64,000 nt of DNA from assembly GCA_000004985.1 (NCBI GenBank), contig GG738853.1. One strand, written 5' to 3'. The translations under genes were made by a program, and so were the position numbers. The DNA comes from Naegleria gruberi (taxonomy: Eukaryota). Below are positions 1 through 64,000 of the stretch, one piece after another (position 1 is the first letter of the stretch; each line of letters opens with the position of its first letter). The notes beneath the pieces were generated by a model that was given only the letters and a program-made list of their open reading frames with translations, made no database searches and was not told the origin of the DNA.

Positions 1-77
1 GATCACTTTCATTAACCCCACAAGTTTATTATTTTAATTCATCATATTCATCCAGTTCATTACAATATTTATATTCC

Positions 78-3000
78 ATGTCAGATGGTTCAACATTGAA
101 AAGTGGCATGTCATTCACATCAAATGGTTTATTTACATTTTATCCAAATCCATCACAAATTGGTCAATTTAATATATTAAGAAATGTATCATATTATAAT
201 AGTGATAACAAGTTTACAATAATTTCACACACCATTACAATTCAAGTAATTTCATCACCTTCCAATAATGGTAATCAATTACAATTATTATTTTCAGATA
301 ATTTCACATTTAATTTATCAAATTGGAATTTAATTGATGGAACAATGAAATTACAATCAAATCAATTAAATTTATTCCAAAATAATACAATTTTAACAAG
401 TGTTAAATATTTTGATATTTTTAATAATAATAATAATGGTTTAACTTTTACTTTTAATTTATTAACTTCATGGACTTCTACAAGAGGTATATTACTATAT
501 ATAGATAAATTGAATTATTATGAAATTAATTTATCAAATTCACCTTTAACTATTAAACGTTATTTAAATGGTGAATTAACAATTGTATTACAAAGTACTA
601 AATTATTACAAGTTCATACTTCAAATTATTATTCAAGTTATAAATTATTTTTACAATTTACTAAAAATGGAATTTTAATCAATTTGGCTAAAATTGGAAC
701 ATTATCAAGTGATTATTATTTAAATGTAATTGATAATTTTACTAATATGGAATTATTTAAAAATATTAAATTTGGATTTTTTGATAAAAGTGCATCTTCA
801 CCAACTGTGTCCACTTTTAAAGTTTTACAATTTCAAGTTTTTAATGGAAAATTAATTCACACCAGACAAGCACAAACTTATCATGTTGATGCAACTAATG
901 GAAATGATTTAAATGATGGGTTAACAAAATCAACTGCTTTAAAAACATTAAATACAGCTCAATATCAATTATTACCTGATGATACTTTACTAGTTTATGA
1001 TTCTATTTATAGAGAAAGTTTCCAAATTAATAGAGAAGCATCAATTTATCATCCAATTACAATTAAAGCAGTTAATCAACCAACTACTACAACTACCACA
1101 TTTACAACAACACCATATACTCATACATCAATTATTGATGGTTCACTTGTATTAGATAATTCTAAATTAACTAAAATTAGTAATAGTAACATTTATCAAA
1201 CCTATATTAAATTTACACCAGATGTAGTTTATTTAAATGGTGTGAAAATGAGTTTAGCAATGAAACCACTTCCAGCTGATTTACAAGATGAATATTTTAC
1301 AGATAATTATATTCATCCATTAAATAATTCAAAATTTCATCTGATAATTTATTAATTTATTTAAAATTAGATGAAATGTTTAAATATGATTCATTTGGTA
1401 ATAGAGTTTCAGATAATTATTGGAATGGTGCTGATTTATATCATTATTATTATGGAGCTAATATTGTTTTCACACGTAGAATTTTATCTTACAATGCATC
1501 AACCAATACTATTGGAATGGAATATAGAGATTCTATATGGGGACAATTAATTATTTCAACAAGTGATTTCTATGCTATTGGTAATCATGTTGGTTGTTTT
1601 TCACAAGCTAATCAATATGTTTCCTCTAATAATCAAATATCAGTTTCATTGAGTAGTGATCCATATTATATTCAATCTAATTCTCTATTATTAGAAGTAT
1701 CATCTCTCTCGAATGGTATTAAATTTACAAATGGAATGGAAGGTATTAGAGTTCAAGGATTAATGATTAGAAAATTCACAAGTGATGGAATTCAATGTTC
1801 TTCTCAATGTAATAATATTGTTCAACTAAATATAATGGTGGATCAGGTGTCAGTTTCACATCCTCTCAAAACATACTCATTGATGGAGGTGAACATTCAC
1901 AAAATTTCAATAATGGAATTAATTTTGGAGGTGGAATGAAAGATTCAACTATTGAAAATTCCTACGTTCATGAAAATGTCAATAATGGTATTTGGGTAGG
2001 TAATGGTGGTTCCAATCTATTCTATTGTTGGAATATTCTATTAAAATCTAATAAGGTTGGACCACATTTTAGTCAACGTCTCCATCCAGATAATATTCAA
2101 TTAGCTAGTTCACATAATGTAACATTAGATTCTAATATTCTCATTCAATCAGGTGGTGATCAAAATATGTGGATGGAACAAAATGGTCTCGTCACATTTA
2201 AAAGAAATATTTTCATTAATGGACCACTTGGTTTAAATCATGCATTGAATTTAGTATTAATTAATAATATATTTTATCAATCATGGATGAGATATTCATT
2301 TAAATTTGAAAATTATGTTACTTATAGTTCACTTGTTGGTTTACAAAGTGTTTTAGATTGGAATCAAATGTTTAATAGTTTAAATAGTAGTACTACTACC
2401 ATTAATGGAAATGATTTACCTAATATACTTGTTTGGAAAGATTTAAATTTACAAATATCAAATAGAATTAAATCATATTCATCTTTTAATTTATTAACTA
2501 ATTCAGATAAAAATGATTTAATTAATCATTTAAATAATATTATTAATAATACTTTATTTATGAAAGAACATAAAGATTTAGTATTACCTTTATTAGGAAA
2601 ATCAAATGTTGCATATCCATATTGGACTGCAATTACTAAACGTGGATTATTAGATAATTCAACAGGTCAATTCAATTTAATGACAAGTGACATTTCAATC
2701 ATTGAAGAAGTTAGAGGTTTAACACGTGCTATTTTAGATGAATTAGTTTTTGATGGAATTTTATCAAAATCTTTAATGACATTTTATCCAAGAATTGTTT
2801 CAATTAAGAATAATGCATTTATTAATTCAAATTTACAATTACCAAATTCATCTTATAGTTTATTACCATATTGGGATTCAGATTTTAATTATATTGAACA
2901 AGGAACACCTTATCATGCAAATATTTGGAAAACATTGACTGGACCTAATACTATATTTGAAACATCATTGACCAATACTACTTTCTATTTTAAGAATATG

Positions 3001-3336
3001 ACATTGTATGATTTCCATTTAAATTGTAATAATCAAAATATTTCATTAATTGATAGAGGAATTAATGTTGGTGAATTTTATAATGATAAAGCACCTGACA
3101 TTGGTGCCTATGAATCTAATTGTAATAATAATAATTTAAATCCACAACCATCATCAACAACAAAACCTTCAACATCTGTAAATTCACCACAACCATCAAA
3201 ATCACCACAACCAAATAATTCAAAAATTGTTTCACTTGGTTCATCAATTAATGTTGGAGGAGGTATTGGTAGTGGTTTAATATTGATTGGATGGATAATG
3301 GTGATGATGGTTGTTGTACTCAACACAATGTTTTAA
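78..3336 (+). CDS. Large Asn/Ser/Thr-rich surface protein with parallel beta-helix (PbH1-like) repeats and a C-terminal membrane anchor. It reads as three ORF segments (78-1355, 1376-1939, 1936-3336) in three frames, so it is a frameshifted pseudogene or carries base-call errors.
   Basis: Three co-oriented ORFs abut with no GT..AG candidates at the frame breaks (one break lies near 1813-1834). Repeats of the form G-I-x-x-N-x-x-I-x-N-N occur (NGGSGVSFTSSQNILIDGGEHSQNFNNGINFGGG, NGIWVGNGGSNLFY). A Ser/Pro/Thr linker precedes the hydrophobic tail GLILIGWIMVMMVVVLNTMF. Confidence 0.45.
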
Positions 3337-3704
3337 TAAATTTATTGTTCTAATCCAAAAATGTTTGATTTTCCACAAAAGTAAATACTAATAATTTAGA
3401 AATTTTGTAAAGTTAATCTCAATCAAGAAGTGTAATCTATGTTCATCCAATATATATGCCTAACCAATCAACAAGATTATCAATCTGATGATCATTCAAT
3501 AAGTATCTTCTCCACAATGTATGGTCACTTCAGGGTATCTATTGATTTTTTTTTCTTATTGGTTTATTTTATCAAAATTTCCAATAATAGACCACAGCCA
3601 TCTAAAAAGGATGATAATCTGTTTTTGTTCTTGAGAAAAAAACTGTTAAGCCGTCTCTTTGAAAACCAAATAGAAAAAAATCACATTATATTCTGTATCA
3701 TAAA

Positions 3705-5176
3705 ATGTCTGTCGTCGTTCCAAAGGATGTTCCTACATTGGGTATTTTAGTTGGTGGTGGTCCAGCCCCAGGTATGTATTCTGTGTTGTATTCATAAATA
3801 ATAATAGTTGTGATGATTTTAATGTCATGATGATGCTGATGTAAATTTAACCTTACATACAAAATTTTGATCATTTCTATTATGATGTATTTCCGTGATT
3901 CCTATGATGATTAATATTTCCTATTAACAATTGAATAATCATTTACATATCTTTTAATTTAGGTATTAACGGAGTTATCAGTTCTGTTACTATTGAAGCA
4001 ATTAATAATGGATATCGTGTTTTGGGATTCTTGGAAGGTTTTAATTATTTGATTGCTCAAGATGATTCTAAAATTGTTGAATTGACCATTGATGCAGTTT
4101 CTCGTATTCACTTTGAAGGTGGAAGTATTTTGAAGACTTCACGTGCTAATCCAACTAAGAAGGCTGAAGATTTGACCAAGTGTGTCAAACAATTACAAAA
4201 ATTCAATGTTTCTCTTTTAGTTACAATTGGTGGTGATGATACTGCATTCAGTAGTATGAGTATTGCTAAGGCTGCTAATAATGAAATTCACGTTTGTCAC
4301 GTTCCAAAGACTATTGATAACGATTTACCATTGCCATATGGTATTCCAACATTTGGTTATGAAACTGCTCGTGAATTTGGTGCTTCTGTTGTTCGTAGTT
4401 TAATGTCAGATGCTCAAACTGCTTCACGTTATTTCATTGTTGTTGCTATGGGTAGACAAGCTGGTCATTTGGCTTTGGGTATTGGTAAATCTGCTGGTGC
4501 TCATTTAACTTTAATTCCAGAAGAATTCACCAATGAAGCTGGTGAAATTCAAGTTACTTTTAAGAGAATTTGTGATCTTATTGAATCAAGTATTATTAAG
4601 AGATTAGCTTTGGGTAAAGATCATGGTGTCATTATCTTGGCTGAAGGTTTATTGGAATACATGTCAACTGAAGAATTGAAACAAGCATTCGGAAATCAAT
4701 TGAAATATGATGCTCACGATCACATTATGTTGGCTGAATTGGATTTCGGACGTCTTGTTCGTGATGAAATGAGAGATCGTGTCTCTAAACGTGGATTGAA
4801 ATTTGCTTTCACTGAAAAGAATTTGGGTTATGAATTGAGATGTGTTTCTCCAAATGCTTTTGATCGTGAATATACTCGTGATTTGGGTAATGGCGCTGCT
4901 CGTTATTTATTATCTGGTGGTAATGGTGCTTTGATTAGTGTTCAAGGTGATAAGATGGTTCCAATGAATTTCGAAGATTTGAAGAATCCAAAGACTGGTA
5001 AGACTCGTACTCGTCAAGTTGATATTAAGAGTGAAGGTTTCCAAGTTGCTAAGAGATATATGATTCGTTTGACTTCTAAGGATTTGAATGATCAAGAATT
5101 CCTTGCTCGTTTGGCTCAAGCTGCCAAGATGTCTGTAACTGAATTTGTTGAAACTTATGGATATTTGGTTCAATAA
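3705..5176 (+). CDS. 6-phosphofructokinase family enzyme of about 425 aa with the pyrophosphate-dependent (PPi-PFK) signature. Exons are 3705..3771 and 3963..5176.
   Basis: Exon 1 encodes MSVVVPKDVPTLGILVGGGPAPG and ends at a GTATGT donor. An AG acceptor at 3962 restores the frame into GINGVISSV. PFK motifs present are GGxxAPGxN, GGDDT (Asp where ATP-PFKs have GGDG), PKTIDNDL (Lys before TIDND where E. coli has G124) and MGR. Confidence 0.8.
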
Positions 5177-5312
5177 TTTGAATAACTTGTAAATAATAAT
5201 AATAATAACAATCAATAACATTTGAAACTCTCTTTTAATTCATAAATTGGTCAATCGATTAAGAACAATGAATCCAATTAAAAACGTTTTAAACAATTCA
5301 ACAGTTAGAAAA

Positions 5313-5322
5313 TTCCCGCCAT
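5313..5322 (+). promoter_or_regulatory. TTCCCGCCAT motif (E2F-like) about 35 bp upstream of the lin9 start codon
   Basis: A GC-rich decamer in roughly 90% AT DNA; the same decamer recurs at 8381 and 14318. Confidence 0.3.
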
Positions 5323-5353
5323 CCCGCAACCAAACTTTTGAAAAAATAAAAAA

Positions 5354-8300
5354 ATGCAAACAAACGAAGGCTCGGGATCAGAAATGTCTTCTTCCTCATC
5401 ATCAACATCATCCGCTGCCCAACAACAACTGCAGCAACAAGAACAACAATATAACGAACAAGGTGAAGATTTTCCTTCTCTTTTTATTCGTGCTGCTTCC
5501 TTCTCCTCTTCATCAGAGTCTGACGACATAATTCCTAATCATCAACAACATACCACCCAACCAATCAAAACATATGAATCCAAGATTAATTATGAACATC
5601 AAATGGTAATTGATAATGAAGAATCGGAATTAAACTTATCGCCAAGGAGAAGTTCTAGAAAGAAAACGCCAAAAAAACAATTCAGTCCAACCCACAAAGA
5701 GCAATCTGATAAAAAAACTACACCTTCTAAAATACAGATTCCACCATCACCAATACAATCACAAGTTATTCAACATGATTATCCATTTGGAGAACCTTGG
5801 ACACAAGAAGAACTTTCAACTTTTTTAGAAGGGTTCAACAAGTATAAAACTGATTGGGGTATGATCAAACCACTTTTACCAAGTAGAAGTGTTTCTATGA
5901 TTAATTCACTTTACGAAACTCACAAAAGATTTATTGAAGCAGACTGTGGTTTAGATGTGAAAAAATTACAATTTCATGATATTCACTTGGATTACATATC
6001 ATTCAAACAACAACAAATGATTCCATCTCCTCAACCACAACAATTCCAACAACTTCCACCACAACCTATTCCACCAAGAGCAAAGAATTCTGCTAGAAAA
6101 CGTTTGCAAGATGAATTTGATGCCATCTCATCACCTAAGAAGAAAGGTTCACCAAGACAACGTTTTTCAAAAACCTCTAAAATAATACCTACCACCAGTA
6201 ATTCAAATACCCTAATTCCAAACTTTAAAAGAAAACAAAAAATAATAATGGAACAATTACCACTTGAAGTAATTGAATCATTCCAATCAGATTCAGATAC
6301 TGTAACATTAACAAGCTCTCAAAGTTCTCTTTCTGTTTCAAATACTGAAAGTCAACCAACTTCACCACCTCCACCACAATCCCTTCAATCTCCATTATCA
6401 CCAACAAGTGATCTTTCCTCTTTCACAGCAGCTATTGGAATGTTATCACCTGATAGTAAAAAGAATTATGAAAAGAACAAAATGTTACCAATCAAACTAA
6501 GAAAGAAGGGTACTCACGGTAATCCTTTGCTAAAATATATTCAAATTGCTAATGGAGATCAAAATGATACAGAATTGTTAGAATCAGCTCAAAATGCTGG
6601 AATGAAAATTGTAAAAATACTATCAAGAAAGAAAACAAGAACATTTTGCTCAAGTGAATGGTTTTACCCAACGATAGACTTTGGATTTTTCGAAAAGAAT
6701 GAATTTTTGGAATGCTTATCTTGCTTGGATGAACCATATAGAAATAGAAAATCCTTTAAAAAATCAGAACTTAAAGGTTTAAGAGCAGAAATGTGTAAAA
6801 AGTTTGGTAAACCAAGAAGATTTTCTCAAGCTTATTTAAAACAAGAAAGAGCCAAGCTGGAAATGAATAGAAGTTTTGCTAGAGAATACTATCAAAAGTT
6901 TAAACAAGTATATCAACTCTCTCAAGATAATCAACCATTTGTTCCTCCTCCAGTCATTATGGACTACCCACTTGTATCTGAACTTCAATTTATTGAAAGA
7001 TTGGCTGCTCCATTTAAAAAGAACGATCAAGTTTTGGTTTTAAATCCAGAAACCCAACATGTACAACTTGCTACAATAATGGATGATATTCCTCATTCAA
7101 AAACAGATTATAGAGTTAAATTTTTATACACTAAAGAGGAACGTATAGTCCAAGATACAGAAATTATGCAATTAGGAACTGTTTCAGTATTACCAGTTCA
7201 AAGAAGAGTACCAGAAATGTTCAGACCTGTCATTCAAGATGGAATTCTCCCACCACAAACTCCACCAAGAAAAAGCAATTATAGTTTCCTCTCAGGTGAT
7301 AATAATTTGAACAATAGTATGTTATCTGCATCCTCACCACATTCCCCATTCTTTTCGAATAATCATCCAATTTTCCAAAGTCCTCCGTCATCAGCCAATG
7401 ATATTCATGATAATGGGGCTTCATTACAAACCCCAACAAAGAAACAAAAACTGGATGGTGGGTTAATGTCACCAAGTAATATATTTGCAAGTCCAAATAT
7501 GGAGAGTCATGAATTTTCTAATCCATTATCCTCTCCACAACACGGATTTGCTCAAAATCAACCACCTCCAGTTATGGCTACTGGTATTGTTGATCTTTCA
7601 AATCCATCTCAAGAAGTTGTTAGAAATATTTCCAAATGCATATTTTTATTAAGAAAGAAACATGAACACATGGTATTATTTAAAAATTTGAATGAAAAGG
7701 CGAGACATGCCATGATGAAACACTCTTTAGCTATGGCCTCATCTAATACATCAGAAGAAGGATCAAGCTCTTCTGTGACTCCAATAATATTTCAAAAATC
7801 ATTCTGTATTGAATATACCAAATTGGTACTTGATTTGAGTAAGATTAATAATGAATTGGAAGTTTTATTACCTCAAGTTAGAAGCTACAGTTCAACTCCA
7901 AATTATGCAACAACTAATTATCCTATCCATAGTATTTTTTCTCAATCAATCACAAAACAATCAACTTTCCTTTTCCAAAAACAAACAAATGGACCAGCAA
8001 GACAACAAATGTGTCAAGATATATTTGAGTCAAATAGAAATCATGCTAAAGATATTGTAAATTGTGTAATGGCTCAATTATTAACACAACTTCCATCCAC
8101 TACCTCTGAAAATGGTAAAACACTTTCATCAAATGTTATACAAACATGTCATGGAAAGATTGGAGATTGTATTGCTTTACTATTGCATTTAAGAGCTTGT
8201 AGTATTAATCTTGGTATTTTAGAAAATAATGATATTGATCTAATGCTTGATGCTGGTTTAATGGCATTGAAAGAACCAAATCAATCTGATGAAATATCTC

Positions 8301-8356
8301 AATATATTACTTTCATCAAGGATACTTTCTTGAGGACAAGAAATGATGAACAATAA
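5354..8356 (+). CDS. lin9: LIN9/ALY-type DIRP-domain protein (MuvB/DREAM complex subunit homolog) with an N-terminal Myb/SANT-like domain; 1000 aa
   Basis: The DIRP core SEWFYPTIDFGFFEKNEFLECLSCLDEPYRNRKSFKKSELKGLRAEMCKKFGKPRRFSQAYLKQERAKL aligns to human LIN9 EWFYSNID...GKPRRCSSAF..EER. The N-terminal WTQEELSTFLEGFNKYKTDWGMI is SANT-like, as in plant ALY proteins. Single long ORF. Confidence 0.7.
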   Translation: MQTNEGSGSEMSSSSSSTSSAAQQQLQQQEQQYNEQGEDFPSLFIRAASFSSSSESDDIIPNHQQHTTQPIKTYESKINYEHQMVIDNEESELNLSPRRSSRKKTPKKQFSPTHKEQSDKKTTPSKIQIPPSPIQSQVIQHDYPFGEPWTQEELSTFLEGFNKYKTDWGMIKPLLPSRSVSMINSLYETHKRFIEADCGLDVKKLQFHDIHLDYISFKQQQMIPSPQPQQFQQLPPQPIPPRAKNSARKRLQDEFDAISSPKKKGSPRQRFSKTSKIIPTTSNSNTLIPNFKRKQKIIMEQLPLEVIESFQSDSDTVTLTSSQSSLSVSNTESQPTSPPPPQSLQSPLSPTSDLSSFTAAIGMLSPDSKKNYEKNKMLPIKLRKKGTHGNPLLKYIQIANGDQNDTELLESAQNAGMKIVKILSRKKTRTFCSSEWFYPTIDFGFFEKNEFLECLSCLDEPYRNRKSFKKSELKGLRAEMCKKFGKPRRFSQAYLKQERAKLEMNRSFAREYYQKFKQVYQLSQDNQPFVPPPVIMDYPLVSELQFIERLAAPFKKNDQVLVLNPETQHVQLATIMDDIPHSKTDYRVKFLYTKEERIVQDTEIMQLGTVSVLPVQRRVPEMFRPVIQDGILPPQTPPRKSNYSFLSGDNNLNNSMLSASSPHSPFFSNNHPIFQSPPSSANDIHDNGASLQTPTKKQKLDGGLMSPSNIFASPNMESHEFSNPLSSPQHGFAQNQPPPVMATGIVDLSNPSQEVVRNISKCIFLLRKKHEHMVLFKNLNEKARHAMMKHSLAMASSNTSEEGSSSSVTPIIFQKSFCIEYTKLVLDLSKINNELEVLLPQVRSYSSTPNYATTNYPIHSIFSQSITKQSTFLFQKQTNGPARQQMCQDIFESNRNHAKDIVNCVMAQLLTQLPSTTSENGKTLSSNVIQTCHGKIGDCIALLLHLRACSINLGILENNDIDLMLDAGLMALKEPNQSDEISQYITFIKDTFLRTRNDEQ

Positions 8357-8380
8357 AAATTTGATGTCTTTTTAATTCTC

Positions 8381-8390
8381 TTCCCGCCAT
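8381..8390 (+). promoter_or_regulatory. TTCCCGCCAT motif about 80 bp upstream of the 8472 gene
   Basis: Identical decamer to the ones at 5313 and 14318. Confidence 0.3.
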
Positions 8391-8471
8391 TTTAAAAAAT
8401 AACTGTTTTCTAAATTACAACTTTCAGCGCCAAAATTTTAATTTAGCTTTAAAAAAAAATTAAGGGTCTGA

Positions 8472-10607
8472 ATGTCATCATCATCTTCGTCAAGTAGAGA
8501 AGGGAAAATTAAGAAAAGCCTTCCACCTAAGATACACCAATCTCCAAATAGCAGCAGCAGTAGCAGTAGCAGCTATGGTAGTGATGATAGTTTTACTACA
8601 AATTCATCACTAGTAACTTCTAGTTTGGCTGCAGATTCGGAAGAAATTAATTATGCTGCTAATACATCAACAAGTCATTTGACAACAACACACCGTTCCG
8701 GAAGTGGATCTGATTCTGATTCTGAATTTCTACCATCTTCAAAACCACAAATTCCACCTTCAAATAAGAATATTTTCAATCCACCTTCATCAATATCATC
8801 TGAAAAACCACCTTTACATTATGTTCATAAGCATTACCATCACTATACTGATACAAGCCAAAATTCAAAATTATCTGGAGCTTCACAATCCTTGAGATCA
8901 TCTGTTTCCACCTCAACTAGTTCTTCCTCAAAGATTCATCAAACAAATATTGATAGTATATCCTCATCATCTCTTTCTTCTTCTTCAAGGAGAATGGGAC
9001 AAGGAGTAGCGCCACCATCTTCAACTTTATCAAGTACAATTCTTACAAATACCACGGCTGCCTCGCCACCAATGCAACACGACAGTAAAGCTATTTTGTC
9101 TGCTCTTCAGTCACTGCAAGAAAAGATCAAAACATTGCAAACAAGAGTTGATGAATTGGAAAGAGAAAAAGTTGAACAAAGGCATAGATATGAACAGGAA
9201 CTGTTTTCACTCAAAATGAAGTTAGAAAGTGAAAGAGATTCCTACAAGGAACAATTGGATATCACTCGTACTGAATGTAAAAGATATAGTGATAAATTGA
9301 CTGAAACTGAAAAGGAGCTAACTCAATGTAAAGATTCTAGAAGAGAAATCAGTACCAATAATAGTAAATCTCAACAGAGAACTCTTGAGCTTGAAAGAAA
9401 ATCCAATACACTTGAAACAGAATTGCTAGATCTTAAAGAAAATCACTCTAGGTTGAATAATCTTTATGAACAATCTTTGAATAAGATTGAAGAACTCCAA
9501 TCTAATTTGGTTAAATATCATAGAAGAAAGGAGAGATTAGAAGTTGAAAAGAAAGAGCTTGATACTGCTCTTAAGGAAATGATTGACCTTCACCAACAAT
9601 TTGTTAATCAAACACTAGGAGAACAAACTACTCAAAACCATATGTCTTCATCTCAACACATTCATCATCAACAACAACAATATGTTTCAAATAATCATCA
9701 CAATCATGTCCATAATTCAAACACTATCAAATCATCTCCTATGGTTCAACAACCAGCTATAATACCACAACAAACAATAAGCCCACCACCTAGATCATCC
9801 TCCCCAACAATGGATAAGAAAAAGAAGAAGTTAGCAAGCTTGGCACGTCCTAAATCTGCTGGTGTTCTCCAACCAACAATAAGCTCTTCAAGAAAGAAAA
9901 GAAGAGAACAAACTTCTAAGAGAATGACAGCTGTTCACTACTCAACCAATCAAATTCCTGTGAGTAGTTCCGCCCAACAACAACTACAACAACCATATGT
10001 TAATCAATCTGCTACAAATATAATTTCTAAGCTTTCCTTAAATAAGAACCTTCATGAGAGACTTAAAAAGTCCAATAACAATACTGCACCACCTTTCTTG
10101 CCTAATAGCTTTAACAGCAATTCTAGGACCTTCCACGCTGCAGGACAAGCTCAGAATCTTCTAAGCACAACAGTTGGAATTGGTAAAAAAGAATCCACAA
10201 ATTATTACGGAGCCAACGAACACGCTCAGGACAGAGAGCATATTCAAGTTCTGAGAGAGGTTGATGCATTCAACAGTGGTGAAGAAATAAGGGATTGTAT
10301 CGCTCAACTCGAAGAAGAATATTTACAATCTCAGGAACAGTACAAGCTCTACTTGAGTAAGCTGTCTGAACCAGAAGTGAATATTGATTTTGTCAAGGAA
10401 CAACTCAAATATTTGACAGAGTCAATGGATAGAAAGAATAAGCAACTGAATACTTTGAAGACTTATCATTTGAGTGTTTGCGAAAGAATTCGAGATGCAA
10501 CATCACCACCAAAAATTAGGGGTAGTGAAAAGAGAGTTCAAGCTCTTCGATTGTTTAATGACTTGAGAAAATTACAACAGCAAGGAACTGTTGCAAATCA
10601 CTGCTAG
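8472..10607 (+). CDS. Ser-rich coiled-coil protein, 711 aa, function unknown
   Basis: Single ORF with poly-Ser N-terminus, a central heptad-rich segment (LQEKIKTLQTRVDELEREKVEQRHRYEQELFSLKMKLESERD...) and Dictyostelium codon usage. Confidence 0.55.
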   Translation: MSSSSSSSREGKIKKSLPPKIHQSPNSSSSSSSSYGSDDSFTTNSSLVTSSLAADSEEINYAANTSTSHLTTTHRSGSGSDSDSEFLPSSKPQIPPSNKNIFNPPSSISSEKPPLHYVHKHYHHYTDTSQNSKLSGASQSLRSSVSTSTSSSSKIHQTNIDSISSSSLSSSSRRMGQGVAPPSSTLSSTILTNTTAASPPMQHDSKAILSALQSLQEKIKTLQTRVDELEREKVEQRHRYEQELFSLKMKLESERDSYKEQLDITRTECKRYSDKLTETEKELTQCKDSRREISTNNSKSQQRTLELERKSNTLETELLDLKENHSRLNNLYEQSLNKIEELQSNLVKYHRRKERLEVEKKELDTALKEMIDLHQQFVNQTLGEQTTQNHMSSSQHIHHQQQQYVSNNHHNHVHNSNTIKSSPMVQQPAIIPQQTISPPPRSSSPTMDKKKKKLASLARPKSAGVLQPTISSSRKKRREQTSKRMTAVHYSTNQIPVSSSAQQQLQQPYVNQSATNIISKLSLNKNLHERLKKSNNNTAPPFLPNSFNSNSRTFHAAGQAQNLLSTTVGIGKKESTNYYGANEHAQDREHIQVLREVDAFNSGEEIRDCIAQLEEEYLQSQEQYKLYLSKLSEPEVNIDFVKEQLKYLTESMDRKNKQLNTLKTYHLSVCERIRDATSPPKIRGSEKRVQALRLFNDLRKLQQQGTVANHC

Positions 10608-10723
10608 TCAATGTATATCATCTATCAATGTTCAAGAGAGAACTTTAAATAAAGAAAGCATTTAAAAATTTACAACCTTGTAAATATTTCAATGGTTATC
10701 AAGTCTTCTATGCATTCAAGTAT

Positions 10724-10764
10724 AGATGTAAAAACGTTCAGCAGCTGCTAACGTTTTTACATCT
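10724..10764. repeat. Perfect 15-bp-stem hairpin (agatgtaaaaacgtt / aacgtttttacatct) with a palindromic loop cagcagctgct, about 120 bp downstream of the 8472 gene stop
   Basis: Read directly; stem arms are exact reverse complements. Confidence 0.6.
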
Positions 10765-11110
10765 GTGTTGTATCTCCCATCCTTCTCTCTCACTATTATC
10801 TAATATCTGAAAAGGACATCAAAAGAGTCATTTTTGGCTCCTAGCCTTAGTTTTATTTAAAAAAATAGCTCTACTACAGCATCAGCAGGTTTTTTTGAGC
10901 ACCAGCTACAACAAACTAGTACAAAACCTTCCTAACTTTCTCTAACTCTAAATTGTACAAAGTATGTAATATTATTAATTTAATAGTAGTGATTGTAATG
11001 ATTATCTTTATATTCCGTTATTTAAATAATTTTGCACTTCATCTTTTTCATCATCATTAATACAACAACAATAATAATAACAATAACAACAATAATAACA
11101 AAACAATAGA

Positions 11111-12299
11111 ATGTCTACTCCGACAATGACAGCAGAGTTTGACGATAGTCATTTAACTACGTTTAAATTTGGACAGTCTGATGCTCATATGCATGACTCA
11201 CTCGATCCTTCCCAATGGAAAATAACAGATTTTGAATTGTTAGAAATTATTGGTACTGGTACTTTTGGTAGTGTTAGATTAGTTAAACATAAACATACAC
11301 AACAATACTATGCTATGAAAATTATTAAAAAGTATGATGTAATTAGAATGAAACAAGTAGAACATATCATTAGTGAGAAGAATATTCTCTCTCAAGTTGA
11401 TCATCCTTTCATTGTTAGACTTTATAGAACATTCCAAGATGAAAATTATTTATTCATGATTATGGAATATGTGTGCGGAGGTGAATTGTTTTCACATTTG
11501 AGACGTGTTGGTAAATTCCCTAATGATGTTGCAAAGTTTTATGCTGCTGAAATTATTTTAGCTATGGAATATCTTCATATGAAGAATATTGTTTATCGTG
11601 ATTTGAAACCAGAAAATGTTTTATTAGATAATGATGGTCATGTAAAAATTACTGATTTTGGTTTTGCTAAGAAGGTTCTTGACCGTACGTGGACTTTATG
11701 TGGTACTCCTGAATATTTAGCGTAGGTTTTTATTAATCTCTTAATATTTAAATTACTCTTTAATCTCTTAATCATAATGATAATACTCTTAATCATTCTG
11801 ATAATCTAAATCATCTAATTATTTTATTATGAATAGTCCTGAAATTATTCAATCTAAGGGTCATGGTAAAGCTGTTGACTGGTGGGCATTAGGTATTCTT
11901 ATTTATGAAATGTTAGTTGGTTATCCACCATTCTTTGATGATTCACCTTTCAAAATTTATGAAAAGATTTTACAAGGAAAGGTTGAATTTCCAAGATTTA
12001 TGGATCCAATGGCTCGTGATTTAATTAAACGTCTCTTAACTACAGATAAGATGAAACGTTTGGGTAATTTGAAAGGAGGTGCTGCTGATATTAAGGAACA
12101 CAAATGGTTTAAGGGTGTTGATTGGGATGAATTATATAATAGACAAATTGCATCTCCAATTCCTGTCAAGATTAGTTTTGCAGGTGATTCTAGATACTTT
12201 GAAACTTATCCGGAATCTCAAGATCATTGTATTCACCACACTGGTACTCCACATCAACAATTATCTGCTGATGTTCAAGCTCTATTTGATGGTTTTTAA
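11111..12299 (+). CDS. AGC-family Ser/Thr kinase closest to the PKA catalytic subunit / PRKX. Exons are 11111..11721 and 11837..12299.
   Basis: [11 protein letters not shown]...[37 protein letters not shown]|[39 protein letters not shown] and C-terminal FETYPE. A GTAGGT donor at 11722 and an aatAG acceptor at 11836 rejoin the frame as GCT Ala. Alignment to human PRKX is close throughout. Confidence 0.85.
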
Positions 12300-13977
12300 T
12301 TTTTATTAAATGTATGTGAGAATACTGTATATACATCAAATAAAGTTATACATATTGTCACTGTACTTTTACTAAACAAGGTTTTAAACACTTGTTTCCA
12401 TTCATTTGTAAATAATGATTGAATAGTTTTCAAATCAATAACAATGTCAATAAAACACCAAAATCTAATCCATTCACAACCCCAATCTAATTCAATTGGA
12501 ATTCTAATGACTTGTTCCCTTGTTAATGATGGTGGTGAGGTTGGTGATGGTGATTCATCATGATTTTTATCATTATTCATTGTTTCATCTCCATTTGTTG
12601 TAGCAGTAGTAGTTGAATCATTTCCATTCACCGTCATTGTATCATCATTATTTTCATTATAATAAGAATTATCAAATTCAATTGACCATCTAGATCTAAA
12701 ACCAATACTAAATAAATATAATTGTTCATAAAATTTTGAAGTCATGTAATAAAATAGAGTATTATAAAATTTTCCATACGATTGAAATAAACCTCCAACA
12801 GAATGTTCAGCAGTTGCAACTTGTAAATCAATGAAATAACGTAAAATTTTAGAAATTTGAACAAGAATATTTCTACACTTGTTAATTAAATGAATAATTC
12901 TATTCAATTTTGATAAATAATTCATATTATTAGAATTTTTATAATTATTTAAAATTCTCAATTCAGGTAAAAGTTCATTATCTAAAATAGGAGGTGGTGG
13001 TAATTCAACTTTAGAAAAAACTTCTTGTTGATCATAATATTCTTTCCATTTTTGTAAAAATACTTGTTGTGAATTTTCTGAAAAAGGAGTCCATAATAAA
13101 CCTCTTTTTGTTAAAGAAATATTAAAATCATTTAATAAATTTGATCTAATTTGTAAACTATATCCTTTTATAGAAGTAGAAATTCCATAAATTAATTTTT
13201 TAAAATTATGAAAATTCATAATTGATAAACTTAAATATAAATATCTTGCTAAATAAGGAATATAAAATTTTCTTCTTAACATTAATTTAGTAATAAAATC
13301 TTTAATTTTCATTTGATATCCAAAATTAGTAGATAATTTATATTTACCAAAAATAAAACCAATATAATTAATTAAAATTAAATATAATTTTGATTTTTCA
13401 TTAAAAGGTTTATGTAAATGTAATTTAAATATACCATATATATATTTCATATCTAAATATTTAAATAATTTTTTAAAATAATTTTTAAAATAATTTATAT
13501 TTTTTTCATTTAATTTAATTTTATATTTAAATGTTTCTCTATTTGTATAATTTTCATTTCCAATATTAGAATTAAATGTATTATAAAAGGAAGTATATTG
13601 ATTATATTCTTCTTCTTGTTCTCTTTGCATTTCTTCAATATCATCATCTTGATAATAAATATTATTTCCATCTTTGGTAATATTATATATATCATAATGA
13701 TATTCACTTCCAATTGAATATCCTATTTTTTTATCTAATTGAATAAAACTTTATATATTTTATAATAATATTTAAAAATTATATTTAATTAATATTAAAA
13801 TTATATTTAATTAATATTATATTTAAATTAAAAAAAAACATACTTTATAGGTATTTGTAAATTATGAGTAGGATAACATCTCATTGAAATATCAAATGTA
13901 GCATATTCTAAATCCCATGGATGTGTATCTTCATAAGAATCCCAATTTAATGATGCATTTAATTTATATATTTCCAT
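12296..13977 (-). CDS. Hypothetical protein of about 529 aa. Exons on the minus strand are 13977..13844 and 13748..12296.
   Basis: ATG at 13977 (MEIYKLNASLNWDSYEDTHPWDLEYATFDISMRCYPTHNLQIPI), GTATGT donor, 95-nt AT-rich intron, taaAG acceptor, then the long ORF. The stop codon overlaps the stop codon of the convergent kinase gene. Confidence 0.5.
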
Positions 13978-14317
13978 TTTTTAATATTATTATTAATATT
14001 AATATATTATTATATTATTATTAGTATGTTATCAATTAGTTATATTGTTGAATTATGTTATTATATTGTTTGTTACATGAATTCCGAGAGTATGATCATT
14101 ATTTGTTGTTGTTGTTGTTGTTGTTGTAAATATAACAATAGAAGTGATGTTATTTTTTTCACGTATTAATGAAGGCTTGTTTCTAATTCAACATTATTAT
14201 CATCATAATAAAGTTTCAATGAATAATTTAAAGAAGAAATAAACATTGGAATTCAAATGTCCAAGTCTAGACTTGAGAATAATTGAATGGCCATTAGAAA
14301 GAATTTTCATGACATTA

Positions 14318-14327
14318 TTCCCGCCAT
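14318..14327 (+). promoter_or_regulatory. TTCCCGCCAT motif about 85 bp upstream of the RIIa-domain gene
   Basis: Third identical copy of the decamer. Confidence 0.3.
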
Positions 14328-14411
14328 AAATTAAATCTACAGTTGTTTTATTCAAATATTAAAAAAAAAGTGTAAATAATTGAGGAGGGAAATTTTAAGA
14401 AAATAATAATA

Positions 14412-14539
14412 ATGGACAATCAAGTGTTGTATTCAGCAGAACAAATTCAAATTCCCAATGATTTAGGAGAAGTTCTTAAACAATATACAAAGGATGCTAT
14501 CAGAGCCTCACCAGCTGATTTGATCCGATGGAGTGCAAA
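14412..14539 (+). CDS. First exon of a small RIIa (PKA regulatory-subunit dimerisation/docking-like) domain protein; the 3' structure is unresolved
   Basis: MDNQVLYSAEQIQIPNDLGEVLKQYTKDAIRASPADLIRWSA followed by a GTAAGT donor at 14540. Compare the RIIa consensus IPxGLxELLxxYTxEVLRxxPxDLxxFAxxYF. Candidate acceptors at about 14570 or 14617 give different short tails. Confidence 0.45.
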
Positions 14540-14880
14540 GTAAGTATTATTATTCCATATAATCAATAATTTAGCCTTCCTTACATGAAACAGTTATTTT
14601 GCAACCAAGACTAATAAACCACTTCCATTCCCTAATGTTCCTCTCACTAACACTACCCCTACTAGTACTACTGCTCAAAGTAAATAATAGAAATATTAAT
14701 AGCAAAATGACGTTTGTTGCCAACTCACACAATGTAAATATCTCGAAAACATCTTCCTAATAATATATCATTGCCCAACAATGCATATTGTTCAATACAG
14801 CAAATAACTGTAATTGTCTTGCAAAACACGTATTGGTGATTTCATCATTCAATTTGAAAATAAAAATAGCAAACAAAAAA

Positions 14881-16453
14881 ATGAAAATATTTAAACTTTT
14901 AATTGTATTATTATTTTTGATTTCATCAATAGTACTTGTTGCTAATTGTTCAGATGCTACTTCAACTGCTGGTAGTGAAAATATAGAAATTAAAAGTAAA
15001 TTAAATGATCAACAAAATACATATACACAAGATTCATTATTGGGAAATGGTATTTTAACTGGAATTAAAAAGGATGGAACAATTGATAGTATTATTGCTC
15101 AATATAAACAATTAGATAATGAATATATTAAATCTAATAATATTGATAATGGTGATGAAAAGAAGGAAGATATTACAATTGAAAATCCATCAGTAACAAC
15201 TCCTACAACACCTACTACTACACCAACAACAACAACACCACCTATTGATATTACAACACCATCATTACCTAGTACTGTTAATAATCCAATTGATGAAAAA
15301 CCAAAAGATATTGAATTGCCACCATTGGAAGAAAAGAAATCATCAACTGAATCATCAAAACCAACAGTTGATACTCCAACAACAACAACAAAAACAACAA
15401 CAACTACTACTACAACTCCATTACAAGATAAACCTGGAAAGGAAGAAGAATCAGCTGCTGAACAAAAATTGAGAGAAGAAATTAGTAAACTTAAGGCTAA
15501 ACTTGAAGAAATTCAAAAGAAGGAACAAGAAAAGTCAACACCAACAGCACCAATTGAAAAACAAAATAAGCCTATTACAATTGAAAATCCATCACCAGTA
15601 ATAACTCCTACAACAACAACAACTCAACCAAAGGCTGAAAAATCAATTGAAACTACTAAACCATCTACAACTACTACTACTACACCTTCTAAACCATCTA
15701 CAACTACAACTACAACTATTCCATCTAAAATTGATAATAAGAGTAGTACTCCAAGTAAACAGACAACATCATCTACTACTAGTAAAACATCGACAACAAC
15801 AACAACTCCTAATACTACTACTAACAAATCAACAACAACAACTACACCAACAAACAAACAATCATCATCTACTACTAGTAGCAGTTCATCATCAACAAGT
15901 AAATCATCTTCCAAATCAAAGAATAAGTCTACAACAAGTAGTACAACAAGTAAGAATAAGACTAAACCATCAAGTACTTCTCCAACTACCAACAACAAAC
16001 AATCATCATCTGCTAGTACTACTTCTACAACTCCGACAACAAAAACTCCAACAACAACAACAACTCCAAGTAACAAACAATCATACTACCACTGGTTCTA
16101 CTACTACTACTTCCAATACTAATAAACCAAGTAGTACTACTTCTACAACAACAACTCCAAGTAACAAACAACCAATTCAACCTAATAAGAATACAGTTGT
16201 ACGTCCAACACTTAAAGAAGAAGAAGAAAAGAATAATGGAATATCACAAGTATTTATATTTGGATTTGGTATAATTCTATTTTTAGTAATTATTGCAATT
16301 TTCTTTTTATTTATGAGAAAGAGAAAACCAACATTAAAATATGAACCAGTTTCACAATATGAAAATGATTCAATTCAAAATAATGATAATTCCATTGTTG
16401 AATTAGATGATAAACATAAAGTAATTAATGAACCTGTTGATTTGGAAATTTAA
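14881..16453 (+). CDS. Mucin-like Thr/Ser/Pro-rich type I membrane glycoprotein, with an apparent frame break in the repeat region
   Basis: Signal peptide MKIFKLLIVLLFLISSIVLVANCS, long TTTPTT/SSS repeats and a coiled KLREEISKLKAKLEEIQKKEQEK segment. The TM anchor ISQVFIFGFGIILFLVIIAIFFLFMRKRKP and tail are in a different frame (ORF 15647-16453). Both frames are open across 15647-16122. Confidence 0.55.
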
Positions 16454-16846
16454 ATAAATTCAAATATTATATATTACAATTATTATGTTATGTGTGTGTA
16501 TTTATTATTATTATAAAGTATTATTAATGGAGTGTGTGTATATTACAGTTAATCTAATATCAATGATTCAATCAAATAATTACATAAAAAAATTAACAAT
16601 AAAAAAAATGTCCAATCAACATGATTCCGATTCCAATTCATCATCATCATCATCTAAACAACAATTACATCATGATTCAAATAATTCAAATAATTCAAAT
16701 AATTCAAATAATATAATACAAATAATAATAATTCAAATATAAAAAAAACAAGATTTGAACGTGAAATTGAATCATTAACAAAACAAACGATTGAATTAGA
16801 AAATGTAGAAAATAAATTAAAACAATTATTTCCACAAGAATATGCA

Positions 16847-17299
16847 ATGAATAATTCAAACAAATTTGAAAATGATCAAATATTAAGACATCAAGATCCA
16901 ACTGTTAAATATTTTACTTTAATTGGAGGTTCAATTGGTGCAATTTCAAGTGCTTATTTACTTTATCAACCAATTGATAAATTTGGAAGATTATTTTTTA
17001 AACAATTTACTTCAAATTATAGAATTAGATATTATTTTACAATTCCAACTTTTACTTTTTTAACAATTACTATAAGTGGTATTTTATCAGGTTTATATCC
17101 ATATGGTACACATAGAATTATGAAATTTTTAAATAATCAATTTAATATTGATGTTAATGATAATTTTGATGATTTTTTAATTTCTGGTTTACCTTTAACT
17201 AAAAATGATTTACTTTCTCATTTAAATAAATTTAATAATAATAATAATAATAAATTAATTATTAATAATTTAATTATAATAAAATTAAAATTAAATTAA
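16847..17299 (+). CDS. Small two-TM protein; a possible 5' extension to the ATG at about 16609 through a poly-Asn tract involves a frame change
   Basis: ORF with TM segments GGSIGAISSAYLLYQ and FTFLTITISGILSGLYPYG. The upstream ORF MSNQHDSDSNSSSSSSKQQLHHDSNNSNN... runs into (AAT)n and stops at 16742. The 16847 frame stays open back to 16712 and reads EREIESLTKQTIELENVENKLKQLFPQEYAM. Confidence 0.45.
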   Translation: MNNSNKFENDQILRHQDPTVKYFTLIGGSIGAISSAYLLYQPIDKFGRLFFKQFTSNYRIRYYFTIPTFTFLTITISGILSGLYPYGTHRIMKFLNNQFNIDVNDNFDDFLISGLPLTKNDLLSHLNKFNNNNNNKLIINNLIIIKLKLN

Positions 17300-17319
17300 T
17301 ATTATGTTTAAAATTATTT

Positions 17320-18462
17320 TTATTTATTTAAATTAATATATTTAACATTTAATTCAATACCATTATTACTTTGATTTCTAAAAATGGAATTAAAATTATC
17401 ATTTTTTAAATTATTTGAATAATCAAATGCAATTCCCATACTTTCAGTACTAAAAGTATAACCAAATTCTAATTGATCATAATCAGTAACTTTACATGAT
17501 AAACATCCAATTTTTCTTTCATTTGTAAAATTAATTAAATTACCATAAATAGAAAATAAAGCTTGTTCCATTGGAATTTCAAATATTTTATCAACTAGAT
17601 AATTTGACATTTGATTTAACATGATATCTTCACCAATTCCACTAAAATTACTTGCAATTTGTATAAAATTATCATTATCACTATCTTGTACATATTTAGT
17701 ATCTGAATAACATCCACTTCCATATATAGAAGCTTCACCAATTCTACCTGAATATTTTAATGATATTCCACCACTACTAACACCTGATGATAATATTCCA
17801 TTATAATATATTATACATCCAACTGTATCATATNNNNNNNNNNNNNNNNNNNNNNNNNNNNNNNNNNNNNNNNNNNNNNNNNNATTATTTAAATTATTTA
17901 TATTATTATTACCATTTATATTATTATTATTAAAATTATAAATAGATGAAAAACATAAACATGCATCACATTCAACTAAACCATTTCTATTTAAATTACT
18001 ACCATATCCAGCATTTGTAAATGGTGAATTTTCTAAAATAGAAATAGCATATGAACATGCATTTAAACATTTTTTTATTTTTTCATTTTCATCATTTTTA
18101 TTTATAAATTTACTATTATTTAAATTATTTAAATTATTAAAATATTGATTAATAGTTTGTTGTATAGATTGTTTCATTAAATTTCTATATAAATTATTAT
18201 TATTAATAGAATGATATCCTGCTCCACAATGAACTGCAATAAAATATACATCATCTTCATCTTCATCATCTTTTAAATCATTATTTAAATCATTATTTAA
18301 ATTATTATATTCTATTATTTCATTATTATTATTATTATCTTGTTGTTGTTGAATAGATAAAGATGATGATGATGAATTATTCCGATCAACATGTTGATGA
18401 TGATTAACTTGTTCACTCATTTTTTTAAAGTTTATAATAGAAAAAAACAAATTGTAACACAC
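17320..18462 (-). CDS. Asparaginase-2 / taspase-like N-terminal-nucleophile hydrolase; the ORF spans a 50-N assembly gap. The likely true start is MSEQ at 18423.
   Basis: VYFIAVHCGAGYHS and YDTVGCIIY...SSGGISLKYSGRIGEASIYGSGCYSD match the isoaspartyl-peptidase/taspase motifs (HGGAG, DTVG, GG..K..GR.G...GAG.Y). Confidence 0.6.
   Translation of the reverse strand: MCYNLFFSIINFKKMSEQVNHHQHVDRNNSSSSSLSIQQQQDNNNNNEIIEYNNLNNDLNNDLKDDEDEDDVYFIAVHCGAGYHSINNNNLYRNLMKQSIQQTINQYFNNLNNLNNSKFINKNDENEKIKKCLNACSYAISILENSPFTNAGYGSNLNRNGLVECDACLCFSSIYNFNNNNINGNNNINNLNNXXXXXXXXXXXXXXXXXYDTVGCIIYYNGILSSGVSSGGISLKYSGRIGEASIYGSGCYSDTKYVQDSDNDNFIQIASNFSGIGEDIMLNQMSNYLVDKIFEIPMEQALFSIYGNLINFTNERKIGCLSCKVTDYDQLEFGYTFSTESMGIAFDYSNNLKNDNFNSIFRNQSNNGIELNVKYINLNK
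17834..17883. other. Assembly gap (50 N)
   Basis: Run of n characters. Confidence 1.
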
Positions 18463-18582
18463 AACTATTTCAAATTTAATTTTATTACATTTTCAATACA
18501 TACAATACTTTTAATACATATGATTCAGATTACAAAATATATAAATAAATATATAAACACATAATAATAAATATATAAAATA

Positions 18583-19836
18583 TTATTGTAAAATATTATA
18601 CATTAATAATTCTAAAATATTTGTAATTAAAATAACATGTTTACAACTTTGTATATTTTTAGAATCACATACTAATAATGGTAATTGATAATTAATAGCT
18701 AATTCAATAGAATTATTTAATAAATTTAAATGATTATTATTTAAATATTTAATTAAATTATTTTCATTTTCATTATTAAAAGTATTTAATAACATTATTT
18801 CCATTACATCTAATTGTTCTTCATCATCTTTAAATTTACTACCAATTAATGAATTTGATTTTACTTTTAATCCATTTATAGATTCATTTGTATCTAATTT
18901 CCATATTGGTATATTTAATAAATTATTTAAATTTTCATTAAATAAATAAATTACATAAGTTTTACCTGAATATAAATTTGCTGAAAATATTGATTTTCTT
19001 GAATGTGGTGATTTTATACCACCATGATCTTGAAATGATATTTGTATATATTTACTATTATTATTATTATTATTATTACTATTTATAGAATTATTTAAAT
19101 TATTAAATTCAATTAAATTATTATTATTATTAATAAATAATTCAAATGATTTCATTACAATTCTAAAATCAATAGTTTGATCATATTTATTAAAATCTTG
19201 ATCAATTTTATCACAAATATTATTAACAAATTTAGATTTACCTGTTTTAGAATTACCTTTTACATGAATTCTAAAAAATAAATTAGTTAAATCATCTGAT
19301 CTATTATTAAATTGTGTTTTTGTAATTTCTTTAAATTTAAAATAATATTTTGTAATTGTTTGACATAAAATTCTTTCATTTTTTAAATTATTTAATTTTA
19401 AATTTTTAATTTTATCAGAATTAAATGGAAAATATAATATTCCAATTTCATTTTTTAATAAATATTTCCATATTTGATCACATGGTGTTTTTATTTCATT
19501 ATTTAAATTATTATTTAAAATAGATTGACCACAAATATATTCATACCAATCTTTATTTAACATTGATAATAATGTTAATTCATAAGTATTTAAAAATGAT
19601 ATTATTTCAAATGTCATTTCATGTGTTAAATCAAAATTATTATTAAATATAAATGAAATTGTTTTAATTGATGTACTTGTTGTTGTAGTTGTTGTACTTG
19701 TAGTTGTAGTAGTAGTTGTATTATTATCATTATTATCATTGTTATCATTGTTAATAGTAGTTGTATTATTATCAATTAAATGATGATCGGAAGGATCTTC
19801 TTGTTGATCAATAATAATATGATTATTGTTGATCAT
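18583..19836 (-). CDS. F-box-like protein with a P-loop NTPase-like segment, 417 aa
   Basis: FEIISFLNTYELTLLSMLNKDWYEYI is F-box-like; GNSKTGKS fits Walker A GxxxxGKS; poly-Thr and poly-Asn tracts. Confidence 0.5.
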   Translation of the reverse strand: MINNNHIIIDQQEDPSDHHLIDNNTTTINNDNNDNNDNNTTTTTTTSTTTTTTSTSIKTISFIFNNNFDLTHEMTFEIISFLNTYELTLLSMLNKDWYEYICGQSILNNNLNNEIKTPCDQIWKYLLKNEIGILYFPFNSDKIKNLKLNNLKNERILCQTITKYYFKFKEITKTQFNNRSDDLTNLFFRIHVKGNSKTGKSKFVNNICDKIDQDFNKYDQTIDFRIVMKSFELFINNNNNLIEFNNLNNSINSNNNNNNNSKYIQISFQDHGGIKSPHSRKSIFSANLYSGKTYVIYLFNENLNNLLNIPIWKLDTNESINGLKVKSNSLIGSKFKDDEEQLDVMEIMLLNTFNNENENNLIKYLNNNHLNLLNNSIELAINYQLPLLVCDSKNIQSCKHVILITNILELLMYNILQ

Positions 19837-21308
19837 TTTTTTTTAATTTGATAGAGAAATGTGTGGATTGTATGAGTAGAAGAAATTGTACAAAGAATAA
19901 TAAGAACATGGAACAATTACATGTTCAGTGTTCAACATATCCTCAAAAGCATTTAAAGGAAAACAGCTGTTTTGTGACATCAATTGCTGGTGGTTTCTTG
20001 CATGGATTCGTATATAAGTGGCTCTTATGAGTCCTCAATCCATGATTCTGCTTATTGTTCCAACTGAACCAAAGAATAAGGATGTTAATCATTCAGTTGT
20101 AAATTACTGAAAAGTTTTCTGAATTGGAAGAACATTAAAAGGTCAAACATTTAGAAGATCAAATTCAAATTGAGAAAAAGATAAGAACAAGAAGGATAGA
20201 CAAGAGGAAGCCAGACATAAGAAGGATGTAGAAGACAGAAAGAAGAAGGAAGAGGAAGATCGTTTGAGAAAAGCCCAATTAGAAGAGGATGATTAGAAGA
20301 TGAAAGAAAGAGAAAAGCCTAAATTGAAGAAGAACGTAGGAGAAAGGCAGATTTGGAAGAGGAAAACAAGAAGAGCAACCTGCTCAAGAGGAAGAGGAAA
20401 AGAAAAAGGTTAAATGAGTGAGGTCATGAAAGATCTCCTTTCCAAGTCTGCAACAGAAGTACTCGTTATCAATCATTTGAAGGAATTAACGTCGATTACA
20501 AGGCCTCATTCATCATCATTTTTTGGAAAATACTTTAATAGCTTGGTTTTGTAAACTTTGGAGAGGATCGCAATTTTGGCGTCGATTTGATGTAAATGGA
20601 ACCACAAGGATTGAGCACAAATATTCGTTATGGTAAACAAAATCATTATGTTATCAAACAAACTAGCCGTTCCATTTTAAAATGTAGATTTCGTCTAGAT
20701 GGAACCACCAAAGGTGAGTCAACACGTGCCGATTTCACAACATATTACAATCGTTCCAAGCTGTTGGCCAATCGACAAATTAGCACATAATTTCATAATA
20801 GCGCAATATGATTATTTCACCTACCATTTGGACTACTCATAATTTATCCTTATAATAGAGTTACTTATCTTAACCACTTTGATTTTGTATTCTACTCTTC
20901 TGTTAAAAATATTTGATGATCCTTGGATTCTGTTACTGGTAGTACACTTACACTAAATACTTACGTTGTCTGTCCTGCATGTCTGTTCTGCGACCATTCT
21001 ATGAAGTTTCAAAATGAATTGTGTAAATAATATGCCAATGTCAGAAAAGCAAAGCAACAATTCGATATGTAAAGTTTAAAACAAAATTGAACGCATATGT
21101 ATTCAGAGATATGGTATCTTTAACAATCTTCAGTAGTTATTTTGTTTTACACACTTACACAATTTTGTAGATTCAGTAATGCATTTCTACTCACAAATGA
21201 GAACTGTACTGATTAACGAAGCTGACCCTCCAAACCAATAAAGAAAAATTGAATATTTTGTTTATTTTATTCCGAAAGTTCTAAGTCAATGGTTTTCCAT
21301 TTGGCCAA

Positions 21309-22415
21309 TCAGGCATCTTCATCTTCTTTATATTGAAAGTCTTTGTTGTGATCTTTTAATTGGTTCATTTCACTCAAGTATTTTGTTCCTTCATCACCAA
21401 TATAGTTGTTGTTAATATAAAGATACATTATTTCTTTCAATTCACTTATGTATTTAACTCCTTCATCTCTAATCTTATTGTAGGAAATATCAAGATGGGT
21501 CAATTGTTTCAATCCACTCAAATATTTAATTCCTTCATCACCAATGTCATTACAAGAAATATCAAGATCCATTAATTGTTTCAATTCACATAAATATTTA
21601 GCTCCCTCATCACCAATTTGATTGTTAGAAATATTAAGAAGTATTAAATGTTTTAATTCACTTAAATATTTTGCTCCTTCATTTCCAATTTGATTGTTAT
21701 TAATATAAAGATCAGTTAATTGTTTCAATTCTCCAATATATTTAGATCCTTCATCACCTATACGATTATCTTGAATATTAAGATAGGTCAATTGTTTTAA
21801 TTCACTTAAATATTTTGCTCCTTCATCATCAATATTATTTTTATCAATAATAAGAATGGTCAATTGTTTCAATTCACTTATATATTTTGATCCTTTAGCA
21901 CCAATATTATTTTTATCAATAATAAGAAAAGTTAATTGTTTCAATTCACTTAAATATTTAGCTCCATATTCAGAAATACCATTATTACGAATATCAAGAG
22001 TGGTCAATTGTTTCAATTCACTTATAAATCTAACACCCTCATCACCTATATAACTATCATAAATATGAAGTTTTTTTAATTGTTTCAATTCACTTAAATG
22101 ATTTAATGCTTCTCCTTCTTTAATTCTAATTTTAAGTTTTGTTAATGATTTCATCATTTTTAATTTTTTAACAGTATTAATAGTGCTGGCAGTAGTACTA
22201 ACATGAAGATTACAACATGTTGATAAAATAACATTCAACCACTGTTTAGATACCAATGTACAATTCAAGATAATAAAATTAAAATCATCAAAGAAGGAAA
22301 TTATTTCATATATTATATCATTATGAAATTTATAATCATTGTGTGACAAGTTCTCCATCCTTGTTTGAACCATGTTAGTTGAATGTTGTGTACACAATGT
22401 TGGGAGTTTTTCCAT
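21309..22415 (-). CDS. F-box/leucine-rich-repeat protein (ribonuclease-inhibitor-type LRRs), 368 aa
   Basis: N-terminal IIYEIISFFDDFNFIILNCTLVSKQWLNVI, then about 11 tandem 24-aa units SELKQLTxLxIxxNxIGDEGAKYL. Confidence 0.7.
   Translation of the reverse strand: MEKLPTLCTQHSTNMVQTRMENLSHNDYKFHNDIIYEIISFFDDFNFIILNCTLVSKQWLNVILSTCCNLHVSTTASTINTVKKLKMMKSLTKLKIRIKEGEALNHLSELKQLKKLHIYDSYIGDEGVRFISELKQLTTLDIRNNGISEYGAKYLSELKQLTFLIIDKNNIGAKGSKYISELKQLTILIIDKNNIDDEGAKYLSELKQLTYLNIQDNRIGDEGSKYIGELKQLTDLYINNNQIGNEGAKYLSELKHLILLNISNNQIGDEGAKYLCELKQLMDLDISCNDIGDEGIKYLSGLKQLTHLDISYNKIRDEGVKYISELKEIMYLYINNNYIGDEGTKYLSEMNQLKDHNKDFQYKEDEDA
21350..22105. repeat. About 11 tandem 72-bp coding repeats (LRR units) inside the F-box/LRR gene
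   Basis: Periodicity visible in both the DNA (caattgtttcaattcacttaaatattt...) and the protein. Confidence 0.7.
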
Positions 22416-23396
22416 TTTTTTTTAATAATGTTGTGATTGATCAACCAAGTTTATTATTATATATGGTCAACTCAACATTCAAATTAAAGATCAATTACAC
22501 AATATCAATGACTATAATTTAGATATTTAAATATGCTACATTCTATTTATTCAAGTTAAATTATCATCATGATGGTTTTAATGTTATTATTCGGATCTGT
22601 TTAAATTTTTGAATTAATTGAAAAATCCAAACTTTAGAACTCAATCAATGGGGAAAAAGAGAATGTCTAGTTTCTCCATATCATATTCCAATGTACCAAT
22701 GTATAATTTGATTCATTGAAAAGTGAAAAGTTTCTCTGCCAAATATTATGGAAATTGGAAGTGATTGTTTATATTTATTACTTATTTTAATAGTTAGGCC
22801 TTCTTTGAGCATTTGATAAGAGAGCACTCTCCAAGTTGCCAATTCCATTTTATTAATTTAATGTAATTGTTACAATATAAAGATTTGATTTTTTAAATTT
22901 ATACTATTATATAATAGTATTTTAATGCACTTATGCATGACATGATATGAAATTATTATTTCAACAAATCACTTTACATATTTAGTGCATGCATATTAAT
23001 CAAGTATTAATAAGGACCCTTAGATATTTTTATTAATAATTGATCATCACTCTATTATTCCTAAAAAGCTCTCATCATTAAAAATTAACATTTATATTTT
23101 ATCACATCTTAAACTTCTTAATATCCAAGAATGACTTAATAGTTAGGACTATTATTTAACTGAACCTTATCGATAGGCCCAAATAAGTACTAAATATCAA
23201 ACAAAATGAATAACGCGAAATTTTCTCGCTTTTTAAATTGATTGGTTGTTTTAATCACAGATTACAATGATTTTCACAACGCAAGCACTCCGTTATCATA
23301 TCATTCGACAAAGGTCACCTTTTGAAAAATCGCTTTACGGACTCTAATTTGGAGCGTTCACATTCCACTCTACACCTCAACAATAATATAAAAAAA

Positions 23397-25232
23397 ATGT
23401 TCAAATCAATTGCTCAACCAATTATCAAGAAGGCTAATCAAACAACACCAATTAAATCTGCTGTTGTTCAATCTAGATTCCTCAGCAAGGTTGTTAAAGA
23501 TGCCAAGACTGCTGTTCAAGATATTCCTGATGGTGCTACACTGTATGTATTAATATAATTTATTAATTTATTAATTTTTATAAATATATATTAATATTAA
23601 TATGATGATGATTGATCAATATGATGATGATATTACTATTATATTACAATCTATTATCTAAACACTCCCATAACCACTAAACTATAATCTAAAATCACAC
23701 CAATCTACTATTTAAACTACTTATCTACACTTAATCACACCAATCTAAATCACCAATCTACAATCTACAATCTACACTAAATCTACAATCTAAACACAAT
23801 GTAAAAACTCTCTTAATATTATTTAAATAGTTGTGTTGGTGGATTTGGTTTATCTGGTACACCACAAAAATTGATTGAAGCCTTGAGAGATTTGGGTAGT
23901 AAAAATTTAACAATTGTTTCAAATAATTGTGGTGTTGATGATTGGGGATTAGGATTATTATTATCTAATGGACAAATTAAAAGAATGGTTTCATCCTATG
24001 TTGGTGAAAATGCAACATTTGAAAAATTATATTTAGGAGGACATTTAGAAGTTGAATTACTTCCACAAGGTACATTAGCTGAAAAGTTAAGAGCTGGTGG
24101 TGCTGGTATTCCTGCATTCTTTACACCTACTGCTGTTGGTACTGTTATTCAAGAAGGTGGTTTTGCTATTAAATTTAAACCAAATTCAAAGGAAATTGAA
24201 ATTGCTTCTAAACCAAGAGAAGTTAGAGAATTTAATGGTAGAAAATATTTAATGGAAGAATGGATTAGAGGTGATTTTGCTTTAATTAAGGGATGGAAAG
24301 CTGATGAACATGGTAATGTTGTTTTTAGAAGAACTGCTAGAAATTTCAATCCAATGTGTGGTCAAGCTGGTAAAATTTGTATTGTTGAAGTTGAAGAATT
24401 AGTTAAACCAGGTGAAATTGATCCAGATCATGTTCATTTACCAGGTGTTTTTGTTGATAGAATTTATTTAGCTGAACCATATGAAAAGAGAATTGAAAAG
24501 AGAACTCTTTCTAAACCTACTGATGCTAATTCATCATCATCATCTTCTACTTCTTCAAATGATCCATCAAAATGGGATACACGTGAACGTATTGTTAGAA
24601 GAACTGCATTAGAATTCCAAGATGGAATGTATGTTAATTTAGGTATTGGTATTCCAACACTTGCATCCAATCATTTACCAAAAGGTGTTACCATTACTTT
24701 ACAATCTGAAAATGGTATTTTAGGTATGGGACCATATCCAACACCTGGTAATGAACATGCTGATTTGATTAATGCAGGTAAAGAAACAATTACAACATTA
24801 CCTGGATCATCAACATTTTCTTCATCTGATTCATTTGGTATTATTAGAGGTGGTCATATTGATTTGACTGTTTTGGGTGCTTTACAAGTATCTGAAAGTG
24901 GTGATTTAGCCAATTGGATTATTCCAGGTAAAATGGTTAAAGGTATGGGTGGTGCTATGGATTTAGTTTCATCTGGTTCACGTGTTGTTGTTACAATGGA
25001 ACATACTGCTAAGGGTAATTCTCCAAAGATTTTGAAATCATGTTCTTTACCTTTAACTGGTAAACAAGTTGTTAATAGAATTATTACTGAATTGGCTGTA
25101 TTTGATGTTACTCCACAAGGTTTAGTTTTAATTGAACATTTCCCTGGTGTTACTGTTGATGAAATTAAATCAAAGACTGAAGCTAACTTTATTGTTTCTG
25201 ATCAATTGAAGGAAATGCAATTTGTTCAATAA
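23397..25232 (+). CDS. oxct1: Succinyl-CoA:3-ketoacid CoA transferase (SCOT/OXCT), mitochondrial precursor. Exons are 23397..23542 and 23831..25232.
   Basis: Exon 1 is a presequence ([33 protein letters not shown]...DIPDGATL) followed by a GTATGT donor. Exon 2 ([21 protein letters not shown]...[15 protein letters not shown]...[12 protein letters not shown]...[12 protein letters not shown]) aligns along its length with human OXCT1. Confidence 0.85.
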
Positions 25233-25313
25233 ATTTATAATTTTTATTTAATTTTAATACTAATATTTAATAATATTTGACTGTTTTAATAATAATTTTT
25301 TAAATTTGAAATT

Positions 25314-26447
25314 TTATTGAATTGGAATGTATTCTTCTTCATGTTGTTGAGGTGGATGTTGTAGTGATGGAATAATTAGTGTTGAAATTGACTTGTTATT
25401 TTTATAATAATAAAATTGAATAGCAATAATAAAACTAAATAATAAAGTAAAAATACTTCCTAAAATGTAAGGAAATGTTGAAACTACATCCATTGTATTT
25501 GTAATATAAAATAATATTATACTTATTAAATACAATACTTGTGTTAATGTATCAATAATAAACATTAATAACTATAAATATATTTAATAATTAATCATAA
25601 TTAAATTAATTTTGTTAAAAATAATTAAATAAATAAATTTAAAACAAATTATTTCAAAACTTACAGATAAACCTTCAACACTCTTCTTTTTATAATTTTT
25701 AATAATTTGTGGAATGTATGCAATAATATAACAAGTACATGATATATATGAAATTATAATTCCAATTATATTTGCAATTTCATTATCATTATTAATAATT
25801 GAAGTATTACATAATTTTACAGTACTGCTACCATCACCACTACTACTACTAATAAATATATTAAAAAATAATAATAAAACAAATAAAGAAATAATCCAAT
25901 GTGAATTTAATTGATTATATTTTAATTGATTAAATTTTTTTAAAATAAAATTAAAAAATAAAATAAATAATTTTTCATAATAACAATATTGAGTAATAAT
26001 TAAAATATCCATAAAAACATAATAAATAGCTAAATATAATTGAGTAGGTAATTGATTTGTTAAAATACAACCAATTAAATTAGTAACATCACCAATCATC
26101 CAAATAAGGAATAAATAAATTGATAAACCTTTTGCAGATTTAAATACAAAATTTTTAATAACTTGTGGAAATAAACTAATCATACTTGTTAATATACTTA
26201 ATAATCCTAATATATAACTTGTTATTTCATTTGTTTCATAAAAACATTCTCTAAATATTAATGCAATAAATTCATTATAATGATTATTTCCTTTTTTAGT
26301 AGGTAAACATTGACATAAAAATGATGAAAATAATATTTCTTGATTATTTTCATTATTATTATTTAATAAAAATGTTTCATTATTAAATAATATAGGTAAT
26401 GATGATGATGATGATGAATAAAATGATAAAAATTGTTTACTATTCAT
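25314..26447 (-). CDS. PQ-loop repeat 7-TM transporter (PQLC2/LAAT-1/cystinosin family). Exons on the minus strand are 26447..25665 and 25571..25314.
   Basis: Two PQ-loops (LFPQVIKNFVFKSAKGLSIYLFLIWMIGD and YIPQIIKNYKKKSVEGLS) with seven hydrophobic helices. GTAAGT donor after ...GLS and a 93-nt intron. The ATG could also be 26501. Confidence 0.7.
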
Positions 26448-26497
26448 TTCAGTGCATTTTTTTAAAAAAATCTTTACAATAAAATTATTTTTTATTA

Positions 26498-27004
26498 TCA
26501 TAATATTATCATCAATATTATCATTAACATATTATTATTATTAGATATAATATTATTATTATTTTCAATATTAATAGTAAAATCATCATGATAATAAGGA
26601 CCAAATAAATCTCTAAATAAAGCATATGAACATAATTTAGTAGTATAATATGTTTTTAAATAAAAATTAGATAATGGTAATGATATTTGATAAAATAAAA
26701 ATCCAAATGTTAATCCAGTTGATATTTGTGTTAGAGTATTAATATATTTATTAGATATCTTTTTAAATGATTTTTGAAATATAAATAAAGATGAAAATGT
26801 TCCGATTATTGAAAATGGATATTTAATTAATGTTGAATATCCATCTTGTGGTATTTTAATCATTAATGATGTTAAATAGGCTCTTTTTGTATATTTATAT
26901 TTACTATTATTATTATTATTATTATTATTGGATGATGATGATGGTATTGTTGTTGTTATTGATGATGATTTGAGTTGTTGTTGTGTAGTTGAATTATTTT
27001 CCAT
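26498..27004 (-). CDS. Hypothetical 168-aa ORF with two hydrophobic segments; either a separate gene or a 5' exon of the PQ-loop gene
   Basis: ORF with a poly-Asn tract. Its start is only 55 bp downstream of the PDE stop and its stop overlaps the PQ-loop ORF by 4 nt in another frame. Confidence 0.3.
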   Translation of the reverse strand: MENNSTTQQQLKSSSITTTIPSSSSNNNNNNNNSKYKYTKRAYLTSLMIKIPQDGYSTLIKYPFSIIGTFSSLFIFQKSFKKISNKYINTLTQISTGLTFGFLFYQISLPLSNFYLKTYYTTKLCSYALFRDLFGPYYHDDFTINIENNNNIISNNNNMLMIILMIIL

Positions 27005-27059
27005 TTTTTATTATTGAATTATGAAAAGATAAATTGATTGTGTGTGTTTATTATTTATA

Positions 27060-29939
27060 TTATAAATCTTCTTCTTCAAGAGGATCTGAATGTTTATGTT
27101 CTGTTGTTGTGGTATTGTGATTAGAATGTTCAAGACTTGAATCATTCTTTTCCTCATTATCATTATGAGGTGGTTGTTCAATGGTAATATCTTGATGTTT
27201 TGTATCCTCAGCCTTAACAATGTGATGTTCCTTCTTTGTATCATCAATTTCATGAACATCATTGAGAGGACTATCATCTCTATTAGTTTTAATAATTTTA
27301 TAATTCTCTTCATATTGAATAATATTTAAACCAGTTTGTTGATGAACATGTTCCAACACTAAAGGTAAAGTTAATTGAGTTGATTTTGTTAAATCTTGCA
27401 TTGTTAAATGATTGGATTGAATTTGTTTCTTAATTAATTCAGTTTCTTCAGGTTTAAAATCAAATAATAAATTAAATAGAGGCATTACAATAAATTCAAT
27501 AAAACCAGTTTGACATTTTGGTACATTTTGAGTATTTCTATCCATAAAAGGTGAAATATCAATTTTTAAATTTCTTTCAGTATCACCCTGATTATAAAAT
27601 TCAGTCATTACTCTATTAACCCATTTACCATAAACTTGATATGATTTTGTTGGATTTGAAACATCTGCACATTTAATTATTACTTTTAATAAGGCTAATA
27701 AACATTCCTTTCTTTCAATACTAAACTTTTCCTTATTAAATATATCATTGGATTTAATTTGACCAACAATTAAGAAATGTTGACTTATATCTGTTGCTAA
27801 TATCATTTCAACTATTAATTCTCTTAAATATTCATATTGATTACTTGACATATTTACAAATATATTAAATTCTTCCTTTCCTAGTATTTTAAATAAATTA
27901 TAACAATGAAAATTTTCTAAAATTGAACGATCATTAAACATGATTGCCTTTTCACTTCTTGTTTTCTTTTCAAATAAATTTGTAACTCCTGGATGACAAA
28001 CATCATGAGCTAAACATGCAACAACTAATGCTAATATATCTAATGGTACTAGATTGAAATTTAAATTATTTTCTAATGTAAAATTATTAAATTGAATAGA
28101 TTGAGATGATTGTGACTGTGATTGTGTTGATTGTGATTGAGATTGAGGTGAATGAGGTGAAGATGGACTTGTATGTGAAAAACATTTAACATATAAACTA
28201 ATAGCAGTTTGAACAACATCAGTTGCATGACAATTATTATGATATGGATTATTAAAATAATTAGATTCTACTTGTTTTAAGAATTTCTTCAAAGTACCAA
28301 TTGGTATATTCAATGGTCCAATTAAATCAAATGTTTGAAATATATATAAACATGTATAATATAATGGTTCACCTTCTGCAATCTTATTAAATTCAAATAC
28401 ATCAAATTTAAAATAATCCAATAAATTTTCTTTTAAATATTCCTTAACTTTCAATGGAATATCATCCTTAGGTACAATTGCTAATGAATCTTTGGCACTC
28501 TTTCTACCTATTGAACTCATTTCTTTTAAATAATTTGTAAATACTAATGCTTTAGTATATGCCTTAATACGTTTCTTCCATGATAAATCTGTACTATCTT
28601 CAACAAGTGATCCATGTAATACTTCAGATGATAACCATTTTTGTGTTTCAGAATCATGTTCATCTGATATTAAAATATCTTTAACAGTTGATTTAACTCC
28701 CATATTATGTGATGATGCTTTTGATACTAATAAACTTGCTAATGGTGATTTTGTTGAATTGGTGGCTGTTGGATCTGTTAAAATTAATTCAATTCTTGAA
28801 ACTAATTGTCTCACTTCATCATTTTCATGAGCTTTTAAAGAAGATATCAATTCAGTTAAATTACTACTAGTAGCACCACCTTTAGAATGATGATCATTAG
28901 ATACACTTGCTGTTATTGGTTGTGATGGTGGAGCTAAATCTTCTGGTGTAATTGGAGTATGTGGATCATCTTCAATTTTCTTAATATCATCACCCAGAAA
29001 TCCATCCTCTTCTTCATTAACATCTTGATTTGATGATCTTTGAGAAGATAAATGTAAAACTTCAACAGTTAAATTCTTTTCAGATTCTTGTTTTAATTTT
29101 AATTCCAAACTATGTTGTCTTTCTAAATCATCCTTCTTTTCAGAATCAAATTTTTGTTTCTGCAATTTTGAATATTTTGTAATCATCATAAAAGTATCTC
29201 TAATGTTAATATCAATATTATGTTTTAGAGGATATAAATGTAATGCAATTGTAATAACTTTTCCAACATCATTTTTCAATTTTTGGAAAACTTCAATTGA
29301 TTCATCTGGTTGAGGTTCAATTGTTAATTCTGAATTAAGAACACAATTTTGAACTGATAGAATAAATAAAGATAATTGTTCCTTTTCATTCGATGGACTA
29401 TCTTCAAATACCATAAATTTATCTTGATGAATACTTTCAGCATCTCTAATATGATAATAAAACTTATCTAAACCATCAGATAGAGAATAAATAACAATAT
29501 TCTTATCTACATTTGAAAATACACAAAACATAAAATCACTCTCCATTAATTGATGAGTGTTATAAGCAATTACCTCATCCATTCTATATAATACTCTCAT
29601 TAAATCTGTTTCCTTATCTTGATGTAAATCTTTACATGTTATATATCTTAGTGATTTTCCTTTTGGTATTTCAACTATAACAGAAGATTCAAAGGCTTCA
29701 TTGGATGAAGTGGTATCTTCCTTCTTTTCTTCTGCTTCATCCTTTATATTTGAAATTGGTTGAACAAGTGTAGATTGTGCTTTTTCATCCCTTGTTGATC
29801 GTTCTTGATGTGCTATTGTTGTAGTTGCTGATTTCCCCACATCTTGTGGTACATCATTGTCTTTATAACGATCATGACTATTTTGCTGAGGTTGAACACT
29901 ATTTGTTGTTGCACATCCAGCTGCATTACCCATTTTCAA
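27060..29939 (-). CDS. Class I 3',5'-cyclic-nucleotide phosphodiesterase with a roughly 480-aa N-terminal region; probable start is MGNAAGC (Gly2 myristoylation-type)
   Basis: YHNNCHATDVVQ and HDVCHPGVTNLF metal-binding signatures (HNxxH, HDxxH), with a catalytic helical core in the C-terminal half; single ORF. Confidence 0.75.
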   Translation of the reverse strand: MKMGNAAGCATTNSVQPQQNSHDRYKDNDVPQDVGKSATTTIAHQERSTRDEKAQSTLVQPISNIKDEAEEKKEDTTSSNEAFESSVIVEIPKGKSLRYITCKDLHQDKETDLMRVLYRMDEVIAYNTHQLMESDFMFCVFSNVDKNIVIYSLSDGLDKFYYHIRDAESIHQDKFMVFEDSPSNEKEQLSLFILSVQNCVLNSELTIEPQPDESIEVFQKLKNDVGKVITIALHLYPLKHNIDINIRDTFMMITKYSKLQKQKFDSEKKDDLERQHSLELKLKQESEKNLTVEVLHLSSQRSSNQDVNEEEDGFLGDDIKKIEDDPHTPITPEDLAPPSQPITASVSNDHHSKGGATSSNLTELISSLKAHENDEVRQLVSRIELILTDPTATNSTKSPLASLLVSKASSHNMGVKSTVKDILISDEHDSETQKWLSSEVLHGSLVEDSTDLSWKKRIKAYTKALVFTNYLKEMSSIGRKSAKDSLAIVPKDDIPLKVKEYLKENLLDYFKFDVFEFNKIAEGEPLYYTCLYIFQTFDLIGPLNIPIGTLKKFLKQVESNYFNNPYHNNCHATDVVQTAISLYVKCFSHTSPSSPHSPQSQSQSTQSQSQSSQSIQFNNFTLENNLNFNLVPLDILALVVACLAHDVCHPGVTNLFEKKTRSEKAIMFNDRSILENFHCYNLFKILGKEEFNIFVNMSSNQYEYLRELIVEMILATDISQHFLIVGQIKSNDIFNKEKFSIERKECLLALLKVIIKCADVSNPTKSYQVYGKWVNRVMTEFYNQGDTERNLKIDISPFMDRNTQNVPKCQTGFIEFIVMPLFNLLFDFKPEETELIKKQIQSNHLTMQDLTKSTQLTLPLVLEHVHQQTGLNIIQYEENYKIIKTNRDDSPLNDVHEIDDTKKEHHIVKAEDTKHQDITIEQPPHNDNEEKNDSSLEHSNHNTTTTEHKHSDPLEEEDL

Positions 29940-30107
29940 ACTATTAAAACCTAGAGTGAGTTAGAAGTTATATATTATTTTGATGATAATAATGTTGATA
30001 ATATACAGTGGTTGCAATACGTTTGAATCCACTGAAAGAAGAGACTCTGCAAAGCCTTTAAACTTGTTTTTTTAATCTCTACATATTTGTAACGATTTGT
30101 AGTTTGT

Positions 30108-30118
30108 GGGCGGGAAAA
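30108..30118 (-). promoter_or_regulatory. TTTCCCGCCC (E2F-consensus-like) element about 170 bp upstream of the PDE gene in gene orientation
   Basis: The plus strand reads gggcgggaaaa inside AT-rich intergenic DNA. Confidence 0.25.
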
Positions 30119-30635
30119 AATACTTTACTGTTTTGGATTGTCCACCTTGTACGTATTGGTCATTGAGAATCTATAAGGTACAACAATGTTTGAAATAGTC
30201 ATGGATTGGTTTGTCTCTCTAATCACATCTAGTTGTCACATCGATGAAGATCACTTGAACTTGCAACATTTAAAGAATGAAATCTCTCTATGGTTTTGGA
30301 TATTTAGCTAATTGATATAAACTCTCCAATTAATAACAACTGTTTAATAAATATCTGATGATGAGGTGGTACGTGGTTAATACTTGTTGATCTCAAAATT
30401 AAGAAAGGAGAGAGAAAATTATCAAATAATAAGTAGTGTTAAAGTTGTAAATGACCGTTTATATATTACACGAGTAATACCCATACCTAATTTGAAATTA
30501 TGAAAATATGATTAATAAGGTAATTTCTTAATAAATCAATATATAAAAAAATTAAAGAATTTTTAAGGTTCTTCCCCTCACTGATTATTTTCCATAATAT
30601 ATTCATCTATCATCATCATCACACTTAATAATTAA

Positions 30636-33243
30636 ATGATCAAAATATTAAATCCTCTATTACTATGCCTATTAATATTATTATTTCTAATTAATAATAT
30701 TAAATGTGCATCATTTACAACAAGTTATTCAATGAAAACATGTTCATTATCAAATTCATTATTATCCAATTCTAATAGTGATATATTTACATCTACATCT
30801 ACTACATCATCTGGATGTTCCTCATCATCAACATTTCAAATTGCCATTAAATTTGGAGATGAAGGAGTTCCACGTGATTTAAAACTCTCACTCTCAAAAG
30901 ATGATAAAATTCAAAATAGTTTAGATTCAACTGATTTTTATTCATTATCTAATGATATTATTATTAAAATAGAAAGAACTGATTTAAAAGTATCATATCC
31001 ATTAACTTTTATTAAAACATTAAAAAATTCATATGAAACTATTGAAACAAGTGTTAAAGATTGTAATAATTTAAATAATAATAATATGGATGAATATTCT
31101 AAATGTTGTGGACCCTATTATTATAATGATAATTCAAATTCAAATTTAAATTCAAATAAATATTATAATATTAGAAAATTAAATTATAATACTACCAATT
31201 ATAATCAATATGAAATTGGAAAATCACAATTACAATATTATATTCAATTTACAATACAACAATTAGATTTAAAATATAGTTTAATGTTATCAAATAATCA
31301 AAAATCATTAATTTTTAAAGGAATTAAAATTTCAATTGAAAATGATTTTTTAAAATTAACAAATTTAGATTTTTATTATTTAACACATTATTATATTATA
31401 CCTGAAAATCAATTAGATGGTTTTGTAATTCCTAAAAATTTAATTAATAAAGATATAAATAAAATTGGAATTACTAAAGAAATTTATAAAAATAATATTA
31501 ATTGTAATGATGAATTAGGTGATATAGTTACCATATTAGGAAATAATAATATATATGATCAATTTTATAGTTTTAGATCTAAATTTTTATTAAATTTAAT
31601 TGATGATTGTTATTTTAAAGATAAAAATCAAAATTTAATTAATTTTAATTGTGTAAAAACTATTAAAAATACAATTTTAATTAATTTACCATTTGGAGAT
31701 TCAAATTCATTTTCATTATTAAAATTAAAATCAAATCCAAATATAGTATCAAAAGGTTCTTTTAAAATTGATAATTATTTAATTTCTATTTATTTAGATA
31801 TTTTTAATAATATTGAATCTGATGGTTTAGTTGAAATTACTTTAATTGATTGTTGTATTTTACAAAATAATAATTTTATTTGTAATGTATGTTTTTTTAT
31901 TAATATATTTTTAATTTAATTATTTTTATATTTTATTTAATATTTTTATTTAATTATTAAATATAGAAAACATCAAGTCAATTTACTCAAAAAAGAATAT
32001 CAGGATATGATGTTAGTAAATTTATATTTAATACTAATTTAAATGTAAGTATTCATTAATTATTCAAAAATGATTCAAAAATAATTTATATAATAATTGT
32101 TATGATAATATTACATGATAATAATTTAATTAATATTATTTAATAATAATTTAATCTAATAATTAATATAAATAGATAAATTCAGGTAAATGTATATTTA
32201 ATATAGGTGATAATGGACAAGTATTATTTGAAGAAATTGTAACATTTCAATATCAATCCAATGATAATTCTAATAATAATAATAATAATATAATAATACC
32301 AATATCTAAAGATGAATCACAATGTAATATAATACCAACATCACCAACATCATCTTTATCTAATAGTAATATTAATAGTGTATTTAAATTAAATATAAAA
32401 ACTATAATTGAAAATAATAAAATTAAATGTGAATATGATTGTAATAATATAGATTTAGAATTTGATTATAATGAATATATATGTAAACCAATTAATTGTT
32501 CATCTAAATATTTAGATAAAATTATATTTAATTATAATTTATTAAAATGTGAAATACCAATACAATGTAATCAATTTACACAAATTTATAATTTACAAAA
32601 TAATACATGTATAAATATAGTAAATAATATATATAGTAATGATATATTAAATAGTATTGAAAATATTAATTTTAAAAATATTGAATGTAATAATGGTATT
32701 TTAAATAATTATTTTACATGTATTTGTAATGAAAATTATATTTCCTATTGGAATGATTCAATTTTAAATTTACAATTTTGTAAAATTAATTTATTATTAG
32801 AAAATAATTTACAAAATTTAAATATTAATACAATTTTAGATTATATTTTACAATTAGATTCATATATTCAAATTATTTTAATTATTATTTTATTTTTATT
32901 AATTTTAATTATTTTATTTTTATTTACTTTTACTTGTACTTGTTCATGTTATAAAAAATTAAATAGAAATTATTTTAATAAAATTAAATATGGTAAATTA
33001 GAAAAGAAATCTATTTTTAAATTATTATTTACTATTATATTTCAATGTGATTTTACAACAAGTGAATTTAATTTATCAGAAAAACATTTTAAAAAAATTA
33101 AAAAATTAAAATTAAAATATTTAAATAATAATAATATTGATAATATTGTTGATAACACATTAAATAATGATATTATTAGTAATAATAATAATAGTAATGA
33201 TAATGATATTAAATGTAATAATAATAATAATAATAACAATTGA
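30636..33243 (+). CDS. Cys-rich type I membrane protein with EGF-like modules. Exons are 30636..31886, 31967..32044 (optional, in-frame) and 32176..33243.
   Basis: Signal peptide MIKILNPLLLCLLILLFLINNIKCASF; GTATGT and GTAAGT donors; aatAG acceptors. Exon 3 was checked codon by codon to the TGA at 33241. It carries CEYDCNNIDLEFDYNEYICKPINC and CNNGILNNYFTCICNENY patterns, the TM segment IILIIILFLLILIILFLFTF and a poly-Asn tail. Confidence 0.6.
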
Positions 33244-33878
33244 TAATAATGGTGGTAATCAACAAGTGTCAACAAATAACATCAATAATTGTCATTCTCA
33301 TCGTAATCATATTGTTTATAAACATCATACAATTAATGATGGTGATGATGATAACACTCAATCATTTAAACAATTTGAAAAACAAGCCTTCAATTATAAA
33401 AAGGCTAGGAAATAAAATCTTTTTTAAAATCATTTTGACTGAAGTTTACAATGTTATTATTTTGACAAGATATTATTAATGTTCGTTGTCATTATGCAAA
33501 TTATGAAGTTTAATTGTTGTATTGTACCTTTCAATAATAATGTATGCATTTAATATTCCCTCTATTATTTACAGGAGGTAATGACAATGATTAACTAATG
33601 GATAATGAAGGTGTTATTGTTGTCAAGTCGGACCATTTTGAAAAAGAGAATTGAAAGTATCAACATCCATCTTGTCTCTTCGTCACACCACAACAAACAA
33701 CAAAAACTAATTGAAGGCTTTGGTTTACGTTGTGTGGTGTGTGAATTTTGCTGTGTGATGATGACTTGTTGTGCGTGTGGGCGCAGAAGCCGGAACAAAA
33801 ATAGCGGGAAGTGGTTGTAAATAAAGAGGTTGTAACGAAGGAGAAGGGTTGACTCTCCAAAAAAAAAACCTCGAAAAA

Positions 33879-35815
<1,937 letters not shown>

Positions 35816-36096
35816 GTGTATCAAATGTAAATTTACGAACGTGGGAACCCAATTTTCATCTCAGGAAAAATAAAAAGAACTTGAGGTTTTTTCTCTTATA
35901 TATTAATTTCAATTTTAATTATTATTATTTCAAGTTAATATTCAAAGACATTGTCATCATGTGAATCACCTTCAATCTTCAACTAACAATATCTATTAAT
36001 TCTATCATACAATTTTCAAGTTAAATCCATAAATAAACTTCATACAACACCATGCCAACTACAACAATTAGGCTTTGAAAAAACAAATACAAAAAA

Positions 36097-37208
36097 ATGG
36101 ACAAACCAAGAATCATTGAACATATTAGCAAACCTCTTAATTGGACCATAAATGATTGCAAATGGGTTCCAAGTAGTGCTAGATTTGTAGCAGCAGGAGG
36201 TGTAGCAAGAGGAACAGGATGTTTACAAGTGTATGCATTATCGGATGATGGTAAAGATGTAAACATGTTGTATGAGATTGAGAATAAACATCCGATCAAG
36301 TGTTGTACATTTGAGGCAACAGGAATTGAAGAAAGACATTTAGCTTGTGGAGATTTTGATGGAAATGTATTATTATATGATATTTCAAAACAAGCAAAAC
36401 AACCAATATTTAAAATTGAACATGCTCATTCACAAATAATTAATTGTATTGATGGATGTGGATTAAGTTATGGACCTCCTGAAATTGCAACTGGATCACG
36501 AGATGGTTGTGTTAAAATTTGGGATTTAAGACAAAAACAAAAACCAATTGTTAGTTTAGAACCTTCAAATGGAAAAGTTGATTGTTGGGCTGTTTGTTTA
36601 GGAAATTCTTTCAATGCAAATGAAAGAGTTTGTGCAAGTGGTTATGAAAATGGTGATTTAAAGATTTTTGATTTGAGAACTAATAGTATTCTGTGGGAAA
36701 CTAATTTAAAGAATGGTATTTGTTCTTTACAATTTGATAGACGTGATATTGAAATGAATAAGTTATTAGCAACTACTCTTGAGGGTAGATTCAATGTTTT
36801 AGATATGAGAACAAGACATCCAGAGAAGGGTTATGCTTCAGTGAGTGAAAAATTGAAAGAAAATACATCAACTATATGGATGGGAAGACATTTACCTCAA
36901 AATAGAGATGTTTTCCTTGTAGCCTCTGGTTCAGGTTTACTTTCACTTTACAAATAGTAAGTAGTTTTTTTTCTCTTTTTATAACACATACTTATTAAAT
37001 GCTTAATAGTAATTATCCTTCTGAGAGAAAGATTGGAAATCCACCTGAAGGTGTGGCTGGTACAGTTTCACTCATTCAAAAACAAACAATTTCTTCACAA
37101 CCTATTTGCTGTTTCGATTGGAATAGAGATAAGGAAGGTTTAGCTGTTGCAGGTGCATTAGATCAATGTTTGAGAGTTATTGTTTGTACAAAATTAAATT
37201 TACTTTAA
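36097..37208 (+). CDS. wdr92: WD-repeat protein, WDR92 (Monad) homolog. Exons are 36097..36956 and 37010..37208.
   Basis: Near-colinear match to human WDR92 (KPRIIEHISK...TGSRDGCVKIWD...CSLQFDRRDI.MNKL..T.LEG.F.V.DMRT.HP.KG.ASVSEK). GTAAGT donor after ...LYK ta| and a tag|t acceptor restoring YNYPSE. Confidence 0.85.
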
Positions 37209-37302
37209 ATTATTACTTGATAAAAGATTAGATGAATTTATTAAATTTTAAAGAGATTATTTGTTTATTCAAAATAGTTACTAAGGTATTATTGGTAAAG
37301 AA

Positions 37303-38970
37303 TTATCCAAAGTGGAATCTGAAACCACCACCTCCACCACCTGGGAAACCACCACCTTCTTGGAAGAATGAACCGAAAGGATTACCATGTTGGAAACCTC
37401 CGTGATGACCACCTTGATCACCATGTTGGAAATCATTTTCACCAGCATCATATCTTTGCCTCTTTGAATCGTCACTTAAAACTTCATAGGCTTCAGTAAT
37501 TTCCTTATACTTTTTAGCAGCCTTATCTTTATCTGCTTGAGTTTTATGTTTATCAGGGTGATAGATTTTAACTAATTTTCTATAGGCTTTCTTAATATCT
37601 GATAATGTAACTTGATCCTTATTCTTTCTATCAAAACCAAGAGCCTTATAGTGATCTCTTTGAGAATTAATTCTTTCTTGTTGTTGAATTCTACCAAGAA
37701 TTTGTTGTAACTTTTGTTGATGTTTGTTAGCATGTTCAGATTCTCTAACTTGATTAGCATCTGCTTTAGCTTTATCAAAATCATCTAAAGTGACATGTAA
37801 TTGAGCTCTACTAATTAAACATGCCATTTTATATTCAGAATTATCTGAATTACCTAATGAATCAATAACTGATGTACACAATTTAATACCCTCATCTGCA
37901 TTTGTATGATCTTGTGCTTCACCATATGATTGACATGTTTTAACTTTAACATCAATCATATCAACACCAGGTAAAATTGATTTAGCATCATTTTCCATTA
38001 ATTCAATATATTCTTTAAAATGTTTAATTGCAGAATTATGATTTCCAGAATTGAAATCATTATTTGCTTGTTCATTTAATCTTTCTGCTTGTTTAAATAA
38101 TTTAAATAATTCTTTACAATTTCTATTTTCTGGATCTACTCTTAAACATTTAGTTTTAATAGTATTTTTAGCAGTTTCAATATCTCCTAATAAATATAAA
38201 TATTTTGAATAGAGTATTGTTGCTTGTACATTTGTATTATCTTTAGCATAAATAGTTTTAATATCTTGCATTAAGAGTTGTAATAATTTTGATCGAAGTG
38301 AACAATGTGCACGTTCAATTATTAAATCAACGCTTTCTCTTGCTCCAACTTCTTCTGAAAGTAATTTTGTAATTACTTGTACACATCTCTTACTATTTTC
38401 ATTAGAATTTAAATCAAACTTTTCTTGAATATCACTACTTTCTGGATTTTTAACAATTTCAGAATATAATGATTTACCTAATAAGGCTTTTTTCAATTTT
38501 TCCTTAGTATCATCACTTGGTTTCAATTTTAATAAAGAATTAAAAGCTGAAACTGATTGATCAAATAATCCAAGTGATAAGGCTAATTGTCCTTTCATAG
38601 ATAATGCTTGAGTATGATCAGATTGAATATTAATTAAAGAATCAACATCAGATAATGCAAATTTAAACTTTTTCAATAATTGATAAGTTTCTGCTCTTTT
38701 TAAATAGGCTCTCTTATTTTCTCTTTCAACTTCAAGTGCAGAAGTATATTTTGAAATAGCTTGTTGATAATCTCTATTTCTAAAATCTTTATCTCCAAGT
38801 TCAATCCATTCTTCTGCTGTTTTACTTTTTTGTTGTGGTTGAGCAATGGTACATATTGCTGTAATAATAAGAAGAATAAAAATAACTTTAATTGATGGAG
38901 TTGTACAACTCTTCAGAAGACTAGTCTTTCCGAGAGTGTTGTCGTTGATGGTCTTCGGAATCAGCAGCAT
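37303..38970 (-). CDS. dnajc3: DnaJ subfamily C member 3-like (p58IPK-type) ER co-chaperone: signal anchor, multiple TPRs, a C-terminal J domain and a Gly-rich tail
   Basis: The J domain is DHYKALGFDRKNKDQVTLSDIKKAYRKLVKIYHPDKH...EITEAYEVLSDDSKRQRYD. TPR-like 34-residue repeats lie upstream. The N-terminal hydrophobic segment is IKVIFILLIITAICTIAQ. Confidence 0.8.
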   Translation of the reverse strand: MLLIPKTINDNTLGKTSLLKSCTTPSIKVIFILLIITAICTIAQPQQKSKTAEEWIELGDKDFRNRDYQQAISKYTSALEVERENKRAYLKRAETYQLLKKFKFALSDVDSLINIQSDHTQALSMKGQLALSLGLFDQSVSAFNSLLKLKPSDDTKEKLKKALLGKSLYSEIVKNPESSDIQEKFDLNSNENSKRCVQVITKLLSEEVGARESVDLIIERAHCSLRSKLLQLLMQDIKTIYAKDNTNVQATILYSKYLYLLGDIETAKNTIKTKCLRVDPENRNCKELFKLFKQAERLNEQANNDFNSGNHNSAIKHFKEYIELMENDAKSILPGVDMIDVKVKTCQSYGEAQDHTNADEGIKLCTSVIDSLGNSDNSEYKMACLISRAQLHVTLDDFDKAKADANQVRESEHANKHQQKLQQILGRIQQQERINSQRDHYKALGFDRKNKDQVTLSDIKKAYRKLVKIYHPDKHKTQADKDKAAKKYKEITEAYEVLSDDSKRQRYDAGENDFQHGDQGGHHGGFQHGNPFGSFFQEGGGFPGGGGGGFRFHFG

Positions 38971-39381
38971 GGGATTTGAACAAAGCCTTTTTTTTATGTC
39001 GACGTGCTGAATTTTTTTTATTGTTTATTTGAATGGATGTTGGGTCGTGTTGGAGGAACACGTGTTTTTCAAATTCCTTCACCTCCATCATGAAGAATCT
39101 CTAGCTGTTGTTAGATATTACTTCAGTATCGGAATTTTTGGATAGCTTCTAATGGGAAGACTAGAGAGTTATCAAGTATTAAATGAATAGCTGTCAATTA
39201 TCAAAGTCATACAATAATTATTGAGTAAATTTCAACAAGCCTATTAAGCAATGAACAACCATCAATTGTGTCTCATCAAAACTAATAGTGTATTCATTGT
39301 TCTTCTTATTGTTGTATTAGTATGGTGATTGTCAAGTGATGCTAATATTCATCAAATCATCATCAAATAATAAATTAAAAA

Positions 39382-39990
39382 ATGAGTGAATCTGAATTTA
39401 CACAACAACAAGAAGACCAAATTCTTGAACAATTCTCCAAGTTGCAACAAGAATACAACAACTTTGCCTCCACTGTGGCAAGAATTGAATTGGAAGTTAG
39501 AGATCATGGGTATGTTTGATCATCATAGGTGGAAAAATAATTTATTAAATTGTATAATTTAGTTCCGTTATTTCTGCTCTCAAGGAATTGGATGGTGATA
39601 GAAAATGTTTTAGAGTTGTCGGAGGTGTTTTAGTTGAACGAACAATCAAAGAAGTTATTCCAGCCGTCGAAGGTAATTTGGAAAATGTAAGTTTATAATA
39701 TCAATGAAAAAGATAATTGAAATATGTCTTCGTCGTCATCATCTTACTATTTGTCATCATCAATCTTTCCTGATAATAATTGAAAATGATAATAATAATA
39801 ATATGGACGCACTTGAAAATTCGGAATTATTTAGCTTGAACTCACTGAAAAGAAATTAAAACAAGATTTAGAAGATAAAGAATTAGAATTACTTGCATTC
39901 AAGGAAAAGTACAAGATTAAATTTAAACATGAAGCTATTGCTGAAACTGAAAGAAAGAGTACTGGTAAATCAAGTGGAGTTTTAGCCTAA
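39382..39990 (+). CDS. pfdn2: Prefoldin subunit 2. Exons are 39382..39509, 39563..39686 and 39835..39990.
   Basis: The spliced product is MSESEFTQQQEDQILEQFSKLQQEYNNFASTVARIELEVRDHG-SVISALKELDGDRKCFRVVGGVLVERTIKEVIPAVEGNLEN-LELTEKKLKQDLEDKELELLAFKEKYKIKFKHEAIAETERKSTGKSSGVLA. Human PFDN2 matches at RKCYRMVGGVLVERTVKEVLPALE. Canonical GT..AG junctions. Confidence 0.8.
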
Positions 39991-39994
39991 AAAA

Positions 39995-40264
39995 ATGTCT
40001 CAACAAAATAAATCAGAATTTGATCAAGAAATTGAACAACAAGGAGGTTTTATTGTTCCATTCGAGGAAAAGAAAAGAAATAGAACACAATTATGTAATT
40101 TAGAAGAAGATGCTCTTCAAGTTTGTGTTTTAAATAATAGAGGTATTGTCGGATGTGAAAAGGAAATTGAAAAATTTAATAATTGTAGAATGAAGGAATT
40201 TGCAAAACAATCAAGAGAAGAAAATAGAAAATTGGAAAGAGAACATTCTGCAAGAAAAAGATAA
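39995..40264 (+). CDS. Twin Cx9C (CHCH-fold) small protein, probably of the mitochondrial intermembrane space
   Basis: CNLEEDALQVC and CEKEIEKFNNC, each with exactly 9 residues between the cysteines. 89 aa. The ATG lies 4 bp after the pfdn2 stop. Confidence 0.55.
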   Translation: MSQQNKSEFDQEIEQQGGFIVPFEEKKRNRTQLCNLEEDALQVCVLNNRGIVGCEKEIEKFNNCRMKEFAKQSREENRKLEREHSARKR

Positions 40265-40306
40265 TTTATTTACAATGAATCGATGAAGGGGAATATACAC
40301 ATTAAT

Positions 40307-41734
40307 TTAAACATTTCTTACAACAAAGTCAATAGCATCGGCTACATATTCAACATTCTTTCTATTTAAACCACACATACTAATTCTACCATTATCAGTA
40401 AGATAAATATGGTATTTTTCAATCAAGACAGCAACGTGTTTCTTTTGAAGACCAGTGAATGAAAACATGCCAATTTGTTCAAGAATGTGATTCCAATTAC
40501 CTGGTGTATTTCTCTTCTTGAGGGCATCAAAAAGTAATTGTCTCATTTCCTTAATTCTGTCACTCATCATGATTAATTCCTTCTTCCATTCAGCAAAATA
40601 TTCAGGATTACTTAAAGTCATTGCAACAATTCTAGCACCTTGCAATGGTGGTGATGAATATAAACATCTGACAATAACCTTCATTTGTGATTGAATTTGC
40701 TTGGCAGTTTCAACATTATTTACAACAATGTTCAATGCACCAATTCTTTCACCATATAAACCAAAATTCTTGGCATAACTTTGAGATGCCAACATTTCAA
40801 TACCACGATCAACAAACATTCTAATAGCAGCAGCATCCTTATCCAAATCACCACTTGCAAATCCTTGATAAGCACTATCAAAGAAAGTAAAGTGACCCTT
40901 TTCTTGCATAACATCAGCAATGATTGACCATTGTTCTGGAGTTGGATCAACACCTGTTGGATTGTGAGCACAAGAGTGCAAAAGAACGACTGACTTGTTT
41001 GGAATTGTCTTTAAATCATGAATCATATCATTGAAAGCCAATCCATTTGTCTTATTATCGAAATATCTGTAATATCCAACTGGAACACCAGCAGATTGAC
41101 AAATTTGAATGTGATTAATCCAAGTTGGATTACTAACATATAAGGCAGTACCAGCAGGTAAAAACTTGGCAATAAATTCAATTCCCAATCTCAATGCACC
41201 TGTACCAGAGATTGATTGCACACAAACAATACGACCTTCTTGGAGGGCCTTGCAGTTTTCTCCGAACATTAATTTTGGTGAGACTTTTTTGAATGCTTCC
41301 AAACCATCTTGTGGAATGTATTCCTTGTCCAAGTTTTGTTCGAGGATCTTTTGTTCAACCTTCTTAACAACATTTAAAACCAATGGTTTACCTTCTTCTG
41401 TTCTATAAGCACCAACACCAAGATTAACCTTGCTTGGACTTGTATCTTCTTTGAATGCTTCACTTAAACCCAAGATTGGATCTCTAGGAGCAGTAGGAAT
41501 GGTACCGAAAATGCTTGTCATTTTGTTAGAAGCTGCTGTTGTGTTACTATACAAAAATGATTGTTGCTCGTAGTCAATGCTATCAGAGAGGAGTGATTTT
41601 TTTTGATTAAGAAAATCAAGGCTGGAAGAACTATTAATACTCTCATCATGACTTAAACTTCCTGGTGCGATATGATGAGCGATCATTTCAATTCTCCTGT
41701 TAGAGTTGTTATTGTTATTACTTTGATTGACCAT
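40307..41734 (-). CDS. Aspartate aminotransferase (class I aminotransferase). The longest ORF is 475 aa; the conserved start is the internal Met at 41518 (MTSIFGTIPTAPRDPILGL), giving a cytosolic-type enzyme.
   Basis: NLGVGAYR, SYAKNFGLYGERIGAL (PLP-Lys region) and the family-wide alignment. The upstream 72 codons are Asn/Ser-rich. Confidence 0.8.
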   Translation of the reverse strand: MVNQSNNNNNSNRRIEMIAHHIAPGSLSHDESINSSSSLDFLNQKKSLLSDSIDYEQQSFLYSNTTAASNKMTSIFGTIPTAPRDPILGLSEAFKEDTSPSKVNLGVGAYRTEEGKPLVLNVVKKVEQKILEQNLDKEYIPQDGLEAFKKVSPKLMFGENCKALQEGRIVCVQSISGTGALRLGIEFIAKFLPAGTALYVSNPTWINHIQICQSAGVPVGYYRYFDNKTNGLAFNDMIHDLKTIPNKSVVLLHSCAHNPTGVDPTPEQWSIIADVMQEKGHFTFFDSAYQGFASGDLDKDAAAIRMFVDRGIEMLASQSYAKNFGLYGERIGALNIVVNNVETAKQIQSQMKVIVRCLYSSPPLQGARIVAMTLSNPEYFAEWKKELIMMSDRIKEMRQLLFDALKKRNTPGNWNHILEQIGMFSFTGLQKKHVAVLIEKYHIYLTDNGRISMCGLNRKNVEYVADAIDFVVRNV

Positions 41735-42329
41735 AATGATAGAATTGATAGAGTTGATAGAGTGAGAATCTATTTTGTATGATGGTTAAATTGCAATAAA
41801 TAATAAATAATAATAATAATATTATTATGTGTGATGAAATTATATTGTGATGAAAATATATGGGTAAAAGCCTTGGTTTGTAAATGTTTCTACATTTGTT
41901 AAAATGGTTTTGTTTGAACGTTCCAAAGAGCATAATGTACATATTTAGAGTGATTGTAAAGTGTGTTTCAGTTCATAAAGAATAGAAAAATATTAATTTC
42001 GGAATGATGATGAAAATACTTACTCCAATAGAAAGTAATATGAAGCAAATGTTTAATTGCTGTTGACAGCCACAATCAATGGAAATATTTTTAATTATTG
42101 TGTTCTTCTTGTGGTTGCTCATATTGTTGTTGGTTGTTAAGAATCCGACGGAAAATTAATGAAATATCCAATTCAACTACAAATTTTGTGCTGTTCATCC
42201 CATACACTCTCTACTTTACAAATCTCTTGTTTACAAATAATTATTAAGATTATGAGCTGTTCATTAATGATTGGCTTTATTCACAAGAAGTGAAATTGCT
42301 TCATATTTTCTGTTCAATGAATTCAAAAG

Positions 42330-43703
42330 TTAATTTCCTAATATTGTTGGTGATGATGATGGTAAATATAATTCAGGATAACAATTATTCATTCTCGCTC
42401 TCAATAATTCAATTGAATAGTTAAGTGAAAATCCATTTTGATAAATTGCTTGTAAAATCATTTCCTCTGAAATTCTATTTGATGGAATGTAACCTACTAC
42501 ATACTTTAATACGAATCCATTTCTCTTAATAGCTTCAAGAATAAACTCTTCATTAGTTCTCAATTTAGATTCAGTGAAGACTAATGCTCTTCCACTTAGA
42601 CTGAGTGCAGTTAGTGCAATTTCTAAATCCAATTTAAATTCAGTATTTGCAACACAACTTATCATTAAACCATCTCCTTGAACAGCTTTCAAAGCTAATT
42701 CTCTATCAGTCTTACGTAATTGAGATGAAACCCATTCATAAGCATATGGAGTTTTAGTGACAGCTGTCATTGCTATTTCTCTATCATTTTGTAATTCTGT
42801 TGATGCCTCAGAAAGAGCTGACCCTGTTTGTTGAATTGCTGCCATTACAACTTGTTTATCATTTTTCAATCTTTTAGAAGCAAATCTTAAAGCAAAAGGT
42901 TCTCCTCTGTTGATTGCCATTAATATCAAATCCTTATCATCCATTAATTTCAATGCAAATGGTGAAATAATTTCAAGAGTTTTATATGCATTCTTATTGA
43001 TTGCTTCCATTATAACATCTCTATCCTTCTTAAATTGATTACTTAAATAGGAAAGTGTTTTTACATTTCTGGAAACAACTTTTAAAACCATTGATTTTTC
43101 CTTTTTAAATTTTTTAGGTGCTTTTTGGATAACAACTGCATTTGATTCAATTGCTTTCAATATCATTTCATCATCATTACATTTCTTATAATTAATTTCC
43201 GGTTGAGTTTTGTCGATTTTTGAATTTTTAATTTCTAAATATCTTTCTAATAGAATTGGATCTTTAAATATAGAATAATTATATGATAAATAATTAACTT
43301 CAATTGCTTTGAATATGAATTCTCTATCATTTCTCAATGAATAACTTGCTTGTTCAAGTAAATAAGGACACTCTCTAATAAATTGTAACATTAAATTCGA
43401 ATCTCCATTAACATTCTCTAATGAATCGGCGATTGAATATTTTTTATGAATTATTACTTTAATCCAATAAAATTCCTTATCACCCATAAATTCAATCGGA
43501 GTAAATTCATCATTTTTAGAAAATTCCCATCGATTGGTTAAATATTTCATTTTGTAAAATTGTTGATTCCTAAATTTACATTTCAACAATTCAAGTAATT
43601 GCTCCAAAGATGATGAAACAATGGTATGATTATTCGAATCATCATGATCACTACTATATTGAATATTAACGTCAGAGAAATTTGGTTTCATTTTTTTTAA
43701 CAT
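42330..43703 (-). CDS. DUF4116-repeat protein, 457 aa
   Basis: Tandem repeats of about 36 aa of the type D(R/K)E(I/L)xL.A(I/V)..NG.aL.Y....L; paralogous to the gene at 50890. Confidence 0.55.
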   Translation of the reverse strand: MLKKMKPNFSDVNIQYSSDHDDSNNHTIVSSSLEQLLELLKCKFRNQQFYKMKYLTNRWEFSKNDEFTPIEFMGDKEFYWIKVIIHKKYSIADSLENVNGDSNLMLQFIRECPYLLEQASYSLRNDREFIFKAIEVNYLSYNYSIFKDPILLERYLEIKNSKIDKTQPEINYKKCNDDEMILKAIESNAVVIQKAPKKFKKEKSMVLKVVSRNVKTLSYLSNQFKKDRDVIMEAINKNAYKTLEIISPFALKLMDDKDLILMAINRGEPFALRFASKRLKNDKQVVMAAIQQTGSALSEASTELQNDREIAMTAVTKTPYAYEWVSSQLRKTDRELALKAVQGDGLMISCVANTEFKLDLEIALTALSLSGRALVFTESKLRTNEEFILEAIKRNGFVLKYVVGYIPSNRISEEMILQAIYQNGFSLNYSIELLRARMNNCYPELYLPSSSPTILGN

Positions 43704-44241
43704 CCAGATTTCTAATTCCTTCTTACTATTATTATGCTAACAAAATCACGAGATGAAAAACAATGAAAATTAGTTTTCCATTTCCTACATTGGAAGGTTA
43801 GCTGGTCAATCAAGATAAATGCAGAGAATGATTAGTCAAAGAATGAGTTGCCAAACCATGGTTTGTTTATTGAATGTTATTTTGTAATATGTGAAATAGG
43901 TTAAATTGTAAAATCATGCAGTAATGTGTTCATTTGGAGCATGTTAAACAACTATTTACCTCTTCTGAATTGTTTCAGGAGTATATTCCAGTGCAATGGA
44001 ATTCATGGGATTTCAAATTCAATTTTTGGCAATCAATTAAATGACTAGATTTGGAGGTATGGAATAATACATCCTTTGAGTGCGTACATTCATACACCAC
44101 TCAATACATGCTATTTATCCTCATCCCTATTAAATAACATGTAACGGTAACATTTTCATAAAGAAGAAGAAATTTTGGAGGGAAATAAAATCACTATAAA
44201 ATTGAACGACTATGTGAATTATATGAAAAAAACAATTGAAA

Positions 44242-45258
44242 ATGAATCATTTAGAACCTAAACTCTTTGAACAATACAAACAATTAGAAAAAGAAGAGGA
44301 AATCCTCAAAGAAAATCCTCATCGTTTTGTTCTCTTTCCACTTCATTATCCTAAAATGTGGGAAATGTACAAAAAGACAATGGCTTCATTCTGGACAGTG
44401 GAGGAGGTTGATCTTCACACTGATATAACTGAATGGGAAAAACTCAATTCTAATGAACAACATTTCATCAAGACAGTGCTGGCCTTCTTTGCAGCCAGTG
44501 ATGGAATTGTCAATGAAAATCTATGTCAACAATTCATGGCACAAGTTCAAGTACCAGAAGCAAGATGTTTCTATGGATTTCAAATTGCCATTGAAAATAT
44601 TCATGCTGAAATGTATAGTACTCTCATTGAAACTCTGATTAAAGACCAAAGAGAAAGAAATCGTCTATTTCATGCCATTGATACAGTACCATCAGTTCAA
44701 AAGAAAGCTAACTGGGCATTGAAATGGATTAATTCTGAGAATTTGTTTGCTGAAAGATTGTTGGCATTTGCATGTGTGGAGGGAATTTTCTTCTCTGGAA
44801 GTTTTTGTTCAATTTTCTGGTTAAAGAAACGTGGTCTGATGCCTGGTTTATCATTCTCTAATGAATTGATATCTCGTGATGAAGGGTTACATACAGATTT
44901 CGCATGTTTACTCTATTCCACATTGAAATACACTAAATTACCTCAACAAGTAGTTCATTCACTTGTTTATGAAGCTGTTGAGATTGAGAAGGAATTTATC
45001 AGTGAAAGTTTACCAGTTGATTTGATTGGAATGAATAGTAGATTAATGCAACAATATATTGAAATGGTTGCTGATAGATTGTTGGTTTCTATTGGATATG
45101 AAAAGATTTATAACTCATCAAATCCATTCGATTGGATGAATATCATATCTGTCAGTGGAAAGACAAACTTTTTTGAGAAGAAAGTTGGAGAATATGCCAA
45201 GGCAAATATAATGTCCAATAAGAAAGATAAGGTTTTCAGATTGGATGATGATTTTTAA
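44242..45258 (+). CDS. rnrB: Ribonucleoside-diphosphate reductase small subunit (R2), 338 aa
   Basis: [50 protein letters not shown], the iron ligands and the Tyr-radical region. The ATG is at 44242; the track ORF starts at an upstream TTG. Confidence 0.9.
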
Positions 45259-46134
45259 ATAATTTGTATAAATTGTATTATTACTAATTAGCTACTACTA
45301 TTTTCCATCATCCTCAATTGTTTCAATTACTTTAAATTCAAGTACTATCTTTCTTGTGTTGACAAATAATCATGTAAGAATGCCTTCTGTGAATACAGGA
45401 GGATTTGTGTATGGCTGGTAATAGTCTCATGATTTATAAGGTAAAGTAAGTAATTTTCTCAACAATATTGATATAGGTTCTTATTTAAGAGCCATGAACA
45501 TTAATAAATCCGTCTTAATAGATGAAGTAATAGATGAATTAACAATTGAAAATTTCTCATTTGACTCTTGAATTGTTTACTCAACATCTAATATCGGATA
45601 GTCAATAGAACACTTTTCAAAAAATACAAGGCTTGCTGTTATTTCTTCAAAAGTTGCCAGCTTGGTTGTTCCTTTTTATATGAATTTTCATGATGAATAT
45701 TACTGTTGTGTTTATATTGCTGAAGGCAATCATTGAATTTAAACTCTAATACATTCTCGTTAGGTTTTGTTATTCTTTCTTTCTTCATACAAAAATCATC
45801 ATCACTAATATTTAATTCTTCCGAACAACAAGTAAGCAATGAAGAAGTGTAATAGTAACAGAATGATTAATTGATGAAGTATTAAACAGGAAAGTTAGAT
45901 GTTGTTGTTACTGGCATTTAAAACAAGGCTGTTGTGTGATTGTGAAGCAAGTAGTGTTGAAATTGCAACTTGTGAAATTTTTCTAAATATTTTTTCGCTT
46001 GAATCATTTTCATTGTAAAAATACTGTCAACCCCATTTTAAAAGTTTGTTGAAAAAAAAATCCTCAAATTGTTAGTGTCATTTTATTCTCACATTTTTTA
46101 ATTAACCACACCTTCTTTATCTTTAGATTATCCA

Positions 46135-46779
46135 ATGGTCTCCCATAACAACGCAGTCCCACAAAGCAAGTGGAAGAAGCAATGGACTAACAGAGTCAAA
46201 TTGTTCTTCGATGGTCCAGCTAAGGCTAAGAAGAGACAAGAATTGAGAATCAAGAAGGCTAAGAATGTCTTCCCAAGACCAACCGAATTGTTGAGACCTG
46301 TTGTCAGACTCTCCGGAAGAAGATATAACAGAAGAGTTGCTTTGGGTAGAGGTTTCTCTGTTGAAGAATTGAAGCAAGCTGGTATTCCACTCCAATTCGC
46401 AAAGACTGTTGGTATTGCTATTGACACCAGAAGAAAGGATTTGAGCGAAGAAAGACTCCAAGCTAACGTCCAAAGACTCCAAGAATACAAGCAAAGAGTT
46501 GTTTTGTTCCCAAGAAAGAAGGGTACCGTTAAGAAGGGTCCAATTGCTGATGCTCAAGTTGCTAAGGCTGAATCTCAAGTCAGAGGTACCGTCCTCCCAG
46601 TCAAGAGAGAAGTCGCTGTTGTTGAAACCAGAGATATTTCTGCTCAAGAAAAGGAATCATCAGCTGTTAAGTCTATTGTCAAGGCCAGAAAGTCCATCAA
46701 GCAATTCTCTTATCTCCAAAAGAAGAAGAATAAGGCTGTTGTTGCTACCCCAGCTGGTGCCGTTGTTGCTGACGAATAA
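46135..46779 (+). CDS. rpl13: 60S ribosomal protein L13 (eL13)
   Basis: Colinear with human RPL13 (…RPxxxLRPVVRxxxxRYNxRVxxGRGFSxEELKxAGI…QANVQRLxEYxxxxxLFPRK…). Confidence 0.9.
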   Translation: MVSHNNAVPQSKWKKQWTNRVKLFFDGPAKAKKRQELRIKKAKNVFPRPTELLRPVVRLSGRRYNRRVALGRGFSVEELKQAGIPLQFAKTVGIAIDTRRKDLSEERLQANVQRLQEYKQRVVLFPRKKGTVKKGPIADAQVAKAESQVRGTVLPVKREVAVVETRDISAQEKESSAVKSIVKARKSIKQFSYLQKKKNKAVVATPAGAVVADE

Positions 46780-46860
46780 ATTTATAAATAAAACACAAAC
46801 AAAAATTTCAAAAATCAAAATGTTCATTATTATTATGAAATATTTAACACTAAATAAATT

Positions 46861-47052
46861 TTATTGATTGTCATTTTCTTGTTTGACTCTTTTCTTGATC
46901 TCACTCTTCAAATTAGCTGTATTGCTTGTTCTTTTGGTTGATGTTTCTGTCAATTGTGCAGTTCCTTCCCTTATCTTTGCCTGATAGGATTGAAAGAGTT
47001 TTTCACATTCATCTTCTACTAGCTTAATAAATTGAGCATCAAATGAATCCAT
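46861..47052 (-). CDS. Possible 63-aa ORF starting 70 bp downstream of the MCM gene stop
   Basis: ATG-initiated ORF MDSFDAQFIKLVEDECEKLFQSYQAKIREG... with Dictyostelium-like codons; no homology recognised. Confidence 0.25.
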   Translation of the reverse strand: MDSFDAQFIKLVEDECEKLFQSYQAKIREGTAQLTETSTKRTSNTANLKSEIKKRVKQENDNQ

Positions 47053-47121
47053 ATTATTGTTTGGTTGGTTGTTTTTTTATAAAAGGAAACTGTCTTTTAA
47101 GGAATGGTCAATCGGTATTTA

Positions 47122-49547
47122 TTAAGAGAAGCGATAAATTGTTGGGACTCCATTCGTATCATCGCAAATAACGCAAAAACCTTGTTCATTGAATTGATTC
47201 AATACCAATGTTAAAACATCTTTTTCTACTACTTTTGGTTGTTGATTCAAAATGAATGATTTAAAGCTTTCCAATTCAATAGAGCCGCTCTGTGTCTTTC
47301 TTATTAAGTGATGCTTAATATAAGAGACATAGTCAAAATTGGCTGGTACTGTTGTTTCTTTCTTTGTTTTCTTTACAGTTTCTATTGTTGTAATTATTTG
47401 TTTAGCTCCACAATTTAAATAATTTAAACTTCCATCAAAAATTTTAAATACCATTTCAACATCCTCTTCCAAAATTTCATTTCTCATATGAAGTTTAGCC
47501 ATAGCTGATGATAATCTAATTAATGCTTCAAGTGTTCTTGGTGTAATTGGAAAATGAGCTCTTTGAGAATCCACTTTCATGAATTCACTTCTCAAATCCA
47601 CATATTTCTGTGAAATCATTTCTCTTGCTTTATCTGTTAAAGCTGGAGAATATTTCGTCTTGGCAAATTGTATATACTTTTTCAATATATTTAGAGGTAC
47701 ATGTAGAGAATCTAATTGTCCTCGTTCTGCTTTTTTAATAATCTCTTCTGTATCAGAGTATGAAATTTCATCTTTTAAATCATTCTTATTAGAGAAGAGA
47801 GTACTATTCAATTCTTCTTTAAGAATATGTGATGTTGATGAATCATTTGTAAATTTGTGAACTCCTAATACATGTCTCGCAATATCTCTATCTAATGTTG
47901 AATCATTTTCATCTGTTAAAACGAAAACCAGATCAAATCTAGATAATAAAGTATCAGGTATCATTATATTTCTATGAATTGGTAAATTTTTATCATATTT
48001 ACCATAAACAGGATTACATGCTCCCAGCACTGAACATCTTGCATTAAGTCTTACAGCAATACCTGCTTTGTAAACTGAAAAAGATTGTTGTTCCATAACT
48101 TCATGCATGTGAACTCTTTCCACATCCGTCATTTTATCCAATTCATCTATACATACAATTCCACCATCTGCTAGAACCATTGCTCCAGCTTGAAGTATTC
48201 TTTCATTATTTTCTGTAACTACAGCTGCTGTTAAACCAACACCACTCGAAGATCTGGCATTGGCTGAAATTGCTAAAGGTGCACAATTAAGTACAAATCT
48301 TAAAAATTGAGATTTAGCTGTTGATGGATCTCCTATTAATAATACATTAATATTTCCTCTTATTTTTGTATTAGTTTCAGTAAATTCCTTATCAACACCT
48401 CCTAGTAAGAAAAGCAATAATGCTTTTTTTATAATGTCATGTCCATATATAGATGGTGCTATTGAATTTGAAAGTATATGAAATATATTTGGACATTTAC
48501 AAAGTTGACTAATTAAAACACTTTCCTTAATAGATATATCATTTAAAGGTGTCACAATTCCACTAGTTTTGATTATATTATTTACAATAAGTGATACTCT
48601 TGCAAGTGATTTTTTCTTTTTTAAAATTCCAGGTATTGAAATCACTTTATAAGTTCCAAATATTTTAACTCGGTCTCCTGCTTTAACTTGATCACATAAA
48701 TCACATTCTAAAATACATTCTATTGATCTAGGTAATTGTCCAACAGGTGATTTTTCAGGTAAATCTTGTAAAACTATTCTTTGAGTATCCACAAAATCTG
48801 AAAGTCCAAATTCAAAATCTAAACTATTTCCTTCAACATCTTCTAATGGAATTGGATTTATAAAATTATTATCATTTAACAAGTTACTTTCATAGTCAAC
48901 TTTGGAAAATATTTTAGTTTTTTCACAATAATGTATTGATGATATTAATCTTTGTGAAATATTTCCACCTTTTTCAATGATATTCATAATATAATATATA
49001 TACAAATTGATAGAATATATAATGGACACATATTTCAAGTAATAAAAAGATATACACAGTATTAATATATAATTGAATAAAAATGGAAATTCATTAACAA
49101 CTTACAACAAGTAACAATTCCTTCTAAACAAATTAATTTTCCTATATGTATTGATTGTAAATATCTGGGCGATAAATCATAAATTGCATTTCCAGAAATC
49201 CCAATAGAAATTTTTGTATCTTGTTCAAAATATTTACAATCAATTTTCTGAATTTCTTCATGTAAAGCAATTTCCAATGAAGGAAATAAATATGAAGGAT
49301 TCATTTGTAATTTATGACAAAGTGTTGTATCATAACTTCGTAAATCATTTAAATCCACAACAAGCCTACAATAATCACTCTGTATAGAAAGTAATCTTTT
49401 TAATTTTGATGAATATACAATTTCTCCCTATACATTATTAATAAAGATGATACATGATGAAAAACCTACATTAACTTGATAGGTTGAGAGAAAATGTCGG
49501 AAGTGTTGAATTTGATGACGAAGTTCGCCTTCATCATTTAAATTCAT
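47122..49547 (-). CDS. MCM-family AAA+ helicase of the MCM8/9 type. The main exon is 47122 to about 49020, with two 5' exons at about 49106..49400 and 49470..49547; the 5' junctions are not resolved.
   Basis: Walker A GDPSTAKSQ, Walker B CIDELDKM, arginine finger SRFDL and the OB-fold GKLICLEGIVT. PRSIECILECDLCDQVKAGDRVKIFGTYKV parallels the MCM8 block [26 protein letters not shown]. The GTAAGT donor after ...GIVTC and the 5' ATG exon (MNLNDEGELRHQIQHFRHFLSTYQVN) are phase-inconsistent as I read them. Confidence 0.65.
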
Positions 49548-50889
49548 TTTTTTCTTTGAGGTTTTTTTTTAAAAAAAAAAAAGCATGAAATTGTGCGACC
49601 TCTCAATGGAAGCAAATATAACATTAAACTTAACATTAAACTTGATGAAGATGGTGTTGCTGCGATGGCAATGATAAAAGATTGAGAGTTTAATATAAAT
49701 CACATGTTTTATATTCCATGATTGAGAAGATTGGGAAGTAGATTAGATTTATGGAATTTTATAATTAAATGAACAAGTAAATGCTAATAACCATTAATGT
49801 TGTTATGAATGAAATGGTGGTGAAGGAATTAATGATGGAAATTGATGATGAGAATGGGATGAACATGATTTGATGGAATTGGATGGATTTAGAATTGGAA
49901 AATCAAAACATATTGAGTGTCAGAAGGTGGATATTGACTGTTTGTGAACACATGTTGAAATAATCATTTCATTCTTCAAATGTGAAATAACAGTTGAACC
50001 TTTTTTACATCCATCAAATGGTGGTTTACAAATATTGATAGAAAATGGATTTCCTTTTATGTAAATGTATGGGAAGGATTTGAAGATTTTTGATTTTCTG
50101 TTAGTTACTTTCCTTAATTTCACTCTTTACAAATGTTGAATTTAATCCATTTATATTCCAACCTCTTTACATATTTTTTTAGGATTGGATATTATTTTAC
50201 TATATTTGTTATTGATCCATGCAAATTTAACATTTTACATGTGGAAGAATATATTATTTACCTAATTTATAAATTAATAGCTAAAATAGAAGGAGCGGCT
50301 GAAGCTTTCCTACAACAAGATACAGAAGCCATTGAAAAATTCAATTTCCATTTTGTAAAATATTGGAATGATATGAGAATTGCAAGTTTATGTGGTTGTA
50401 AACTTAGAATGGTTGGTGTTTTAACACTTGATATTGATACACCTCTCTATAAGACTTGGTATTGTTGACTAATTATTGTAACAATTTTCAAAAATAATCA
50501 AACATTCATTTGAAAAATAGACAACTCTTCCACCAGCAATATTTAAATTAATTATTCAGAGAGAATAAAGTCTGGAAGAGGATCTATTCTGAAACTGAAG
50601 AAAGAATTCATGTTAGTTTAAGTGATAATTCACTTTCTAACACTATTACACCTCGAGATTCTATTGAGAAATCTGTATTAAAGACGAAACTGTTATTCAA
50701 ACTGCCATTAGAATTTGTATTGAAACGAATTCATGCAAATTGAAGAAAGTTAATGCAATTAATCCTCAACAATATATTTACAAATTTACATGCAAACTGT
50801 TTCACAATCACCTTATTCTGAAGAAGATTATTAGAAACAATTCTAAAATTGAATAAGTTTACAATTATTTCGAATAACAATAAAAAAAA

Positions 50890-53800
50890 ATGCCCAAACA
50901 TTCCTTCACTGATTTGTTAATTGTTGCAATAAGTGATGATCATCATACTTCCGATGATGATAATGATGATGAACATGATTGTGATAAATTAATATTTAAA
51001 CATTTTCAACAAATTTCCTCTGCCAGAATTGAAAAAAACAAATCAATTTATAAGCATCTATTATTATTAGAAAACCGATTAGAAACCATTTCCACATTCA
51101 TTGAAAAATATCCATTTCCTGATAATGATTGTAAATTGGCAATTTTTAAAGCAGTGAGTAAAAATGGATTATTTCTGGAAGCAGCTTCTGCAAATTTGAG
51201 AAATGATGAGGAAATTGTAATGAGAGCTGTTAAAAAAAATGTAAATGCTATAGAGTTTGTGAGTGAAGAATTGAGAAGTGATAGAGAATTTGTGAAGAGG
51301 ATGATTGTTTCTGCAAGGGAAAGACTTGGTGGTACTTGTAGCTTTTTCAAACATCTCGACAAATTTCATGACGATGAGGAAATTGTAAAAATGATGGTGA
51401 AGAAATTTGCCAATTCTCTAGAATTTGTATCTACACGATTGAAGAATGAGAGGGAAATTATTTTGGAGGCTGTTAAAAGGAGAGGTTCATCTATTAGATT
51501 TGTACCAGAACATTTGATCGATAGAGAGGTGGTGTTAATATCTGTGAAAAGTTTTTTTCTGGCACTGAAATATGTACCTTCAGAGTTTTTAAATGATAGA
51601 GAAATTCTCTCTGCTGCTATTGACTTTTCAGGAATTTCAATGCAATATGCATCTGATGAGATTAAGAGTGATAGAGAGTTTGTTCTAGAAATGGTAAAAT
51701 TGAAGGGTGATTGTTATTGTTATATAGCAGGCCATCTCAAACTTGATAGGGAAATAGCCATAGAAGCTATAAAGACAAGTTCACAAAGTTTAAGATATGC
51801 ACCTGATCATTTCAAAGATGATGATGAAATTGTTTCAATAGCAGTTAGAAAAGATTTGTCCATTGTTTCTGCTGCTTCACAGAGATTTAGAGATAATGCT
51901 GATTTTATCTATGATATGGCTTCATCAGCATCTCGAGTGCTTGATTATATTACAAATTGTAATTATCCTTTGGCTAACGATAGAGAATTTAATCTAAGAT
52001 TGGTAGAAAAATTTGCCAATTACAGTGAGGATATTAAATATGCACTAAATCACGGAATAGAAAAGGAACTTATTTTGAAATTAATAGAGATAGATCCTGA
52101 TTGCTTTGTAAAGGTACAGAGTGAGGATATTAAGAATGATAGAAAATTATTATTCGATTTATTACCACATGGGGAGGAAATTCTTGACCTAATTCCTGAG
52201 AGTTTGAGTAATGACAGAGAACTCATTCTAAGAGCTGTGAAAATTTATCCTATCGCTTTAAAGATGGCTTCCGAGGAGCTGCGTGCTGATAGAGATATTG
52301 CTGTTCAGGCATTAATGTGTAGTGTTGATAACTTTGAGTTTTTATCAGAGGAATTAAGAAGTGATGGAAAGATAATAGAGGACATTCTTATTAGGGATGC
52401 CTATGTGTTGCAATTTGCGCCAGAATCATTTGGAAATGATAGAGAAATAATAACAACAGCTATCAGAAACTCATTCTCTAATACTTATTCTTTTATAGGG
52501 TATGAACTAAAGGAGGATAGGGAGCTTATTTTAGACTATGTAAAGAGATGTGGATCTATTGAAAATATTCTTCAAGATTTTCGAAACGATAGGGAAATTG
52601 TACTAACAGCTATTCAACAAAATGGAAGTGAATTTCAGTACGCCTCCAAATCTCTACGTAGTGATAGAGAGCTAGCATTAATTGCCGTCAGAAACTCATG
52701 TTCTTTAGAGCATGTACTTGTGGAAAAATTCGATAGAGAGCTTGTTTATGAAGCTTGCAAAATTGAATCAGAAAATCTTGAATATGCTTCAGAGTTTAGA
52801 GATGATGAAGATATTGTTATGGTGGCAGCTTGTTCTGATACTGGTTCAAAGTTTTTCCAGTACGCAAGTGATCGATTGAGAAATAATAGAGATTTTGTTT
52901 TGAAGGTTGCAAAGGTAAATGCTGGAATCATTCGATACATTTCAGAAGAGCTTTGTCAAGATAGGGAAATTATCATGACTGCTGTTTCAGCTGATGGAAA
53001 GTTATTAAAACATGCATCAGAAGAATTGAAAGGCGATAGACAAGTTGTGGAAAAGGCAATCAATTCATATTCTCGTTCCTTGAAATTTGCTTCTGAATAT
53101 TTAAGAAAAGATCAAGAGTTATTTGAAAAAGCTATATCAAAAGAATTAACCTATTCTCTCGCCACAAATAAGGAAATGATGAACAAAATTGATGTGAAAA
53201 TAATAGAGAAATGTGTGGTTGAACAAGGATATTCACTTAGTTATGTACCTGATTCTGTAAAAAGGAATAGAAGTCTTGTTATTAAGGCTGTAAATGCTGA
53301 CATGGATAATATTTTACATGTGCCACACGAGTTGATTGACAAGGAATTCATTATGGAATTGTCTCCAGCCAAGTTCAATATATTATTACTTCCACTCAAA
53401 TGGAGAAGAGATAGAGATATAGTATTGAAGGCATTGGAAAGTAATGGAAAAACAATAGTTTACCTTTCAGAGGAATTTAAAAATGAATTTAAAAACAACA
53501 GGGAAATATTACTGAAAGCAATGAAAACTGACAGCATTCCTTTCATTTATGCAAGTGAAGAATTACAAAATGATAGAGAATTTGTTTTGGAATCTGTTGC
53601 AACAAATGGAAAGGTATTAAATCACGTACCACTTGAATATCAGCTAGACAGAGAAATTGTCTTGACAGCTGTCAAAAATGATGGAAATTCTATTGAATTT
53701 GGAGCCACTTGCTTCATGAAAGATAGAGAAATTATGTGGAATGTAGTTCAAAACTTTTTATCAGAGAAAAATACATCCAATCCACTTATTTATGGCTCAT

Positions 53801-54087
53801 TTGAAATACGAAGTGATAGAGAACTAGTTCTGGAAGCTGTTCGACATGATTACAACGCCCTAGACTATGCTGCTCAAGAATTGTTATGTGATGAAGAATT
53901 TATGACCCAATGTGTGGAAATTAACATTAACAGTCTAATGTATGCCCATTATCAATTAAGATTCAACATTGATTTCCTTAAACGATTGAACAAGACAGAA
54001 ATTATTAGTGAAACAACTGATTTACATGACTGTATTGATATTGAAGGACTATTAGGATATTATCCAAAGTTAAAAGGTTTAATTTAA
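50890..54087 (+). CDS. DUF4116-repeat protein, 1065 aa (about 25 tandem units)
   Basis: Repeats such as REIVMRAVKKNVNAIEFVSEELRSDREFVKRMI and REIILEAVKRRGSSIRFVPEHLIDREVVL; acidic N-terminus. Confidence 0.6.
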   Translation: MPKHSFTDLLIVAISDDHHTSDDDNDDEHDCDKLIFKHFQQISSARIEKNKSIYKHLLLLENRLETISTFIEKYPFPDNDCKLAIFKAVSKNGLFLEAASANLRNDEEIVMRAVKKNVNAIEFVSEELRSDREFVKRMIVSARERLGGTCSFFKHLDKFHDDEEIVKMMVKKFANSLEFVSTRLKNEREIILEAVKRRGSSIRFVPEHLIDREVVLISVKSFFLALKYVPSEFLNDREILSAAIDFSGISMQYASDEIKSDREFVLEMVKLKGDCYCYIAGHLKLDREIAIEAIKTSSQSLRYAPDHFKDDDEIVSIAVRKDLSIVSAASQRFRDNADFIYDMASSASRVLDYITNCNYPLANDREFNLRLVEKFANYSEDIKYALNHGIEKELILKLIEIDPDCFVKVQSEDIKNDRKLLFDLLPHGEEILDLIPESLSNDRELILRAVKIYPIALKMASEELRADRDIAVQALMCSVDNFEFLSEELRSDGKIIEDILIRDAYVLQFAPESFGNDREIITTAIRNSFSNTYSFIGYELKEDRELILDYVKRCGSIENILQDFRNDREIVLTAIQQNGSEFQYASKSLRSDRELALIAVRNSCSLEHVLVEKFDRELVYEACKIESENLEYASEFRDDEDIVMVAACSDTGSKFFQYASDRLRNNRDFVLKVAKVNAGIIRYISEELCQDREIIMTAVSADGKLLKHASEELKGDRQVVEKAINSYSRSLKFASEYLRKDQELFEKAISKELTYSLATNKEMMNKIDVKIIEKCVVEQGYSLSYVPDSVKRNRSLVIKAVNADMDNILHVPHELIDKEFIMELSPAKFNILLLPLKWRRDRDIVLKALESNGKTIVYLSEEFKNEFKNNREILLKAMKTDSIPFIYASEELQNDREFVLESVATNGKVLNHVPLEYQLDREIVLTAVKNDGNSIEFGATCFMKDREIMWNVVQNFLSEKNTSNPLIYGSFEIRSDRELVLEAVRHDYNALDYAAQELLCDEEFMTQCVEININSLMYAHYQLRFNIDFLKRLNKTEIISETTDLHDCIDIEGLLGYYPKLKGLI

Positions 54088-54347
54088 TTGACAGAATCAA
54101 ATACTGCTTACATTGTCATCCTTATTCATCTTTGAGAAAATGCAAATACTTGAAAGTTGAGTTGCTATTTGAATAGTAAATTATTTGAAAATTGAATCAG
54201 TCAAGTTTCTTTAATGAAATCAGTTTTCCATCCAAATATGGAACCTTACATCTAACTTTTTTTGGTTTGTTCCAAATGAAAAACTATCGAAATGGTTTAA
54301 ATTAGCACCATCCTGGTTGAACTATTCCATCCAACAAAAACAAAAAA

Positions 54348-55319
54348 ATGAAAGTGAATCTAATCTTTTCAATTGCAATTCTACTCTTGCTTGCAATCCT
54401 CTCAGTTCAAGCAAGTGACAACTATCAAACTAAACCTCCAGTTGTCGTAGTCGACAAGTATCACAAGCCAAGAGTTTGTAAGAGAAAATGCTTAAAGCAC
54501 AAGTGGATTAAGAAGTGTTTGAAACATAAACTCGTTGGTCAAAAGAAGGTCTGTGATCAATATGCAATTGTTGGCGCTGGCAAATGTCTCAAACATAAGA
54601 AATATTCCAAATGTGACAAGTACAGCAAGCCAACAAAGAAGTGTGTCTTACATGCATACAAGATTGTTGGATGCGCCAAGAAGAAGTACTGGAAAGTTTG
54701 CGATTCTTATGGAACTAAGAAGATTTGTGTTAAGAAGGGTTTCAAGAAATTCTGTGCCAAACACAAGATTATCAACAAGTGTTTCAAGAAGGGATTTAAG
54801 AAGGTCTGTAAGAAATTCAAGAAGGTTCCAATCAAGAAGTGTGAAAAGAAGAAGATTTGTGACAAGTACACTGTTGATTCCTACAATAAGAAGGTTGCCA
54901 AATGTAGATATGTTAAAAAGTGCAAGATTGTTTCATGGGCAAAGAAATGTGCCAAGTATAAGAAGGTTAAATATTGTAAGGAGAGAAAATCTGTTAAGAA
55001 GTGTTGTCTCATTAAGAAGAAATTCTTCTGTGCCAAGCATAAGATCTTCAAGTTCTGTAAGCACAAGAAGACTATTTCCAAATGTGTCAAATATCAAAAG
55101 AAGAAGTATTGTGCCAAGACAATTATTATTCCTCCAAGATGTATCAAGAAGAAGTATTATAAGAAGTGTTTGAAACGTTCAAAGGGAAAGAAGATTTGTA
55201 AGAAATTTAAGTTGGTTGGTGGAAAGAAGAAGTGTTGCAAGTCAATCAAGAAGAAGATTTGTATCAAGAGAAAGACATGTAAGAAGGTATCAAAGCCAAT
55301 CATCAAACCATCCTTGTAA
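54348..55319 (+). CDS. Secreted, extremely Lys- and Cys-rich repetitive protein, 323 aa
   Basis: Signal peptide MKVNLIFSIAILLLLAILSVQAS, then reiterated CxKHK / KKGFKKxC / KKC units. Roughly one third Lys and about 12% Cys. The +1-frame ORF 54535-55173 is a shadow of the AAG repeats. Confidence 0.6.
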   Translation: MKVNLIFSIAILLLLAILSVQASDNYQTKPPVVVVDKYHKPRVCKRKCLKHKWIKKCLKHKLVGQKKVCDQYAIVGAGKCLKHKKYSKCDKYSKPTKKCVLHAYKIVGCAKKKYWKVCDSYGTKKICVKKGFKKFCAKHKIINKCFKKGFKKVCKKFKKVPIKKCEKKKICDKYTVDSYNKKVAKCRYVKKCKIVSWAKKCAKYKKVKYCKERKSVKKCCLIKKKFFCAKHKIFKFCKHKKTISKCVKYQKKKYCAKTIIIPPRCIKKKYYKKCLKRSKGKKICKKFKLVGGKKKCCKSIKKKICIKRKTCKKVSKPIIKPSL

Positions 55320-55403
55320 ATTAAAATCATTACTTGATTTCCAAATATGTAAGATAATAAATGTACATTTGTGTAAATAAAAGAATAAATAGTTGTATTT
55401 ACA

Positions 55404-56999
55404 TTATTTTGAATTATTCACAACAGCAATCTCAGTTGAGGTTGACTTCTTTTTAGTGGAAGCTCCACTATTATCTAAACTTGTAATACCAATTACATCA
55501 GGAATTACAGGATTACTTGATGGGAGAGTTGTTTGAGTAATTTGTAATGGTTGCTTAATTTCAGATGATTCAAGAGCAGCAGGTTGTTCAGTAGATGCTG
55601 TTATAGCAGCTTGTTCCTCTGGTTTTTCTTCTGGTTTCTTTTCTTCTGTTGGTTTTTCTCCTTCAGGTGCAGGTTGTTCAGATGTTTGTTCTGGTGCATT
55701 TGGTGGTGGATGATAGAACCATGTTGGAGTTAATGAAACTTTAAGAGCTTCCCAAAGAGCAAATCCAGCATCATGTCGAACTTTTTGATTGGACAAAATT
55801 CCAGTAACAAACACTTCAGCATGTTGTTGAACATTTTGATCATCCATTACATTGTGAACAGTGTGCATTCCCAATTCTGATCCACTTTGTTTTACAACAT
55901 CATATAAAATTACAGAGGCAAATAGGTCTGCAACATGTTGTCTGAAAGCTTCATCTTTAAGTGCATTATTCAATAAAATAACCAAGTGATCTTTTGTTTC
56001 TGGTTTATCAATAATTTTCCAAGCAAATTCTGAAGCTACTTGTATAGTATATTCGTCTCGTAAAAGGTATAACGCTATTCTTTCTTTAGCAAATTGTGAA
56101 ACATATTCTTGAGTGATTGGATCTTGAAGAACTTGTAATAAAAGAGTAACTAGTAATTGTTGAGTTTCCTTTCTAGAAATTAAATCTTTCAAAAAATTGA
56201 CAGCATGTTCAGTAGTCTTTGCATCACTTAATACTTGTTGAACTACTGCCTTACTGAGTACTTCTGCACTCATTTGAACACTTTCTGATCCTAAAGATCT
56301 AGAGGCCACATCAGCACCATGTTGACTGAAGAAATTCTTAATATCTTCACTAAATAAGAAAATGAAAACAGCAAGACCAAGTGATGTTGTAACTAAAACT
56401 CTAAATGTTGAATAACCTCTTCTCTTTAACATCATATCCAATTCATTGGCTAAATTTCTAATTTTTTGTGTGTAAAAGTGATGTTCAGGATTGACCACAG
56501 CAGGAGGAACAGGATCACGAATTTGTGATGTCGGATTAGTAACAATTGGTTGTTGTTGCTGTGTTTCACCAATATTAGATTCTGTTATTGGTGGTGGTGT
56601 TGTTGTTGTTGATGTGGTTGGTGGTGTTGTTGTAGATGATTCATTCGTAGATGATGGTGATGTAATTTGTTCATCAACATTTGTTTTGATCTTTTCTTCT
56701 TCAAGAGGTGTAGAATTCACTTCTAAAGGCTTTTCTGTATTATTGTTAGATTTACTATCATCATTAGATAAATTTGATGAAGTAAAAGCAGGTTGTTTCT
56801 TTCTTGCTGAATTGACAATACAAATATGAAAGCCTTTTCTATTAATCATGTTCGGAACATTGAAATCACATAATGATGATTTCAAAGATCCTCCAAATCG
56901 CCCTCCTCCAACAATTGGACGATGAATTATCAATGATGAAGAAAAACTTGGAGCTGATTTCAATTTTCTTGCTAAGAATCGTGCGGCAAGTTTTTTCAT
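55404..56999 (-). CDS. Hypothetical single-pass membrane protein with a basic presequence-like N-terminus (possibly mitochondrial), 531 aa
   Basis: MKKLAARFLARKLKSAPSFSS..., a Thr/Pro linker, the TM segment VLVTTSLGLAVFIFLF, then a helical domain. Confidence 0.45.
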   Translation of the reverse strand: MKKLAARFLARKLKSAPSFSSSLIIHRPIVGGGRFGGSLKSSLCDFNVPNMINRKGFHICIVNSARKKQPAFTSSNLSNDDSKSNNNTEKPLEVNSTPLEEEKIKTNVDEQITSPSSTNESSTTTPPTTSTTTTPPPITESNIGETQQQQPIVTNPTSQIRDPVPPAVVNPEHHFYTQKIRNLANELDMMLKRRGYSTFRVLVTTSLGLAVFIFLFSEDIKNFFSQHGADVASRSLGSESVQMSAEVLSKAVVQQVLSDAKTTEHAVNFLKDLISRKETQQLLVTLLLQVLQDPITQEYVSQFAKERIALYLLRDEYTIQVASEFAWKIIDKPETKDHLVILLNNALKDEAFRQHVADLFASVILYDVVKQSGSELGMHTVHNVMDDQNVQQHAEVFVTGILSNQKVRHDAGFALWEALKVSLTPTWFYHPPPNAPEQTSEQPAPEGEKPTEEKKPEEKPEEQAAITASTEQPAALESSEIKQPLQITQTTLPSSNPVIPDVIGITSLDNSGASTKKKSTSTEIAVVNNSK

Positions 57000-57109
57000 T
57001 TTTTTGCTTTTTGGCGAATTTTATTTTTGGAATTTGCAATCAAAATGCAAGTTGAGTGGAGGAGGAATGGAGAATTTCAATCATTCAAGTCATGAATGGT
57101 CAATTAGTG

Positions 57110-58825
57110 TTAATCTTTCAAAGATGTAATGAAGGATGCAAATTCTGTATTGGAATTTTTCAATCTTTCGAATAAATCGGTCATGTCAATCAGACAATGT
57201 TGTTGAATTTTGTGAAATAGATTGGCAGGTGGTTTTTCAGTTAGTTGGGAAGTTATTTCAGAATTACATTGTTCAATTTTTGGAATGTTGAGCTCTAGGG
57301 GACTATTAATTGATAAGTACACTTGTAAAATGTGATTTGCAATCTTTTTTCTGTTTTTGGTTGACCTTTTGTATCTTTGAATATCTTTCCAACATTGTAA
57401 ACTCTCAGTGCAATAACTTCTTCTTGCAAAATCCAACATTATTTTAAACATCTTCTTATTTTTCAAAACTTTTTCAATATTTGATTCATTACTTTCATTG
57501 GAATTCAATTTTGTGTAATCGAAATAAATTGATCGAATTACTGGTATTGTACAACACATAAATAATTCAAAATACATGTAACCCCAAATGAAAAACCCAT
57601 AGGGAACATAATAATCTACCAATTCAGATATTACCTCAATACTTCCACATATAATAAATAATATTGCTGAGAGTAATTGAACTATGGTTACAATAAATGA
57701 TTCCTTCTTAATTCCCCACGTATCCTTATCTGCCTTAACACACAATGCAAGAAATATCAATTCCAAAATGACATAGCCAACTACCTCCAATCCAATAGTT
57801 AGAACAGTATAGAAAGTCATTGAACATCCATGTCTGAATTCAAACATACTCGATTCAACCACAAATATTCGATTGTTAGAATTGGAATTGAGTGCTTCAT
57901 CAATTCCTCCAAGAATGGCCCAAATAATAAATCCAAATATAAATGAACATAAATAAACTGTTCCCATAAATTTTGTACTGACTAGAAAATTGTAAATTTG
58001 TAATTTTCTCATTTCCTTTTTTAGAGAAGCCATATCTTTAACATCAGCAGCTGACCATGTTGTTGAAATAGTGTCATTATCTAAATCATCAGTACTGGCA
58101 CTAGATGTTCTATTAGATGAACCTCCATCAGAATGATATGATGAATTTTCAACTGGTTGTTGATGCTCATTATTTCCTTTGATAGTATTGGAAACTTCTT
58201 GTAAATTGACTCCATGTACTTGAAATGAATCCATTTTTGTAATGACAAGTTCTGCTCCACTATTTGGTGGTAAGCTTTCAATAGATTCCAATGTTAATTG
58301 TTGATCCACTAATTCATGTTTCTTTGATTCTGAATCAATTGTATTCGATTCAAATAGTTTCGTCTTGGTTAAATTAATCTTGTACATGAAGAAAGCTCTC
58401 ATAAATCTAAATATTAATGGCAATGCAATCGCCTGTGGGAATGTAAAGAAGCCAATTGTCATCAAACCACATGGAAATGTCTTGCTCGACACTATTCTCC
58501 TCAATGTCAACACAACAACAAACCAAATCGAAGCTCCCAAAGTAAAAAACAAATAAACTGGATTCCTAGCACTAACATAACTACTATTCCTCTTCCATAT
58601 TACTCCCAACAATGAAAAAACCAGTGTTATCAAATAAACTATTAGAAACGTTAATGTAATTGCGAAGGAAAAATAAGTGTCTGGACAAAGTCCATAATTT
58701 AAAGTTGCATTTGATGATTCCCTGCTCCAGGGCGTATTCATAAGTGAAGGATGACATCTACTAGCGTTTTGATTGTTATTATTGATTAATTGAAGAACAG
58801 AGAAGAGATTGTTAAATGGCGACAT
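57110..58825 (-). CDS. Seven-transmembrane protein with a C-terminal RGS domain (7TM-RGS architecture, as in plant RGS1)
   Basis: Seven hydrophobic helices (three, then a long loop, then four). The C-terminal MFKIMLDFARRSYCTESLQCWKDIQRYKRS...IANHILQVYLSINSPLELNI matches the RGS fold consensus. Confidence 0.6.
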   Translation of the reverse strand: MSPFNNLFSVLQLINNNNQNASRCHPSLMNTPWSRESSNATLNYGLCPDTYFSFAITLTFLIVYLITLVFSLLGVIWKRNSSYVSARNPVYLFFTLGASIWFVVVLTLRRIVSSKTFPCGLMTIGFFTFPQAIALPLIFRFMRAFFMYKINLTKTKLFESNTIDSESKKHELVDQQLTLESIESLPPNSGAELVITKMDSFQVHGVNLQEVSNTIKGNNEHQQPVENSSYHSDGGSSNRTSSASTDDLDNDTISTTWSAADVKDMASLKKEMRKLQIYNFLVSTKFMGTVYLCSFIFGFIIWAILGGIDEALNSNSNNRIFVVESSMFEFRHGCSMTFYTVLTIGLEVVGYVILELIFLALCVKADKDTWGIKKESFIVTIVQLLSAILFIICGSIEVISELVDYYVPYGFFIWGYMYFELFMCCTIPVIRSIYFDYTKLNSNESNESNIEKVLKNKKMFKIMLDFARRSYCTESLQCWKDIQRYKRSTKNRKKIANHILQVYLSINSPLELNIPKIEQCNSEITSQLTEKPPANLFHKIQQHCLIDMTDLFERLKNSNTEFASFITSLKD

Positions 58826-59003
58826 TTTTTTCTTGAATGAACTTGTGATGACAATTCCCTAAATGGATGACAGCTAGTCCAAATTAGTATATTTATGTCA
58901 ATTTGCCATTATAAAACATACGACAATGGTTGTAAAGATATTAATAATATATTAATATATTTACAGTTAATTTTATTGAATTGAAATTGCTTCAACTCTT
59001 GCT

Positions 59004-59228
59004 TTATTTTCCTTCATCTGAAAGAGAAGCTTTAAGTATTTCCAAATCAAGCGAACCCTTTGGAAATCTGAAAGATTTAGAGAATTGGAAATGACCATTT
59101 TCTGTTTTCTTTTCAGCACTAATTGTAATCAAATCACCAAGTGAATTTTCCTTAATCTTTACCTCAATATCTTTCTTTTCAAACACATCTCTTGGAATGT
59201 TATTAATATCAAGTGAGAGCTCATCCAT
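59004..59228 (-). pseudogene. Truncated duplicate of the small heat-shock (alpha-crystallin domain) gene at 61044
   Basis: About 255 bp (59008-59262) is roughly 97% identical to 61108-61362. The ORF stops early (…SLSDEGK*) and lacks the upstream region. Confidence 0.55.
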
Positions 59229-59615
59229 CTTGATTAATAGTTCTAATCACAAATGGAAACGGACTTTTCGTCAACCTGTATGAAAGAAATGATCAAGACT
59301 TTCAGGGGATATGGTATTAAAGAGTAAGCGATTTACAGATAAAATCTCATTGGCGAAAATCGTAGTTATCATTCGCATTGTAAAAATGGCAAAAGAAGAA
59401 CAATGAACAGTAGAATGGGATTGACCAAATATGTATTCAATACCAAAGTTGTTGTTTACAATGAGATTGTTCTAAATAGTTTCAAATATGTTTAGTATAA
59501 TTAGCAAGGTACGACTAGATTACAACAGTTTGCCTTCCTTTTTAGAGAAACAAAATAATCATCGGTTGACATTTACTTATCAAAAAAACTGAGCAAACTA
59601 TTTACCATCGTTTTT

Positions 59616-60155
59616 GTGGTCGGCATTTCTTTGTGTTGCGCCACTCTACTTGCAGCCTGTTCCTTCTTCATTGCTTCAATAGTTGTCAATTCAACTGCAG
59701 ATAAATTACAGGAAGAATTCTTCGACATTGTCAATGTTAAGATTACAGCCAAAATTGTCAATGTTTTCAATAATTGTAAAACCTATAGAAGAGAGACAGA
59801 ATGTTATCCAATTGTTCGAATGGTTGATTTCTATCCATTCCAAATAGAAAATGTTACAAACCCAAACAGCAATAACACAGTTACGAGAGCAACAACCATG
59901 GCCACATCCAATCTTTCAAAACTAAAAGTGGATGAGATTATTTCTCTCTACATTGAAGTGAATACAACACCATCCACAAGTTCTAAAATTACATGGAAGA
60001 AGGTAATGTATGAAAAACCTGGAAATCCAAAATATGATGAATATCAATACTACAAGGCCGTTTTTAGCCCACTTCTTTATATCATGCTGGCTTTATTTTG
60101 TCTTACTTTTATTTTCTTGTTTCTTCTTTTTGGTCTTATGTTTGCAAGCAGATAA
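59616..60155 (+). CDS. Non-ATG ORF with N- and C-terminal hydrophobic segments in a compositionally atypical island; doubtful gene
   Basis: GC-ending codons (gtc, ggc, gcc, ctg) atypical for this genome; NxT sites; no start codon. Confidence 0.2.
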   Translation: MVGISLCCATLLAACSFFIASIVVNSTADKLQEEFFDIVNVKITAKIVNVFNNCKTYRRETECYPIVRMVDFYPFQIENVTNPNSNNTVTRATTMATSNLSKLKVDEIISLYIEVNTTPSTSSKITWKKVMYEKPGNPKYDEYQYYKAVFSPLLYIMLALFCLTFIFLFLLFGLMFASR

Positions 60156-61043
60156 GACCATTAAATTAGAGTGTATTCGGAATCAGGGTTGGTCTTTTTT
60201 GATGAATTAAAGTCTTGATCACAATAAAGGTGATTCATTATGCATAATTACTTATCCTATAATCTAGATAATCCGAGTGTCCTATTTCATTAATTATTCC
60301 TTCTATTTCTTCTGAAATAAATTTGACAATTCCGTTGTTCAATGTTTAGATGAACTTTAACCGCCAACAATTTAACAATATTTTAACTTAAAAAAAGTCA
60401 TTGTTTCATGTTCGATCCAGCTGAAGAGCTACGAAAAATCATCCAACGACTGAACCAAAGGCTAAAAAAAGGAAACTCCATGATGTAATTAATAACCATG
60501 AATTTTTAGAACAAATGAAAGAATAATTGGGATGCACTATTGGTGAGATAATCAACTATTCCAAAAATATTAATTCTACAAGGGAATAATTTAATGACCT
60601 TTTAATAGAACTTATTTTGCATATGAAAGACCCGTCGATTAAGACTAGATGGTCAGTCGAAGAATGTATTACACGCTTAAAATCCCAATACAAAACAGAG
60701 CTAAAGACAAGGGTTGATCAAAAGGAAAAGTATAGGGATAGGGTGGATAAATTTAAAAAAACAAATCTATTGTTGATAAAGCACTATTTCAATAAACTTG
60801 ACAGAAACAGAACATTCTATGATTTCACCATCATCCAATGGTCCAAAAGTTTACTGTCTTTCCGTATAAAGGGACAATTTGGTTACAGCAGTTGGCAAAT
60901 ATTGTTAAAAGGATATCAATGAACAAGATTGAAAGCAAGTGTTTCTACTAAGGTAGTTTCAGAAATTGTGGAAATTTACGAAACCGTTGAACCAATTGAC
61001 CCAAATACGAAATTGGTTGTACAGACAATAGTTTCAGTTAATG

Positions 61044-61337
61044 TCATTCAATTGAAATTTCTTTAACTCTTTCTTTAATTTCTGGTTCATCAATTCTTGG
61101 AATTTTCACACTCAAAGTTCCTTCATCTGAAAGAGTTGCTTTAACTTTATCCAAATCAAGCGAACCCTTTGGAAATCTGAAAGATTTAGAGAATTGGAAA
61201 TGACCATTTTCTGTTTTCTTTTCAGCACTAACTGTAATCAAATCACCAAGTGAATTTTCCTTAATCTTTACCTCAATATCTTTCTTTTCAAACACATCTC
61301 TTGGAATATTATTAATATCAAGTGAGAGCTCATCCAT
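61044..61337 (-). CDS. Small heat-shock protein alpha-crystallin domain (HspG-like family)
   Basis: MDELSLDINNIPRDVFEKKDIEVKIKENSLGDLITVSAEKKTENGHFQFSKSFRFPKGSLDLDKVKATLSDEGTLSVKIPRIDEPEIKERVKEISIE matches the ACD consensus (G.F.R.F.LP...D...V.A.L.DGVL.V..PK). Confidence 0.65.
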   Translation of the reverse strand: MDELSLDINNIPRDVFEKKDIEVKIKENSLGDLITVSAEKKTENGHFQFSKSFRFPKGSLDLDKVKATLSDEGTLSVKIPRIDEPEIKERVKEISIE

Positions 61338-61950
61338 CTTGATTAATAGTTCTAATCACAGATGAAATTGGACCTCTACGTCTCAATGGCTTATCAGTAG
61401 ATGTTTCTCTCATTGAAGAACTTTCACTTGATGATGAAGATGAAGAGCTGATACTCTTTTGAGCATTATTATTCATAGAATTGAAAGAATTGGTATAATC
61501 TTCCCACCATTGATGATCATCAAAGAGGGAAGGCAACATGTTTGATCTTCTCATCATGTTATTCATTCTTCTTCTCATGGAATTGAAAGATTCATCAAAG
61601 TTAGAAAAAGGTGATGATTGAAACCATTGATTATCAAACCAATCATTCTGATATCCTTGGTTCAATCCTTTCATAACATTTTTCCAAATATTCTTCTTTG
61701 ATTTCTTCCTTGATAACTTTTTAGATTTCTCTTCTGTTTTAATATTTAATTGAGGATTTGATGAGGAAGAGTATTTACCAGATTGATCATGATCTGGTAA
61801 TGGTGTTGTTGATTGTCCCTCCTTCTCAACACGTACCTCTTCCTCTGCTGTTATAAGGGAAATATCCAAACAATAAACAATGAAGAGTACTGCAAGTAGA
61901 CTTGAAATGATTACTGTTGTTTTGAATTGTTGTTGATTAATCTTCATCAT
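61330..61950 (-). CDS. ORF with an N-terminal signal/anchor and a W/F-rich region like a sHSP N-terminal arm. Its stop overlaps the sHSP ORF start by 8 nt in another frame, so it is possibly the frameshifted 5' part of the same gene.
   Basis: MMKINQQQFKTTVIISSLLAVLFIVYCLDISL..., WFDNQWFQSSPFSNFDESF, ending RRRGPISSVIRTINQDG*. Confidence 0.4.
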   Translation of the reverse strand: MMKINQQQFKTTVIISSLLAVLFIVYCLDISLITAEEEVRVEKEGQSTTPLPDHDQSGKYSSSSNPQLNIKTEEKSKKLSRKKSKKNIWKNVMKGLNQGYQNDWFDNQWFQSSPFSNFDESFNSMRRRMNNMMRRSNMLPSLFDDHQWWEDYTNSFNSMNNNAQKSISSSSSSSSESSSMRETSTDKPLRRRGPISSVIRTINQDG

Positions 61951-62640
61951 TATGATTTTCTTTTTGAGAATTGATATTCTATGAAGCAGTTGATGATCAA
62001 TTTATTGTACTTCGGAATAAAACACGTATTATTGTTGTCTATTTTTAATACTTAACATTATGATTGGTAGGAGTAGAAAATCTCGAGTCTGGAACTTTGT
62101 TCGACAACTAAAAATAAACATTTTATTTAATTCATTTAAAAGGAAATTCTAAATTTCCCTTCCCTCCTTCTAAATTTGCTTGTTTTGTTGGATTCATTGT
62201 ATGTAGCAAGTGGTTGAGAAGGAGAGATTTGAGTGGATGAAGTTGTTGGTTTGGTTGAGAGAAGGATTTTGGTTTTCTACCCCTCTTCTTCTTGGTTGCT
62301 GTTAATCAATCCATTTGTTATTTAAATTCCGGTCTGACTTTTCCGGTCTGGTTTTTACTTCTAATTTCGGAATTAAAAATAGTCTATTTTTAATTTTTAA
62401 AATTTTATTTTTGGATGAGAGACCGGAAAATCTGGTCATTGACTCTGGCTTTTCTACTCCTACCTTATGATTATTTCTTATTCCGAAGTGAACAAAATTG
62501 GTCAATTAACAATTAAGGAATTATTAAAGTTCCGTAAGTTTTTAAATTAATTGCAGAGGAAGATACGCGGTGTTAAAATGAGAGGGTGGTAAAAACCTCC
62601 CAGCGATGGCTGTACAAAAAAACTCGGCTGATAATTAATA

Positions 62641-62671
62641 CCTGCAGTATTTTAAAAATAAATACTGCAGG
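62641..62671. repeat. Perfect hairpin cctgcagtatt-(9 nt)-aatactgcagg
   Basis: 11-bp exact inverted repeat with a GC core in AT-rich DNA. Confidence 0.6.
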
Positions 62672-62824
62672 CACCTATTATTCCATGCCGGAAGATTATG
62701 TATTATTATGTATCAAATGATTATTATTTAATACAAATTGTTTGCTTCATTATGATTAAACATTAAACTAGGTTTTATTAATAATAAATACTGTTAATTT
62801 ATTCAACAAATAGTAATATATATA

Positions 62825-62948
62825 AATAAACGTTAATATTTCAATAAACGTAAATAAACTTAAAAAGACGTTACTATTTGTAATTATTTGATATAAATAA
62901 ACGTAAATAAATGTAAATAAACGTAAATAAATGTAAATAAATGTAAAG
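62825..62948. repeat. Minisatellite, 10-bp unit AAATAAA(C/T)GT, about 5 clean and several degenerate copies
   Basis: aaataaacgt aaataaatgt aaataaacgt aaataaatgt aaataaatgt. Confidence 0.7.
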
Positions 62949-62961
62949 TCATGAAAATAGT

Positions 62962-63851
62962 TTATTTTTCTTCTGCAAAAAGCTTTTTCAATTCTTCTTT
63001 GATAGCAGCGTGTTCTATTTTATCTTGTATTTCTAGTTTCTCTCGTCTTTTAGTGATATAGGAAGATACTTTAATAGATAATGCCTCTATTTCACCGAAT
63101 TGGTTTTCTAACAATTCCATCTTTTTCTTATTTTCTGTAATAATCTTTTGATAAAATTGCATACAATACTCATAAAAACCTTCTTCTAGCTCAACTTTTC
63201 TTTTTAAAGCATCTCTTTCTTCTCTATCTGAAAGAATATCTGTTAATTCTTGTAAAAGTAATGAAGTTTCTGACATAGTATAATCGTTTTGTTCATTATC
63301 TGTCTTGATAGCTTTAACAGCTTTCTTTGATAATTCCTTCACATTAATTGCATCTACTTTTCTTTTGGTTGATGGAGATCTATTTACCAAAGTTTCGTCA
63401 CTGGTTGGAATTATGGTAGTGGTACTTGGTTTGTTAAGAAGAACTGTTGTTGGCGGGCTGCAATCAATAATAAATGACTCATTAACTTTAGAACTTTTCA
63501 TAGGAGTTCTTTCTATAATTGAAACTTGCTTATCATCATCACTTCTCCACAAATAATTACTTAAATTGCACATTCCTGAATCAATAAAGCATTCTACAGC
63601 ATCATTAATATCGCTGGAATACAAATTTCATTTGATGACTCCTTCTTATTCATTGAATCTTTTAATAAAGTTACTAGTGTTTCCGATTTAGAAAAGTGTA
63701 TTTGATTATTGATACAATTAACAATACACTTTCTAATCGATGAAGTTGTTGTTGTTGTTGTTGATGTTGTTGGGGTTGATGTTGTTGTTATTGATGAAGT
63801 TGTGTTTTGATGGTCCTGTTTTTGTTTTTTGCGTTTGGGTTGTTTAAGCAT
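62962..63851 (-). CDS. Hypothetical protein read as two overlapping ORFs (63594-63851 and 62962-63624) in different frames; poly-Thr tract and C-terminal coiled coil
   Basis: MLKQPKRKKQKQ...TTSTTTTTTSS... then ...EERDALKRKVELEEGFYEYCMQFYQKIITENKKKMELLENQFGEIEALSIKV; the 31-nt overlap implies a frame break. Confidence 0.4.
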
Positions 63852-63900
63852 TTTTTTGACCCTGCAATAAATTTTTTATTTTTACTGCAGGGTCAAAAAA
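63852..63900. repeat. Near-perfect hairpin ttttttgaccctgca-(loop)-tgcagggtcaaaaaa
   Basis: 15-bp arms with one mismatch in the extension; the core gaccctgca / tgcagggtc is related to the 62641 hairpin core cctgcag. Confidence 0.55.
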
Positions 63901-64000
63901 TACTTTGTTAGGTGAAACAGAAGTTGAAGTTGATTAATGTTATTGTTGAACTTGTTGATGTAAGTGATAATGATGGTATAGAAGTGATAGATTAAATGTT

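What the first reader, a model, noticed from the sequence alone, without database searches (positions are those of the whole stretch)
59004..61950. Tandem duplicated sHSP segment flanking a codon-atypical 1.8-kb island; upstream ORF overlaps the sHSP start
A 255-bp piece of the alpha-crystallin gene (ATG region plus ACD) is repeated about 97% identical 2.1 kb upstream in the same orientation (truncated copy). The DNA between the copies is less AT-rich and contains non-ATG ORFs with G/C-ending codons (ccg, tcg, cgc, agg), like a decayed insertion. In the intact copy, an ORF with a signal/anchor and a W/F-rich arm ends 8 nt into the ACD ORF in another frame. This suggests a secretory-pathway sHSP whose reading frame is broken, or mis-sequenced.
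Basis: seen in the sequence. Interest (0 to 1): 0.5.

Follow-up and report, generated by a model that had tools for sequence, protein, structure and literature searches.

The report
Frameshifted Naegleria secretory sHSP plus partial duplicate
This is a Naegleria gruberi gene for a signal-peptide-bearing small heat-shock protein whose reading frame is broken by a 5-base deletion, with an older decayed partial copy 2.1 kb downstream that shares the same deletion; this is ordinary gene decay, not a new system.

Summary
The window is the Naegleria gruberi NEG-M reference: two neighbouring ORFs are 100% identical to NEG-M proteins on a 695,587-nt scaffold.

**Observation.** The repeat is real: 256 nt, 245/256 identical, offset 2109. 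The 8-nt ORF overlap is also real.

**What the two ORFs are.** ORF 61330-61950(-) and ORF 61044-61337(-) are one sHSP gene. Its parts are a signal peptide, a W/F-rich N-terminal region, an alpha-crystallin domain and a C-terminal ISI motif. A net 5-nt deletion at 61332/61333 splits it.
- An intact 302-aa version, 98% identical (NAEGRDRAFT_76695), lies on a separate 8,148-nt scaffold.
- The N. lovaniensis orthologue is a single uninterrupted exon.

**The second copy.** Copy A (58918-59268) is an older partial duplicate. It has no N-terminal region, lacks 38 nt, and its flanks are 83% identical to copy B. Its central 211 nt, including the deletion site, differ from copy B at only 2 positions. 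That points to gene conversion and argues against a random sequencing error.

**The "island".** It is single-copy in the window and its GC is unremarkable (0.32, 72nd percentile). The G/C-ending-codon ORF scores as non-coding. A 198-codon ORF without a 5' ATG remains unexplained.

**Verdict.** An ordinary disrupted allele or paralogue plus a pseudogene fragment. The "atypical inserted island" does not.

The parts
61044..61950 (-). Disrupted sHSP gene (copy B), positional orthologue of N. lovaniensis P0002 and near-identical to N. gruberi NAEGRDRAFT_76695 (P0001). There is no gene model for it in the protein collection.
   Evidence: tblastn of P0001: aa 1-205 match at 98% in frame -2 (61950-61333), and aa 207-302 match at 98% in frame -3 (61334-61047). 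Partial synteny with L001. The exact products are absent from the collections.
61330..61950 (-). ORF1, 206 aa: signal-peptide-like N-terminus, acidic EEEVRVEKEGQ motif, W/F/M-rich N-terminal region, and strand beta2 of the ACD (SSVIRTINQ). It ends at a TGA created by the frameshift.
   Evidence: The AlphaFold model of P0001 places strand 195-203 just before the break.
61846..61950 (-). Predicted signal peptide or anchor (aa 1-35, MMKINQQQFKTTVIISSLLAVLFIVYCLDISLITA|EEE)
   Evidence: It is the only 19-aa window with mean hydropathy above 1.6. Homologues end this segment with VKA or ALA before a conserved EEE[IV]xVEKEGQ. No dedicated signal-peptide predictor was available, so cleavage is inferred.
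61329..61337 (-). Frameshift site. The window reads GAT GGA TGA G. P0001 has G-K-N-E here, so 5 nt are missing between the G205 codon (61335-61333) and the E208 codon (61331-61329). The ATG of ORF2 (61337-61335) arises by chance in the new frame.
   Evidence: Coordinate arithmetic on the two tblastn segments. Alignment of the homologues shows a conserved D/E-G-K/N loop. The P0001 DNA could not be obtained.
61044..61337 (-). ORF2, 97 aa: alpha-crystallin domain from beta3 onward, plus a C-terminal extension ending in EISIE (the I-x-I motif is at 61050-61058)
   Evidence: PF00011 E = 8e-10. Best solved-structure sequence match is the HSPB1 core domain, 4mjh. The fold of intact P0001 matches the HSPB1 and alphaB-crystallin ACDs.
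58918..59268 (-). Copy A: partial, decayed duplicate of the 3' 40% of the gene. It contains the last ~15 codons of ORF1, the same frameshift site, most of the ACD, and about 110 nt of 3' flank. It has no N-terminal region. The 38-nt deletion removes the last beta strand (TLSVKIPRIDEP) and shifts the frame, so the ORF stops after 74 aa (59004-59228).
   Evidence: Pfam HSP20 scores only 16.5 bits, below threshold.
59041..59251 (.). Putative gene-conversion tract, paired with 61150-61360. There are 2 mismatches in 211 nt here, against 22 in the 120 aligned nt outside. The tract covers the frameshift site.
   Evidence: Mismatch list. Fisher exact p = 7e-9.
59269..61004 (.). The 'island' between the copies. 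It is single-copy with ordinary GC. It holds a 198-codon stop-free ORF (59559-60155, +) with two hydrophobic segments, no 5' ATG and no homologues. It also holds a 101-codon TTG ORF (60617-60922, +) that looks non-coding, and exon 1 of the JGI RGS model P0006 (59594-59728, -).
57110..58825 (-). Neighbouring 7TM-RGS gene, used to establish provenance
   Evidence: It is 100% identical to N. gruberi P0006 over about 430 aa, from residue 42 (AIALPLIF...) to the C-terminus. Pfam RGS E = 1e-10.

Best explanation
**What it is.** The locus holds one gene of a Naegleria-restricted family of small heat-shock proteins made with an N-terminal signal peptide. The family architecture is signal peptide, acidic motif, aromatic- and Met-rich N-terminal region, alpha-crystallin domain, and a C-terminal I-x-I tail.

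**What broke it.** In this NEG-M scaffold a net 5-nt deletion lies in the loop between strands beta2 and beta3 of the crystallin domain. It shifts the frame and creates a TGA. The gene now reads as a 206-aa ORF (signal peptide plus N-terminal region, no functional ACD) overlapping a 97-aa ORF (ACD without targeting signal or beta2).
- Shown: the frame break, and its absence in every homologue.
- Inferred: this copy is a null allele or a young pseudogene. Function would be covered by the intact 98%-identical copy NAEGRDRAFT_76695 on an 8.1-kb scaffold (probably the other haplotype) and by the paralogue NAEGRDRAFT_53591.

**The second copy.** An older, N. gruberi-specific partial duplicate of the gene's 3' part lies 2.1 kb downstream. 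It is dead: it has no 5' half and carries a 38-nt frameshifting deletion.

**How the two copies relate.**
- Shown: the centres of the two copies are almost identical, although their edges differ by about 17%.
- Inferred: a recent gene conversion of at least 211 nt that included the deletion site.
- Inferred, direction unresolved, about even odds: the deletion may have arisen in the dead copy and been pasted into the working gene.

**The DNA between the copies.** It is ordinary local sequence at a lineage-specific rearrangement, not a demonstrable foreign insertion.
For: **Provenance.** P0006 and P0010 (N. gruberi NEG-M, 695,587-nt scaffold) are 100% identical to window ORFs.

**One gene, not two.**
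- Every homologue is continuous across the junction...RGPISSVIRTINQDGKNELSLDINNIPRD. N. fowleri P0005 breaks further downstream, inside the ACD.
- N. lovaniensis P0002 is a single 933-nt exon.
- tblastn of P0001 needs frames -2 and -3, both halves at 98% identity.
- The AlphaFold model puts the break between strands 195-203 and 206-214 of an ACD. That ACD matches HSPB1 and alphaB-crystallin.

**A real mutation.** Copy A has the identical GATGGATGAGCTC.

**Gene conversion.**
- 2/211 mismatches in the centre against 22/120 outside, p = 7e-9.
- The 23 nt upstream of copy A's ATG are non-coding in copy A, yet have no mismatch at all.

**Lineage specificity of copy A.** The N. lovaniensis locus shows only one sHSP copy.

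**Family restricted to Naegleria and close relatives.** A profile of the N-terminal region finds only 5 proteins at E <= 1e-10 among 1.84 billion representatives.

**Ordinary island.**
Against: - The DNA of the intact copy (P0001) could not be obtained. The size and position of the deletion are therefore deduced from protein alignment. Allele versus paralogue is undecided.
- No second, near-identical copy of the neighbouring RGS gene or the 531-aa gene is annotated on the 8.1-kb scaffold. That neither supports nor refutes allelism.
- Apart from the frameshift, copy B has no other disabling change, and both halves remain 98% identical to the intact protein. The event is therefore very recent, or the copy is still used in some way.
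- No expression data were available.
- The 198-codon ORF in the island is far too long to be chance: P = 4.6e-8 per start, about 1.6e-4 expected in the window. It is not explained by this account.
Confidence: 0.72

Rival explanations
1. Assembly or sequencing artefact. The real copy B is intact. The consensus at 61329-61337 was corrupted, for example because reads from the near-identical tract of copy A or from another haplotype were merged into copy B.
For: - An intact 98%-identical protein exists in the same assembly on a small separate scaffold. This is the pattern expected when haplotypes or repeats are split or merged by an assembler.
- The 211-nt near-identical tract could mislead an assembler.
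- The deletion lies next to what is probably an A-run.
- A homologue in a long-read N. fowleri assembly shows a 1-nt A-run frameshift that is probably an error.
Against: - The difference is 5 nt, not the 1 nt typical of homopolymer errors.
- The same state is present at two loci whose unique flanks begin within about 30-190 nt of the site.
- The window otherwise matches the annotated NEG-M proteins perfectly.
- From my own recollection, unchecked here, NEG-M was assembled from long Sanger reads, which would span the tract.
Confidence: 0.13
2. The split gene is still expressed as one protein or as two useful ones. Possible routes are +1 ribosomal frameshifting at GGA-UGA-G, termination-reinitiation at the overlapping AUGGAUGA, or removal of a 22-nt GT..AG micro-intron (61359..61338) that restores the frame.
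For: - The 0-frame stop follows the shift site directly, as in antizyme and RF2-type +1 sites (established knowledge).
- The AUG of ORF2 lies 5 nt upstream of ORF1's stop codon.
- Removing 61338-61359 gives an open 294-aa frame.
- Neither half has decayed further.
Against: - No homologue has the frameshift at this site, so there is no conservation of a recoding site.
- The 116 nt around and downstream of the stop are not structured: z = +1.05, and 173 of 200 shuffles fold at least as well.
- The 22 nt encode the conserved V-I/V-K/R-T residues of predicted strand beta2.
- 22 nt is far below the NEG-M mean intron of 203 bp and below the 30-bp minimum used for N. fowleri (PMC8296547).
- A genuine intron in this window starts with GTAAGT and is very AT-rich.
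- The dead copy A carries the same sequence, so its preservation needs no function.
Confidence: 0.04
3. The island is a decayed foreign or mobile insertion that carried or caused the duplication.
For: - The interval between the sHSP gene and the next conserved gene differs from N. lovaniensis and N. fowleri, where AMP deaminase lies.
- Island ORFs have weak host-like codon usage: 0.07 and -0.06 against 0.40 +/- 0.12 per codon, and GC3 of 0.32-0.40 against 0.17 +/- 0.11.
- The 198-codon ORF has no homologue in the annotated Naegleria proteomes.
Against: - GC is ordinary for the neighbourhood.
- There is no other copy in 64 kb.
- No terminal inverted or direct repeats bracket it.
- No transposase, integrase or reverse-transcriptase domain was found.
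- The repeats that flank it are about 350 nt of gene sequence with different ages along their length, not target-site duplications.
- Poor codon scores equal those of background ORFs, so the sequence simply looks non-coding.
Confidence: 0.08

Closest known systems
NAEGRDRAFT_76695 (XP_002668391.1 / EFC35647.1, 'predicted protein', N. gruberi NEG-M, 302 aa)
   Same: 98% identical to both halves of the window gene. It has the same signal peptide, N-terminal region, ACD and EISIE tail.
   Different: - It is intact: it has K206-N207 where the window has the 5-nt gap.
- It differs by four further substitutions and one Glu indel.
- It lies on a separate 8,148-nt scaffold.
- Whether it is the other allele or a recent paralogue was not testable.
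Orthologues and paralogues annotated 'SHSP domain-containing protein': N. lovaniensis C9374_004885 (P0002), N. fowleri FDP41_006955 (P0005), N. gruberi NAEGRDRAFT_53591 (P0004)
   Same: Same architecture and conserved motifs: EEE[IV]xVEKEGQ, MRRRMNNM, LPSLFDDHQWWED, NIPRDVF.KKDIE, and I-x-I-E at the C-terminus. They are 40-42% identical overall by BLAST (35-48% in the alignments) and 62-74% in the ACD. P0002 lies in partly conserved synteny.
   Different: They are single continuous ORFs with no nearby partial duplicate. AMP deaminase, not an RGS gene, follows downstream.
Plant endoplasmic-reticulum class sHSPs (e.g. wheat TaHSP23.9, rice OsHSP23.2)
   Same: An sHSP with an N-terminal signal peptide directing it into the secretory pathway (PMC7069362). 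It has an ACD plus variable N- and C-terminal parts.
   Different: - There is no detectable homology outside the ACD. The Naegleria N-terminal region finds only Naegleria-type proteins.
- No K/HDEL-like C-terminus: it ends ...EISIE.
- Localisation in Naegleria is untested.
Metazoan HSPB1 / alphaB-crystallin core domains (PDB 4mjh, 2y22, 4m5t)
   Same: They are the best sequence and fold matches for the ACD. There is an I-x-I C-terminal motif, like the one that docks into the beta4/beta8 groove of a neighbouring ACD (established knowledge).
   Different: They are cytosolic, with no signal peptide and unrelated N-terminal regions. Identity is only 20-30%.
Pseudogene-templated gene conversion (e.g. 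human CYP21A1P to CYP21A2; established knowledge)
   Same: A dead neighbouring copy and a working gene share a short, almost identical tract. The tract contains a disabling small deletion and sits inside otherwise more diverged homology.
   Different: The direction of transfer is not established here. There are no population data.

Membership tests
Small heat-shock protein / alpha-crystallin family (Pfam PF00011 HSP20) | Alpha-crystallin domain detected above the curated threshold | tested here: met
   61044-61337(-): 39.2 bits against a cut-off of 20.8, E = 7.9e-10. Copy A scores only 16.5 bits, below the cut-off.
Small heat-shock protein / alpha-crystallin family (Pfam PF00011 HSP20) | Beta-sandwich ACD fold resembling solved sHSPs | tested here: met
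   The model of the intact homologue P0001 has pLDDT about 70-78 in the ACD. Foldseek top hits are HSPB1, Sip1, Hsp17 and alphaB-crystallin, E = 8e-5 to 1e-3, probability 1.00.
Small heat-shock protein / alpha-crystallin family (Pfam PF00011 HSP20) | C-terminal extension with I/V-x-I/V motif | tested here: met
   The window gene ends ...KEISIE. Homologues end SIAIE, MISIE and SINVE.
Small heat-shock protein / alpha-crystallin family (Pfam PF00011 HSP20) | N-terminal region, ACD and C-terminal extension encoded in one continuous reading frame | tested here: not met
   Frame -2 changes to frame -3 at 61332/61333 with a TGA at 61332-61330. The feature is met in P0001-P0004.
Small heat-shock protein / alpha-crystallin family (Pfam PF00011 HSP20) | ATP-independent holdase activity and oligomer formation | not testable with these tools
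   Needs biochemistry.
ER / secretory-pathway sHSPs (plant ER class) | Cleavable N-terminal signal peptide | tested here: inconclusive
   There is a single N-terminal hydrophobic segment (12-aa hydropathy 3.0-3.6) in all six family members. It is followed by small residues (VKA, ALA, ITA) and a conserved acidic motif. No signal-peptide predictor and no localisation data were available.
ER / secretory-pathway sHSPs (plant ER class) | C-terminal ER-retention tetrapeptide (K/HDEL-like) | tested here: not met
   All family members end in I-x-I/V-E.
ER / secretory-pathway sHSPs (plant ER class) | Common descent with the plant ER class beyond the ACD | tested here: not met
   The N-terminal profile finds only Naegleria-type proteins in 1.84 billion representatives.
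Pseudogene / null allele by frameshift | Disabling lesion relative to intact close homologues | tested here: met
   Copy B has a net 5-nt deletion. Copy A has the same deletion, plus a 38-nt deletion and loss of the 5' half.
Pseudogene / null allele by frameshift | Loss of expression or of full-length product | not testable with these tools
   No transcriptome or proteome access.
Spliceosomal intron (22-nt GT..AG, 61359..61338) | GT..AG ends and frame restoration | tested here: met
   Removal gives an open 294-aa frame.
Spliceosomal intron (22-nt GT..AG, 61359..61338) | Length and splice signals within the species' range, and sequence not conserved as coding | tested here: not met
   The NEG-M mean intron is 203 bp, and 30 bp is the minimum used for N. 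fowleri. The local intron starts GTAAGT. The 22 nt encode the conserved VIRTINQ of strand beta2. The orthologue has no intron.
Programmed +1 ribosomal frameshift (antizyme / RF2 type) | Shift site followed by a 0-frame stop codon | tested here: met
   GGA-UGA-G at 61335-61329.
Programmed +1 ribosomal frameshift (antizyme / RF2 type) | Conservation of the frameshift in homologues, and a stimulatory RNA element | tested here: not met
   Homologues are in-frame at this site. The RNA around and downstream of the stop has z = +1.05.
Mobile element / foreign insertion (for the island 59269-61004) | Terminal repeats, multiple copies, element-encoded protein, or deviant composition | tested here: not met
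   No bracketing repeats. No second copy in the window. No Pfam domain. GC at the 72nd percentile. Genome-wide copy number is not testable here.

The most novel reading that the evidence does not exclude
The frameshifted gene is not dead. Ribosomes would bypass the break by +1 frameshifting at GGA-UGA-G, or reinitiate at the overlapping AUG. The cell would then make either a full-length secretory sHSP or, from one mRNA, a secreted N-terminal fragment plus a cytosolic ACD-only chaperone. A milder version is also open: the deletion was copied into the working gene from its own dead fragment by gene conversion, which would make this a protist example of pseudogene-templated gene inactivation caught in a heterozygous state.
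Probability: 0.04. Interest if true: 0.55.

Novelty: new member of a known kind. Interest (0 to 1): 0.15.

Why it matters
**Practical value for annotation.**
- The NEG-M reference has no gene model for this sHSP copy.
- Its neighbour's model, the RGS protein P0006, wrongly borrows an exon from the "island" and treats the sHSP fragment as intron.
- Recognising a frameshifted allele or paralogue and a partial pseudogene fixes both problems.

**Biological value, which is modest.**
- The locus documents that Naegleria has its own family of sHSPs with a signal peptide. That would be a chaperone type for the secretory pathway, otherwise best known from plants.
- It gives a clean small example of gene conversion between a gene and its neighbouring dead fragment.

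Nothing here opens a long-standing question.

Tried and rejected
**Exact-product look-ups.** The 97-aa and 206-aa ORFs, the RGS ORF, P0001 and P0004 are not on record in the gene-position index. The DNA of the intact N. gruberi copy therefore could not be fetched. The listing of cluster members gave only accessions.

**Metagenome scans.** A protein-pattern scan and a DNA pattern spanning the deletion site with a 0-8 nt gap both found nothing.

**Test for allelism.**
- I searched the neighbouring ORFs for a second near-identical NEG-M protein on the 8.1-kb scaffold.
- The RGS and 531-aa ORFs returned only their 695-kb-scaffold proteins; the 220-aa ORF returned nothing.
- The result is inconclusive.

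**Heat-shock elements.** GAAnnTTCnnGAA with up to 1 mismatch gives 37 hits against 37 expected by chance, and none in the 600 nt upstream of the ATG. This says nothing about regulation.

**Candidate GT..AG introns bridging the frames.** Thirty-one combinations keep an open frame. All were rejected because the orthologue is intronless and the bridged residues are conserved.

**Processed (retro-) pseudogene origin for copy A.** Rejected: there is no poly(A) at its 3' end, and it lies in the same orientation 2.1 kb from its source.

**Remnant of the N-terminal coding region upstream of copy A.** tblastn with three homologues finds nothing beyond 59268.

**Literature.** No paper on Naegleria sHSPs turned up. 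The N. gruberi genome paper is not in the library.


Full report
**Where the window comes from**

The sequence is eukaryotic.
- The 571-aa ORF 57110-58825(-) is 100% identical, from residue 42 of the model to its end, to the N. gruberi protein P0006.
- The 531-aa ORF 55404-56999(-) is 100% identical over 481 aa to NAEGRDRAFT_78700.
- Both proteins are on a 695,587-nt contig.
- The window has one 50-N scaffold gap at 17834-17883.

So this is the Naegleria gruberi NEG-M reference assembly. That assembly has 33% GC, 1.7 exons per gene and a mean intron of 203 bp (PMC8296547).

**Checking the observation**

*The repeat is real.*
- 59009-59264 and 61118-61373 match at 245/256 positions, offset 2109.
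- The local alignment score is 237, against at most 14.5 for shuffled sequence.
- It is longer than reported. After a 38-nt gap in the lower copy (61080-61117 is missing), homology continues at 83% through 58957-59008 ~ 61028-61079.
- After 16 extra nt in the lower copy, it continues through 58918-58940 ~ 61005-61027, past the stop codon.

*The ORFs are as described.*
- ORF 61044-61337(-) carries a bona fide HSP20/alpha-crystallin domain: 39.2 bits, E = 8e-10.
- ORF 61330-61950(-), 206 aa, overlaps it by 8 nt in another frame.
- That ORF has a single N-terminal hydrophobic segment and a region with 4 W, 7 F and 2 Y in 65 residues.

*The claim about the intervening DNA does not hold.*
- Its GC is 0.322, against 0.287 +/- 0.053 for same-size windows (72nd percentile). 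The adjacent genes are at 0.29-0.34.
- The ORF with CCG, TCG, CGC and AGG codons (60617-60922) scores -0.06 per codon on a codon model built from the window's long ORFs. The 123 short background ORFs score -0.02 +/- 0.24, and the long ORFs score 0.40 +/- 0.12.
- So that ORF simply looks non-coding.

**What the two overlapping ORFs are**

*A hypothetical join finds continuous homologues.*
- A search with the two ORFs joined found five proteins, all Naegleria or Naegleria-like.
- The best is NAEGRDRAFT_76695 (P0001, 302 aa).
- In every homologue the signal-like N-terminus, the aromatic region and the ACD form one continuous protein. It reads ...RGPISSVIRTINQDGKNELSLDINNIPRDVF... across the place where the window breaks.

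*The window needs two frames to match.*
- tblastn of P0001 matches aa 1-205 at 98% in frame -2 (61950-61333).
- It matches aa 207-302 at 98% in frame -3 (61334-61047).
- Between the G205 codon (61335-61333) and the E208 codon (61331-61329) the window has 1 nt where P0001 has 6.
- That is a net 5-nt deletion. It creates the TGA at 61332-61330 and, by chance, an ATG in the new frame.

*Supporting evidence.*
- The N. lovaniensis orthologue P0002 is a single 933-nt exon. It lies in partly conserved synteny with the MCM gene and the 592/531-aa gene.
- An AlphaFold model of P0001 has moderate confidence (pLDDT about 70-78 in the ACD). It places the break in the turn between strands 195-203 and 206-214.
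- The modelled domain matches the HSPB1 and alphaB-crystallin cores.
- The protein ends in EISIE, the I-x-I motif typical of sHSP C-terminal extensions. This motif is conserved in the family.

**Why I think the break is real and how it relates to the second copy**

*Copy A is a dead fragment.*
- Copy A (58918-59268) begins only about 45 nt upstream of the break. It has no N-terminal region.
- The 38-nt deletion removes the last beta strand and shifts the frame. The ORF stops after 74 aa.
- N. lovaniensis has no such fragment in the locus examined.

*Copy A carries exactly the same GATGGATGAGCTC as copy B.*

*The mismatches between the copies are very unevenly placed.*
- There are 2 in the central 211 nt (59041-59251).
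- There are 22 in the 120 aligned nt outside. Fisher p = 7e-9.
- Copy A cannot be under selection, and the 23 nt upstream of its ATG are also identical.
- Purifying selection therefore cannot explain the pattern. A recent gene conversion over an older (about 17% diverged) duplication can.
- The tract includes the deletion site, so the deletion was copied from one copy to the other.
- The direction is open. A to B would be pseudogene-templated inactivation. B to A is equally compatible.

*Two loci sharing a 5-nt difference argues against a random sequencing error.* An assembly mix-up between the near-identical tracts, or between haplotypes, remains possible. I give it about 0.13.

**Alternatives for expression**

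*Micro-intron.*
- A 22-nt GT..AG segment (61359..61338) would restore the frame.
- However, it encodes the conserved VIRTINQ of strand beta2.
- It is far shorter than Naegleria introns.
- It lacks the GTAAGT seen at a genuine intron in this window.
- It is absent as an intron from the orthologue.

*+1 ribosomal frameshift at GGA-UGA-G.*
- It is formally possible.
- It is not conserved in any homologue.
- The RNA around and downstream of the stop is unstructured: z = +1.05.

Together I give these about 0.04.

**The family**

- A profile of the N-terminal 205 residues finds only five proteins at E <= 1e-10 among 1.84 billion cluster representatives. The N-terminal part is specific to Naegleria and close relatives.
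- All members start with a hydrophobic segment, followed by small residues and a conserved EEE[IV]xVEKEGQ motif. This is the look of a cleavable signal peptide, but it was not tested with a dedicated predictor.
- None ends in K/HDEL.
- Functionally the nearest known kind is the plant ER class of sHSPs, such as TaHSP23.9 (PMC7069362). There is no sign of common descent outside the ACD.
- N. gruberi keeps at least two intact members, P0001 and P0004. Losing this copy should be tolerable.

**The island (59269-61004)**

- It is single-copy in the window.
- It has no bracketing repeats and no Pfam domain.
- In N. lovaniensis and N. fowleri, AMP deaminase directly follows the sHSP gene. In N. gruberi that interval holds the island, copy A and an RGS gene. 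The region is therefore a lineage-specific rearrangement.
- One feature stays unexplained: a 198-codon stop-free frame at 59559-60155(+).
  - It has two hydrophobic segments and many N-x-S/T sites.
  - It has no ATG before codon 88, and weak codon usage (0.07 per codon).
  - It has no homologue in the annotated Naegleria proteomes.
  - Its length is very unlikely by chance: about 1.6e-4 expected in the window.
- The JGI model of the RGS gene (P0006) takes its first exon from the opposite strand of this ORF (59594-59728). It then splices over copy A into the middle of the RGS ORF.
- Since paralogues align over the whole 571-aa ORF, that model is probably wrong.

**Verdict**

This is a real but ordinary feature:
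- an unannotated, frameshift-disrupted copy (allele or recent paralogue) of a Naegleria-specific signal-peptide sHSP gene;
- an older partial pseudogene fragment;
- a gene-conversion tract linking the two.

Interest is low, and the value lies mainly in annotation. What could not be done is listed under the next steps. Above all, the 8.1-kb scaffold that carries the intact copy should be aligned to this window, and the reads and RNA-seq at the break should be inspected.

Noticed in passing
window 61989-62511: About 520-nt foldback or nested inverted repeat (arms 61994-62020/62478-62504 and 62066-62089/62441-62464), starting 40 nt upstream of the sHSP ATG. Folded as DNA it scores z = -6.1, with 0 of 100 shuffles as stable. 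It is single-copy in the window. It could be a MITE-like insertion in the promoter.
   Followed up: partly
window 57110-59728 (-): The reference gene model P0006 (RGS protein, 481 aa) takes exon 1 from 59594-59728 in the 'island' and splices over the sHSP fragment into the middle of the RGS ORF. The uninterrupted 571-aa ORF with its N-terminal membrane segments matches the paralogues P0007-P0009 over its full length. The model is probably wrong.
   Followed up: partly
window 59559-60155 (+): A 198-codon stop-free frame with hydrophobic segments at both ends and many N-glycosylation sequons. It has no ATG before codon 88, weak codon usage, no Pfam hit, and no homologue among the annotated Naegleria proteins. 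It is far too long for chance. It could be an orphan gene, an exon, or a recent relic.
   Followed up: partly
L002 3001-3900 (N. fowleri GCA_008403515.1, VFQX01000054.1): The N. fowleri orthologue P0005 is also frameshifted, inside the ACD. It reads GGAGAAAAAGAAAAACTG where N. lovaniensis has GGAGAAAAGAAGACTG. The other frame continues with an intact ...KVRSIAIE end. A 1-nt A-run difference is most likely a homopolymer error of that assembly.
   Followed up: partly
window 1-4000, 12000-14000, 16000-20000, 26000-34000: Patches of very low GC (0.18-0.26, against about 0.31-0.34 elsewhere). They hold several long ORFs of 417-466 aa with no Pfam match (78-1355, 1936-3336, 12296-13630, 18583-19836, 30636-31919). 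These are interleaved with ordinary genes: phosphodiesterase, asparaginase and a PQ-loop protein.
   Followed up: partly
window 62800-62960: Array with 10-nt period of AAATAAACGT / AAATAAATGT units in a stretch of GC 0.17, between the sHSP promoter region and the next ORF.
   Followed up: no
window 62631-62681 and 63852-63900: Two similar intergenic palindromes built on CCTGCAG...CTGCAGG. The stems are 20-22 nt at 82-95% complementarity, with loops of 7-9 nt.
   Followed up: no
window 62962-63851 (-): A 220-aa coiled-coil-like ORF and an overlapping 85-aa Thr-rich ORF upstream of the sHSP gene. The 220-aa ORF had no counterpart among the annotated Naegleria proteins returned by the search. The 85-aa ORF was not searched.
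   Followed up: no
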